This document shows positions 1-50,073 of a DNA stretch of 50,073 nt, in pieces. The position numbers were made by a program, and so were the translations under genes. Positions within the stretch are counted from its first letter, which is position 1. Each line of letters begins with the position of its first letter. Source of the DNA: Myxococcales bacterium (GTDB taxonomy: Bacteria > Myxococcota_A > UBA9042 > JABWCM01 > BTVJ01); the NCBI GenBank assembly GCA_045863395.1, contig BTVJ01000055.1, forward strand, positions 1 through 50,073. Reading direction: 5' to 3'. A model generated the notes under the pieces. That model saw only the letters and a list, made by a program, of their open reading frames with translations. It was not told the origin of the DNA and did no database searches.

Positions 1-195
1 GGCTACGCCGACGCCGGGATGGTCGAGCGGGGCTACGCGACGGTGGACTCCGGGAACGGCGGCTATGCGACGGTGGACTCCGGGAACGGCGGCTACGCGA
101 CGGTGGACTCGGGATCCGGCTACGCGACGGTGGACTCGGGCTCCAAGTCGGGCTCCAAGGGCTCCAAGTCCGGCTCCAAGTCCTGCAAGAACTGA
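1..195 (+). CDS. 3' end of a CDS (5'-truncated by window edge) with a repetitive tail
   Basis: Frame +1 is open from base 1 to TGA 193-195: GYADAGMVER-GYATVDSGNG-GYATVDSGNG-GYATVDSGS-GYATVDSG-SKSGSKGSKSGSKSCKN*; a terminator follows. Confidence 0.7.
   Translation, partial: GYADAGMVERGYATVDSGNGGYATVDSGNGGYATVDSGSGYATVDSGSKSGSKGSKSGSKSCKN
31..183 (+). repeat. Coding tandem repeats: 4 x 27-30 bp (GYATVDSG), then 9-12 bp GSK(S) units
   Basis: ggcta(c/t)gcgacggtggactc starts at 31, 61, 91 and 118; ggctccaag occurs several times in 139-180; all unit lengths are multiples of 3. Confidence 0.9.
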
Positions 196-227
196 GAGGG
201 TCGGCTCACCGGCCCCACGACGCCCTG

Positions 228-272
228 GCCGCGGGCGCGCCCTCCCTCCTGGGGCGCGCCCGCGGCTTTTTT
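228..272 (+). terminator. Rho-independent terminator
   Basis: Perfect 15-bp stem gccgcgggcgcgccc (228-242) / gggcgcgcccgcggc (252-266), then T6 (267-272). Confidence 0.9.
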
Positions 273-419
273 CGTTGTGGGGTGTGAGGCGTCCGGTTGA
301 CCCCTGGGCCCCGGGCGTACGGATGGCGGAGGCCGGTGGGGCTCCTTCCGCAGCGACTCCGCCTCGACCCGACACCTGCGCTTCCCTTGGCGCGTCGTGA
401 CGTGGTAGGTCGTGCTCCC

Positions 420-1256
420 ATGAGATCCTCGCCCCTGTCGCGTCGCCGCCATGCCAGCCCCCTCATCGTGCTCCTGATGTGCCTCGTCTCCAGGTCCCCC
501 ATGGCATCCCCACCGGACCTGCGCGTGCTCGTCGCCGGGTGCGACGACCTCGAGGAGAGGCTCGCTCGTGGCGGAGGGGCGCCCAAGGTGGAGCCCGTGG
601 GGGGTGGGGAGGCGTGGCACGTGGCGTGGTCCTCCACGGACCGGTGGCTGGTCTGGCCCGGAGAGGAGTGCCGCTCGCGCGGCGTCGGGCGCGCTGCCAT
701 GCGCGCCACGGCGGAGCTGCTGCCGAGCAACCCCGGGAAGGAGAAGGCGTACTTCCTCGTGGCGCCCGACGGCTGCGAGGGGTGCGGCATGGTGGCGGCG
801 GTGCGGGGCAGGGCGGAGATGCCGCTCGTCGCCCGCTGGATGGACGACGGCTGCGACGCCGGAGGGCGGGTCGAGACCGTGCGGCTGTTTCCTGGCGTCG
901 ACTCCCTGGCGGTCCGGTGCCGCGAGAGCATGGGCGCCGGGCGGAGGGAGACCCTGCTGCTGCTCGACGGGGAGCTCCGCGTCCTGCTGCGCGCCTCCAT
1001 GGGCTTCCATGAGCCTCCGACGGACGAGGAGCGGCGTGCGGGGCGGTGCGCAGCGCAGCCGGCCGGCTGGTTCAAGGTCCTCTCGCGCGGCGACCGGCCG
1101 GTCATCGAGGTGCTCTCCCCCGAGTCCGACGACATGGAGGACGGCCGCGGGGTGGCGTCCGTGTGGCGCCAGGAGTGGGACCCGGGGGCCCGGCAGTTCG
1201 TCAGGATCGGCGAGCCGCGGCCCGTGCCCTTCGACATGCGGGCGCGGTGCCGCTGA
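420..1256 (+). CDS. Hypothetical exported Cys-containing protein
   Basis: ATG 420; basic then hydrophobic N-terminus (RRRHASPLIVLLMCLV); protein-like composition; several Cys; no recognised family. Confidence 0.6.
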   Translation: MRSSPLSRRRHASPLIVLLMCLVSRSPMASPPDLRVLVAGCDDLEERLARGGGAPKVEPVGGGEAWHVAWSSTDRWLVWPGEECRSRGVGRAAMRATAELLPSNPGKEKAYFLVAPDGCEGCGMVAAVRGRAEMPLVARWMDDGCDAGGRVETVRLFPGVDSLAVRCRESMGAGRRETLLLLDGELRVLLRASMGFHEPPTDEERRAGRCAAQPAGWFKVLSRGDRPVIEVLSPESDDMEDGRGVASVWRQEWDPGARQFVRIGEPRPVPFDMRARCR

Positions 1257-1368
1257 CGTCTCTCCCTGGGATGTCTCCGCTGTCGCCCGAGTTGCGTCGC
1301 GGTGCGCCCATGCCGGGCCGCCGCGCCGATGCGGGCACCTCGCCACCGGCGGGCTCGGTTGGCGCGCG

Positions 1369-4044
1369 TCAGGACCCCGGGGTTGAGGCGAGCCTTCGGG
1401 CGAGCAGGGCAGACACGGCGTCCCGGTCGCCGAGAGCGGCCTGAAGCGCCCCGAGGTCAGTCCGCGCCGTCACCGCCTGCTCCACCGCGCGGCGGCGACG
1501 GCCGGTGGACACCAGCCAGGCCGCTGCCAACACTGCCTCCGTGTGCGCCGCGTCTGTTGCGGTGGCTCCCTTGGCTGCCGCGACCGCCGCAAGGGCGGCG
1601 TCCACGGCCTTCGCGATGAGGGCGCCGTGCACCGCGTCCGCGGAGGTCACGCCGTGGTGCAGAAGCTCGGCGAGCGCTGCGGCCGTGGCGCGGAGCCGGC
1701 GGGAGTCGCCGTCCCCGGGGAGGGTGGCGTCATCCCAGAGGCCGCTGGCGAGCTGGCGCCGGAGGAGGGCCTGCGGGGTCCATGCCGCCTCCCGGACACC
1801 GTCGGCCGTGGCGAGGTCGTCCGCGTCCCAGCGGTCTTCACCGAGCGCGCCCGACAGCGCGTCGAGGTCGGGCTCCTCCAGCGCGTCCGACTCCCGTGCG
1901 ACATGGCGCGGCCCCCCGGACCCGGGAGCCTGCGGGGGGCTACCAGCCGGCCCTGCCTCGTCCGTCGGTGGCCCGCCCGGGCTGAACAGGCGGGCCATCG
2001 CTCCGAGGACACCGCCGCGGGGGGGCCGGGACGGCGCAGGGGAGGGCGGGGCGGAGGCCATGGCTGGGCCGGAGGTCGGGTGGCCCAGGCCCCCCCTGGA
2101 GGGGCTCGCGAGCACCTTGGACCGCGGCGCCGCGTCACTGAGCCACCCAGGAGCAGCAGCCGGGGCGCTTGCCAGGTACGGCATGACGCCTCGCCCCACG
2201 CCTCCCGCCCGTGTGGCGCCATGGAGCATGTCCCAGCCCTCCGGGGCGTGCACCGCCACCACGCGGGTCTCGGGCTGGGCGCTGCTACGCCGTGCCCCCT
2301 CCCGCTCCTCGACGACCACGAAGGAGGTGAGGCGGGTCGCCAGGCCGTGCTCCAGGGCGAGTTCGAGCATTCGGCGCTGGTTGGCCTCGGCGCGCCGCCC
2401 CGTCAGTCGCGCCCGGTCCAGCTCCCGGAAGCGCTCCGCCGCCCAGCTCGTGAGCACGTCCGGGCGATCCGCCTGCTCCGGTAGGGTCAGCGGGACCTCG
2501 ACGCGCACCTCCCGCGCGCCGAGCTGCCCGACCAGGGTCAGCTTGCCCGCGGCGGGCCGGACGTATCGCGCGTGGAGCACCCACGGGTCGCCATCGACGA
2601 GGGGAGGGGGCTCGGAGGGCGCCAGCTCGTGGAGCTCAACGCCCTCGAAGCGCAACGACAGGGCCTCGACCCGCTGCGCCATGGCGCGGGCGAACTGCGC
2701 GGTGACCCGCTCCTCGATGGACTGCCCTGGGTAGATGCGCTCCACTCCGCCGCCCGTCGCTCGGGCCAGCTCCGTGAGGAGCCCCTCGCTGACCGCCGTC
2801 CCGATGCCGAAGGAGTACACCCGGGTGCGGCCCCGCACCTCGAGGACGCGACGCAGGATCTCGTCCTCGTTGCCCACCTGGCCGTCGGTCAGCAGCACGA
2901 CCACTCCGTCACCGCCGAGGGCCTCCGCCGCGGCGAGCAGCGGCGCCAGCAGCTCCGTGCCGCCGTCGGCGCGCAGCGCGGTGATCCAGTGGTCCGCGCG
3001 CTCCAGGGTGCCCTGGTCGAAGGTGGGGAGGCCCGGGTCGAAGCGCCGGAACGCGCTGTCGAAGGCGATGAGATCGAAGCGGTCCCCCGCCCGCAGGTGG
3101 CGGAGGCACAGGCTCAGGGCGCTCTTCGCCTCGATGATCGACAGGCCGCCCATGGAGCCCGAGGTGTCCACCAGGAAGACGACCTTGAGGGGGGCGCTGC
3201 CGCCCGCCAGCTCGCCCAGGTCCGGCACCACGGTGATGGCCACAGCGCCGTCCTGACCCGGCGCCCTGTGTGTCGCTACCGCCGTGAGGGGGAGGCGCGC
3301 CGCGGGACCCCGGACGTGGAGCACCAGGTCCCGGTTGAGCGCCACGTGGGGCGCCGCCAGCGAGACGTGGACCCGGTGGTCGTCGCGCCGGAGCGCGAGG
3401 GGATGCGAAGGGCTCTCCACCTCCACCTCCACGCCCAGGTCCACCACCAGGTCCAGCGTGAGGCCGGTGGGGGCCCACCCCACCGGTGGGGTGATGCGGT
3501 CCGCGTCCGGCACCCGGTCCGTCGGCTCCGCCGTGCCGTGGGCGGTGCGGTCGCCGCTCACCGCGCCGGGGATGTAGCGGGGCGCGACCACGGTGGGGAT
3601 GCTCCAGATCAGGTCTCCGTCCGCCGCGTCCACCGCCTGGGTCCAGGCGATCTCCACCGCGGTCTCCTCCCCCGGCAGCAGGTTGCCCGCCTGGATGGTG
3701 AGCACGTCGTGCCGCTCCCGGTCGAGCAGCGCGGCCCCGTGCCCCGTGGAGATCGCGTCGTCGTACTCACGGAAGGCCTGCTCTCGCTCCCGGATGACTC
3801 CGCGGAGCACCCGGTCCCCGATGCGCAGGGTGACCCCCGTCACCACGGCCTCCGCGGGCAGGGGAAAGACGTAGACGGCCTCGATGGGGCGCGCCTCCTC
3901 GTTCCGGTAGCGCTGGCGGAGCGTCATGGAGGCGCGCCCGCCGCGGAGCTTCCCCTCGATCACCACCCCGATGAGGGGCACCGGGCGCCCGTCGTCTGCC
4001 ATCAGGCCGGCCATCTCGCCTGCGGTCTCGATCTCGTCGCGCAT
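1369..4044 (-). CDS. VIT (vault/inter-alpha-trypsin) + vWA domain protein
   Basis: VIT motifs QRYRN..PIEAVYVFPLP and NLLPGE; VAPRYIP; vWA MIDAS VFLVDTSGSMGG, GGTEL, LLTDGQV. Start ATG 4044, or GTG 4050 overlapping the merR stop. Confidence 0.9.
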   Translation of the reverse strand: MRDEIETAGEMAGLMADDGRPVPLIGVVIEGKLRGGRASMTLRQRYRNEEARPIEAVYVFPLPAEAVVTGVTLRIGDRVLRGVIREREQAFREYDDAISTGHGAALLDRERHDVLTIQAGNLLPGEETAVEIAWTQAVDAADGDLIWSIPTVVAPRYIPGAVSGDRTAHGTAEPTDRVPDADRITPPVGWAPTGLTLDLVVDLGVEVEVESPSHPLALRRDDHRVHVSLAAPHVALNRDLVLHVRGPAARLPLTAVATHRAPGQDGAVAITVVPDLGELAGGSAPLKVVFLVDTSGSMGGLSIIEAKSALSLCLRHLRAGDRFDLIAFDSAFRRFDPGLPTFDQGTLERADHWITALRADGGTELLAPLLAAAEALGGDGVVVLLTDGQVGNEDEILRRVLEVRGRTRVYSFGIGTAVSEGLLTELARATGGGVERIYPGQSIEERVTAQFARAMAQRVEALSLRFEGVELHELAPSEPPPLVDGDPWVLHARYVRPAAGKLTLVGQLGAREVRVEVPLTLPEQADRPDVLTSWAAERFRELDRARLTGRRAEANQRRMLELALEHGLATRLTSFVVVEEREGARRSSAQPETRVVAVHAPEGWDMLHGATRAGGVGRGVMPYLASAPAAAPGWLSDAAPRSKVLASPSRGGLGHPTSGPAMASAPPSPAPSRPPRGGVLGAMARLFSPGGPPTDEAGPAGSPPQAPGSGGPRHVARESDALEEPDLDALSGALGEDRWDADDLATADGVREAAWTPQALLRRQLASGLWDDATLPGDGDSRRLRATAAALAELLHHGVTSADAVHGALIAKAVDAALAAVAAAKGATATDAAHTEAVLAAAWLVSTGRRRRAVEQAVTARTDLGALQAALGDRDAVSALLARRLASTPGS

Positions 4045-4046
4045 CG

Positions 4047-4538
4047 TCACCCTCCAGCCTGGGCCATCGCCCGGATTCGCTCCGCCAGGGCGCGGGCACC
4101 GTCGCCCGCGTCCTCCGCCATGTGCAGCTCTACCCCCGGCGCCAGCGTCCACCGGCGCCACCGGGAGTCGCCCCCCAGCGCGTCACCACTGCCCCCCTCA
4201 CCGATCGCAGCCGCGTGGCCGGGCCCCGGCCCGGCTGGAGGCGGCGCCCCGCTCCCCACCGGACCGGGGACCGCGCCCGACGCCATGGCCTCCAGCGCGG
4301 CCTCGTCCGCCTCGTCGAGGAGGCCCTGGATGACGTCCAGCGGCAGGTGCGCCTGCTGGAGCACCCGGATCGCCCGCAGGCGAAGCAGGTGCTGCGGCCC
4401 ATACGCGGTGTCCGGCCCGCGGAACGCCGGCGACGGGAGCAGCCCGCGCTGCACGTAGTACCGGACTGTGCGCGGGGAGACGCCGGCGGCCGTCGCCAGG
4501 TCCTGGAGCTTCCACTCGGTGGTGTGCGCGTCGCTCAT
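4047..4538 (-). CDS. MerR-family transcriptional regulator
   Basis: LQDLATAAGVSPRTVRYYVQRGLLPSP..YGPQHLLRLRAIRVLQ; C-terminal WRRWTLAPGVELH. Confidence 0.9.
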   Translation of the reverse strand: MSDAHTTEWKLQDLATAAGVSPRTVRYYVQRGLLPSPAFRGPDTAYGPQHLLRLRAIRVLQQAHLPLDVIQGLLDEADEAALEAMASGAVPGPVGSGAPPPAGPGPGHAAAIGEGGSGDALGGDSRWRRWTLAPGVELHMAEDAGDGARALAERIRAMAQAGG

Positions 4539-4545
4539 GCCACCC

Positions 4546-4587
4546 ACACTAGGACGCGCCACTCATGGTGTCAAGTAGACAGTTGAC
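4546..4587 (-). promoter_or_regulatory. Sigma70-type promoter of merR-VIT with overlapping inverted repeat
   Basis: Minus strand TTGACA (4574-4569)-N17-TAGTGT (4551-4546), just upstream of ATG 4538; GTCAA-N8-TTGAC at 4570-4587. Confidence 0.65.
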
Positions 4588-4708
4588 TTCGGTGTCGATT
4601 TCTTCGCGGGCCCACCGATGCGCCCCCCCAGCGCCTTGCGGCGGGATGCGCTTGCCTCCCTCGCCGCCTGGGCGCTACCCTGCGGCCCACACCGAAAGGA
4701 GGCACACC

Positions 4709-5488
4709 ATGGGGAGCGGCAGGACGGCGCTGATCACCGGCGCGTCGGCGGGCATCGGCAAGGAGCTGGCGGAGCTGTGCGCGGCCGACGGGCACGACCT
4801 GGTCCTGGTCGCCCGGCGCTTGGAGCGCCTCGTGGAGCTGGCGACAACCTTACAAGAACGCCACGGCGTCGCGTCCCTGATCCTCGCCGAGGACCTCGAG
4901 GACCCGGCGGCCCCGGCGCGCATCGCGGCGGCGGTCGAGGGCACCCCCATCGACATCCTGATCAACAACGCGGGCTTCGGCAGCAACGGCGCCTTCCACA
5001 CGCTGGACGCCGCGCGGGAGCTCGCCATGGTGCAGGTCAACGTGGCGGCGCTCGTGCACCTGACGCGGCTCCTGCTGCCGGGCATGGTGGAGCGCGGCTG
5101 GGGGCGCGTCCTGAACCTGGGCTCGACGGCGGGCTTCCAGCCGGGCCCCTTCATGGCGACCTACTACGCGACCAAGGCCTTCGTGAACCACTTCAGCGAG
5201 GCGCTGTCGGCGGAGCTTGCCGGGACCGGGGTGACGGTGACCGTGAGCTGCCCGGGCCCGGTCTCCACCGAGTTCTCCGGCATCGCGGGCAATGACCAGT
5301 CGCGCCTGTTCAAGGCGATGTCCGTCGCGACGCCGGACGTGATCGCAGCCCAGGCCTACCGAGCCATGCTCGCCGGCCGCCCGGTGATCGTCCACGGCGC
5401 CCTGGGCAAGGTGGCGCTCCAGTCGCTGCGGCTCTCTCCCCGCGCCCTGACGCGCAGCCTCGCCGCCAGGCTGAACCGGCCGGCCTGA
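4709..5488 (+). CDS. Short-chain dehydrogenase/reductase (SDR)
   Basis: TGASAGIG, NNAGFG, YYATK (YxxxK); RBS AAGGAGG upstream. Confidence 0.95.
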   Translation: MGSGRTALITGASAGIGKELAELCAADGHDLVLVARRLERLVELATTLQERHGVASLILAEDLEDPAAPARIAAAVEGTPIDILINNAGFGSNGAFHTLDAARELAMVQVNVAALVHLTRLLLPGMVERGWGRVLNLGSTAGFQPGPFMATYYATKAFVNHFSEALSAELAGTGVTVTVSCPGPVSTEFSGIAGNDQSRLFKAMSVATPDVIAAQAYRAMLAGRPVIVHGALGKVALQSLRLSPRALTRSLAARLNRPA

Positions 5489-5618
5489 GCGTCGCACGCT
5501 CCGGGGTCACTGCGCTTCGGCAGCCAACCACGACACGTCTGGACCCCCAAAGAGGCGACGGGGGCGAGCGTCGGGGATGCGGTTCACGGCGGCTGGACTG
5601 GCCGGCGCGCGCGCTCAG

Positions 5619-5882
5619 TCAGCCGTCGAGCTCCACCAGCGACCGGGCGAGGGCGCGAGAGAAGCCGCGGGCCTCGTCGAGGGACACGGGCGGCGAGGTC
5701 CGTGGCCACGCGTCGGGCGCGACCCGGTCGATGCGCAGGGACGCCGTCTGGAGCAGAAACCGGAGTGCAGGCCAGCGAAACCTGGCGCGGCAGTCGTCCA
5801 TCCCGCCCGCCAGGGTCAGCTCCGGGACGCGCAGCAGGTGCCGCTGGGCGGGGGGCAGACCTCCGAGGGCGTCGCCGGTCAT
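5619..5882 (-). pseudogene. Probable internally deleted AbiEii-like nucleotidyltransferase toxin
   Basis: Only 87 aa. N-terminus LPPAQRHLL..LTLAGG resembles the start of the AbiEii GGTAL motif and joins directly to a C-terminal-like segment (WPRTSPPVSLDEARGF); ATGA overlap with the upstream gene. Confidence 0.4.
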
Positions 5883-6121
5883 GCGCTGCCCTCGCGCTCG
5901 ACCCAGGCCTCCTCGTAGAACTCGATGAGGGGGCGGACCTCCGGGGGCATCCGCAGGCTGTGGCGGTGCTCATGGAGCAGCCGCACGGTGAGCCGGTCAC
6001 GGCCGTAGGCGGGGAAGGCGTCGGCGATGCGCTGGAGGCGCCACAGCAGATCCTGCGGCGGCACCTCGTAGTCCCAGACGAGGTCGGGGTGGATGGGGAC
6101 GACGGGCTCCTGCTCTGCCAT
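5879..6121 (-). CDS. Small protein resembling DUF6922-like antitoxin partners
   Basis: 80 aa, DLVWDYEV..WRLQRI..YG pattern; translationally coupled to the AbiEii-like remnant. Confidence 0.45.
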   Translation of the reverse strand: MAEQEPVVPIHPDLVWDYEVPPQDLLWRLQRIADAFPAYGRDRLTVRLLHEHRHSLRMPPEVRPLIEFYEEAWVEREGSA

Positions 6122-6337
6122 GTCGCCAAGGTAGCGCCGGACTCGGGGCGGGGCAATCGGCCGCGCGAGCATGCGGCCGGTGGGGCCGGTGCCCGCGCGC
6201 GGCGACCGGCAAGCGGTGGGTGCAGGTGGCCGTCGACTCGCGGGGAGCCGGGTCACGCGCGCCGGCCGAAGCGCGCCTCCCGCGGCGCGCGGCGAGCAGC
6301 ACGCTCACCACAATACATGATGACCGCCCACCGCCGG

Positions 6338-6560
6338 TCCATGATCTCCCACAAGTGGAGCGCTCCACCCTGCTCGCGCGGGCCGCGGTCGCCCTCTCTG
6401 CCACGCCCCAGGTGCGCGTCGCCTACGCCTTCGGCAGCTTCGCTCGCGGCGAGCCCTTCCGCGCCCTGGACGTGGCAGTGGTGCTCGACGAGCCGTGGTC
6501 GCCTTCGTCGCGCTGGGACAAGCGGGCGTCCTGGATCCGGCCCTCGCGGCCGAGCTTGCG
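6338..6560 (+). pseudogene. Decayed MNT-HEPN TA remnant
   Basis: VRVAYAFGSFARGEPFRALDVAVV (MNT motif, first catalytic Asp replaced by Ala), then in another frame AFVALGQAGVLDPALAAELA (6501-6560), resembling the DUF86 helix before RxxxxH. Confidence 0.6.
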
Positions 6561-6636
6561 TGGTTCGACGCACGCGGTGCTCGCCCCCCAGAGCCCTGAG
6601 AGACAGTGCAAGGGAACCACGGTCCGGGCTCCTGTC

Positions 6637-9600
6637 CTACTCAACGACCGGCCCGAGCCCGGCCAGCGCGGACGTCGCCAATCCCCAGAGCTGCTCGAGC
6701 TGCCCATGTTGGAGCCCCGCGTCCCTCAGCACCCGCAGCTCGCCGAGGCACGCGACGAGCCACCGCCGCTCCTCCGCGGCGCCCACAGACAGCAGGTAGA
6801 AGTTCCAGCACGAGATGGCCAGGTCGACGCGGAGGTCCGCGCGGTGCGGCTCGCGCTGCACGAGTCGCCTCATGACGTCGAGGGACTCCTGGAAGAAGTC
6901 GCGCGCCTCGTCGGAGCGCCCTGCTGCCCGGGCGAGGTTTCCGAGGTTGTTGAGTGAGACGGAGAGTTCACGTTGGAGGTCCGCGCGGTGCGGCTCGCGC
7001 TGCACGAGTCGCCTCATGACGTCGAGGGACTCCTGGAAGAAGTCGCGCGCCTCGTCGGAGCGCCCTGCTGCCCGGGCGAGGTTTCCGAGGTTGTTGAGTG
7101 AGACGGAGAGGTCACGCTGGAGGTCAGCGCGGTCGGGCGAGGCATCGACCGCCGCCCGGAGCACCTCGGCGAGCATCAGCGACACCTGCTCGGCGGCCAC
7201 CGAGGCGCCGGTCTGCTCCAGGCGCCGGCGCTCCTGCCAGATGGCGTCGTCGAGCCACTTCGCGTGGTCGGGGCTCTGCAGGGCCGCCTGCCGGAGCGGT
7301 GCGAGAGAAGTCAGTGGGGCCGGCAAGGAGGAGGCACCGAGGCCCCGTGAGGGGCCGAGGCCGGTCATTCCTGCACTAACGACCTGCGCACGGACGGGGT
7401 GTCCTTCGTCCGAGACCAACCTGGCGAGCGGCCCCCCCTCGCCGGCCTCCACCAGCCGCACCGCCAGGATCTCCAGCGCACCCGCCAGCTCCACGAAGGG
7501 CGCCTGACCCGCATCGCCCTCCGCCAGGTCGGCCCACGCGAGCAGCTCCTCCGCCGTTGGGAGCTCCCGCGGCGACATGCGCCGCTCCAGCTCTCGCAGC
7601 AGCACCTGCTCGCAGAGGCGCTGGTGGGTGAAGGTGTAGCCCACCAGCGAGCGGTCCGTGCCGATGCCCTCTTCTGCGGGGCGCAGCAGCACCGACGCCG
7701 CCACCAGCTCCTCGATGGGGTCGAGGCGGGCGACCAGGTCCGCCGGGCGGCGACCTGCCCGCCAGTGGTCGAGCCAGGCCAGCGCCCGATCCAGGGGCAC
7801 GTCGGGGCGCCGCTCGTCGTAGAGCAGCCTGCCCACGGCGGCCAGCGTGTCGCCGAGGCCCGGGAGCTCCGCCGCCAGCGCGTCCAGGTAGGCGTCGAAG
7901 AGGGAGCGCTCGCCGACCACCGGCGGCACCTCGTCCTGCCCTCGCCAGGTCTCGTGGAAGAGGTGCAGGTGCAGCGGCGAGCACAGGAGGTGCTGCAGCT
8001 CCGGGCCCAACTGCTCCCAGCGCAGCCTCGCCGACCGCTGGGGGAGGCGCTCTCGCCGCGCCGCGAAGGCCCGGGCCGCCTCCTCGGGGGTGAAGGGGCG
8101 CAGCGCGAGGGCCTCCTGCTCTTCTGTGCTCTCCGGGTCCTGGAAGCGGCACAGGTGGCGAGCGTACTCCAGGGGCGATGCCCCCGCCAGCCCCGCCCTC
8201 CGGTGCGCCGCCACCAGGGAGGCCCACGCCCCCTGGCGCAGCGAGACCACGAGCCGGGCCCAGGGGTGGCGCGCCACGTGGGGCAGCGCCTGGTCGAGGG
8301 CCTTCATGAGGTCCGTGAACGAGTCCGCCTCGTTGAGGGCGTCAAGGACCAGGATGACCCGCCTGCCAGCGTCCGTGTCGCGCCCCGCCGTCGCGCCGAG
8401 CTGCGCCAACAGCGCCCCCAGGTCCGCGAACTCCCCCGGGCAGACGCCGAGGCGCACCAGCACCGCGTCGCAGAGCGCCGCCGCCAGTGGGGCGCCGGCC
8501 GCGCTGGCGTAGGCCTGCCTTCCTTGCAGGAACACGACCACGTCCCCTGCCCCGCGGGTCGCCAGGTAGCGCTCCACCTCGCTCCCCCGGCGCTTCCCGG
8601 GCGGCGCCGCGTGGTCCCCGTGCTCCAGGAGGGACTCCACGAGCCGCGCGAGCAGGGAGCTCTTGCCCGACCCCGCCTCGCCCAGCACGAGCACCGCGGC
8701 GCCGGGCTGCTCCAGGGCGGCCAGCAGCGCGTCGTCGACCCCCTGGCGCTCCACGTAGCACTGGGGCAGGTACTTGCGGCCACGCACCTCGTCGAGGGTC
8801 TGCCGCGCCGTCAGCGCAGCGTACTCGCCGACCGTCCAGCGGTGGGTGTCCTCCTTCTTGCGGCCGAGCTCCACCAGCTTCGACCGGAGGCGCGCTCCGA
8901 CCTCCGGCGCCAGCGCCGGCAGGCGGGCGACACGCCGCACGCCGAGGATCACGACCCGTTTGTCCGTCACCCCGTCGACCATGCCGGTCTCGGCGTCCTC
9001 CAGCAGGCCGGCGCCCGCCAGGGGCGCGTCCGCCGCGTCGGCGTCCAGGGTCACGAAGAGGGGGTGGACGGGGATCCCGCGGTCACCCACGAGCGCCGCG
9101 ACCGGGGCGCGGCGGAGCAGCCCCGCCAGCGGGGCCGTCGCGTCCTCCGCCAGGAAGCGCCCGTCGGCGTGGGGCCCTACGAGGCGGATGACCCCGTCCG
9201 GCTCGACCCGCCGGATCAGCGTCACGGCGCCGGCCGGGAACACGGTCGCCGCCATGCGCTCCACGAGGGGCAGGAGGCGCCCGAGGAGCGCCGCCTCACC
9301 CTCGTCGCCGGTCACCCTCGTCCCCAGGCGGTGCGCCCGCTCGTTGCGCAGTGTCCAGACCGCGTCGTTGGCGCTGCGGGCCATGCCCTGCGAGCCGGGG
9401 AGCCCCTCCAGGAGCGGCGCCCACGGGTCCTCGCCCTTGGGGCGGCGTCCCCGGTCGACCTCCGCCCACCCCTCGCGGACGGCACCGAAGAGCGCGTCCC
9501 CCGCCGGCTTGACGGACAGCTCGCCGCGCCCGAAGCGCACCAGCGCGCCAGCCAGGGTGGTCCACTCGGACCAGTGGGGGAGCTGGAGCCCCCGGATGGG

Positions 9601-9906
9601 CGCCGCCAGGGACGGCTCCACGGTGTCGTCCTCCAGGTACTCGGCCAGCATCAGCAGCGTCGCCATGCGCATGGTCTGGTAGGCGGCGAAGATCGCGTTG
9701 TGGACGCGCTCCCCTGCGGACAGCCCCGCGTCCCGCGCGTGGGCGAGCGGGTACGCCACGGGGAAGGGCAGGGCGTCCAGGTCCGTCCCCGTGTCCCCCT
9801 GCGGCTCCCGCTCCACGGGCGCGGCCTCTGCCTTGCTCCCACAGTCTCCGCAGAACCAGAACCGCCCGAGCGGCGCCATGGTACCGCCACACTGGTCGCA
9901 CTTCAT
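6637..9906 (-). CDS. STAND (NACHT-like) NTPase with N-terminal Zn ribbon, HEPN-like motif and C-terminal TPRs (about 1089 aa)
   Basis: ATG 9906 after GGAGGGAG; CDQC..CGDC; LRNERAH; Walker A GEAGSGKS; Walker B VILVLDALNE; SPLHLHL; FTHQRLCE; 48-aa TPR repeats LSVSLNNLGNLA. Confidence 0.85.
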   Translation of the reverse strand: MKCDQCGGTMAPLGRFWFCGDCGSKAEAAPVEREPQGDTGTDLDALPFPVAYPLAHARDAGLSAGERVHNAIFAAYQTMRMATLLMLAEYLEDDTVEPSLAAPIRGLQLPHWSEWTTLAGALVRFGRGELSVKPAGDALFGAVREGWAEVDRGRRPKGEDPWAPLLEGLPGSQGMARSANDAVWTLRNERAHRLGTRVTGDEGEAALLGRLLPLVERMAATVFPAGAVTLIRRVEPDGVIRLVGPHADGRFLAEDATAPLAGLLRRAPVAALVGDRGIPVHPLFVTLDADAADAPLAGAGLLEDAETGMVDGVTDKRVVILGVRRVARLPALAPEVGARLRSKLVELGRKKEDTHRWTVGEYAALTARQTLDEVRGRKYLPQCYVERQGVDDALLAALEQPGAAVLVLGEAGSGKSSLLARLVESLLEHGDHAAPPGKRRGSEVERYLATRGAGDVVVFLQGRQAYASAAGAPLAAALCDAVLVRLGVCPGEFADLGALLAQLGATAGRDTDAGRRVILVLDALNEADSFTDLMKALDQALPHVARHPWARLVVSLRQGAWASLVAAHRRAGLAGASPLEYARHLCRFQDPESTEEQEALALRPFTPEEAARAFAARRERLPQRSARLRWEQLGPELQHLLCSPLHLHLFHETWRGQDEVPPVVGERSLFDAYLDALAAELPGLGDTLAAVGRLLYDERRPDVPLDRALAWLDHWRAGRRPADLVARLDPIEELVAASVLLRPAEEGIGTDRSLVGYTFTHQRLCEQVLLRELERRMSPRELPTAEELLAWADLAEGDAGQAPFVELAGALEILAVRLVEAGEGGPLARLVSDEGHPVRAQVVSAGMTGLGPSRGLGASSLPAPLTSLAPLRQAALQSPDHAKWLDDAIWQERRRLEQTGASVAAEQVSLMLAEVLRAAVDASPDRADLQRDLSVSLNNLGNLARAAGRSDEARDFFQESLDVMRRLVQREPHRADLQRELSVSLNNLGNLARAAGRSDEARDFFQESLDVMRRLVQREPHRADLRVDLAISCWNFYLLSVGAAEERRWLVACLGELRVLRDAGLQHGQLEQLWGLATSALAGLGPVVE
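6831..7110. repeat. Exact 136-bp direct repeat with 144-bp period (TPR duplication)
   Basis: 6831-6966 reads identical to 6975-7110. Confidence 0.9.
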
Positions 9907-9998
9907 GGGCTCCCTCCTGGCAGTCTCAGGCGTCGCTCTCGCCCCGTGTCGCAAGAGGCGCGGCCACCGCCGGTCTGACACTTCCCCCTCGATGGTCC

Positions 9999-10430
9999 TC
10001 AGGGCGCCTTCGCCACCCACGCCGTCACAGCCGCGCAGAACGCCCGCAGGTCGGCGATGTCCGCCGGCAGCGACGCCAACATGCGAGCGACGTCGATGTC
10101 CAGATAGTCGTGAGCGAGGGCGTTGCGCAGCCCCACGGCCCGGCGAAGGTTCTTCGCCAGCTCGGCGGGCAGCACGCCCCGCACCTCGAGTACGGCGAAC
10201 GCCTGGGCGTAGGTCTCCGGCGTTGGCCAGGCCTCCGCCGCGACCAGGTGGCTCGCCACGTCGATGGTCGCCTGGACCGCGATCTCCAGCATGCGCTCCA
10301 CCGCGGCCACTGTCTCGATGCTCGCCAATACGGTGTCCCGGTCCCGCGCCGCAACGGAGGCGAGCCACTCGCACGACCGCTCGATGCGCTCGATGCGCGC
10401 GTCGATGCGCAGCCGGGTCCTCTTCGTCAT
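9999..10430 (-). CDS. HEPN (DUF86/HepT-like) RNase toxin
   Basis: AVERMLEIAVQATIDVASHLV, PETYAQAF, GLRNALAHDYLDID (RxxxxHxY). Confidence 0.92.
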   Translation of the reverse strand: MTKRTRLRIDARIERIERSCEWLASVAARDRDTVLASIETVAAVERMLEIAVQATIDVASHLVAAEAWPTPETYAQAFAVLEVRGVLPAELAKNLRRAVGLRNALAHDYLDIDVARMLASLPADIADLRAFCAAVTAWVAKAP

Positions 10431-10864
10431 CAAGGCTCCACCCCATACCGCCGCGCGCGCTCCCGCATGGCGATCTCGCGAAGGTGGCGCGCCTCCACGG
10501 CGCGGTGAAGTGCCCTGACTTGGAACTCGATGCGGGTGTCCGGGTCACGGTCCAGGAGGAGGCGGCCCTCCATGAGGATGCCGTGGGTCAGGAGCGCTGG
10601 CGCCTCCGGCAGCACGACGAGGTCCACCGCCTCGTCGGGGACTCCCAGGGCGTCCGCGGCGGCCACCTTCCAGCGGAAGCGGCGGCGCAGGGGGTTCTCG
10701 GTGCCCGCGTCCTCCGCGAGCACCGCCACGTCCACGTCGCTGTCGGCGCGGTGGTCACCGCGGGCGCGGCTGCCGAAGAGCCACACGGCGACGACTCCGG
10801 GCTCGGCGGCGAAGAGCGCGACCAGCGGGTCGAGGGACAGCGACGGTGGGAGCACGACACGCAT
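10430..10864 (-). CDS. MNT (MntA-like) nucleotidyltransferase antitoxin
   Basis: LFGSRARGDHRADSDVDVAV (GS-x10-DxD), VDLVVL; stop overlaps the HEPN start. Confidence 0.92.
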   Translation of the reverse strand: MRVVLPPSLSLDPLVALFAAEPGVVAVWLFGSRARGDHRADSDVDVAVLAEDAGTENPLRRRFRWKVAAADALGVPDEAVDLVVLPEAPALLTHGILMEGRLLLDRDPDTRIEFQVRALHRAVEARHLREIAMRERARRYGVEP

Positions 10865-10966
10865 GGGCCGGATGATACATGGCCCCTTCCGGGGTGCCAA
10901 GCTGGGACGCCGCGTTGCCCGCTTGGGAGCCTGCGCCCGGGCGCGCACTCGGCGCTCCGACGCGCG

Positions 10967-12418
10967 CTACCGCTGCGTCCAGAACTCCTCGAGGGGCAGC
11001 GGATACTCCCCCGTGAAGCAGGCGCTGCAGTGCCCGCCCACTCTGTCTCCGCGCACGGCGCGCATCATGCCCGCGTGGCTGAGATAGGCGAGGCTGTCGG
11101 CGCCGATGTGGTCGCGGATCTCCTCCACCGTCTTGCGGTGGGCGATCAGCTCCTCGTAAGTGGCCATGTCCACGCCCATGAAGCACGGGTGGCGGACCGG
11201 GGGCGAGCTGACCCGCACGTGGACCTCGGTCGCCCCGCCTTCGCGCATCAGCTTCACGAGCGGCCCCGAGGTGTTTCCGCGCACGATGGAGTCGTCGATG
11301 AGCACCACGCGCTTGCCTTCCAGGTTGGCCCGCAGCGGGTTGAACTTCAGGTGGACTCCGCTCCGCCGGAGCTGGTCGTTCGGCTGGATGAACGTGCGCC
11401 CGATGTAGCGGTTCTTGGTGAGGCCCTCCGTGTACGGAATCCCCGACTCCCGCGCGTACCCGATGGCCGCGGGCGTGGCGGAGTCCGGGACGCCGATCAC
11501 CACGTCCGCGTCCGCCGGCGCCTCTCTCGCCAGCTCCGCCCCGAGTCTCTGGCGCAGGAGGTGGATCGACTGGTCTTCGAGCAGAGAGTCCGGGCGCGCG
11601 AAGTAGACATACTCGAAGACGCAGAGCGATGGCGGCCCGGGCTCCCTGCCCACCGTCGCCCGCAGCCCCGACCCGTCGATGCGGACAATCTCGCCGGGCC
11701 GGACCTCCCGCACATAGCTCGCGCCGATTGTCCCCAAGGCGCAGGACTCGCTCGCGGCGACCCAGCCGCCGGGCATCTCTCCGAGACACAGCGGTCTGAG
11801 TCCGAGCGGATCCCGCACGGCATAGAGCGCCTCCCGGGTCAGGACCACCAGCGAGTAGGCGCCCTCCGCCTGCGCCATGAAGCTCTTGATGCGGGCCTCC
11901 CAGTCTGCGCCGTCCGCGTCTCCGCCGGGCGGGGGCGCCGCGAGCATCTGGGCGATCAGCTCCGTGTCCGACGAGGACATCAGGCCCACGCCGCGCTCCA
12001 GGAGCTTGCGTCGCAGGGTCTGGGCCAGCGTCAGGTTCCCGTTGTGGGCCACCCCGAGGGGGCCGTGCAGGGTCTCTACGAGATATGGCTGGGCGTTGGC
12101 GAGCTGGCTAACGCCCGTGGTCGAGTACCGCGTGTGGCCCACCGCCATGTGACCGCGCAGCGGCTTCAGGTGATCCTCGTGGAAGACCTGCGTCACGAGT
12201 CCCATGCCCCGGTGTACCTGGGCCGAGACACCGTCGCAGGTCGCGATCCCCGCGCTCTCCTGGCCGCGGTGCTGGAGCGCATAGAGCGCGAAGAAGGTCA
12301 GGCGCCCGACGTCCGCGCCCGGGGCGTAGATGCCGAAGACTCCGCACTCCTCCCGGGGTCTGTCGAGAGCGTCGTCCCGGGTCCAGTCCACCGGGGAGTC
12401 TCCCGCAGGCCCGCTCAT
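10967..12418 (-). CDS. purF: Amidophosphoribosyltransferase
   Basis: Propeptide [48 protein letters not shown]. Confidence 0.98.
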
Positions 12419-13374
12419 ACGAGCCCCTCGATCACTGCGCGAATCCGCTCGGCGCCACCAGCGGCGGGCACGAACGGCCTCCCGGTCAATCCCTCGCACA
12501 CCGCGATGTACCGCTCCGCCACCCGCGCCACCTCCGGCGCGGGCATCACCGGCGGCGTGCCCTCCCCGCGATACCCCTGCGCCGCGAACCAGAGCCTCAG
12601 AAACTCCTTGTCCCAGTGCTCGGGCGTACCCCCGCGCTCCCAGTCGTCGAGGCGCCAGAAGCGGCTCGAGTCCGGCGTGTGGACCTCGTCGATGAGCGCC
12701 AGATCGCCGTCGATGAGGCCCAGCTCGTACTTGGTGTCGACCAGCACGAATCCGGCCGCACGCGCGACCTCCTGCCCTCTCCTAAACACCGCCAGGGCCA
12801 CGTCCACCGCCTTCTGCCACAGACTCTTCTCGACCAGCCCCCTCGACACCACCTCCTCGCTGGTCAGTCTCTCGTCGTGCCCCCCCGCCGCCGCCTTGGT
12901 CGTCGGCGTGACCACCGGCTCCGGCAGGCGGTCGTTCTTGCGGAGCCCTGCGGGCAGGTCGAGCCCATACGGGCGCTCGACTCCCCGCTCGTACAAGGTC
13001 CAGAGCGCCGTGTCGGTGACCCCCGTGATGTGTCCGCGGACCACCACCTCCACCGGCAGGGCGGCCGCCTCGCGCACGACCATGACGTTGGGGTCTGGCA
13101 CCGCGATCAGGTGGTTTGCCACCAGGTCCCGGGTCTCCTGCAGCCAGAAGGCCGTCAGCTCCGTCAGCACCTGGCCCTTGTACGGGATCACGCCCAGCAC
13201 CCGGTCGAAGGCGCTCACCCGGTCGGTGGTCACGAGGACGCGCTTCCCCTCCAAGAGCAGCATGTCCCGCACCTTGCCGCTCGCGATCTCTCCACCGAGC
13301 CCGCCAATCCCGGCGAGATCCACGCCCCGAATGGCCCCCGGGACGGCCGCCTCCAGCTCCTGCAACGTCAGCAC
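12415..13374 (-). CDS. purC: SAICAR synthase
   Basis: [56 protein letters not shown] start inferred. Confidence 0.97.
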
Positions 13375-14756
13375 GTGCCACCTCTCGCTCGCTGCGCCAG
13401 GGCCCGCGCCCGCTCCGGCGCGTCTCCGACATACCCGACCGGATCCAGCCACCCCCGGATCTCCTCCGCGGTCGCCCACGCCAGGAGCCGCGCGTCTCCG
13501 CACAGCCCCGCGACCAGCGCGTTGCCGCCGCCGGCCGCCCACGCCTCCATGGACCGCTCGCGGATCACCTCGTGCAGCTCCTGCCGGCTCGCCCCCCGGC
13601 GCACGGTCTCCATGAGGACGCGCTCCGTCGCGGCGAAGACCCCGTAGGCCTCGAGGAGCCGCCGCGACGCCCCCGTGTCCACGCGCAGCCCCTCCACGAG
13701 ATGCAGCCCGCGCCGCAGGATCTCGTCCGAGATCAAGAACGCCTCGGGCAGCACGCTCCGGCGGTTGGCCGAGTCGTCGAGCGTCCGCTCCAGCAGGCTG
13801 TGGGCCGCGTTGTCCCAGGCCACTCTCGGCAGCGCCGCCAGGTGCCGCGCCAGGGAGTCGATGTTCTCGGCGACGATGGGGTTCCGCTTGAAGGGCATGG
13901 CGCTCGACCCGATCTGCTTTGCCCCGAAGGGCTCCGCCCACTCGCCGAGCACCGGAGATTGGAGCAGCCGCAGGTCGAACGCGAACTTGTAGAGGGTCTG
14001 GCCGAGGCCCGCCAGCGCCGTCACCACGACGAGATCCTGCTTGCGGGGATACGTCTGGGTCGCCACGTCGAAGGCATCGAGCCCCAGGGCGCCCATCACC
14101 TGGGCCTCCAGCTCCGCCGGAGACACCCCCGTCCCCGCCAGCAACTGCATATACGAAGCCGACGTGCCCGTCGCCCCCTTGAAGCCCTTGCCGCGCACCC
14201 CACTGCGCACCAGCCGCAGCGACAGGCGGTCCTCCAGCAGGTCCTGGAGGTGCTGCGCCAGGCGATACCCCACTGTGGTCGGCTCCGCCGGCTGGAGGTG
14301 GGTGAAGGCCATGGTCGGCTCGTCCGCCCAGCGCTCCACCTGGTCGGCGAGCGCCCCGACCAGTGCGTCTACTCGCGCCAGCACCAGGTCGAGTCCAATC
14401 CTGATCCGCAGGGCGTCCGCGTTGTCCTCGATGTCCATCGAGGTGGCCCCGAGGTGGATGATCCCCCCGCCGATCGGGCACTGGGCCGCGTAGACGTGGA
14501 CCTCCGCCATCAGGTCGTGCTTGACCTCCTCCTCGATGCGGTGCGCCGCGTCCACGTCCACGTCCCCCACATGGGCGCGGAGGTCCTGCACCTGCTCGGC
14601 GCTCACGAGGCCCGCCCGCCGCTGCGCGTCTGCCAGGGCCACCCAGATGCGCCGCCAGGTCCGGCGCTTGGCGGCCTCGCTCCAGAGCGCCCGCATCTCG
14701 GCCGACCCATACCGCCACGTGAAAGGCGAGAGGAAGTCTTCCCAGCCGTAGCTCAC
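13368..14756 (-). CDS. purB: Adenylosuccinate lyase
   Basis: [43 protein letters not shown] start overlaps the purA stop. Confidence 0.97.
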
Positions 14757-16039
14757 GGCGCCTCCTTCCGCTTCTCGACGACCATCAGGCTGTCCCGCTC
14801 GGGCCCCACCGACACGTACTTGATGGGCACCCCCGCCAGTGCCCCAATCCGGCTCAGGTACGCCCGCGCCTTGTCCGGCAGCTCTCCCCACGCGCGGCAG
14901 TCTCGCGTCGACGTGCGCCAGCCCTCCCAGGTCTCATAGACCGGCTCCACCGCCCCCAGCGCCGACGTGTCCGGCACGGTGGTGAGCACCTTGCCGTCCA
15001 CCTTGTAGCCCACGCAGATCTTCAGCTCCTTCAGCGAGTCGAGCACGTCGAGCTTGGTGATGGCCAGCGACGTGAAGCCGTTGAGCCACGCCGCGTACCC
15101 GATGGCGACCCCGTCGAACCACCCGCACCGCCTCGGCCGGCCCGTCGTCGCGCCATACTCCTTGCCCACGTCCCGCAGCTTCTGCCCCACCTCGTCGTGC
15201 AGCTCCGTCGGCAGGGGGCCCGCCCCAACGGCGGTCGTGTAGGCCTTGACCACTCCGACCACCTCCCGGATCAGGCTGCCCGGGATGCCCGCCCCCGCGC
15301 TCGCCGCCCCGGCCACTGGGTTCGACGAGGTCACATACGGGTAGGTGCCCCAGTCCAGGTCCCGCATCACGCCGAGCTGCCCCTCCAGCAGCACGCTCTT
15401 GCCGCCCCGCACCGCGCCTTGAATCATGGGCAGCGTGTCCACGATGCGCGGCCCGAGCGCCTTGGACCAGCGCTTCGCTGCCTCCATGGTCGCCTCCAGG
15501 TCCACGCCCTCACCCCCCAGCGACGTCAGCAGCCGGTTCTTCGCCTCCAGGATGAGGTTCAGGCGCTGGCGCAGGTAGCCGAGATCCTTCAGGTCTCCGA
15601 GGCGCACCCCGAACCGCGCCGCCTTGTCGGCGTAGGCCGGCCCGATGCCCCGCTTGGTGGTGCCGAGCTGGCTGCCGCTCCGCACCTTCTCCTCCAGCTC
15701 GTCCTGGAGCCGGTGCCACGGCATGAGCATCTGCGCCCGCTCGCTGAGCCAGAGGTTGTCGAGGGGCACCTTGGCGTCGGTCAGCGCCTTCATCTCCACG
15801 AGCAGGGACTCCGGGTTGACCACGCAGCCCGTCCCGATGATGCACCGCGTCTGGGCGTTGAAGATGCCCGACGGGATCAGGTGCAGCGCGAAGGTCCCGT
15901 GTTCATTGATCACCGTGTGGCCGGCGTTGTCGCCCCCTTGATAGCGGATGACCATGTCCGCCTTCTGGGCGAGCCAGTCCACGATGCGCCCCTTGCCCTC
16001 GTCCCCCCACTGGGCCCCGACCACCGCCGTCACGCTCAT
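14753..16039 (-). CDS. purA: Adenylosuccinate synthetase
   Basis: [56 protein letters not shown]. Confidence 0.98.
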
Positions 16040-16800
16040 CACGCACCTCCGAGCTGGGCCGCATAGCGGACGCCCGCCGCGAACAATGGGAGCCCCGACC
16101 CGCCGCGCTCGCCGCGGTGGAACCGCGGGTGCTGCTCCGGGACCACGTAGTTCTCCGGGTGGGGCATGAGGCCGAGCACGTTGCCCGCGGGGTTGCACAA
16201 GCCCGCGATGTCGTTGGCCGAGCCGTTGGGGTTCTGGGGATACCCGCTCCCGTAGCGCAGCGCCACGAGCCCCCGTCCCTCAATCTCGGCCAGCACCCCC
16301 TCGTCGCACGCCACCTTGCCCTCGCCGTGGGCCACGGGGCACATGATCTCCTCGACGCCCTGCGTGAACACGCACGGGCTCGCCGCGTTCGCCGCCAGCG
16401 TCACCCAGCGGCACTCGAAGCGCGCCGAGTCGTTGCGGGTGAGCGTCACGGCCTGCCTCTGCGCCATCGTCTCGCCCAGCCCCGGCAGCAGCCCCGCCTT
16501 GACCAGCACCTGGAAGCCGTTGCAGATGCCCAGGACCGGCCGCCCGCCCTCGACGAACTCCGTCAGCTCGTCCCGCAGCCGGTGCCGCAGAGCCACCGCC
16601 CAGAGCTTGCCCGCCCCCAGGTCGTCGCCGTAGCTGAAGCCGCCGGGCAGCACCAGCATGGCGTGGTCCCGCAGCCGCACCGACCCCAGCTCGTTGACGT
16701 GGGCGATGCGCGGCGCCCCTCCGGCCAGCTCGACGGCCCACGCGGCGTCCTTGTCCCGGTTGGTGCCGGTCGCCGCGAGGATCAGGACGGGTACGCTCAT
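16039..16800 (-). CDS. purQ: FGAM synthase glutaminase subunit
   Basis: [37 protein letters not shown]. Confidence 0.97.
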
Positions 16801-19800
16801 GGAGTCACCTTCCGTCGCGCGGTGTAGCGGTGCCAGGGGTGGGCGTGCAGGCTGACGCCCCGCGCCAGCGCCGCGATGATGCGCCGGGCCAGCCACAGCT
16901 CGGTGGTCAGCGGTATGTCCAGGTCGACGGCCGACCGGCGCACGGACACGCCCGGCGCGTCCTGACCCGGGTCATCGTGCGGGATGCTGATCACCCAGTC
17001 CACCGTCCCGTCGCGGAGCAGGCCCAGCGCGCGCGGTCGCAGCGTGTCCCGCGGGTCCGTCGTGACCTCGGTGTGCGGCACCGACGCCTCCCGCAGCACG
17101 GCCGCCGTCTCGGGCGTCGCCCAGAGCCCGCGCCCCTGCCGCACGAGCTCCCAGGCGTCGGCGACCACCTTGTGGCGCTCCCGCTCGGGCCCCACGCACA
17201 AGAGCACGTCCCGCCGCGGCACCCGGAACCCCGTCGCCAGCAGCCCCTTGAGCAGCGCCTCGTCCGCGTCCTCGCCGAAGCAGGCGACCTCGCCCGTGGA
17301 CGCCATCTCCACGCCGAGGCGCGGGTCCGCCCCCCGCAAGCGCGAGAACGAGAACATGGGCACCTTCACCGCCGTGTAGTCCAGGTCGAGGGGGTCCCAG
17401 CCCGCCGGCAGCTCGCAGGGCACCCCGAGGATCGCGCGGGTCGCCACGTCGATGAAGTTGGACCCCAGGACCTTCGAAACGAACGGGAAGCTGCGAGACG
17501 CCCGCAGGTTGCACTCGATGACCTTCACCCGGTCGTTGCGCGCCAGGAGCTGCACGTTGAAGGGCCCCGTCACGTCCAGGGCCGCCGCGAGCTGCTCCGC
17601 CACGCGGCGCGCCTGCCGCACCGTCCCCAGATACAGCCGGTGGGGCGGCAGCACGAGCGTCGCGTCGCCGCTGTGGACGCCAGCGTTCTCGATGTGCTCC
17701 GAGATGGCCCACCGGACGATTCGCCCGCGGCAGGCGACGGCGTCCACCTCCACCTCGCGGGCCTGGCGCTCGAACTTGCTGATGACGACCGGGTGCTCCC
17801 GCGACACCTCGGTCGCCCGCCCGAGGAAGCGCCGGAGCTGGTCCGCGTCGTGCGCCACCCGCATGGCGGCCCCGGACAGCACATAGGACGGGCGCACCAG
17901 CACCGGGAAGCCCCCGAGGCCCCGCACCACCTCGTCCAGGTCGTCGAGCCCGAGGGCCCGCGCCCAGCGCGGCTGCTCGATGCCCAGCTCGTCGAGGAGC
18001 GCCGAGAACTTCTGCCGGTCCTCGGCCCGGTCGATCTGCTCCGGCGCCGTCCCGAGGATGCGCACCCCCGCCCGGTGCAGCGCCATCACCAGGTTGTTGG
18101 CCGTCTGCCCGCCCATGGAGACCAGCACGCCCTTCAGGTCCCCCGCGTCCCACAGCGCGAGCACCGTCTCGGCGCTGATCTCGTCGAAGATCAGGCGGTC
18201 GCACACATCGTAGTCGGTGGAGACCGTCTCCGGGTTGCAGTTGAGCAGCGTCGTCTCGTAGCCGAGGGCGCGGCTCGCCCGCGCCGCGGTCACGGCGCAC
18301 CAGTCGAACTCCACGCTGGAGCCGATGCGGTAGGCGCCGGAGCCGAGGACGAGCACCTTCTTGGCGGGTGTCCACGCCCCGTCGCTCTTGTCCGCGTGCC
18401 ACGTCAGGTAGGCGTAGTTGGTCTGCGCCGGGAACTCGCCGGCCAGGGTGTCGATCTGCGCCAGGTGGGGGCGCAGGCCCAGAGCGCGGCGTCGCCCCCG
18501 GACGGCCTCCTCGCTCACGCCGAGCAGGCGCCCGAGGCCCCGGTCCGAGTAGCCGTCCTGCTTGGCGGCGCGCAGCTCCTGCGCCGACAGCTCCTCCAGA
18601 TGCCGCCCCCGCAGCGCCTCCCCGTGCAGCACGCAGCGCCGGATCTCGCTCAAGAAGAACCTGTCGATGCGGCACAGCTCGTGGACCCGGTCGAGGCTCC
18701 AGCCGTCCCGCAAGGCGCGCGCCACGCTCAAGATGCGCCGCGGCGAGGGGGTCGCCACGGCGGCCTCAGTCAGCTCGCCCGCGTCCGGGTCCAGGCCGTC
18801 GAGGCCGATCTCGAGCATCCGCAGGGCCTTCTGGAGCGCCTCGGGCACGGTGCGCCCGATGGACATCACCTCCCCGACGGACTTCATCTCGGGGCCCAGG
18901 GTCTGGTCGACGCCGACGAACTTCTCCAGGTCCCAGCGCGGGATCTTGCAGACCACGTAGTCGAGCGCGGGCTCGAAGAAGGCGGTCGTCGTGCCGGTGA
19001 CCGCGTTGGGGATCTCGGGCAGCGTTGCGCCGAGCGCGATCTTCGCGGCCACGTAGGCGAGCGGGTAGCCCGTCGCCTTCGACGCCAGCGCCGACGACCG
19101 CGACAGGCGCGCGTTGACCTCGATGACCCGGTACTCGCGGCTGTGCGGGTCCAGGGCATATTGAATGTTGCACTCGCCGACCACCCCCAGGTGCCGGATG
19201 GTGCGCAGCGCCAGGTCCCGCAGGAGCTGCGCCTCGGTGTCGTCCAGGGTCTGGGTCGGCGCCACCACGATGGACTCGCCCGTGTGCACCCCCATGGGGT
19301 CCACGTTCTCCAGGGCGCAGACGGTGATGCAGTTGTCCGCGCCGTCGCGGACCACCTCCACCTCGATCTCCTTCCAGCCCGCCAGGTACTCCTCGACGAG
19401 CACCTGGCGCACGCTCGCCAGCGCCCGGGTCGCGGCCGCCATGCACTCGGGCGCCGTCCGCACCAGCGCCGAGCCGCGCCCGCCGAGCGCGAAGGCGCCG
19501 CGCAGGATGACGGGGTAGCCGATCTCCGCCGCCGCAGCGAGCACGCCCTCGACGGTGGTGACCGCCCGGCTCCGGGCCGTCTTGACCCCGATCTGCGCCA
19601 GCGCGTCGTTGAAGAGCTGCCGGTCCTCCGTGACCCGGATCGTCTCGACCGGCGTCCCGAGCACCCGCACGCCGTGCTTCAGAAGCACGCCGCTCTCCGC
19701 CAGCTCCAGCCCGCAGTTGAGGGCCGTCTGCCCACCGAAGCCGAGCAGGATCCCGTCGATGCGCTCCCGCACGATCACCTGCTCTACGAAGGCTGGCGTC

Positions 19801-20000
19801 ACCGGCAGCAGGTAGACGGCCTGCGCCAGCTCGTGGCTGGTCTGGATGGTCGCGATGTTCGGGTTGATCAGGATGCCGGCGACCCCCTCCTCCCGCAGCG
19901 CCTTCAGCGCCTGGGCCCCCGAGTAGTCGAACTCGCCGGCCTGGCCGATCTGGAGCGCGCCCGAGCCGAGCACGAGCACGCGACGAGGGCGCGCGCTCAC
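16797..20000 (-). CDS. carB: Carbamoyl-phosphate synthase large subunit
   Basis: IGQAGEFDYSG, GGQTALN, SRSSALASKATG, NCNPETVSTDYD, RPSYVLSG, GVHSGDA; GTG start overlaps the carA stop. Confidence 0.97.
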   Translation of the reverse strand: MSARPRRVLVLGSGALQIGQAGEFDYSGAQALKALREEGVAGILINPNIATIQTSHELAQAVYLLPVTPAFVEQVIVRERIDGILLGFGGQTALNCGLELAESGVLLKHGVRVLGTPVETIRVTEDRQLFNDALAQIGVKTARSRAVTTVEGVLAAAAEIGYPVILRGAFALGGRGSALVRTAPECMAAATRALASVRQVLVEEYLAGWKEIEVEVVRDGADNCITVCALENVDPMGVHTGESIVVAPTQTLDDTEAQLLRDLALRTIRHLGVVGECNIQYALDPHSREYRVIEVNARLSRSSALASKATGYPLAYVAAKIALGATLPEIPNAVTGTTTAFFEPALDYVVCKIPRWDLEKFVGVDQTLGPEMKSVGEVMSIGRTVPEALQKALRMLEIGLDGLDPDAGELTEAAVATPSPRRILSVARALRDGWSLDRVHELCRIDRFFLSEIRRCVLHGEALRGRHLEELSAQELRAAKQDGYSDRGLGRLLGVSEEAVRGRRRALGLRPHLAQIDTLAGEFPAQTNYAYLTWHADKSDGAWTPAKKVLVLGSGAYRIGSSVEFDWCAVTAARASRALGYETTLLNCNPETVSTDYDVCDRLIFDEISAETVLALWDAGDLKGVLVSMGGQTANNLVMALHRAGVRILGTAPEQIDRAEDRQKFSALLDELGIEQPRWARALGLDDLDEVVRGLGGFPVLVRPSYVLSGAAMRVAHDADQLRRFLGRATEVSREHPVVISKFERQAREVEVDAVACRGRIVRWAISEHIENAGVHSGDATLVLPPHRLYLGTVRQARRVAEQLAAALDVTGPFNVQLLARNDRVKVIECNLRASRSFPFVSKVLGSNFIDVATRAILGVPCELPAGWDPLDLDYTAVKVPMFSFSRLRGADPRLGVEMASTGEVACFGEDADEALLKGLLATGFRVPRRDVLLCVGPERERHKVVADAWELVRQGRGLWATPETAAVLREASVPHTEVTTDPRDTLRPRALGLLRDGTVDWVISIPHDDPGQDAPGVSVRRSAVDLDIPLTTELWLARRIIAALARGVSLHAHPWHRYTARRKVTP

Positions 20001-21040
20001 GCCGCCCCCCGGGCCGCCCGCAGGAAGGCGTCGAAGAGCGGGGCCGTGTCGCGCGGGCCCGCGGCCGCCTCCGGGTGGAACTGCACGGAGCAGAGCGGCA
20101 AGGTCCGATGCCGGATGCCCTCGTTGGTGCCGTCGTTCAGGTTGCGGAACCACACCTCCCACCCGTCGGGCAGCGTCGCCTCGTCCACCGCGTAGCCGTG
20201 GTTCTGGCTGGTCACGAAGGCGCGCCCGGTCCCGACCTCTTGCACCGGCTGGTTCATGGAGCGGTGGCCGTACTTGAGCTTGTACGTGGACGCGCCAGCC
20301 GCCAGCGCCAGGAGCTGGTGGCCGAGGCAGATGCCGAACACGGGAACTGTTCCTCCCAGCAGGTGCCGCCGGATGCGCTCGACCAGCGGCATGAGGTCGG
20401 TCGGATCCCCCGGCCCGTTGGTCAGCAGCACGCCGCGGGCGCGCCCCAGCTCGTCCTCCCACGGCCCGTCGAAGGGGTAGCGCGTCACGGCCGCCCCGCG
20501 CTCCAGCAGGCACCGGACGATGCTCTCCTTGGCGCCCGTGTCGATGACCAGGACGGGCACGTCCCCCCCATGACGCTCCACCCGCCGTGGCACGACCTGG
20601 GACACCACGGTCCGCATGTCCACCTCGGCGGGCGCCTCTCCATCTGCAAGCGGCGCGAGCACCCCGCCGATGGTCCCGTGCTCCCGCAGGTGCTGTGTCA
20701 GGGATCGCGTGTCCACGCCGTCCATCGCGGGCACGCCGCTGTCGCGCAGCCAGTCTCCAAGACCCCGGACCGCCAGGTGGTGGCTCGGCTCCGCGGAGTG
20801 GCGCGTGACGACCAGACCCGACACCTGGATGCGGTCGGACTCGTAGCCCCCGTGCGGCACCCCGTAGTTGCCCGCGAGGGGGTAGGTCATCACCAGGATC
20901 TGCCCGCGGTAGGAGGGGTCGGTCAGCGTCTCGACGTAGCCGGTCATGCCGGTGTTGAAGACCACCTCGCCCCGCACGGCGCGCAGGGCCCCGAAGGGGC
21001 GGCCCGCGATCACCAGTCCGTCGGCGAGGGTCAGCTTCAT
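19997..21040 (-). CDS. carA: Carbamoyl-phosphate synthase small subunit
   Basis: GEVVFNTGMTGY..TDPSY, NGPGDP, GICLGHQ, SQNHGY, VQFHPEA. Confidence 0.97.
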   Translation of the reverse strand: MKLTLADGLVIAGRPFGALRAVRGEVVFNTGMTGYVETLTDPSYRGQILVMTYPLAGNYGVPHGGYESDRIQVSGLVVTRHSAEPSHHLAVRGLGDWLRDSGVPAMDGVDTRSLTQHLREHGTIGGVLAPLADGEAPAEVDMRTVVSQVVPRRVERHGGDVPVLVIDTGAKESIVRCLLERGAAVTRYPFDGPWEDELGRARGVLLTNGPGDPTDLMPLVERIRRHLLGGTVPVFGICLGHQLLALAAGASTYKLKYGHRSMNQPVQEVGTGRAFVTSQNHGYAVDEATLPDGWEVWFRNLNDGTNEGIRHRTLPLCSVQFHPEAAAGPRDTAPLFDAFLRAARGAA

Positions 21041-21200
21041 CGGTCCTGCGGGTGAGCGACGGGCGGACAGTCCGGCCGACGGGCGCCGGAGTACCATCGA
21101 CGCGCCTGTCGGGTCAAGGCACAGGTGTCATGCTGAGGGGTTACAACGGCACGAGCAGCTCGACCTGCGCCCCCGACGCCGACCCTCACCGCAGCAGGGA

Positions 21201-21251
21201 TTGACCCCGGCGCTGCCACGTTCTACGTTTCGTGTTGGTCAACCATGACCA
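21201..21251 (+). promoter_or_regulatory. TA operon promoter and palindromic operator
   Basis: TTGACC (21201-21206)-N17-TACGTT (21224-21229); TGGTCA-ACCA-TGACCA (21236-21251) just before the RBS. Confidence 0.6.
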
Positions 21252-21262
21252 GGAGGGCTGGG

Positions 21263-21502
21263 ATGGCGAGCACGATCTTCAACCTCTACGACGCCAAGAC
21301 CCACCTCTCCAGCCTGGTGGAGCGCGCTGCCGCCGGCGAAGAGATCGTGATCGCCAAGGCTGGGAGGCCCGTGGCGCGCCTGGTCGCGCTGCCAGCGGTG
21401 AGGCGCCGGGAGCCCGGCGGCTGGGAGGGGCTGCGCGTCCCGGACGACTTCGACGCACCGCTCCCAGACGACGTGCTCGATACGTTCGAGGGGGGTCGAT
21501 GA
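21263..21502 (+). CDS. Phd/YefM-family antitoxin
   Basis: NLYDAKTHLSSLVERAAAGEEIVIAKAGRPVARLV..DDFDAPLP. Confidence 0.95.
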   Translation: MASTIFNLYDAKTHLSSLVERAAAGEEIVIAKAGRPVARLVALPAVRRREPGGWEGLRVPDDFDAPLPDDVLDTFEGGR

Positions 21503-21882
21503 CCTGGCCACGCCTGCTGCTCGACACCCACGTATTCCTCTGGTGGCGTGCCAACGACCCACGCCTTGGCGCCGAGGGGCGACGGGCCATTGCAGAGGCC
21601 GGCGAGGTCGTGGTCAGCGCTGCGTCTGCGTGGGAGGTGGCCATCAAGGTCACCTTGGGCAAGCTGGAGCTCCCCGGCCCATTCGAAGGTGGGGTGGATG
21701 ACAGCGGCTTCGGGAAGCTGCCCGTAACGTTCGCCCATGCCGAGCGGGTGAAGGCGCTTCCGCACCACCACCGCGACCCCTTTGATCGCATGCTCGTTGC
21801 GCAGGCTCTCGAGGAGGGCCTCCTCCTCGTCACCCATGATCGGCAGTTCGACCCCTACCGCGTCCCGACCCTCCGGGTCTGA
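21499..21882 (+). CDS. vapC: PIN-domain (VapC-like) toxin
   Basis: [40 protein letters not shown] overlap with the antitoxin. Confidence 0.93.
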
Positions 21883-21889
21883 CCCTCGT

Positions 21890-23396
<1,507 letters not shown>

Positions 23397-23400
23397 CGCC

Positions 23401-24942
23401 ATGAGTGACCTCTCCCGGGGCCTGCTGGTCATCGACTTCGGCTCGCAGACCACCATGCTCATCGCGCGGCGCATCCGCGAGCTGGGCGTCTACAGCGAGA
23501 TCTGGCCGTGCACGGACCCGCGGCTGTCGCAGGCGCCCGACGCCCTCGGGTACATCCTGTCCGGGGGGCCGGCCAGCGTGGGAGGGGAGGGCGCCCCGCG
23601 ACTGGCCAGCCAGCTCCTGGACGCGGGCCGCCCGGTCCTGGGCATCTGCTACGGCATGCAGCTCATCGGCGCGCACTTCGGGGCCACGGTCGGCGCGGCC
23701 CCGGTCCGCGAGTTCGGGCGCACCATGGTGCATCGCATCGGCTCGTCAGCGCTGCTCACGGACCTGCCCGCCGAGTCCGTGGTGTGGATGAGCCACGGCG
23801 ACGCCGTCTCCGATCTGCCGCCCACCCTCCGCCCCACCGCCCGCAGCGCCGAGGGCACCCTCGCCGCGCTCGAGGTCGACGGGCGCCCCATCTTCGCCGT
23901 CCAGTTCCACCCGGAGGTCACGCACACGGCCTGGGGCGCGCAGATCCTGCGCCGCTTCGCCTTCGACGCCTGCGGCGCCCAGGGCGACTGGTCCATGGAG
24001 GACCTCGCCGAGCGCAAGGTGGCGGAGCTCCGCGCCAAGGTCGGAGACTCGAAGGTCATCCTCGGGCTCTCGGGTGGCGTCGATTCGACCGTGGTCGCGG
24101 CGCTGCTCTCCCGGGCGGTCCACCGCCACACGGTCTGCATCCTGGTAGACAACGGCCTCATGCGCCACGAGGAGGCGGCCCAGGTGGCGGCCCTGTTCCG
24201 CAGCCGCTTCGACGTGGAGCTGCGCGTGGTGGACGCCACCGCCGAGTTTCTCGCCGCCCTCGCCGGAGTCACGGACCCGGAGCAGAAGCGCAAGGCCATC
24301 GGCAAGACCTTCATCGACGTGTTCGAGGCGGCCGCCAAGGATGTGCCCGGCGTGGAGTGGCTCGCCCAGGGCACGCTCTACCCCGACGTCATCGAGTCGG
24401 TGAGCGCCAAGGGGCCAGCCGCGGTCATCAAGAGCCACCACAACGTGGGCGGCCTCCCGGAGCGCCTGCCCTTCAAGCTCATCGAGCCCCTGCGCGAGCT
24501 GTTCAAGGACGAGGTGCGGGCGCTGGGGCGAGCCCTCGGAGTGCCCGAGGAGATCCTCGGCCGCCACCCCTTCCCGGGCCCGGGCCTGGCCGTGCGCATC
24601 CTCGGGGAGGTGACGCCCGAGCGCCTGCGCATCGTCCGCGAGGCGGACCGCATCTTCATCGACACGCTGCGGGAGGACGGCCTCTACGACCGGGCCTGGC
24701 AGGCCTTCGCGGCCCTGCTGCCCGTGCGCACGGTCGGCGTCATGGGCGACGCGCGCACCTATGACCAGGTGATCGCGCTGCGCGCCGTGACCAGCACCGA
24801 CGGCATGACCGCGGACCGGGCCGAGCTGCCCTTCGCCTTCCTCGGCAGGGTGGCGGATCGCATCGTGAACACCGTGCGCGGAGTCAACCGGGTGGTCTAC
24901 GACCTGACGAGCAAGCCGCCGGGCACCATCGAGTGGGAGTAG
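23401..24942 (+). CDS. guaA: GMP synthase (glutamine-hydrolysing)
   Basis: DFGSQ, GICYGMQ, QFHPEV, SGGVDS, IKSHHNVGG, KPPGTIEWE. Confidence 0.98.
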   Translation: MSDLSRGLLVIDFGSQTTMLIARRIRELGVYSEIWPCTDPRLSQAPDALGYILSGGPASVGGEGAPRLASQLLDAGRPVLGICYGMQLIGAHFGATVGAAPVREFGRTMVHRIGSSALLTDLPAESVVWMSHGDAVSDLPPTLRPTARSAEGTLAALEVDGRPIFAVQFHPEVTHTAWGAQILRRFAFDACGAQGDWSMEDLAERKVAELRAKVGDSKVILGLSGGVDSTVVAALLSRAVHRHTVCILVDNGLMRHEEAAQVAALFRSRFDVELRVVDATAEFLAALAGVTDPEQKRKAIGKTFIDVFEAAAKDVPGVEWLAQGTLYPDVIESVSAKGPAAVIKSHHNVGGLPERLPFKLIEPLRELFKDEVRALGRALGVPEEILGRHPFPGPGLAVRILGEVTPERLRIVREADRIFIDTLREDGLYDRAWQAFAALLPVRTVGVMGDARTYDQVIALRAVTSTDGMTADRAELPFAFLGRVADRIVNTVRGVNRVVYDLTSKPPGTIEWE

Positions 24943-25048
24943 GGTCCGCGAGGGGGACGAAATTTGTTCCTGCGAGCGGGAAACCTTCCGGCGCGTCGCA
25001 CGTCTGCTCTTCATTCGCGACCCTCGTGCCACCCGACCGGAAGGATCC

Positions 25049-27154
25049 ATGAAGCCCACTCGACGCGCGCGCTTCTTCGCATCCCTGCTCGGCGTTGCCG
25101 TGCTCATCGCCATGGTGGTCGCCCTCGCGCGGCCCTCGGCGGTGCGACAGGACGACGCCTGGGTCCCCGAGTCCCCGGACGCCCCGGAGCCGGCCTCGTC
25201 GCTGCGCCCCCTCCAGCCCATCCCCCGGGTCCATGCCGGCGCCCTGCGGGCGGTCCTCGCCGCTCCGCCGGTCCTCGAAGCGCCCGAGGTCCTCGACGGG
25301 CCGCTCCAGCTCCTCCCGCCCGACACGGTCGCCGTCCTCGCCGTGCCCTCCTGGTCGACGCTGGTCGAGAAGGTGGGCCTCCGCGACCTGCTGGCGGCGC
25401 ACCAGTGGCGCTTGTCGGAGATGGACGAGAAGCTGGGACAGGCGGGGCTCTCCCTCTACGACCTGCTGGACCCGTCGTCTCTCGGCATCGACCCCACTGG
25501 CAGCCTGGTCCTCGCGTGGCTGGACACCCGCGCCACGGTGATGGTCATCGGCGCGCGCCTGCAGGACCCGGCCGCCTTCGAGAGCACCCTGGCCGTGCTG
25601 CTCGGGGCGGGGCCAAGGGGCGACGAGGGCGACGGGGTGGACGGCGTGGACGGGGTCGAAGGCTCCGACAGCGCAGGTGGCCCTGGGGGTCGCGGCTTCC
25701 GCACCGAGGAGATGGGCGAGGCCCTGGTCACAATCCAGGAGGGCGACAGCCCCGAGTTCGCGTTCGTGCGGCGCGGCGGCATGGTCTACCTGCTGGGCCG
25801 CGAGGGCTGGAACGCAGACCTGGAGACCGCCGCTGCTCAGCTCGCCTGGCAGGATCCCGAGCAGGGCCTCCCCACCACCGACGCCTGGCTCCGCAGCATG
25901 GCCCAGGTGCGGGGGCGCGACGGGTTCGCCTTCGTGAACCTGCCCGCCATCACGGGGCAGGCCCGCCTGTCCTTGGAGGAGTCGCAGACGCGATCAGAGG
26001 ACTGGCCCGACGGCGAGGAGCCCGAGTGGGCGGTCCAGGTCCGGGAGCGGGAGCAGGCGGTCTCGAACCTGGCGGAGGGGGTCCTCGGCAGCTTCGGTGG
26101 CCTGGCGGCGGGCTTCGAGCTGGCCGGCGGTCGCGTCGAGATGGACGCCCGGGTGGACCTCGGGGCAGAGACGCTCCTCGGCAGCTTCCTGCGCAACCGC
26201 GGGACCCACTCCCACCTCCAGCGGGCCCTGGAGCAGCAGCCTGTGTTCCTGATGGACGGCGCGGTGGATCCGGCGGCGCTCCGCCAGCTCGTGGGCCTGT
26301 TCTTCGGGATCGCCGGCCAGGACTTCGAGCAGGCCATGACCATCGCCGGCCCCGCCATGGGCTTCGACGGAGACCCCTTCGCGCAGCTCAGCGGCGAGCT
26401 GGGCGTGGCGGTCATGGCGCCGAACGACGAGGACCCCGCTTGGGGCGTGACGGTCGTGCTCGGCATCGTGGACACGGAGGCCGCCGACGAGGCAGTGCGG
26501 CGCCTGGGCGTGCTGGGGCAGATGACCGGCATGGTCACCTACGACGAGGGCATGGAGGCGCTGCGCGTCGAGGTCCCGGCCTGGCGCTCCCTGACGGTCG
26601 GGCGCGCGGACAAGGCGCTGGTGGCGACGAGCGATCTGCGCGTGCTGGAGCGGCTCCGGGGCGGGTACTCGACCTCGCCGTCCTCGTGGGGCGCCCGCCC
26701 GGAGGTGAGCGCGCTCGCCGGCTCCCTCGGGGACGCGGGGGTGATCCTGTGGGACTTCAAGGGGATCAAGCCCAGCCTGGAGGAGGGCAACCACGTCTAC
26801 ACCCCCACCGTCTCAGAAGGCCAGACCGAGAGTCAGCGGGCGCTCGACGACATCGCCCGCCGGATGCGTGAGGAGCAGGAGCAGACCCGCGAGGTCATCG
26901 CGACCAACCAGAGTCAGTTGTTGGATCTCCTCGGCACGCTGGTGGCGACCGCCCGCGCCGAGGGTCCCTCCCTCTCGATTCGCGGCGCCTGGGTCTACGG
27001 GGCGGCCAACGCCCGGGAGCTTGGGACGCGCCTCGCTGGCCACGCCGCGGCCATCAGCGACGCCGAGGAGCTCCGCGAGAAGGCCATGGCACCCCTCTAC
27101 GAGGAGCAGCGCGTCCTCCTCGACAAGCACTACCGGGAGACGGGGCCGTACTGA
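25049..27154 (+). CDS. Hypothetical N-anchored exported protein (possibly DUF3352-like)
   Basis: N-terminal TM segment (FFASLLGVAVLIAMVVALA); LLPPDTVAVL and LSGELGVAV segments; family call tentative. Confidence 0.65.
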   Translation: MKPTRRARFFASLLGVAVLIAMVVALARPSAVRQDDAWVPESPDAPEPASSLRPLQPIPRVHAGALRAVLAAPPVLEAPEVLDGPLQLLPPDTVAVLAVPSWSTLVEKVGLRDLLAAHQWRLSEMDEKLGQAGLSLYDLLDPSSLGIDPTGSLVLAWLDTRATVMVIGARLQDPAAFESTLAVLLGAGPRGDEGDGVDGVDGVEGSDSAGGPGGRGFRTEEMGEALVTIQEGDSPEFAFVRRGGMVYLLGREGWNADLETAAAQLAWQDPEQGLPTTDAWLRSMAQVRGRDGFAFVNLPAITGQARLSLEESQTRSEDWPDGEEPEWAVQVREREQAVSNLAEGVLGSFGGLAAGFELAGGRVEMDARVDLGAETLLGSFLRNRGTHSHLQRALEQQPVFLMDGAVDPAALRQLVGLFFGIAGQDFEQAMTIAGPAMGFDGDPFAQLSGELGVAVMAPNDEDPAWGVTVVLGIVDTEAADEAVRRLGVLGQMTGMVTYDEGMEALRVEVPAWRSLTVGRADKALVATSDLRVLERLRGGYSTSPSSWGARPEVSALAGSLGDAGVILWDFKGIKPSLEEGNHVYTPTVSEGQTESQRALDDIARRMREEQEQTREVIATNQSQLLDLLGTLVATARAEGPSLSIRGAWVYGAANARELGTRLAGHAAAISDAEELREKAMAPLYEEQRVLLDKHYRETGPY

Positions 27155-27173
27155 CCGGCGGCTCGGACTGCTG

Positions 27174-28163
27174 CTATAGATGCTGGACCGTGGTCGCGTC
27201 GCAGAGCGCAGACTCCATGGCTGCGGGGAGGCGTGGGTCCAGCACCAGCCGCTCCTGCTCCAGCCAGAGACCCCGTGCCGCCAGGTCACGCACCAGGTCC
27301 GGGGCGTCGCTGAGGTCGAGGTCCGGGGGCCAGTCGCGGGGGCGGGCGTCGGGGAGGTGCTCGCGCCAGAACGGGGGGACCAGCCAGCGCAGGGCGGGGT
27401 GGTGCTCCCGCAGGTGGCGGACGATACGGATGCCGTTCGGGTCCAGGTCGCCGAAGTGCAGGGTGGGGGCCTTCACCAGGGAGAGGAGGCGCCGGGCCGT
27501 CGCCGTGTTCCAGCCGGGGACGTGGACCAGCATGAAGCCGGGCGGGCGCGGCATGTCGCGCCACGCGCCCAAATTCTCGACGGTGACGACGGCCCGGAGC
27601 GGGCCCTCCAGGGTCAGGCCGTCGCGCAAGGCGCGGTCGGAGATGACCACCTCGTCGAGGATGGCCGCCACAGTGTCGAGCGCGAGGGTGCGTTGCCCCC
27701 GTCGGGCGATGACGCCCTCGGCGGGGCGGATGCGGAGCGCGCCGTCGTCGACAATCTCACGAGAGCCGAGGGTGCCGAGGCGCGCGGCGGTCAGAGTCGC
27801 CTTGGCGCCCGGTGCGGTGGCTGCGGCCGCCGTCCTGCGGTTGAGGCGGGCAGGCAGGGCGGGCAGGGAGGCGGACCGCCGGGCGTCCTCAAGGGTTGCC
27901 CAGCCCGCCGGGGTGGGCGCGACGCCAGCCTCCAACATCTCAACGTGGTCTGCACCCCAGGTCGGCCAGACCCGGTCGAGCAGGGCGACCAGGTCCGCGC
28001 GGCGCTCGGTGACGAGGGTGACCTCGTCTCTCCGGCCGGACGCTCGCGTCCACGACAGCTCCGCGAGCCAGTCGAAGGCGCCTCGTTGAGAGTCGCGCCG
28101 CTTCAGCGTGCCCCGGGTCAGCAGCTCCAGGAGCGCCAGTCGGTCCTCAGGGCGCTCCCACAA
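27174..28163 (-). CDS. Wadjet JetD/MksG-like TOPRIM nuclease (DUF2220-like)
   Basis: VVTVENLGAW (catalytic Glu), HVPGWN, LHFGDLDPNGIRI (DxD), WLEQE; TTG start overlaps the mukB 3' end by 17 bp. Confidence 0.8.
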   Translation of the reverse strand: MWERPEDRLALLELLTRGTLKRRDSQRGAFDWLAELSWTRASGRRDEVTLVTERRADLVALLDRVWPTWGADHVEMLEAGVAPTPAGWATLEDARRSASLPALPARLNRRTAAAATAPGAKATLTAARLGTLGSREIVDDGALRIRPAEGVIARRGQRTLALDTVAAILDEVVISDRALRDGLTLEGPLRAVVTVENLGAWRDMPRPPGFMLVHVPGWNTATARRLLSLVKAPTLHFGDLDPNGIRIVRHLREHHPALRWLVPPFWREHLPDARPRDWPPDLDLSDAPDLVRDLAARGLWLEQERLVLDPRLPAAMESALCDATTVQHL

Positions 28164-31100
28164 GCTCCGCCTCCGTGACGACCCGGCGGCCGCTGACCCT
28201 GACCTCCTCGCGGCCGCCCTCGCCGCGGGTGCGCACCAGGCGGAACACCGTGCAGCCCTCGGCGCGGGCCACCTCCGGAGAGGCGACGAGGAGCTGGAGG
28301 TCGAGGCTGCGGCAGAGATCGAAGAGGGTGCCGAGGTTGGCCTGGTCGAGGCGGTTCGCCTCGTCGAGGAACAGGAAGCGCAGGCTGCCGAGCGTGCGCT
28401 TGCCCCGCAGCAGCGTGGCGTCGCGCTCCCACTCGGTGAGCACCACCATCATGAGGGCGGCGCCGACGCCGATGGCCTCGCCGGTGGACAGGCGCGTCGG
28501 GTTGGCCTCCTCCCAGTCCGCTGAGCCCTGGCGCAGCACCTCCACGTGGAGGCGGATGTACTCGCGGTAGTCCAGCAGGCGCTGGCCGCCCGTGCGGCCG
28601 CCGCCGTAGCGCTTGAAGATGGCCTCCAGCGCGTCCTCGACGGGGACGTCCGCCTGGAAGAGGAGCCCCTGCGCCTCGCCCGACCGCAGCGCGCGGAGCA
28701 CCTGCTCCATCTCGGCGACGCGCTGCATGCGGACGCGGATGCCGCGGACGCTCCCGAAGCGGACGCCCCCCAGGTGGTCGCTGAGGCGGCGCACGCGGCC
28801 CTGCGCCTTCCTGATCTGTACGTCGATGCCGCGGGCGACGTCCTCGCTGGTGCCGCGCAGGTCGCGCTCCTGGCGGTCGAGCCGCTCCACGAGGCCCACG
28901 AGGTGGTCCCGGAAGCGCGCCAGGGCCAACAAGGGCTCTGCCACGTCGGCGATCTGCGCCGGGAGGCGCGAGCGCAGCCAGTCGCGGACCAGCAGCCACG
29001 CGCAGAGATAGCCCTCGCCGGTCTGGCCCGCGTCGAGGCACTTGCGCACCTCCGCGAGGAGGGCCGGGCCGCCATGTGCTGCCTCCAGGCGAACGACGAG
29101 CACGTCGCGGCGCCCGAGGGCGGCGGCAAAGAGGCTGACGCTGCTCCCCTCGAGCACGGGCGGTGCGGCCTGGAGCAGCCCCGCCGCCTCCACCTGGGGG
29201 CGAAGCCGGTCCCAGGCGTCCAGGGCCGGGCGCGCCTGCCTGCGCTCGTCCTCCTCCGTGGTGCGGGCGCTGGCCGCGTCCCGCTCTGCCGCTTCTCGCG
29301 CGGACTCGCACCGGCCGACCTCGTGCTGGAGGCGACCCACCGTGGCCTCCGCAGCGGTGAGGGCGGCTCGGGAGGCCGCCTCGGCCGCCTGCGCCTCCGC
29401 CAGCAGCTCGCCGGTGGGGTCCACGCCCGACTCGGCCAACCGCTGGCGGGCCTCGTCGTGGCTGGCGCTGGCGTTCGCGTGCCTCGCGTCCGCCTCGATG
29501 GAGGCCCCCGTCGCGGCGTCCCGTGCGCTGCGAGCCGCCCTCTCTGCGCTCTGGGCCCGGTCGAAGCGCTCCTTCGCGGCGTCGAGCTGCTCCTTGAGCG
29601 CGGGGACGAGGTCCTGGCTCTCCTCCAGGCGGGCCGCCGCGTCCGTCCAGCGGAGCTCTTCGCGGTGGGCCGCCACGTAGCGAAGCGCTTCGGCGGCCTC
29701 GCCGAGCGCGTCCCGGCGGGCGTCGAGGGCCGCGCGGCGGGTCGTGGCCTCCGTCACGTCGGCGTCGGACCAGGGGGGGTGGCGCAGCGCCTCCAGGTGG
29801 CGCTCCAGGGTCGCCGGCGCGTCGCCAGCGCGGGCCAGCTCCCGCGCGGCGTGCTCCGCGGCCACCATCGCCTCGCGGAGCGCGAGGGCCCGCGCCTCCA
29901 GGTCCGGCGGGTCGAGCAGCGCCGCGTCCGGGAGCAGCTCTCGCAGCGCCCGGTGTCTTGGACGCAGGGCGGCCGCCTCGGCCTGTGCCTGTGCGAGATC
30001 CACCTGCGCAGCCCGCCCCGCCGCCTCGGCTGCTCTCGCGGCCCTCCGGGCGCCCTCCACGTCCGGAGCGCCGGCCAGCCACAAGGCCGCTCCCTCGAGG
30101 AGCGCGTCCCCTTCCCGCAGCAGGGCCGCTGCGCTTCGCTCCGCCTCGCGCGCCTCCTCGATCTCTCCCGCCAGGGCGTCCGCCTCGGTCCGCAGCTCTG
30201 CGGCGCGGCGCTCCCGGGCGGCTCGCCCCAGGGTCGGGCGTTCAGGAACGCGCGTGATCCGCCGGGCGTCGCCCTCGTCCACGACCACGTCGCGGCCGGA
30301 GCGCCCGGTCTCCCGCGCCTCCGGGAGCGCCGCGTCCTCGGCCACCAGCCACACCGTGGGGAGGGAGGCGGCGCGCCCGGCGGCTCGGGTGGTGGCCGCG
30401 TCCAGGTCCGGAACGATCAGTGCATGCGCCAGGGGGCCGAGCAGCGCCTCCAGCTCCGCCGCCTCGTCGCCGGCCTCGTCGAAGTGGACGGCCAGCAGCT
30501 CGGCGGTCAGCTCGTCGCGCAGCGCGAGGAGCTCCGGAGGCCACGTGCCGCCGCTCAGCAGCGCCCGGGACTCGGTGAGCAGCGACTCGCGGCGGGCCGT
30601 CAGGGAGGCAGAGAGCGCTCGCGCTGTGGTCAGGCGCTCCACCAGGGCCGCGCGCGCCGCGTCGAGGGAGGGGCGGTCCACGACCGGCGCCCCCGCACCG
30701 CTGAGCAGGGCCGCCCGGGCCGCCAGGTCTCGATGAGCCGCCGCTCGAGCCTCCAGGGTATGGATCTCGACATGCCTGGTTTCCAGCATGCGGGTCGCCT
30801 CCACATGGGCCGCTGCGGCGGACCGGGCGCGCTCCTCCGCGGCCCCGAGGGCCGCCTCCACGGCCCCGAGGGCCGCCCCGAGCGCGTCGCGGCTGGCCTC
30901 CCCGGGGATCAGGCCCAGGGCGCGCTCCCGGACCCGGGCCTGCCGGCGCGCCTCCGCCTCCGCCGCGCGCAGCTCCTCCCGGAGCGCGGGTCGCCCCGCC
31001 AGCTCACGCCACGCCCGCACCTCGGCCAGCGCGGCGCGGGCCGCGTGCAGCGGTTCCACAGGGCGCGCGGCGGCTCCCTGAGCGTTCCCCGCGATGGCCG

Positions 31101-32523
31101 CCAAGGCCGCGAGCGCGGCGCCGTGCTCGGCGCGGTGGGCGGCGGCGTCGTCGATCCGGCGTGAGAGGTCCCGCCGCTCGGCGTCCACCGCCGCCTGCTC
31201 CGCTGCCGCGTCACCCGCCCGCGCTCCGGCGTCGTCCGGCTCCAGCAGCGGGTCGAAGCGCCGCGCCTCTGCGAGGCGCTCCGTGGTGCGCCGGTGGCCG
31301 GCGGCCCGCCTGTGCAGCTCGTCGAGGCCCCGCTGGAGGTCGGCGAGGCCCGCGGCGGCGCGCTCCCGCGCCTCGCTGGCGCCGTCCAGCTCCCGCGCGG
31401 CCGCCCTGTGCTTGTCCTCAGATTCAGTGCGGCGCTCCCGCGCGCGCACACGCTCCTCCTCCGCGCGGGCCAGCGCCCCCGCCCTCCGCTCCGCCTCCCG
31501 CGCCCAGCCCAGCGCCTCGGCGACCCGGCGCGCCCACGCCTCTGCGTCCGCGACGGCCTGCGCCGCCCCGGCCTTGCCCTCCACGGCCTCCGCGAGCGCC
31601 GCCCGCGTCGAGGCGAGGGCCTGCGCCGCCGCCGCCGCCGCGTCCTCTGCGCCCTGCCGGCGCTCCTCCGCGTCCCGGACCCGGCGCGCCATCTCCTCCG
31701 CGCGCAGACGCGTCGCGGCGAGGGCGGCGGCAAACATCTGCTCGCCCGCCTCGTGGATGGCGCCTATCTCCCGCTCCAGCCGCTGCGCCTCCTGCACGTC
31801 GCGGCGCGTGCGTCGGCACGTGTCCAGGTTGGCGCGCATGCGCTGGAGCGTCTCGGCGAGGCCGCCCTCCTCCCGCAGCAGGAAGGACCGCAGGTCCTGG
31901 AGCAGCCCCTTGGACATGCCCCCCGTCATGCTCGTCTTGAGCATCTCGTTGAGCTTGCTGCGCTCCTCGTCGGTGCCGAGGCGCATGGGCGTGATGCCCA
32001 GCTCGAAGAGCGCCCCGAAGTACTCGCGCGCCGAGGGAAACACCTGCAGGCGCGCCCCGAGTCGTGCCACGCGGTCCCGCAGCTCGGAGAGCTCCGGCAC
32101 GTGCTCAAGCTCCCCGCTGGCGATGAGCAGCAGGTCCTGGAGGCGGATGTCTGGCGCGAGCCCCGTGACCAGGAAGGGCGTGGGCTCGACGGTGGGCTCC
32201 CCCTTGCGCTCCAGGTGGACGCCGGCGAGCACGCGCTCGCCCCGCACCCCAAACTCCAGCGCCGCGTAGGACGGGCGCCCCAGCTCCCCGAGGCGCCCCC
32301 AGATGCCTTTGTCGCCGCCGGTGGCGCCGGTCTCGCCGAGGTTCGTGAAGCGGAGGCGCGTCATGTCGGGCAGGAGCACCACGTAGGCCGCGACCATCAC
32401 CGTGGTCTTGCCGGCGCCGTTGTCGCCCTCCAGGGCGGTCACGTGGCGGTCGAGCTCGTAGCGCTCGTAGAAGACGCCCTTCCAGTTGACGAGGGCGAGG
32501 GCCTGGGCGCGGACGCGGCTCAC
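28147..32523 (-). CDS. mukB: Chromosome partition ATPase MukB (1458 aa)
   Basis: LVNWKGVF, Walker A GDNGAGKTT, long coiled coils, hinge LLGPLAHALIVPDL, LLDYREY, signature LSTGEAIG, Walker B FLFLDEANRLD, QLLVASPE. Confidence 0.93.
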   Translation of the reverse strand: MSRVRAQALALVNWKGVFYERYELDRHVTALEGDNGAGKTTVMVAAYVVLLPDMTRLRFTNLGETGATGGDKGIWGRLGELGRPSYAALEFGVRGERVLAGVHLERKGEPTVEPTPFLVTGLAPDIRLQDLLLIASGELEHVPELSELRDRVARLGARLQVFPSAREYFGALFELGITPMRLGTDEERSKLNEMLKTSMTGGMSKGLLQDLRSFLLREEGGLAETLQRMRANLDTCRRTRRDVQEAQRLEREIGAIHEAGEQMFAAALAATRLRAEEMARRVRDAEERRQGAEDAAAAAAQALASTRAALAEAVEGKAGAAQAVADAEAWARRVAEALGWAREAERRAGALARAEEERVRARERRTESEDKHRAAARELDGASEARERAAAGLADLQRGLDELHRRAAGHRRTTERLAEARRFDPLLEPDDAGARAGDAAAEQAAVDAERRDLSRRIDDAAAHRAEHGAALAALAAIAGNAQGAAARPVEPLHAARAALAEVRAWRELAGRPALREELRAAEAEARRQARVRERALGLIPGEASRDALGAALGAVEAALGAAEERARSAAAAHVEATRMLETRHVEIHTLEARAAAHRDLAARAALLSGAGAPVVDRPSLDAARAALVERLTTARALSASLTARRESLLTESRALLSGGTWPPELLALRDELTAELLAVHFDEAGDEAAELEALLGPLAHALIVPDLDAATTRAAGRAASLPTVWLVAEDAALPEARETGRSGRDVVVDEGDARRITRVPERPTLGRAARERRAAELRTEADALAGEIEEAREAERSAAALLREGDALLEGAALWLAGAPDVEGARRAARAAEAAGRAAQVDLAQAQAEAAALRPRHRALRELLPDAALLDPPDLEARALALREAMVAAEHAARELARAGDAPATLERHLEALRHPPWSDADVTEATTRRAALDARRDALGEAAEALRYVAAHREELRWTDAAARLEESQDLVPALKEQLDAAKERFDRAQSAERAARSARDAATGASIEADARHANASASHDEARQRLAESGVDPTGELLAEAQAAEAASRAALTAAEATVGRLQHEVGRCESAREAAERDAASARTTEEDERRQARPALDAWDRLRPQVEAAGLLQAAPPVLEGSSVSLFAAALGRRDVLVVRLEAAHGGPALLAEVRKCLDAGQTGEGYLCAWLLVRDWLRSRLPAQIADVAEPLLALARFRDHLVGLVERLDRQERDLRGTSEDVARGIDVQIRKAQGRVRRLSDHLGGVRFGSVRGIRVRMQRVAEMEQVLRALRSGEAQGLLFQADVPVEDALEAIFKRYGGGRTGGQRLLDYREYIRLHVEVLRQGSADWEEANPTRLSTGEAIGVGAALMMVVLTEWERDATLLRGKRTLGSLRFLFLDEANRLDQANLGTLFDLCRSLDLQLLVASPEVARAEGCTVFRLVRTRGEGGREEVRVSGRRVVTEAELVGAP

Positions 32524-33158
32524 GGCTCGTCCCCCTCGTCGGTCTCGGGCACCTCGATCTCGCCGAGCGCGATGAGCCGCTCCAGGGCCGCCGCCGGGTC
32601 TGCGGCGGCGCGGGCGGGCTCGGCGAAGCGCATGAGAGCCGGGCGCAGGCGGAGCCGCTCCCCGTCGACGTCCACGAAGCCGAGGTCGGTGAGCCCCCGC
32701 AGCGCGGCCGCCAGCTCCTTGCGCACATTCTCGGCGGCGACCCGCTCGTCCCGGCCCCGGCGGCGGTTCAGGGAGCGGAGCAGGTTGTCCTGGCCCACGA
32801 TGCCCGCGAGGCGCCGGAGCACCTCTTCTCGTTCCACCACGCCCCCCTCTTCGAGCGTCGCCGGGTCGAGGTAGAGCAGGGCGAGGGTCTGCCCCACGAG
32901 CATCTCGCCGGCGGTGAGCTGGCGCCGCCCGAGCCGGTCACCGCGCGGGAGCAGGTAGAAGTAGCCGTCGCTCTTGTGGACCAGCTCGGCGCCGAAGCGC
33001 CGGTAGAAGGGCTCCAGGTGGTCCAGGGCGTCCACGAGGAACGTGTACGCGGCGTCGTCCTCCCGCCCGACGTGGCGCCCGCGGCGGAGCAGGAGGTCCA
33101 CCTCGGGGAACAGGTCGTCGAGGATCGCGTCCTCCAGACGATGGTAGGACGAGCTCAC
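32520..33158 (-). CDS. mukE: MukE KITE subunit
   Basis: LFPEVDLLLRRGRHV, FYRRFGAELV..DGYFYLLPR, EMLVGQTLALLYLDP, LMRF; GTG start overlaps the mukF stop. Confidence 0.9.
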   Translation of the reverse strand: MSSSYHRLEDAILDDLFPEVDLLLRRGRHVGREDDAAYTFLVDALDHLEPFYRRFGAELVHKSDGYFYLLPRGDRLGRRQLTAGEMLVGQTLALLYLDPATLEEGGVVEREEVLRRLAGIVGQDNLLRSLNRRRGRDERVAAENVRKELAAALRGLTDLGFVDVDGERLRLRPALMRFAEPARAAADPAAALERLIALGEIEVPETDEGDEP

Positions 33159-34480
33159 GCGCGCTCCTGGCGGGTGATCGCCCACTGCTCGATCTCGAGG
33201 CCCGCAGCCGCTGCTCCCACGGGGACCCACGGCCGCTCCCGCTCGGACCGGGGCCGGGCGAGGCGCGCGACCAGCGCCGCCACCTGTCCCGCCGCCCCGA
33301 AACGACGCTCCGGCGACAGCGCCGCGAGGACCCGCGCCGTCACCTCCGAGAGGGTCGCAGCGGCGTCGTCGAGGGCCGCGCTGACCAGCGCGTCCAGGGG
33401 AAGGTCGCCCGCCGCGAGCTCCTCGGGCGGCAGCTCCCGGTTCACCCGCGCGCGCACCACCGGTGGGCGCTCCACGTCGCGGCTCGCGTCCCGGAGGAGG
33501 CGGATGCCGGGGGCGCGCGTCGCGGTCAGGTGGAACGGCCGCGAACTCCACCCGGCGAGCTGATCGCGAAGCCGCTGCGACAGCGCCCGGTCGGGGTCGA
33601 GGCGCACCACGTCCCGCAGGTACCGGTGAACGTATTGATAATAGTCGGACCAGGCGCGCTGGCGGGCGTCGCCCCACACGGCGACGCGGTCGACGTGCTC
33701 GGTCACCCGCTGGGCGGCGTCCTGGGCCGCCGTCATTCCCGCCGCCTCGGCGAGGTCGTGGATCTCCTGCAAGAGCGCCGCGAACTGGTGCGTGTCCCGC
33801 AGCAGCACCTCGTTGAGCTCCGCGAGGGTGGCGGTCGTGGTGTCGAGGAGCGTCTGGGCGTCGTCGACGGCGCCGAACCAGTCCGCCTGGAGGAGCCCGG
33901 CGATGTCCTTGCGGACCTGCTCCTGCGCGACATCGAGGCCTCGCTGGCGCCGCTCGATGCCGGCCACCAGGTCCCCCACCGTGACCCGGAGGGGGCCGAC
34001 GACATGCGCGGTCCACGCTTCTTCATCGCTGGCCCGCGCCGCGGCGCCCCGAATCTCGGCGAGCTGTCCGAGCAGCGTCCGGGTGAGCAGGGTCAGGCTC
34101 TCGCGGGTGAGGGCGTCGTCCGCCAGGAAATACTCGACGACCGCGGCCGCGAGCCGCGTCAGGGTGTACTCTCCCGCTCGCACGATGCCCGCGCCGTCCA
34201 CCCGGGCGAGCATCCGCTGGTCGCGGAGCCTCTGGACGGCGTGCGTCGCCCGCTTGCGGGGATTCTCTGCCCCAGGATCGACCATGTCGCAGACCTGCTC
34301 GAACAGGTCAATCAGCGCGTCGTCCCCAAAAGAAGCCAGCGCGTCGCGGTCTGCCCGCAGGTAGAGCCCCGCAAGGCAGCACAGGTCGAAGGTGGTCAGA
34401 TCGAGGCTCACCCGGTCACGAGACAGGGCGGCGACGAGCGTGTTCGGGTCGGTCCGGCGGTCGAGCATGTGGTCCCGCAT
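33155..34480 (-). CDS. mukF: MukF kleisin (about 441 aa; alternative start 34468)
   Basis: RATHAVQRLRDQRML, YTLTRLA, IERRQRGLDVAQEQVRKDIAGLLQADW, VHRYLRDVVRLDPDRALSQRLR. Confidence 0.9.
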   Translation of the reverse strand: MRDHMLDRRTDPNTLVAALSRDRVSLDLTTFDLCCLAGLYLRADRDALASFGDDALIDLFEQVCDMVDPGAENPRKRATHAVQRLRDQRMLARVDGAGIVRAGEYTLTRLAAAVVEYFLADDALTRESLTLLTRTLLGQLAEIRGAAARASDEEAWTAHVVGPLRVTVGDLVAGIERRQRGLDVAQEQVRKDIAGLLQADWFGAVDDAQTLLDTTTATLAELNEVLLRDTHQFAALLQEIHDLAEAAGMTAAQDAAQRVTEHVDRVAVWGDARQRAWSDYYQYVHRYLRDVVRLDPDRALSQRLRDQLAGWSSRPFHLTATRAPGIRLLRDASRDVERPPVVRARVNRELPPEELAAGDLPLDALVSAALDDAAATLSEVTARVLAALSPERRFGAAGQVAALVARLARPRSERERPWVPVGAAAAGLEIEQWAITRQERA

Positions 34481-34489
34481 TCCGGGCAG

Positions 34490-37400
34490 CTACGGCGCCG
34501 GCAGCAGCTCTTCGCGCCCGATGGCGCCCTCGGCGACCTCGGAGACGGTGAACCGCATGGGCAGAGTCTCGTTGGCGAGCCACAGGACGAGCTGATCGTG
34601 GAAGTGGGGGCTGCTCGTCAGCCCCGACTGCCCGCCCGGGATGATGTTGCGCCCCTCCACCTTGCCGCCGCCGAGCGCCACGACCATGCGCATGACGGGC
34701 CCGCTCCCGTGGGTGAAGGTCTTGCCGTTGAGGCCGGAGTTTGCGGCGTCCACCGCGTCCTGGTCGCCGTGGCGGGGGAACCACCGGAGGCCCTTGCGGG
34801 GGTCGCCGGCGGGCAGGGACTCCGCCAGCGGGAGCTTCTTCGTGTCGATGCTGAACAGATCCGCGATGAAGGCGTAGTCCGAACCCGCATCGAAGAACTC
34901 GGCGAGGATGGACTCGAAGCGGGCCTGGTGGCGGAGACCCCAGAGCCACTTGCCCATGTCGGTTGTGCCGAATCCGCCCGTGTCCGAGGTGGCCGGGGCG
35001 CTCCGGAGATGGTCGAGGGCCTCGATGAGCGAGAGGAGCATGATCTCGTCGCTGCGCTCCAGCTCCGGTGTCTGGAGCACGTCGAAGAAGATGGACTCCT
35101 CCGTCTCGTCGTGCCAGGAGGCCAGCTCGCGTGGGTTGTCGGGGCCTCGGCCGTCGAGCATGTACAACAGGGTGCGGATGCGCCCGTCGTTGCCGCCCGG
35201 GCGCCACACGCCGGGGAGCCCCTCGTCGTCGAAGGTGCGCTTCATCATGGCGCCTATCCAGGCGTTGAAGATCATGGTCGCTACCGAGGCGTCCGCGTCC
35301 CCCTCCGCCGGCTTGGAGTAGAAGGTCTCGACGCCCGAGCGCGCCTCGTATCCAAGGCCTGCCCACGTGGTCAGCCGCTGCTCCACCTCGGTCAGCGCCG
35401 CGTCGCTCTCGTACAAGGTCGCGAGCCGCGCCTCGTGCTCCGGCAGCAGGCCCCCCACCTGGGTCAGCGCCCGCGCCTTCTGGATGGCGCCGACGAGGTA
35501 CGGCGCGAACATCTGCCCCAGCCGGGACCGGGCGTTGGCCTGGATGCGCTGCATGGCGTCCAGGTCCGCCGTGCCCGCCGCGATGGCCGCCTTCAGCTCG
35601 CCCGAGATGGTATCCATGCGGATGCCCGCGTCGAAGGGGCCGCCGATGTACCACGGGTCGTTGCTCAGGTCCTTGTCGAAGGTCATGCCCGCCGGGTCGT
35701 TGTTGGCGTTGGCCAGGAAGCCCTGCGCCGGGTCGGTCTCCGCCGGGTAGGCGGCGAAGGGCACGATGCAGCGAGAGGGGTCGGCCTTACCCGGGGCCTC
35801 GTCGTTCTTGCCGTCCTTCATGGGGACCTGGAAGCCGCCGTACTTGGTGCCGTCCAGCAGGAAGCTCGGGTCGGCCCCGGCGACCCAGCGCCCCTGCTCG
35901 TCGCGCTCCAGCCCGCTGCGGCAGGGCACCCCTTGATACCCGCTGTAGAAGATGCTGCCCGCCTGGTCCGAGGCGACGAAGTTCTGCGTGTAGGCGTTGA
36001 GGCCGCGCATGGCCTCGTGGAACTCGCCGACGTCCGCCGCGTGGCCCATGGCGTCGATGGCGCCCGCGAAGCCCATGGAGTCGAGACCCGTGTAGTCGAA
36101 GCTGATGGCGCTGACCTTGCCGTCGCCGTCCTGGTCGCCCGGCACGATGAGGTCGCCGCCCAGGTCGATCAGCGCCTCGCCAGGGGCCAGCTCCTCGTCC
36201 TTCTTGGCCTCTCTGCCCTCCACCTCGGCGATCCACCGGCCGTCGAACGTGGTCCAGCGGGTGACGGTGACCGTCCCGCCCTCGCTGCCGAGGAGCGGGA
36301 TGTCCGCCACCGTGTAGGACTCCTCGTGGGCGACGAGGGGGTGCCACGCGCCTTTGAACCGGGACGCGGCAGGCAGACCGTCCGCGAGCTGGAGCTCCTC
36401 CGCGTACCAGTCCGTGATGTCACCCGACTGCTGGGTGTGGCTCCACGCGACCTGGCCGTTGGTGCCGAGGCCCACCATGGGGAGCCCGGGGATGGTCAGG
36501 CCCAGCAGGTGGGTGTCGCCGCCCCCGAGGACCGACGTGTCGAGGCCCGCCTGGATCAGGAAGGACGGCACGGACAGGGACAGGTGGCCGTCCCCGGCCA
36601 GCAGGGAGCGCCCGTCGCTGGAGGAGCTGCCCGCCACCGCCCACGCGTTGGAGCCGAAGCCCTCGTCCAGATCGCGGCGGAAGGGGACGATCCACCGCTC
36701 CAGGCGCGCGCTCAGGCGCTGGAGCAGCTCGGGCGGGACCGCAGGGGCGCCCGACATGCTCTTCGACTTCGGTGGGAGGGGCGCGACGGGGCCCGTGCCC
36801 TGCTTGCCGACCAGCCCCGGGGCGGAGGCGTGGGGGAAGATGGGCTCGATGTGGTCCCAGATGTCGACTCGGGCGCCGGTGCGGCGGAGCTCCTCGAAGG
36901 GGGCGCCGGCGAAGAGGCCGTCGAGCTGGTTGAGGGTGGCCGTGCGGCCCACGTCCCCGGTCTCGAAGCTCGCCTCGTACTGGACGACCACGATGATGCC
37001 CGCGAGGGAGAGGCGGTCGAAGGGCACCATGAGATCCGCCGGGTTGGCGGCGCCGAGCAGCGGGCCCGCCAGCTCCAGCTCCGTCGCCAGGGGGAGCTCG
37101 CCCGCCTTCACGCGCTCGATGTACGTGTTGACCCCGGCGGCGTAGGCGTCGAACACCGCGCCCAGCTCCGGGGACAGGGTCGCCGCCGTCTGCTCGGCGA
37201 TGGCGCGCTGGCCGTTGAGTCGGACCTGCATGTCGGTCTCGAGGGCGGCGTCGCCCAGGAGCTCCGACAGGGTGCCGAGGCCCAGGCGCCGGGCGAGGTC
37301 CATCATGAACCAGCGGTCCCGCGCCGAGACGAAGCCGAAGGCGAAGGCCAGGTCCTCGCGGGTGGCGGCGTAGATGTGGGGCACGTTGGCCTCGGTGCGC

Positions 37401-37747
37401 ACCACCTGGACCGGGGCGCTCAGGCCCTCGAAGGTCCAGGTCTCCGTCGCGGGGATGGCGAGGAGGCGCTCCGGGTCCGTGAGGGAGGTGTCCGGGGGCG
37501 TGGAGGTGTCGGTGGTGTCCAGCGTTGTCGCGTCGCCGGCATCGCTCGCGTCAGCGGCGACGTCGGAGCCGGAGTCCGTGGCTAGGGCCGTGTCGCCCGC
37601 ATTCGGGGTGGCGCTGTCGGCCGCCGAGGCTCCGTCCGTCAGCGGGGCGCCGCCTGCGTCCTGCGCGGGGTCCGAGTCGTCGGCGCAGCCGCCCAGCGCG
37701 GCCATCAGGGCTAGGAGGCGGGCCAGCCCGCGCGTCGTGTCTCTCAT
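34490..37747 (-). CDS. Penicillin acylase family (Ntn hydrolase, S45) lipoprotein
   Basis: Lipobox-like LMAALGGC; acidic linker; VPHIYA..FGFVSARDRWFMMDL; G|SNAWAV nucleophile; GDGHL; NANND; PGGQSG. Confidence 0.92.
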   Translation of the reverse strand: MRDTTRGLARLLALMAALGGCADDSDPAQDAGGAPLTDGASAADSATPNAGDTALATDSGSDVAADASDAGDATTLDTTDTSTPPDTSLTDPERLLAIPATETWTFEGLSAPVQVVRTEANVPHIYAATREDLAFAFGFVSARDRWFMMDLARRLGLGTLSELLGDAALETDMQVRLNGQRAIAEQTAATLSPELGAVFDAYAAGVNTYIERVKAGELPLATELELAGPLLGAANPADLMVPFDRLSLAGIIVVVQYEASFETGDVGRTATLNQLDGLFAGAPFEELRRTGARVDIWDHIEPIFPHASAPGLVGKQGTGPVAPLPPKSKSMSGAPAVPPELLQRLSARLERWIVPFRRDLDEGFGSNAWAVAGSSSSDGRSLLAGDGHLSLSVPSFLIQAGLDTSVLGGGDTHLLGLTIPGLPMVGLGTNGQVAWSHTQQSGDITDWYAEELQLADGLPAASRFKGAWHPLVAHEESYTVADIPLLGSEGGTVTVTRWTTFDGRWIAEVEGREAKKDEELAPGEALIDLGGDLIVPGDQDGDGKVSAISFDYTGLDSMGFAGAIDAMGHAADVGEFHEAMRGLNAYTQNFVASDQAGSIFYSGYQGVPCRSGLERDEQGRWVAGADPSFLLDGTKYGGFQVPMKDGKNDEAPGKADPSRCIVPFAAYPAETDPAQGFLANANNDPAGMTFDKDLSNDPWYIGGPFDAGIRMDTISGELKAAIAAGTADLDAMQRIQANARSRLGQMFAPYLVGAIQKARALTQVGGLLPEHEARLATLYESDAALTEVEQRLTTWAGLGYEARSGVETFYSKPAEGDADASVATMIFNAWIGAMMKRTFDDEGLPGVWRPGGNDGRIRTLLYMLDGRGPDNPRELASWHDETEESIFFDVLQTPELERSDEIMLLSLIEALDHLRSAPATSDTGGFGTTDMGKWLWGLRHQARFESILAEFFDAGSDYAFIADLFSIDTKKLPLAESLPAGDPRKGLRWFPRHGDQDAVDAANSGLNGKTFTHGSGPVMRMVVALGGGKVEGRNIIPGGQSGLTSSPHFHDQLVLWLANETLPMRFTVSEVAEGAIGREELLPAP

Positions 37748-37884
37748 GGGTGCCTCTCGGTGCGAGTCGGGCGTCACCGTAGCAGATGCCCGCGCGGCCG
37801 ACCAGACGGTTTCCCCCTGGCCGGATCTGTGCTTCCATGGCGCGTCCCGACGACGGGGCCGGGCGCTCACCAGGGAGGTCACCG

Positions 37885-39456
37885 ATGCTTCGACCCGCAC
37901 TGCTGCTTCTGGGTTGGTGGTCCGTCGCCCAGGCTGCGCCCGCCGAGCGCGAGACCATGCTCCGCGACGTGGACACGGACGCGGTGGCCGCGGCTCTGGA
38001 GCTGGGCGCGCCCCTGCCGGACGGGTCGCACCTCAGCGCCCGCATCGAGCGGGACCGGGTGCTGGTCACCGCTGGAGCCCCGGATGCGCCGGCGCTGTCC
38101 ATCGCGCTGGTGGCCGCACTGGAGGCTCCGGAGGGGACTCCGGTCGCAGCCGGGACGGCGCTGATCGCTGATCCAGGGCCGGCGCCCGGGGCGCTGGTGG
38201 CCGACGTCCTGGCGCGGCTCGGGCGCGCCCCGAGGATCCCCTGGCGCACGGTGTCCCTGTGGCGCCTGCGGGGAGGGCCCGCGGGAGAGGCGCTGGTGCA
38301 GGTCGCCCACCTCATCGAGCGGGGCGAGGTCTCCGAGGCCCGCGCAACGCTGGACGCCGTGGACCTCGCCGGCCCCCGCGAGCGCATCCGGGCGGCGGCG
38401 CTCCGCCAGCGGCTCGGGGAGCCGGAGCGGGCACGCGCCCTCCTCGACGGCGTGGAGGTGCGTGCGCCCGTCAACCGCGCCCTGGTGGCGGTGGTCTCCG
38501 GTGGGGACCCGGACCTGGCGGGCGTCGAGGCCGATCCATGCCCCTACGCGGAGGTCGCTCAGGCGCTGGCGTTCACGGGGCGACGGGAAGCCTCCCTGGC
38601 TGTCGCGAGGTCCGTGCGCACCGCGGACCCCGGGTGCGGGTCGGCGTGGGTGGCGGAGATGGAGGCGGCGCTGGCGGTCGCGGCCCCCGACGCGGCGGAC
38701 GTCGCGGCCGCGGCGGTGGCGGCGACCGACGACCCGGCGGTCATCGAGGGCGCGGCGGGCGTGTGGACGGCGACGGGGGACCCGGAGCGTGCGGTCCGCG
38801 CCCTGGAGGCGGTGGTCGGGAAGGGGCGCTACGGGCCGGCCATCCTGGTGGGGCCCTTCTGCCGCGACCGGGCGACCATGGACCGCCTGTTACCGGAGCT
38901 CGAGGCCCGCCTCGCCGACCCCGTGGACACGGTGGCGCGCTACCTGGTGGGGGTGGCCGCCCACTACCGCAACGAGTTCGAGCGCTCCAACGAGCTCCTG
39001 CTTGCCCTGGAGCGCCGGTGGCCGAAGGATCAGCGGCTCCAGATCTACGTGGCCATGAACGACTTCAACCTGGGGAACGCCAGCGCGGCGCTCCACCGCC
39101 TGAACGAGGCGGCGCGGTCACAGGTCGTGGATCTGGACGTCTTCTACTGCCGCGCCGAGGTCGTGCGCGACACGGACCCGGCGCTGGCGCTGGCGGATCT
39201 GCGGCGCACTGCCGCGCTGGCCCGCGCCCACCCGGGGCACTCACCGGAGAAGGACGCCCGCCTGGAGGAGCTGATGCGCGCCCTGGAGGGCTGCATCGCC
39301 ACCGGGGAACGCCCGTGCGGAGGCCCCTGGGAGCACCCGCGGCGACAGGGGACGGTGGAGGCGAGCGAGGTGGGTGGGCCGCCGGTCGCGGTCCTGGTGG
39401 GCCTGGGCATCGTAGCGGTGCTGGTCATCGTCGTGGCGGCGCGGCGCGCCCGGTGA
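37885..39456 (+). CDS. Exported TPR-like helical protein with C-terminal TM anchor
   Basis: Signal peptide MLRPALLLLGWWSVAQA; helical repeats; C-terminal VAVLVGLGIVAVLVIVVAARRAR. Confidence 0.7.
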   Translation: MLRPALLLLGWWSVAQAAPAERETMLRDVDTDAVAAALELGAPLPDGSHLSARIERDRVLVTAGAPDAPALSIALVAALEAPEGTPVAAGTALIADPGPAPGALVADVLARLGRAPRIPWRTVSLWRLRGGPAGEALVQVAHLIERGEVSEARATLDAVDLAGPRERIRAAALRQRLGEPERARALLDGVEVRAPVNRALVAVVSGGDPDLAGVEADPCPYAEVAQALAFTGRREASLAVARSVRTADPGCGSAWVAEMEAALAVAAPDAADVAAAAVAATDDPAVIEGAAGVWTATGDPERAVRALEAVVGKGRYGPAILVGPFCRDRATMDRLLPELEARLADPVDTVARYLVGVAAHYRNEFERSNELLLALERRWPKDQRLQIYVAMNDFNLGNASAALHRLNEAARSQVVDLDVFYCRAEVVRDTDPALALADLRRTAALARAHPGHSPEKDARLEELMRALEGCIATGERPCGGPWEHPRRQGTVEASEVGGPPVAVLVGLGIVAVLVIVVAARRAR

Positions 39457-41482
39457 CACGGTAGATGCCATAGCGGAGCGCGGGCTGCGCGCTCCAGAAC
39501 GGGAAGTCCGGGCTGCCGTGGTTGGGCCGGATCGCCTCGTCGAGGGGCGAGAGGGCGAAGGCTGCCTCGAGCTCCGCGCAGCGTGGGTGCTCGATGGCGG
39601 GCGGAGGCGGCGCCAGCGGGGGGCGCTCGCGGGCGCTGCACTGGGGGCCACGCACGTAGATCACCTCGCAGTGGCCGGCGAGGAGCCAGTCCGCATCTCT
39701 CAGGAACGACCCGATGTTCAGGACGCGCGCCTCGGGGCTCAACGGGAGCAGCTCGTAGAGCGGGTAGTGGCGGAAGACGGTGTCGCGGGGGGGATCCGAC
39801 ATGCCGAGGGCCACGTAGCAGCGAGGCTCCGTGGTTGGGGGCACGGCGCGGGCCGCCCGGCGCCACCAGGCGTCCAGCTCCTGGGCGTTGGTCGGCGCCC
39901 AGAGGGAGCGCACGGTGTCCGGGGCAGGGATGAGGGCGCCGGCGAGGAGCGCGCCGCCGAGCAGGTGGACGCGGGACCGCTCCAGCAGCGCGCCGAGGGG
40001 GCACGCGGCCAGGACGCATGCCCACTCCATGGCCGGCGCCTGCACCCGGGGGATCGACACGGCCGGCAGGTCCAGGAGCGACAGGGCGACGACGGCGAGC
40101 GTCCCGAGTGCGACCAGCGCGCGGGCGCCGCGGTGGGGACGGGGGAGCGCGAGGGCAGAGGCGGCGAGGAGCGCGGTGAGCGGTGGGAAGATCCACGGGG
40201 AGAGCAGGGCGTTGCGCTCGACCAGGCCGCGGGCGAACAGAGGCGCCCAGGGCTCGCCGACGCCGGGGAGGTCTCCCCGCTGCGCCGCCTGCGGGAACCA
40301 GGACAGGAGCGTTACGGCGCGGGGCACGAGCAGCAGGGCGACGAGGCCGAGGAGTGTCAGTGCCGCCCAGCGGTCACGGAGCCCCCCGTTGGCGAGGAGG
40401 ATCGCGCAGCCCACGAGCGCCAGCAGCGGCGCGAGGTCGGCCCGCGAGGCGAGGGTCAGGGCCGCGAAGGTGACGACGGCTGCGGCGAGGGTGGGGCGGG
40501 CGTCGCGAAGCCAGGCGTCGAGGGCCACGGCGGTTGCTGCGAGCCAGAGGCGGGCCGGCACGAGCGTGCTCTCGGAGAGGCGGTCCGAGACGAGCGCCGC
40601 CGTGAGGCCCACCAGCGCGACGGCGACGACTCCCGCGTGGCGTCCCCCGAGGCGGCGGGCGACTGCGGCGAGCAGCGGCACGCTCAGGAGCCCGCAGAGG
40701 GTGTTGGTCGCGACGATGACGCGGAGGTCCATGCCGAGCAGGTTGAGGAGCGGGCCGTACAGCACGGTGGAGCCCGCGCCGTACTTGGGGACGGGTCGCA
40801 GGGCCGCCGCCTCGACCACGGTGCCGTACCCGTGGAACACGGTGACCAGGTGCGAAGGGGCGAGCAGGTGCGCCGCGAGGACGAGGGTCGCGACGGTCGC
40901 GAGGGCCAGGCGTTCGGGTCGGCTCAGCCCATCGCAGAGGGTGCGGATCGCGCCGGCAAGGATCATGGGCAGCAGCAGGAGGGCCACGACCCCGAGCCCC
41001 CCCGCAACCACCAGCTCGGCCACCAGGCCCGGCCCGCCGGGTGGGTCCTCGTGCACGGGTGCCAGGTTGCGCGGGGGGCCCTGGCCTGGCGGGCGCGATG
41101 GTGTGGCACGCAGCCGTGGCCCGATGTCCTCGTTGGCGGCGATGCGCCGCAGCAGCTCGTCGATGGTGGGGGAATGCTGCGCTGCGGCGTCCCCCGGCGT
41201 GACCGTCACGAGGACGTGATACCAGCGCAGCTCCTGCTCACGCCCCGGCGCGCCGTGGAGGGGGGCGCCGCGTGCCGCGAGGCGCACCTCGATGGTCGCT
41301 CCGGGGGACGTGAGCACGAAGCGGATGCCGTCCGGGTTCCAGCGGGTCTCGGTCAGGGTGAACGGGGCGAGGCCGCCAGCGACCACCCCCGCGTCGTCGC
41401 GCAGCAGGTCGTCCGCCGTGCCGGCCAGGGCAGGGCGCGCGAGCGCCGCGAGGGCGAGGGCGAGGAGCAGGGCGCGTCGCAT
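39425..41482 (-). CDS. Multi-pass membrane protein, probable GT-C-type glycosyltransferase
   Basis: Signal peptide, soluble N-domain, about 10 hydrophobic segments, LSE and SRAD loop motifs, Cys-containing C-domain. Confidence 0.6.
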   Translation of the reverse strand: MRRALLLALALAALARPALAGTADDLLRDDAGVVAGGLAPFTLTETRWNPDGIRFVLTSPGATIEVRLAARGAPLHGAPGREQELRWYHVLVTVTPGDAAAQHSPTIDELLRRIAANEDIGPRLRATPSRPPGQGPPRNLAPVHEDPPGGPGLVAELVVAGGLGVVALLLLPMILAGAIRTLCDGLSRPERLALATVATLVLAAHLLAPSHLVTVFHGYGTVVEAAALRPVPKYGAGSTVLYGPLLNLLGMDLRVIVATNTLCGLLSVPLLAAVARRLGGRHAGVVAVALVGLTAALVSDRLSESTLVPARLWLAATAVALDAWLRDARPTLAAAVVTFAALTLASRADLAPLLALVGCAILLANGGLRDRWAALTLLGLVALLLVPRAVTLLSWFPQAAQRGDLPGVGEPWAPLFARGLVERNALLSPWIFPPLTALLAASALALPRPHRGARALVALGTLAVVALSLLDLPAVSIPRVQAPAMEWACVLAACPLGALLERSRVHLLGGALLAGALIPAPDTVRSLWAPTNAQELDAWWRRAARAVPPTTEPRCYVALGMSDPPRDTVFRHYPLYELLPLSPEARVLNIGSFLRDADWLLAGHCEVIYVRGPQCSARERPPLAPPPPAIEHPRCAELEAAFALSPLDEAIRPNHGSPDFPFWSAQPALRYGIYRVTGRAAPPRR

Positions 41483-41614
41483 CCGGTCCACTCTCGCATC
41501 GGCGCGCGGGGACCGTCAACGGGGCCGGAGGTCCCGCGGGTCCTCGGATGCGGGGCCAGGGGACGGCAGCACACGACCACCTCGACGCAAGGATGCCTGG
41601 GGCGCGCACAAACG

Positions 41615-41644
41615 TTGACCCGGACGGACCCTCCCGAGTATGGT
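41615..41644 (+). promoter_or_regulatory. Putative sigma70-type promoter
   Basis: TTGACC (41615-41620)-N18-TATGGT (41639-41644). Confidence 0.45.
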
Positions 41645-41681
41645 CCCCGCCGCGCGCCGCCTCGGCGCTCCTGGAGGACCG

Positions 41682-42569
41682 ATGGACCGGACGTTCTGTA
41701 GCGATGTGTCGACCCAGTCGGGCGAGCCCCTGCTCGGCTCGGCCACCCACTGTGGCGAGCTGGTGCTCGTGAGCTGGCCCAAGGGCGACTGGGAGTCGGA
41801 CGCCCTGGACACGCCGGGCCTGCCGCACGCGCTCCCGCACTGGCGCTCCGAGCGCGTCGCCGCGGGGACGCGGTCCGTGGTGCGCCTCGTCTCGCGGCCG
41901 GGCACGTCGGCCGAGTCGTTGGTCGCCATGGGCTGGCCCGGCGGCTGGCGCGCGGAGGGTATGCGACCGCAGAACCTGGTCGCCAGCATGGAGGCCGCCA
42001 TGGAGGCGCTCCTGGCGGGCAGCGATGACGTCGCCGTGCAGCGGCCGGTCATCGTCGTGTGCGCTCACGGCAACCACGATGCCTGTTGCGCCCTGTACGG
42101 CACGCGCTTCGCCCAGCGGGTCCGGAAGGCGGTAGCGCGGCTCGGCGCAGACGTGGACGTGTGGGAGTCGACGCATCTCGGGGGACACCGCTTCTCTGCG
42201 ACGGCCATCACGCTGCCCTGGGGCCACATGCACGGGCGCCTCGGCCCCGACGACGCCGATGCCCTGGTGGAGCACGCCGTCGCGGGGGCACCATGGCTGG
42301 CGCGCTTTCGCGGCAACGTGTTCCTCGACGAGGCGCGGCAGGTGGCCGAGGGGGCGGCCCTGGCGTGGGCGGCGGAGAACGGGTTGAGCGGGAGGGCCTT
42401 CGTCGGGCCGGCGCGGGAGGACGACACCGTGCACGTGACCGTCGGCGGGCGCCAGATCGTGATTCGCCTGGAGCGGCGGGAGTTCGAGACGCTGAAGAGC
42501 TGCGACGAGGCGCCGCTGGGGCGGCTGGTCGCCCGGCGCCTGGTGGTGGCGTCCATCGACGACGAGTAG
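41682..42569 (+). CDS. Sucrase/ferredoxin-like (Apd1/Aim32-type) 2Fe-2S protein
   Basis: FCS..GEPLLGSA; CAHGNHDACC (Cx8C); WESTHLGGHRF (Hx3H). Confidence 0.9.
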   Translation: MDRTFCSDVSTQSGEPLLGSATHCGELVLVSWPKGDWESDALDTPGLPHALPHWRSERVAAGTRSVVRLVSRPGTSAESLVAMGWPGGWRAEGMRPQNLVASMEAAMEALLAGSDDVAVQRPVIVVCAHGNHDACCALYGTRFAQRVRKAVARLGADVDVWESTHLGGHRFSATAITLPWGHMHGRLGPDDADALVEHAVAGAPWLARFRGNVFLDEARQVAEGAALAWAAENGLSGRAFVGPAREDDTVHVTVGGRQIVIRLERREFETLKSCDEAPLGRLVARRLVVASIDDE

Positions 42570-42586
42570 GGCGCCCCCTACGGCCG

Positions 42587-43243
42587 CTATCGGGTCGGGC
42601 TCCACGTGGCGTCCCGCAGGAAGGACCCCTTCAGGTAGTCCTGCTCGATGACAGAGGCCATCTCCTCGGCGCTTGCGTATCTCTCCCAGTTCACGCGGAT
42701 GACGGGGATCGCCCGCGAGATGTCGCGGATGAACTCCTCGTAGTGGGCGTGCAGACTCCTCAGATACTCCATGGAGATGCCGGTCTCCACGTCACGGGAG
42801 CGCAGGCGGATCCGCTCCATGGACGACTCGGGGCTCAGGTCGAGGTAGATGATCAGGTTCGGGCGGCACATGAAGTTGCTCATGTGCCGGAAGAGCTGGA
42901 GGTAGTTCCGGTAGTCCCGCTCCTCCATGAGGTCTCTCTCGACGAGGGTCTTTGCGAAGACCGCGTCCTCGTAGATCGTGCGGTCCTGCACGCCGCCGCC
43001 GCCGCGCCAGATGATCTCCTGGTGCTGCTGGAATCTCCGGTTCAGCAAGTAGATCTGGGTCGCAAACGAGTATCGTGCCGTGTCCCGATAGAAGTCCACC
43101 AGATACTCGTTGTCGGCGACCGGCTCGAAGTAGACGGGCAGCCCCAGGTGCTCCCCGAGGGCCGTTGCGAGCGTCGTCTTGCCGGCGCCGATGAGCCCGG
43201 CGATGCCGATGAACAGGTCGTGCAGCCCGTTGCCGTGGACCAT
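42587..43243 (-). CDS. Deoxynucleoside kinase
   Basis: GLIGAGKTT, EPV, QIYLLNRRF, QDRTIYED, RIRLRSRDVE, YL..LH..YEE. Confidence 0.93.
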   Translation of the reverse strand: MVHGNGLHDLFIGIAGLIGAGKTTLATALGEHLGLPVYFEPVADNEYLVDFYRDTARYSFATQIYLLNRRFQQHQEIIWRGGGGVQDRTIYEDAVFAKTLVERDLMEERDYRNYLQLFRHMSNFMCRPNLIIYLDLSPESSMERIRLRSRDVETGISMEYLRSLHAHYEEFIRDISRAIPVIRVNWERYASAEEMASVIEQDYLKGSFLRDATWSPTR

Positions 43244-43267
43244 GGGATCTCCTGTAGCGTGTGGTGG

Positions 43268-43711
43268 TCAGGTGCCCGGATCGAAGCTGCGCAGGGAGGC
43301 GCGCAGCTCCGCCTCCACGGGAACGAAGAGCTCGTAGGGCCCAGCGGCCTCCACGAGGACGATGCGGTCGCCGACGACCAGGATGGTCTCGCTCAGGACC
43401 CAGTCCTCTGAGCCGTAGGGGAGCACGAAGTCGAGGGTGGCGGCGCTGTGTCCGCTGGTGGTCGTGAAGCGCTCCATGGACTTGAGCGCGTAGCCGCGCG
43501 CGAGCAAGTGCCGCTCCATGGCGTCCTGCCAGAAGGCGAGGTCGGCGATGGGGTAGTTGTCGACCTCCCGCACCTTCACGCGGACACCCGTGGCCGTGAT
43601 CAGCTTGAGTCCCCCGGACTCCTCGTAGCGCTTGAACGCCGAGGACGGCTGCATCTGGTAGGTGGGGCCGCACGACAGGAGCAGCACGGCAGCCAGGGTG
43701 GCGCGGAGCAT
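43268..43711 (-). CDS. Hypothetical lipoprotein
   Basis: Lipobox-like LLLSC; similar to the C-terminal domain of 44313-45416. Confidence 0.75.
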   Translation of the reverse strand: MLRATLAAVLLLSCGPTYQMQPSSAFKRYEESGGLKLITATGVRVKVREVDNYPIADLAFWQDAMERHLLARGYALKSMERFTTTSGHSAATLDFVLPYGSEDWVLSETILVVGDRIVLVEAAGPYELFVPVEAELRASLRSFDPGT

Positions 43712-43714
43712 GGG

Positions 43715-44308
43715 TCAGAACTCCTGGATGAAGCGGTCGAGGTCCACGTCGTTGAGCCACGAGAAAGGGGAGTGCACGTAGACGAGGCGGTCTCGCTGCG
43801 GGAACGAGAAGGACACCTGGACGGCGGCGTAGCGCACCCGCTCCTGCTCGGCCCGGAGCTCGCCGCGGACCTGCTCCAGCTCGGTGAGCAGCGCGGTCAT
43901 GGACTGCTCGATCTTGACGGTCGCCGCTACGTTGGAGTCCCCGATGAGGCTCCGGAGCCGCGCGAGGATCTCTTGCTTCGAGCGCGCTTGCGCATCGAGC
44001 TGCGCGACCCTGGCCGTCACGTCCTCGCGGGCGCGGCTCTTGTCGAGGACGAGGCCGGCCCGGGAGGTGGCGTCCATGAAGTCGTCGAGGCGTTCGGGCG
44101 GGACCTTCACGTGCAAGACGTCGTTGGTCACGAGCGTCGGGAACCCGCCCATGCCCTTGGCGCTGCCGATGAGAGACTCGCGCACCTCGGTCGGGTTGAC
44201 CACCTTGAGCACCAGGGTGGCGCTCTCCGCGGTGAGGCGCGGCGTATCGGCGGTGGTGTCGGACCAGACCAGCATGGCGAGCAGCGCGACGGCGGTCGAG
44301 GATCGCAT
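43715..44308 (-). CDS. DUF4349-like exported protein
   Basis: VKVPPERLDDF, EDVTARVAQLDAQ, coiled coil, VRYAAVQVSF, SPFSW. Confidence 0.75.
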   Translation of the reverse strand: MRSSTAVALLAMLVWSDTTADTPRLTAESATLVLKVVNPTEVRESLIGSAKGMGGFPTLVTNDVLHVKVPPERLDDFMDATSRAGLVLDKSRAREDVTARVAQLDAQARSKQEILARLRSLIGDSNVAATVKIEQSMTALLTELEQVRGELRAEQERVRYAAVQVSFSFPQRDRLVYVHSPFSWLNDVDLDRFIQEF

Positions 44309-44312
44309 GGCG

Positions 44313-45416
44313 TCAGTCCTTGAGGCGGAAGGAGCCGAGGGCGCGGGTGACCTCGGGCTGGTGCGTCCGCCACGCCTCTTCGGTGGGGAAGAACGCTTCG
44401 ACGACGGCGAGGCGGTCGCCCGCAGAGTGCACCCCGATGAGCCAGGTCCGAGGCTCCGTGTCCTTGTTGCGGAAGACGCGGATGGTCAGGGCGCCGGAGT
44501 CGATGCGCGAGACGAGCTCCTCGTCGCGCCCGGCCAGCTCGTGCTCCAGGGCCGCGGCCCAGAAGGCGTTGTCGCCGGCCGGCTCGTTGGGGATGACGGC
44601 GCCCCGCAGGGTGGTGGTGTCCGCCGCCTGGGCGCGGAAGGCGCGGTCCTCCGTGAAGTGGACGAAGCCGCGCGGCAGATCCATGTCGACGTCGTCGCCT
44701 CCCCGGGTCAGGGTCGCCCTGTGCGCGGAGAGGGAGCGCACCCACGGGAAGGGCGAGACCTGAACGACCTGGCGCTGATCCGCCACGGGGACCAGCTCGA
44801 TGGTGATGGTGAAGTATGCGACCAGGTTCTCGAGGGTCCCGAGGGTGGCCTCCATGGACTCGATCTGCTCCGTGAGGCGCTTGACCTCCTGGACGATGAG
44901 CAGGCGCTCCTCCACGTCGGTCGCGTGAGCCAGCAGGGCGAGCAGCCGCTCCCGTGCCTCGCGGGCGACGCTGAGGCGGGCGCTCAGGTCGGTGAACTGC
45001 CGCGTGACGTCCATGGCTTGGATGCGCCTGTCCAGGAGCTCGCCCACGCCAGCGAAGGTGGTCATGACGCGCTCGAAGTCCGAGGCCGGGATGCGCACGA
45101 TGACGACGGAGGCGGTCTGCGACTGGACGTAGCCGCCGGCGGTCTCCGTGAGGCGCGCGATCTCGTCGACCGCGGCCAGGACGCGCCGGACCCGCAGCTT
45201 CAGGTAGCCGAGGTACACCACGCGCTGCTCGACCGGGGTGACGGTGGGCGTGTGCTGCGGTCCGCGGTCCTCGGCGCGGGCGCCCCAGGTGCTCCCTTCG
45301 GGTGAGGGGTCGGTGACGGCCGAGGGCGACGACGGTGGCCCATAGGGAGCCGCCCCGTAGGACATGCTCCCAGAGCATCCGGCGAGCAGCAACAGGGCCA
45401 GGAGCGGAGCCTTCAT
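44313..45416 (-). CDS. DUF4349-like lipoprotein with extra C-terminal domain
   Basis: Lipobox LLLAGC; GGYV, VRIPA, DVTRQFTDLSARL, RLLALL, VAYFTITIEL, SPFPW. Confidence 0.8.
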   Translation of the reverse strand: MKAPLLALLLLAGCSGSMSYGAAPYGPPSSPSAVTDPSPEGSTWGARAEDRGPQHTPTVTPVEQRVVYLGYLKLRVRRVLAAVDEIARLTETAGGYVQSQTASVVIVRIPASDFERVMTTFAGVGELLDRRIQAMDVTRQFTDLSARLSVAREARERLLALLAHATDVEERLLIVQEVKRLTEQIESMEATLGTLENLVAYFTITIELVPVADQRQVVQVSPFPWVRSLSAHRATLTRGGDDVDMDLPRGFVHFTEDRAFRAQAADTTTLRGAVIPNEPAGDNAFWAAALEHELAGRDEELVSRIDSGALTIRVFRNKDTEPRTWLIGVHSAGDRLAVVEAFFPTEEAWRTHQPEVTRALGSFRLKD

Positions 45417-45496
45417 CGTGGTGACCTCGTTCCTCCGGGGCGTCCGGGGCGGGCGCGGCCCCAAGGTAGCGCGGCGGGAGGTGGGGGTCAACGAAG

Positions 45497-45570
45497 GGGT
45501 GGGGGTCAAGCCTACTCAATTCTCATAGTCAGGGGCGGCCGAAGATGAGGAGTGTGGAGGCTTGGCCCCC
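45497..45570. repeat. Imperfect palindromic REP-like element, copy 1
   Basis: Arms gggggtcaagcct (45501-45513) / aggcttggccccc (45558-45570); first 31 nt match 50013-50043 at 28 positions. Confidence 0.65.
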
Positions 45571-46447
45571 CGCGCCCCAGGTCGTCGAGGAACTCCAGGA
45601 ACGCCTTGACGCGCGGCAGGTCCTGGCGCCCGGGGAGCATCAGCGCGGTCAGGGGAGGTCCTGGTGCGGCGTAGGGTGCGAGCACCTCCACCAGGCGTCC
45701 GTCGGCCAGGGCGTCTGCCACCATGAAGCCGAAGACCTGGGCGACGCCGAGGCCAGCGAGGGCGGCAGTGACGAGGGCGTCTCCGTCGTCGACTCGCAGT
45801 GCGGTCGGGGTCCGCACCTCGACCGGCTGTTCCCGCACGCGGAAGGTCCACTCCACGGTCCCTCCCCGCGGCGGGGCGTACTTCAGGCAGGCGTGGGACG
45901 CGAGCTCGCCGGGCTCTGCCGGTGTGCCGCGGCGCGCCAGGTACGCGGGGCTGGCGACGGTGACCCAGCGGGGAGCACGCAGCCTGTGCGCCACCAGGCT
46001 GGAGTCGGGCAGGGCGCCGATCCGAACGGCGACGTCGACCTCCCCCTCGGCGAGGGACACGACGCGGTCGGTCATCGAGAGATCGGGGACCAGGCGCGGA
46101 TGACGCTGGAGCAGACGGGGCAGCGCGGCGACGATCACCCTCCCGAGTACGGGGCTCAGCGAGATCCGCAGGGGGCCCTCCGCCAACCCGCGGGCACGCG
46201 CGACCTCGTCCAGTCCCGCGGCCAGGCGGTCCAGGGCCTCCCGAGCGTGTGCGTGGAGGACCTCTCCCTCGGGGGTCAAGGAGACGTGGCGCGTCGTGCG
46301 GAGAAACAGCCTCACGCCGAGCTCGTCCTCCAGCCTCTGCACAGCCTTGCTGATGGCCGCGGCCGAGACGCCCAGGCGCGCCGCCGCGCCGCGAAAGCTC
46401 CTGGTCTCGGCGACGGCGACGAAAGGCTCCAGGCCGGAGATGTTCAT
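45512..46447 (-). CDS. LysR-family regulator (CrgA-like)
   Basis: [58 protein letters not shown]. Confidence 0.96.
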
Positions 46448-46496
46448 TGTCAACCTCTGGTTGAATTTGTGCTTCCATTTTGGCGGATTGTCAACC
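46446..46496. promoter_or_regulatory. Candidate LysR operator region
   Basis: TCAACC-N3-GGTTGA (46450-46464); ATTGTCAACC at both 46446 and 46487, in an AT-rich divergent spacer. Confidence 0.6.
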
Positions 46497-46550
46497 AGAG
46501 ACGAGGGTCGTATCGTCTCATCGTCGGCTCGAACACACACGGAGGACATC

Positions 46551-47195
46551 ATGAAGATCGGCGTACTCGGGACGGGGATGGTCGGGAAGTCCATCGGATC
46601 GAAGCTCGTGGCCATCGGCCACGACGTGGTCATGGGGTCACGGACGGCGGCCAACGAGGAGGCCGTGGCCTGGGCCTCGGCGACCGGTGGGCGGCACGGG
46701 ACCTTCGCGGAGGCGGCGGCCCACGGCGAGGTGGTCTTCAACTGCACCAACGGGCAGGCCACGCTCGCCGCCCTGGAGGCGGCCGGAGCGGCGAACCTCG
46801 ACGGCAAGATCCTGCTCGATCTGGCGAACCCGCTCGACTTCTCCCGCGGCTTCCCGCCCACGCTGTCGGTGTGCAACGACGACTCTCTCGGGGAGCGCGT
46901 CCAGCGAGCCTTCCCGGGCGCGAAGGTGGTCAAGACACTGAACACGATGAACTGCATGCTGATGGTGGACCCGGGCCAGCTCACCGGGGAGCACGCCGTG
47001 TTCGTGAGCGGAGACGACGCTCAGGCGAAGGCGAGCGTGGGCGGCTACCTCCGCGAGTGGTTCGGGTGGCAGCAGATCATCGATCTCGGTGACATCTCGA
47101 CGTCGCGGGGGACGGAGGGCTGGCTGCTGCTGTGGACCCGCCTCTACGGAGCCCTGGGTTCGCCCCAGTTCAACATGCGCATCGTGAGGGGCTGA
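46551..47195 (+). CDS. NADP oxidoreductase (F420_oxidored family)
   Basis: [43 protein letters not shown]. Confidence 0.92.
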
Positions 47196-47403
47196 GCGGG
47201 ACGGGGGAGCGGGCGGCGCCAGCTTCACGCCCCCGGCGCGGTGGCTTGCCAGGCACCGGACGTCCCGCCCTGGGCGGCCTTCGGGGACGTCCGGACCGCG
47301 GTGAGCCCCACCACGAGAGGCGCCGCGGCCAGCGAATCTGGCCGCGCGCGCCGCTCGAGTTCCATGTATGATTGGCGCCACCTTCAGCCTCGACAGGTGC
47401 GCC

Positions 47404-50010
47404 ATGCGTAGTGCCGTTCTGGTCCTCTGTGTGCTGCTCCCTCACGTTGCGTCTGCTCTTGAGCGCGTCATCACCGTCCAGGGGGCCGTGCTGACCAGCG
47501 CGGGGGCGCCGTCCGCCGGGGATCACTCCGTCGTGTTGCGCCTGTTCGCTGCGCAGAGCGGGGGCTCCCCGGTCTACGAGCAGTCCTTCGGTACCGTCTC
47601 CCTGGCGGGTGGGGTCTTCGATCTGGCGCTGGGGCCGCTCCCGTCTGGCGTCGCCGTGGACGAGTCCGCGCTGTGGCTGGAGGCGGTCGTCGACGGGCAG
47701 GCGCTCCCTCGCGGGCCCCTCCGCCCCGTGCCCTTCACGCTCGTGGCCGAGCGGGCGACCGTCGCTGGCGATGTGACGTGTGCGGGCTGCGTGTCTGCGG
47801 CGGAGGTGGGCTTCCCCTACGCCCACGCTTCCTCCAAAGGAGGAGCCGCCACGGGCCTCGACTGTACCGGTTGCGTGACGGCAGGGGTGCTCGGAGCGGG
47901 TGCCGTCGGGACCGCACACCTGCAGGACGGCGCCGTCACCGCGGGGAAGGTGGGGTTCCCCTGGGCCGCGGCCGCCAGCGCCGGCGGGCTGGCCCTCGGT
48001 GTGAGCTGCACGGGCTGCATCGGACCTGGACACCTCGCGGCGAACCTGGCGCTGCAAGGCGACGTGACCGTCGGCGGGACGCTCGCCGCGTGCACTGCGG
48101 GCGCGCCCGGCTGCACCCTCAAGGTGGGGGCCCAGGCGGTGACGCCTTCGGCTGATGGCTGGATGCACCTTCAAGCCACGAGCGGCGTGCGGGTACGCAG
48201 CGCCGACGGCTCCGCCTACCGGCCGCTGGCCTTCGGGGGCGGCCAGTCCTGGGGCAGCCTGACCATCGACGGCGACGCTGGCGTCAGCGGAGCCCTGTCC
48301 GTCGGCACCCTCGCCCTGGACCCCGACGCGACGCTGCTCGTGGCGGGCGCGGTCGCCACGGGGGGGCTGGTCTCGCCGCCGGGTGCGCCCCTGACCCTGA
48401 CTCAGCGCGGGAGCGCTGCGGACGTCCTCGTGGCCAGCGAAGCCGCTGGTGAGCTCGTGCGTGTGAAGGGCTCTTCGGGCCGCGTGGGCATCGGCACCGC
48501 CAGTCCACAGGCGACGCTCGACGTGGCGGGCGGCGTGCGCGTCGGCGCCGACGCGGGGGCCTGCACGCCCGACCGCCCGGGTACGTTGCGGTGGTCCTCG
48601 GGCCTCGAGGTCTGCGACGGGCAGGCGTGGCGCCCCGTCCACCAGCCGGCGCAGACCGGTGCCAGCAAGGGGGACGCGGCGCGCTCGTGCCGTGTGCTGA
48701 AGGACTCGCTCCCGGGCAAGCCGAGCGGCATGTACTGGCTGGACCCTGACGGCGGCTCGACGGACAACGCCTTCTTCGGGTACTGCGACATGACCACCGA
48801 TGGCGGCGGGTGGCTGCTCGTCAGCACGCAGAAGCCCGACGGCAACTTCTGGTCGGTCGCGGCCACGGCGAGCGTAGTGCTCGACAAGACGGTCAGCCAG
48901 AAGTACGCACCGTCCGTCCTGTCGGCGTTCGCCTCCATGGGTGCGTACCGCGTCATGGTCGAGGAGAACTCAGGCGTGGACGTCACGAACGGTGCGGTCA
49001 TGGTCTACCGCATGCCCCAAGGAGTCGCGCTGCGCTTCGACGGCCAGAACGTCGCAATCAACACGCTGGAGTGGTGGACGGGCACGGGCTTCGCCCCCGT
49101 GTCCAACAACGCGGGCGGCAACTGGTGGGGCATCTCCGTGCACGGCGACGCCTTCGGCGGCCTGGCGAGCAACAAGCGCTGCGTCCTCAAGTCCAACCAC
49201 GCGACCGGTGTGGGCACCAACGGCGACTACAAGCTCGACCACCAGGGCACCCACGCGGGCACGACGCGCTGCTTTCACGGCAACGTCGGGATCGGCGTGG
49301 CTCACTGGGTGCGCGAAGAGGCAACCGGGGGCCCAGCGGTCCCCGACGGCACCTCGGTCGCCAACGCGGGTCAGACGTGCAAGTCGATCAAAGCGGACGG
49401 CTACTCGACCGGCACCGGCTACTACTGGCTGGACCCTGACGGCGGCTCCACGAGTAACGCGTTCTTCGGCTACTGCGACATGACGACCGACGGTGGTGGG
49501 TGGCTGCTGGTCAGCACGCAGAAGCCGGACGGCAACCTGGCGTCCAGTGGCCCCGTGGCGTCGGTGACCTACAACACGGGGGCAAACCAGAAGTACGCGC
49601 AGTCCGTTCTGAACGCGCTCGCTGCCCTGGGCCAGTACCAGGTCATGGTGGAGGAGAACCAGGGCCTGGACGTCAACTCGGGCCTCGTCATGGTCTACCG
49701 CATGCCGCAGAGCGTGGCGCTCCGCTTCGACGGCGGCAACGTCGCCCTGTCCCAGGTTCAGTGGTTCATCGGCGGGTCGAGCTACTACACGGTCACAAAC
49801 AACGCGGGCGGCAACTGGTGGGGCATCTCCGTCCACGGCGACGCCTTCAACGGCTTGCCCACGGGCAGCCGCTGCGTGAGCAAGGCGACCTTCCAGGCGG
49901 GCGGCGGCAACAACGGCGACTACAAGCTCGACCACCTGGGCACCCACTCGGGCACGACGCGCTGCACCCATGGAACCGTCGGAATCGGTGTCACGCACTG
50001 GGTGAGATGA
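47404..50010 (+). CDS. Exported mosaic fibre/adhesin-like protein with two fibrinogen-like (YCDxxxxGGGW) domains
   Basis: Signal peptide; three CxGC units; GRVGIGTASPQATLDVAG; GTLRW..EVCDG..W; two copies of YWLDPDG..YCDMTTDGGGWLLV. Confidence 0.85.
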   Translation: MRSAVLVLCVLLPHVASALERVITVQGAVLTSAGAPSAGDHSVVLRLFAAQSGGSPVYEQSFGTVSLAGGVFDLALGPLPSGVAVDESALWLEAVVDGQALPRGPLRPVPFTLVAERATVAGDVTCAGCVSAAEVGFPYAHASSKGGAATGLDCTGCVTAGVLGAGAVGTAHLQDGAVTAGKVGFPWAAAASAGGLALGVSCTGCIGPGHLAANLALQGDVTVGGTLAACTAGAPGCTLKVGAQAVTPSADGWMHLQATSGVRVRSADGSAYRPLAFGGGQSWGSLTIDGDAGVSGALSVGTLALDPDATLLVAGAVATGGLVSPPGAPLTLTQRGSAADVLVASEAAGELVRVKGSSGRVGIGTASPQATLDVAGGVRVGADAGACTPDRPGTLRWSSGLEVCDGQAWRPVHQPAQTGASKGDAARSCRVLKDSLPGKPSGMYWLDPDGGSTDNAFFGYCDMTTDGGGWLLVSTQKPDGNFWSVAATASVVLDKTVSQKYAPSVLSAFASMGAYRVMVEENSGVDVTNGAVMVYRMPQGVALRFDGQNVAINTLEWWTGTGFAPVSNNAGGNWWGISVHGDAFGGLASNKRCVLKSNHATGVGTNGDYKLDHQGTHAGTTRCFHGNVGIGVAHWVREEATGGPAVPDGTSVANAGQTCKSIKADGYSTGTGYYWLDPDGGSTSNAFFGYCDMTTDGGGWLLVSTQKPDGNLASSGPVASVTYNTGANQKYAQSVLNALAALGQYQVMVEENQGLDVNSGLVMVYRMPQSVALRFDGGNVALSQVQWFIGGSSYYTVTNNAGGNWWGISVHGDAFNGLPTGSRCVSKATFQAGGGNNGDYKLDHLGTHSGTTRCTHGTVGIGVTHWVR
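48650..50007 (+). repeat. Intragenic tandem duplication, 690-bp period (boundaries approximate)
   Basis: tactggctggaccctgacggcggctc at 48733 and 49423; both protein halves end in GIGVxHWVR. Confidence 0.85.
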
Positions 50011-50012
50011 GA

Positions 50013-50073
50013 GGGTGGGGGTCAAGTGTACTCAAATCTCATATTTCGGCGTCGCCGAAATATGAGATTTGAG
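50013..50073. repeat. Palindromic REP-like element, copy 2 (cut by window end)
   Basis: Perfect 21-bp inverted repeat ctcaaatctcatatttcggcg (50031-50051)-t-cgccgaaatatgagatttgag (50053-50073), preceded by gggtgggggtcaag. Confidence 0.8.

What the first reader, a model, noticed from the sequence alone, without database searches (positions are those of the whole stretch)
27174..34480. E. coli-type MukFEB condensin coupled to a Wadjet JetD-like nuclease: candidate MukBEF-based anti-plasmid system
Seen: four overlapping minus-strand genes, mukF (about 441 aa), mukE (about 212), mukB (1458) and a 329-aa TOPRIM protein with intact VEN, GDLD and LEQE motifs. The SMC carries MukB-specific text (LVNWKGVF; LSTGEAIG..LRGK..LFLDEA.RLD) and full MukB length. 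No smtA/cmoM gene lies upstream. Known: gammaproteobacterial MukBEF is a housekeeping condensin without a nuclease. Wadjet (JetABCD/MksBEFG) has the same gene order plus a TOPRIM nuclease that cuts circular plasmids, but its SMC subunits are divergent from MukB. Inference: this is a nuclease-armed MukBEF, either an unclassified Wadjet subtype or an evolutionary intermediate between Wadjet and housekeeping MukBEF. I cannot verify from here that it is unreported.
Basis: partly seen in the sequence, partly recalled or inferred. Interest (0 to 1): 0.9.

Follow-up and report, generated by a model that had tools for sequence, protein, structure and literature searches.

The report
MukBEF-like Wadjet operon with short nuclease
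An uncultured myxobacterium carries four overlapping genes that join close relatives of the E. coli chromosome-folding proteins MukF, MukE and MukB to a JetD/MksG-type DNA-cutting enzyme, most likely a plasmid-defence machine from a little-studied branch that a 2025 survey already lists.

Summary
Four overlapping minus-strand genes encode MukF-like (441 aa), MukE-like (212), MukB-like (1458) and a 329-aa JetD/MksG-fold Toprim protein.

The first three score as Muk proteins. MukB passes NCBI's equivalog cut-off (905 against 699 bits). PDB sequence hits are MukB/F/E only. PADLOC's Wadjet models miss the kleisin and KITE.

The fourth protein models at pLDDT 94.7 and matches MksG best (Z 16.8). 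Its E...DxD metal site is invariant in 33 relatives.

The four-gene order recurs widely: 72 of 77 assessable loci from Myxococcota, Pseudomonas, Planctomycetota and other phyla. Within lineages the system is rare (2 of 41 genomes of the host's class). Nine of nine other carriers tested also keep Smc. So it is an accessory, horizontally moving system, most likely a Wadjet-type plasmid restriction machine.

It is not unreported. Bürmann et al. 2025 (Data S1) list the Sorangium members as 'FEBG' Wadjet-group operons. This scan also met the same kind on other DNA (e1-2505140, e1-2506158, e1-2499642, e1-2500758, e1-2659234). No experiment on the branch was found in the searches run.

My tree cannot tell whether E. 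coli MukB is sister to this branch or nested in it (AU p 0.56).

Side note: the host genome and its class lack a canonical Smc.

The parts
33155..34480 (-). mukF-like kleisin gene (441 aa, P0001)
   Evidence: NCBIfam MukF NF003615 scores 353.5 bits over residues 8-436 of a 440-position model (cut-off 407). Pfam gives MukF_M 77.7, KicB 34.5 and MukF_C 23.9 bits. PDB sequence hits are MukF only, 7nyw_C at 4e-34. No PADLOC JetA hit.
32520..33158 (-). mukE-like KITE gene (212 aa, P0002); 4-nt overlap with mukF and with mukB
   Evidence: Pfam MukE 120.1 bits and MksE 117.7 bits. NCBIfam MukE 122.3 bits (cut-off 250). PDB hits are MukE only, about 1e-30. No PADLOC JetB hit.
28147..32523 (-). mukB-like SMC ATPase gene (1458 aa, P0003) with Walker A GDNGAGKT, signature LSTGEAIG and Walker B LFLDEA
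   Evidence: NCBIfam MukB equivalog NF003422 scores 904.9 bits against a cut-off of 699, aligned over residues 2-1451. Pfam MukB_N 250.4 and MukB_hinge 106.8 bits. PDB hits are MukB only, 9gm6_A at 8.5e-100. PADLOC JetC1 matches only the P-loop (31 bits); JetC2 scores 19.8 bits.
27174..28163 (-). short JetD/MksG-like nuclease gene (329 aa, P0004; TTG start, 17-nt overlap with mukB): N-terminal helical/winged-helix part, CAP-like middle part, C-terminal Toprim
   Evidence: Pfam JetD_C 38.8 bits for residues 184-258. PADLOC JetD1 reaches at most 32.8 bits. The AF2 model has pLDDT 94.7. Foldseek best hits are MksG 8b7f at 1.2e-9 and JetD 7til at 9e-8. VIA-align gives MksG Z 16.8 (254 aligned, model 1-322) and Topo VI-A Z 16.3 (model 95-326). 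E196, N197, D239, D241 and E304 are invariant in 33 relatives, and there is no invariant Tyr.

Best explanation
This is an accessory, horizontally spread Wadjet/MksBEFG-type plasmid restriction system. Its motor is built from MukF-, MukE- and MukB-like subunits of MukBEF size, and its executing subunit is a shortened JetD/MksG-type Toprim nuclease.

Inferred mechanism, by analogy with type I and II Wadjet: the MukB-like dimer, bridged by the MukF-like kleisin and the MukE-like KITE dimer, loads on DNA and extrudes loops with ATP. On small circular DNA the two motors run into each other and stall. The JetD-like dimer is then recruited or activated and cuts the trapped DNA with its metal-dependent Toprim site.

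What is shown here: gene identities, fold, conserved catalytic residues, operon conservation, patchy distribution, and co-occurrence with Smc in other hosts. What is inferred: ATP-dependent extrusion, plasmid specificity and cleavage.
For: (1) Identities.
- The MukB equivalog scores above its cut-off. MukF and MukE align full length. PDB hits are Muk entries only.

(2) The nuclease.
- The model is confident (pLDDT 94.7).
- The best structural matches are C. glutamicum MksG and P. aeruginosa JetD, then Topo VI-A and Spo11.
- The family profile hits the MksG Toprim at 1.6e-6.
- The E...DxD metal site is invariant across 33 relatives of 25-52% identity. No invariant tyrosine is present, which fits a hydrolytic nuclease rather than a topoisomerase.

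(3) Linkage.
- The MukB-like C-terminus lies directly before the nuclease gene in 72 of 77 loci with at least 500 nt upstream.
- F, E and B are all detected in 47 of 61 loci with at least 6.6 kb upstream.
- Full-length MukB-like ORFs occur in 50 of the 80 loci.

(4) Accessory and mobile character.
- The system is present in 2 of 41 genomes of the host's class.
- It was found only in the centre genome in samples of 301 and 201 overlapping genomes of the class that holds G044 and G346 (NCBI titles: Pseudomonadales, Stutzerimonas stutzeri), and in 61 genomes of another order.
- The tree mixes phyla, for example Myxococcales next to Stutzerimonas.
- 9 of 9 other carriers tested keep a canonical Smc above the cut-off.

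(5) Enteric mukB loci.
- 79 enteric mukB loci have no such fourth gene.

(6) Prior listing.
- The same family is catalogued as 'FEBG' in the Wadjet group (Bürmann et al. 2025, Data S1).
Against: - No experiment on any member of this branch was found in the searches listed under Tried and rejected.
- PADLOC Wadjet models do not recognise the kleisin or KITE, and only marginally the SMC and nuclease. Membership of types I-III is therefore not met.
- The locus sits among nucleotide-biosynthesis genes (guaB, guaA, carB, purF-like, purB-like). No integrase, transposase or other defence gene is in the 50-kb window.
- The host genome has no canonical Smc-ScpAB. A chromosomal role here cannot be excluded.
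- The nuclease is about 40-60 residues shorter than the solved JetD and MksG chains (365-374 residues). How it docks on the motor is unknown.
Confidence: 0.72

Rival explanations
1. Dual-use or housekeeping condensin. In this Smc-less myxobacterium the MukBEF-like complex folds and segregates the chromosome, as MukBEF does in E. coli. The nuclease is an add-on, or is held inactive on the large chromosome.
For: - G000 is 97.4% complete and has no Smc, ScpA or SMC hinge.
- Five real Smc proteins used as tblastn queries find nothing better than 50 bits.
- The neighbourhood is housekeeping genes.
- The literature itself proposes that Wadjet may also extrude chromosomal DNA (Liu et al. 2022 preprint, passages read).
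Against: - 39 of the 41 genomes of the same class lack this operon, and none of the 41 reaches the Smc cut-off. The class therefore manages without both.
- A different 930-aa JetC1/MksB-like SMC (P0275) is present in G000 and in 16 of 41 class genomes. It is the better candidate for housekeeping.
- 9 of 9 other carriers tested keep Smc.
Confidence: 0.1
2. Defence against, or processing of, DNA other than small circular plasmids (phage genomes, integrative elements, linear replicons). The motor is the same, but its longer MukB-type arms and shortened nuclease give a different target rule.
For: - The SMC arms are MukB-length: 1458-1486 aa here, against 1320-1369 aa for the two type II JetC proteins fetched and 1097-1361 positions in the PADLOC JetC profiles.
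- The nuclease N-terminal part diverges from JetD: only the Toprim half aligns to 7til.
- Myxobacteria such as Sorangium carry up to two copies.
Against: All tested Wadjet types so far act on circular DNA by extrusion and cleavage (2025 type II preprint, passages read). Nothing in the sequence points to another target.
Confidence: 0.1
3. A topology-managing enzyme. The CAP plus Toprim protein works like Topo VI-A or Spo11, with a covalent, resealable break, on DNA held by the condensin.
For: Structural similarity to Topo VI-A is nearly as high as to MksG: Z 16.3 against 16.8, covering CAP and Toprim.
Against: No tyrosine is invariant in 33 family members. There is no Topo VI-B-like ATPase partner in the operon. 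[quoted passage not shown]
Confidence: 0.03

Closest known systems
'FEBG' Wadjet-group operons of Sorangium cellulosum So ce56 (8010124-8017521) and So0157-2 (5495869-5503452) in Data S1 of Bürmann et al. 2025, Cell (PMC7617805)
   Same: Same family. My loci L056 and L093 are these operons. Their proteins are 46-68% identical to the window's four proteins in the same order. The MukB-like genes are 4.4 kb and the nuclease genes 969-993 nt. By size alone, MukB-sized FEBG entries with mksG of about 950-980 nt are also listed for Bradymonas sediminis, Vibrio parahaemolyticus, V. natriegens and Shewanella sp..
   Different: A different host: an uncultured Myxococcota lineage without a canonical Smc. 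The paper lists these operons but, in the text, figure legends and supplement text that I read, neither describes nor tests this branch. Its tree figure and tree file were not readable here.
MukBEF of E. coli / Photorhabdus thracensis (housekeeping condensin)
   Same: - Subunit order F-E-B with overlapping genes.
- Near-identical lengths: MukF 441 against the 440-residue MukF chains in the PDB; MukB-like 1458-1486 against 1486.
- The MukB equivalog model is passed.
- MukB-type hinge and N-terminal domains.
- Only Muk entries are hit in the PDB.
   Different: - Carries a fourth nuclease gene, which E. coli K-12 and 78 enteric metagenome mukB loci lack.
- No cmoM upstream.
- MatP and SeqA not found in the genome.
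- Only 32-38% identity in head plus hinge.
- Patchy rather than lineage-wide distribution.
Wadjet / JetABCD / MksBEFG types I-III (E. coli GF4-3 and P. aeruginosa PA14 type I, C. glutamicum MksBEFG, Neobacillus vireti type II)
   Same: Four-gene kleisin-KITE-SMC-nuclease architecture. The nuclease has the JetD/MksG fold (N-terminal part, CAP, Toprim) with the same acidic metal site. The distribution is accessory and patchy.
   Different: - PADLOC JetA and JetB models give no hit. JetC1 matches only the P-loop, JetC2 scores 19.8 bits, and JetD1 reaches at most 33 bits.
- Head plus hinge identity to two type II JetC proteins is 22-25%.
- The SMC is about 100-350 residues longer than the JetC proteins and profiles compared.
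- The nuclease is 329 aa against the 365-374-residue solved JetD/MksG chains, and only its Toprim half superposes on P. aeruginosa JetD.

Membership tests
Canonical MukBEF (gammaproteobacterial housekeeping condensin) | MukB, MukF and MukE orthologues by curated equivalog models | tested here: inconclusive
   MukB scores 904.9 bits, above its 699 cut-off. MukF scores 353.5, below 407. MukE scores 122.3, below 250.
Canonical MukBEF (gammaproteobacterial housekeeping condensin) | Three-gene operon without a nuclease, typically preceded by cmoM/smtA | tested here: not met
   A fourth JetD-like gene overlaps the end of mukB. The upstream gene is a penicillin amidase. E. coli K-12 has cmoM-mukFEB-ldtD.
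Canonical MukBEF (gammaproteobacterial housekeeping condensin) | Co-occurring partners MatP and SeqA; Dam (the set itself is recalled, not from a call) | tested here: not met
   Pfam MatP and SeqA give no match in G000 (97.4% complete), while both ring in the E. coli control. Dam was not tested.
Canonical MukBEF (gammaproteobacterial housekeeping condensin) | Lineage-wide vertical presence, replacing Smc-ScpAB | tested here: not met
   Present in 2 of 41 genomes of the host's class. 9 of 9 other carriers tested keep Smc. G000 itself lacks Smc, but so do the 39 class genomes without the operon.
Wadjet group in the wide sense (MksBEFG / FEBG operons, Bürmann et al. 2025) | Co-directional kleisin, KITE and MukB-like SMC genes with a flanking MksG/JetD nuclease gene | tested here: met
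   Gene order F-E-B-G with overlaps. Close relatives (L056, L093) are listed as FEBG in Data S1.
Wadjet types I, II, III as modelled in PADLOC-DB v2 | All four proteins recognised by the JetA/B/C/D profiles of one type | tested here: not met
   JetA and JetB give 0 families at E <= 0.01. JetC1 scores 31 bits on residues 9-59 only, JetC2 19.8 bits, and JetD1 16-33 bits on the Toprim core. DefenseFinder models could not be run.
JetD/MksG nuclease family | N-terminal arm/CAP part plus C-terminal Toprim with conserved acidic metal-binding residues | tested here: met
   Pfam JetD_C 38.8 bits, above the 22 cut-off. VIA-align against MksG gives Z 16.8 over model residues 1-322. Foldseek gives 8b7f at 1.2e-9 and 7til at 9e-8. 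E196, D239 and D241 are invariant.
JetD/MksG nuclease family | ATP- and motor-dependent cleavage of circular DNA | not testable with these tools
   Needs biochemistry or plasmid-restriction assays.

The most novel reading that the evidence does not exclude
This FEBG branch is the living remnant of the nuclease-armed ancestor from which gammaproteobacterial MukBEF was domesticated. Canonical MukB would then arise from within the branch by loss of the short JetD-like gene. In that case the members in culturable Pseudomonas, Stutzerimonas and Sorangium would make the origin of MukBEF experimentally testable. Possible tests: does removing the nuclease turn the complex into a condensin, and can it replace mukFEB in E. 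coli?

In the present host, which has no Smc-ScpAB, the complex might already serve both roles.
Probability: 0.3. Interest if true: 0.7.

Novelty: new member of a known kind. Interest (0 to 1): 0.45.

Why it matters
Several papers propose that MukBEF descends from a Wadjet-like plasmid-defence system by loss of its nuclease (Liu et al. 2022 preprint; the 2023 review PMC10586767; the 2025 type II preprint; passages read). A branch whose three motor subunits are collinear with MukF, MukE and MukB, yet still carries an intact JetD-type nuclease, is the natural material for testing that idea. It would also show how a MukB-length motor measures and cuts DNA.

The branch occurs in culturable strains: Sorangium cellulosum, Pseudomonas lini, P. 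ulcerans and Stutzerimonas stutzeri TS44. PADLOC's Wadjet profiles do not recognise two of its four proteins, and NCBI's MukB equivalog model accepts its SMC. Automatic annotation is therefore likely to call it a chromosome-partition operon.

For this particular window the result is mostly confirmatory: a further member of a branch that is already catalogued.

Tried and rejected
- Complex prediction of the MukE-like alignment (A3) with the nuclease alignment (A1) returned 'no answer' (score 0.00). It counts neither for nor against binding.

- The search for related loci with the 33-row alignment failed because no stretch was conserved enough. I repeated it with 11 closer rows.

- I tried to collect diverse true MukB sequences to break the long E. 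coli branch.
  - Samples of 301, 201 and 61 genomes around G044, G346 and G045 held no MukB_N other than in the centre genome.
  - A metagenome scan with E. coli MukB gave only 80-100% identical enteric copies.
  - The tree therefore has one canonical MukB lineage, and its placement is unresolved.
  - BLAST scores of E. coli MukF, MukE and MukB against the family single out no sub-branch.

- The tree file of Bürmann et al. was cut when stored and could not be read. Their figures are not held.

- Type I JetC outgroups: only one partial JetC1-like gene with a stop was found in 41 relatives, and none in 5 carriers. The tree's Wadjet outgroup is therefore type II only (L188, L189).

- Insertion test by synteny: the homologue of the downstream 701-aa gene in the nearest genome (G001) lies on a 16-kb contig without guaA or the amidase. 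Nothing can be concluded.

- Transcription.
  - Contigs from three RNA-library runs of two studies cover the whole operon.
  - They cover the flanking genes on both strands equally, at similar depth.
  - These are contigs, not reads. DNA carry-over cannot be excluded, and no transcript ends or strand can be seen.

- Literature.
  - Full-text searches were 'MukBEF + Wadjet + JetD' (20 papers), 'MukBEF / MksG / domestication' (18 papers) and four spellings of 'Wadjet type IV' (0 papers).
  - None of the six papers opened for passages or sections (Bürmann 2025; the 2022, 2023 and 2025 preprints; the 2023 review; the MksG paper) describes this branch in the parts read. The rest were seen only as listings.
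  - Petrushenko et al. 2011 (PMC3179180) is not held and may bear on priority.

- ScpB and Dam were not searched.
Full report
**Observation.** The window is a whole 50,073-bp contig (C55) of an 8.77-Mb, 70.9% G+C genome in 186 contigs, 97.4% complete. On the minus strand, four ORFs overlap by 4, 4 and 17 nt:

| Coordinates | Length |
|---|---|
| 33155-34480 | 441 aa |
| 32520-33158 | 212 aa |
| 28147-32523 | 1458 aa |
| 27174-28163 | 329 aa |

GC3 of the four ORFs checked this way is 0.90-0.93, like their neighbours.

**Identities of the first three genes.**
- Pfam: MukF_M, KicB and a weak MukF_C on the first protein; MukE (120 bits) and MksE (118) on the second; MukB N-terminal (250 bits) and MukB hinge (107) on the third.
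- NCBIfam's MukB equivalog model is passed: 904.9 bits against a cut-off of 699, aligned end to end.
- MukF aligns over its full length but stays below the cut-off (353.5 against 407). MukE is well below (122 against 250).
- PADLOC's Wadjet models do not see the kleisin or the KITE at E <= 0.01. They touch the SMC only at its P-loop (JetC1, 31 bits) or weakly (JetC2, 19.8 bits).
- Against all PDB sequences the three proteins hit only MukB, MukF and MukE entries (8.5e-100, 4e-34 and about 6e-30). I recall that type I JetABC structures are in the PDB; this recollection comes from no call.

**The fourth gene.**
- Pfam JetD_C matches residues 184-258 (38.8 bits). NCBIfam has no model for it.
- It belongs to a distinct family of about 320-340-aa proteins. 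There were 647 hits at E <= 1e-3 among the 8000 candidates scored in the 90%-clustered collection. There were 299 representatives at E <= 1e-3 in the 50%-clustered library.
- In an alignment of 33 members (25-52% identical to the window protein), the invariant residues are K121, R177, E196, N197, G217, G238, D239, D241, G244, P263, W278 and E304. No tyrosine is invariant.
- AlphaFold2 on this alignment gives pLDDT 94.7 and pTM 0.82.
- Foldseek's best PDB matches are C. glutamicum MksG (8b7f, 1.2e-9) and P. aeruginosa JetD (7til, 9e-8), then Topo VI-A and Spo11.
- VIA-align gives MksG Z 16.8 (254 residues, model 1-322), Topo VI-A Z 16.3 (model 95-326) and JetD Z 13.8 (model 140-321 only).
- The family profile hits the MksG Toprim region at 1.6e-6 by sequence.
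- So it is a shortened JetD/MksG-type protein: an N-terminal part, a CAP-like part and a Toprim domain with an intact metal site.

**Conservation and distribution.**
- A scan of one genome per species found 87 relatives of the nuclease, of which 80 loci were kept. They come from Myxococcota (several Sorangium strains, Polyangiaceae, Nannocystaceae, Kofleriaceae), Pseudomonas lini, P. ulcerans, Stutzerimonas stutzeri TS44, other Pseudomonadota, Planctomycetota, Acidobacteriota, Binatia, spirochaete MAGs and others.
- In 72 of 77 loci with at least 500 nt upstream, the C-terminus of a MukB-like gene abuts the nuclease gene.
- By tblastn, F, E and a full B were all detected in 47 of 61 loci with at least 6.6 kb upstream. 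Several of the misses are HSP drop-outs, because full-length MukB-like ORFs of 1470-1486 aa were found in 50 of the 80 loci.
- Five loci lack an adjacent MukB-like gene (L055, L058, L059, L075, L096), and a few keep only a C-terminal fragment.
- Within lineages the system is rare. It is in 2 of 41 genomes of the host's class (G000 and G040).
- It was found only in the centre genome in evenly drawn samples of 301 and 201 overlapping genomes of the class that holds G044 and G346, and in 61 genomes of the order of G045.
- The SMC tree interleaves phyla. This is the pattern of a horizontally moving accessory system.

**Relation to condensins in the hosts.**
- Nine of nine other carriers tested have a canonical Smc above the TIGR02168 cut-off.
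- The host genome is different. It has no Smc (best 43 bits, in coiled coil), no ScpA and no SMC hinge.
- tblastn with five real Smc proteins, two of them from Sorangium, finds at best 50 bits, on another gene.
- None of 41 genomes of its class reaches the Smc cut-off, yet 39 of them also lack the Muk-like operon. The operon is therefore not the class's replacement for Smc.
- A 930-aa SMC-like protein (P0275, contig C36) scores 88 bits on PADLOC JetC1 and occurs in 16 of 41 class genomes. It is a better candidate for that role.
- MatP and SeqA were not found.
- No classical JetC1 or JetC2 was found in G000.

**Relation to MukBEF.**
- Over head plus hinge columns the family is 48-70% identical to the window's protein. 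Family members are 32-38% identical to E. coli MukB, 22-25% to two type II JetC proteins, and about 20% to Smc.
- A 33-row maximum-likelihood tree (quick search, LG+C20 PMSF) rooted on Smc places E. coli MukB inside the family, next to its most divergent members (SH-aLRT 95). E. coli is a very long branch (3.2), and the type II JetC pair joins an unresolved basal polytomy.
- The best tree with the family held together has a slightly higher likelihood (2.8 units) and is not rejected (p-AU 0.56).
- BLAST scores of E. coli MukF, MukE and MukB do not favour any sub-branch.
- I conclude only that this is the closest nuclease-bearing relative of MukBEF among what I could sample. Sister or ancestor is undecided.
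- Seventy-nine enteric mukB loci, E. coli K-12 included, have no relative of the fourth gene.

**What is known.**
- Bürmann et al. 2025 (Cell, PMC7617805) surveyed the 'Wadjet group' for operons with and without MksG. I read passages, the methods on phylogeny, the supplementary figure legends and parts of Data S1.
- They state that MukBEF 'lacks MksG/JetD'. [quoted passage not shown]
- Their Data S1 lists Sorangium cellulosum So ce56 8010124-8017521 and So0157-2 5495869-5503452 as 'FEBG'. These are my loci L056 and L093, members of the present family.
- MukB-sized FEBG entries with mksG of about 950-980 nt are also listed for Bradymonas, two Vibrio species and a Shewanella. I judged these by size only.
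- I could not see their tree.
- Three other papers (passages read) propose that MukBEF arose from a JetABCD-like ancestor by loss of the nuclease. In the passages read, none mentions a Muk-type operon that still has the nuclease.
- Searches for a 'type IV' Wadjet found nothing.
- Earlier notes of this scan describe the same kind of operon in five other genomes and cite the same dataset.

**Mechanism.**
- The best-supported reading is Wadjet-like. The ATP-driven loop-extruding dimer of MukB-like, MukF-like and MukE-like motors scans DNA. On small circles the motors stall against each other. The JetD-like dimer then cleaves with its Toprim site.
- This follows the mechanism shown for type I, and reported for type II, in the papers read.
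- Only the parts list, the fold, the conserved residues and the genomic behaviour are shown here. The activity is inferred.
- How the shortened nuclease docks is open. In E. coli JET the aCAP domain binds the JetC 'larynx'.

**Expression.**
- RNA-library contigs from two studies cover the operon, but they cover its flanks equally.
- This does not demonstrate transcription.

**Verdict.** The operon is real, intact and conserved. It is a MukBEF-like member of the Wadjet group with a short JetD/MksG nuclease. The kind is already catalogued, though it is unnamed and, as far as my searches show, untested. The window adds one more member, plus the curiosity of an Smc-less host.

Noticed in passing
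G000 contig C36:63692-66481 (minus; locus L018 7690-10482) and the whole genome: The genome (97.4% complete) and all 41 sampled genomes of its Myxococcota class lack a canonical Smc above the TIGR02168 cut-off. G000 also lacks ScpA and an SMC hinge. A 930-aa SMC-like protein (PADLOC JetC1 88 bits, Pfam SMC_N 60 bits) has two upstream ORFs of 320 and 502 aa with no significant Pfam or PADLOC match. It occurs in 16 of 41 class genomes. It may be a nuclease-free Mks-type condensin standing in for Smc-ScpAB.
   Followed up: partly
window 47368-50010 (+): An 880-aa predicted protein with Pfam matches to the fibrillar collagen C-terminal domain (COLFI, 75 bits) and to Fibrinogen_C. Both are unusual in a bacterium.
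   Followed up: no
Loci L055, L060 (Sorangium second copies), L043, L073: JetD-like genes preceded only by a C-terminal fragment of a MukB-like gene, with no MukF or MukE detected in 9 kb upstream. They look like decayed or rearranged copies of the system.
   Followed up: no
Proteins P0181 (1052 aa) and P0220 (975 aa): The short JetD-like domain lies at the C-terminus of much longer proteins (matches at residues 758-1038 and 686-965). These are possible fusions or read-through gene calls.
   Followed up: no
window 6637-10548 (-) and 1369-4161 (-): A 1303-aa AAA_16 plus TPR (STAND-like) protein and a 930-aa VIT-VWA protein lie in the same contig. Otherwise the contig is dominated by nucleotide-biosynthesis genes: carB, guaB, guaA, purF-like, purB-like and a deoxynucleoside kinase.
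   Followed up: no
window 34481-34489: Only 9 nt separate the stop of the upstream penicillin-amidase gene (34490-37900, minus) from the mukF-like start. The operon may therefore be co-transcribed with an unrelated gene. RNA-library contigs bridge the junction, but contigs cannot show a single transcript.
   Followed up: partly
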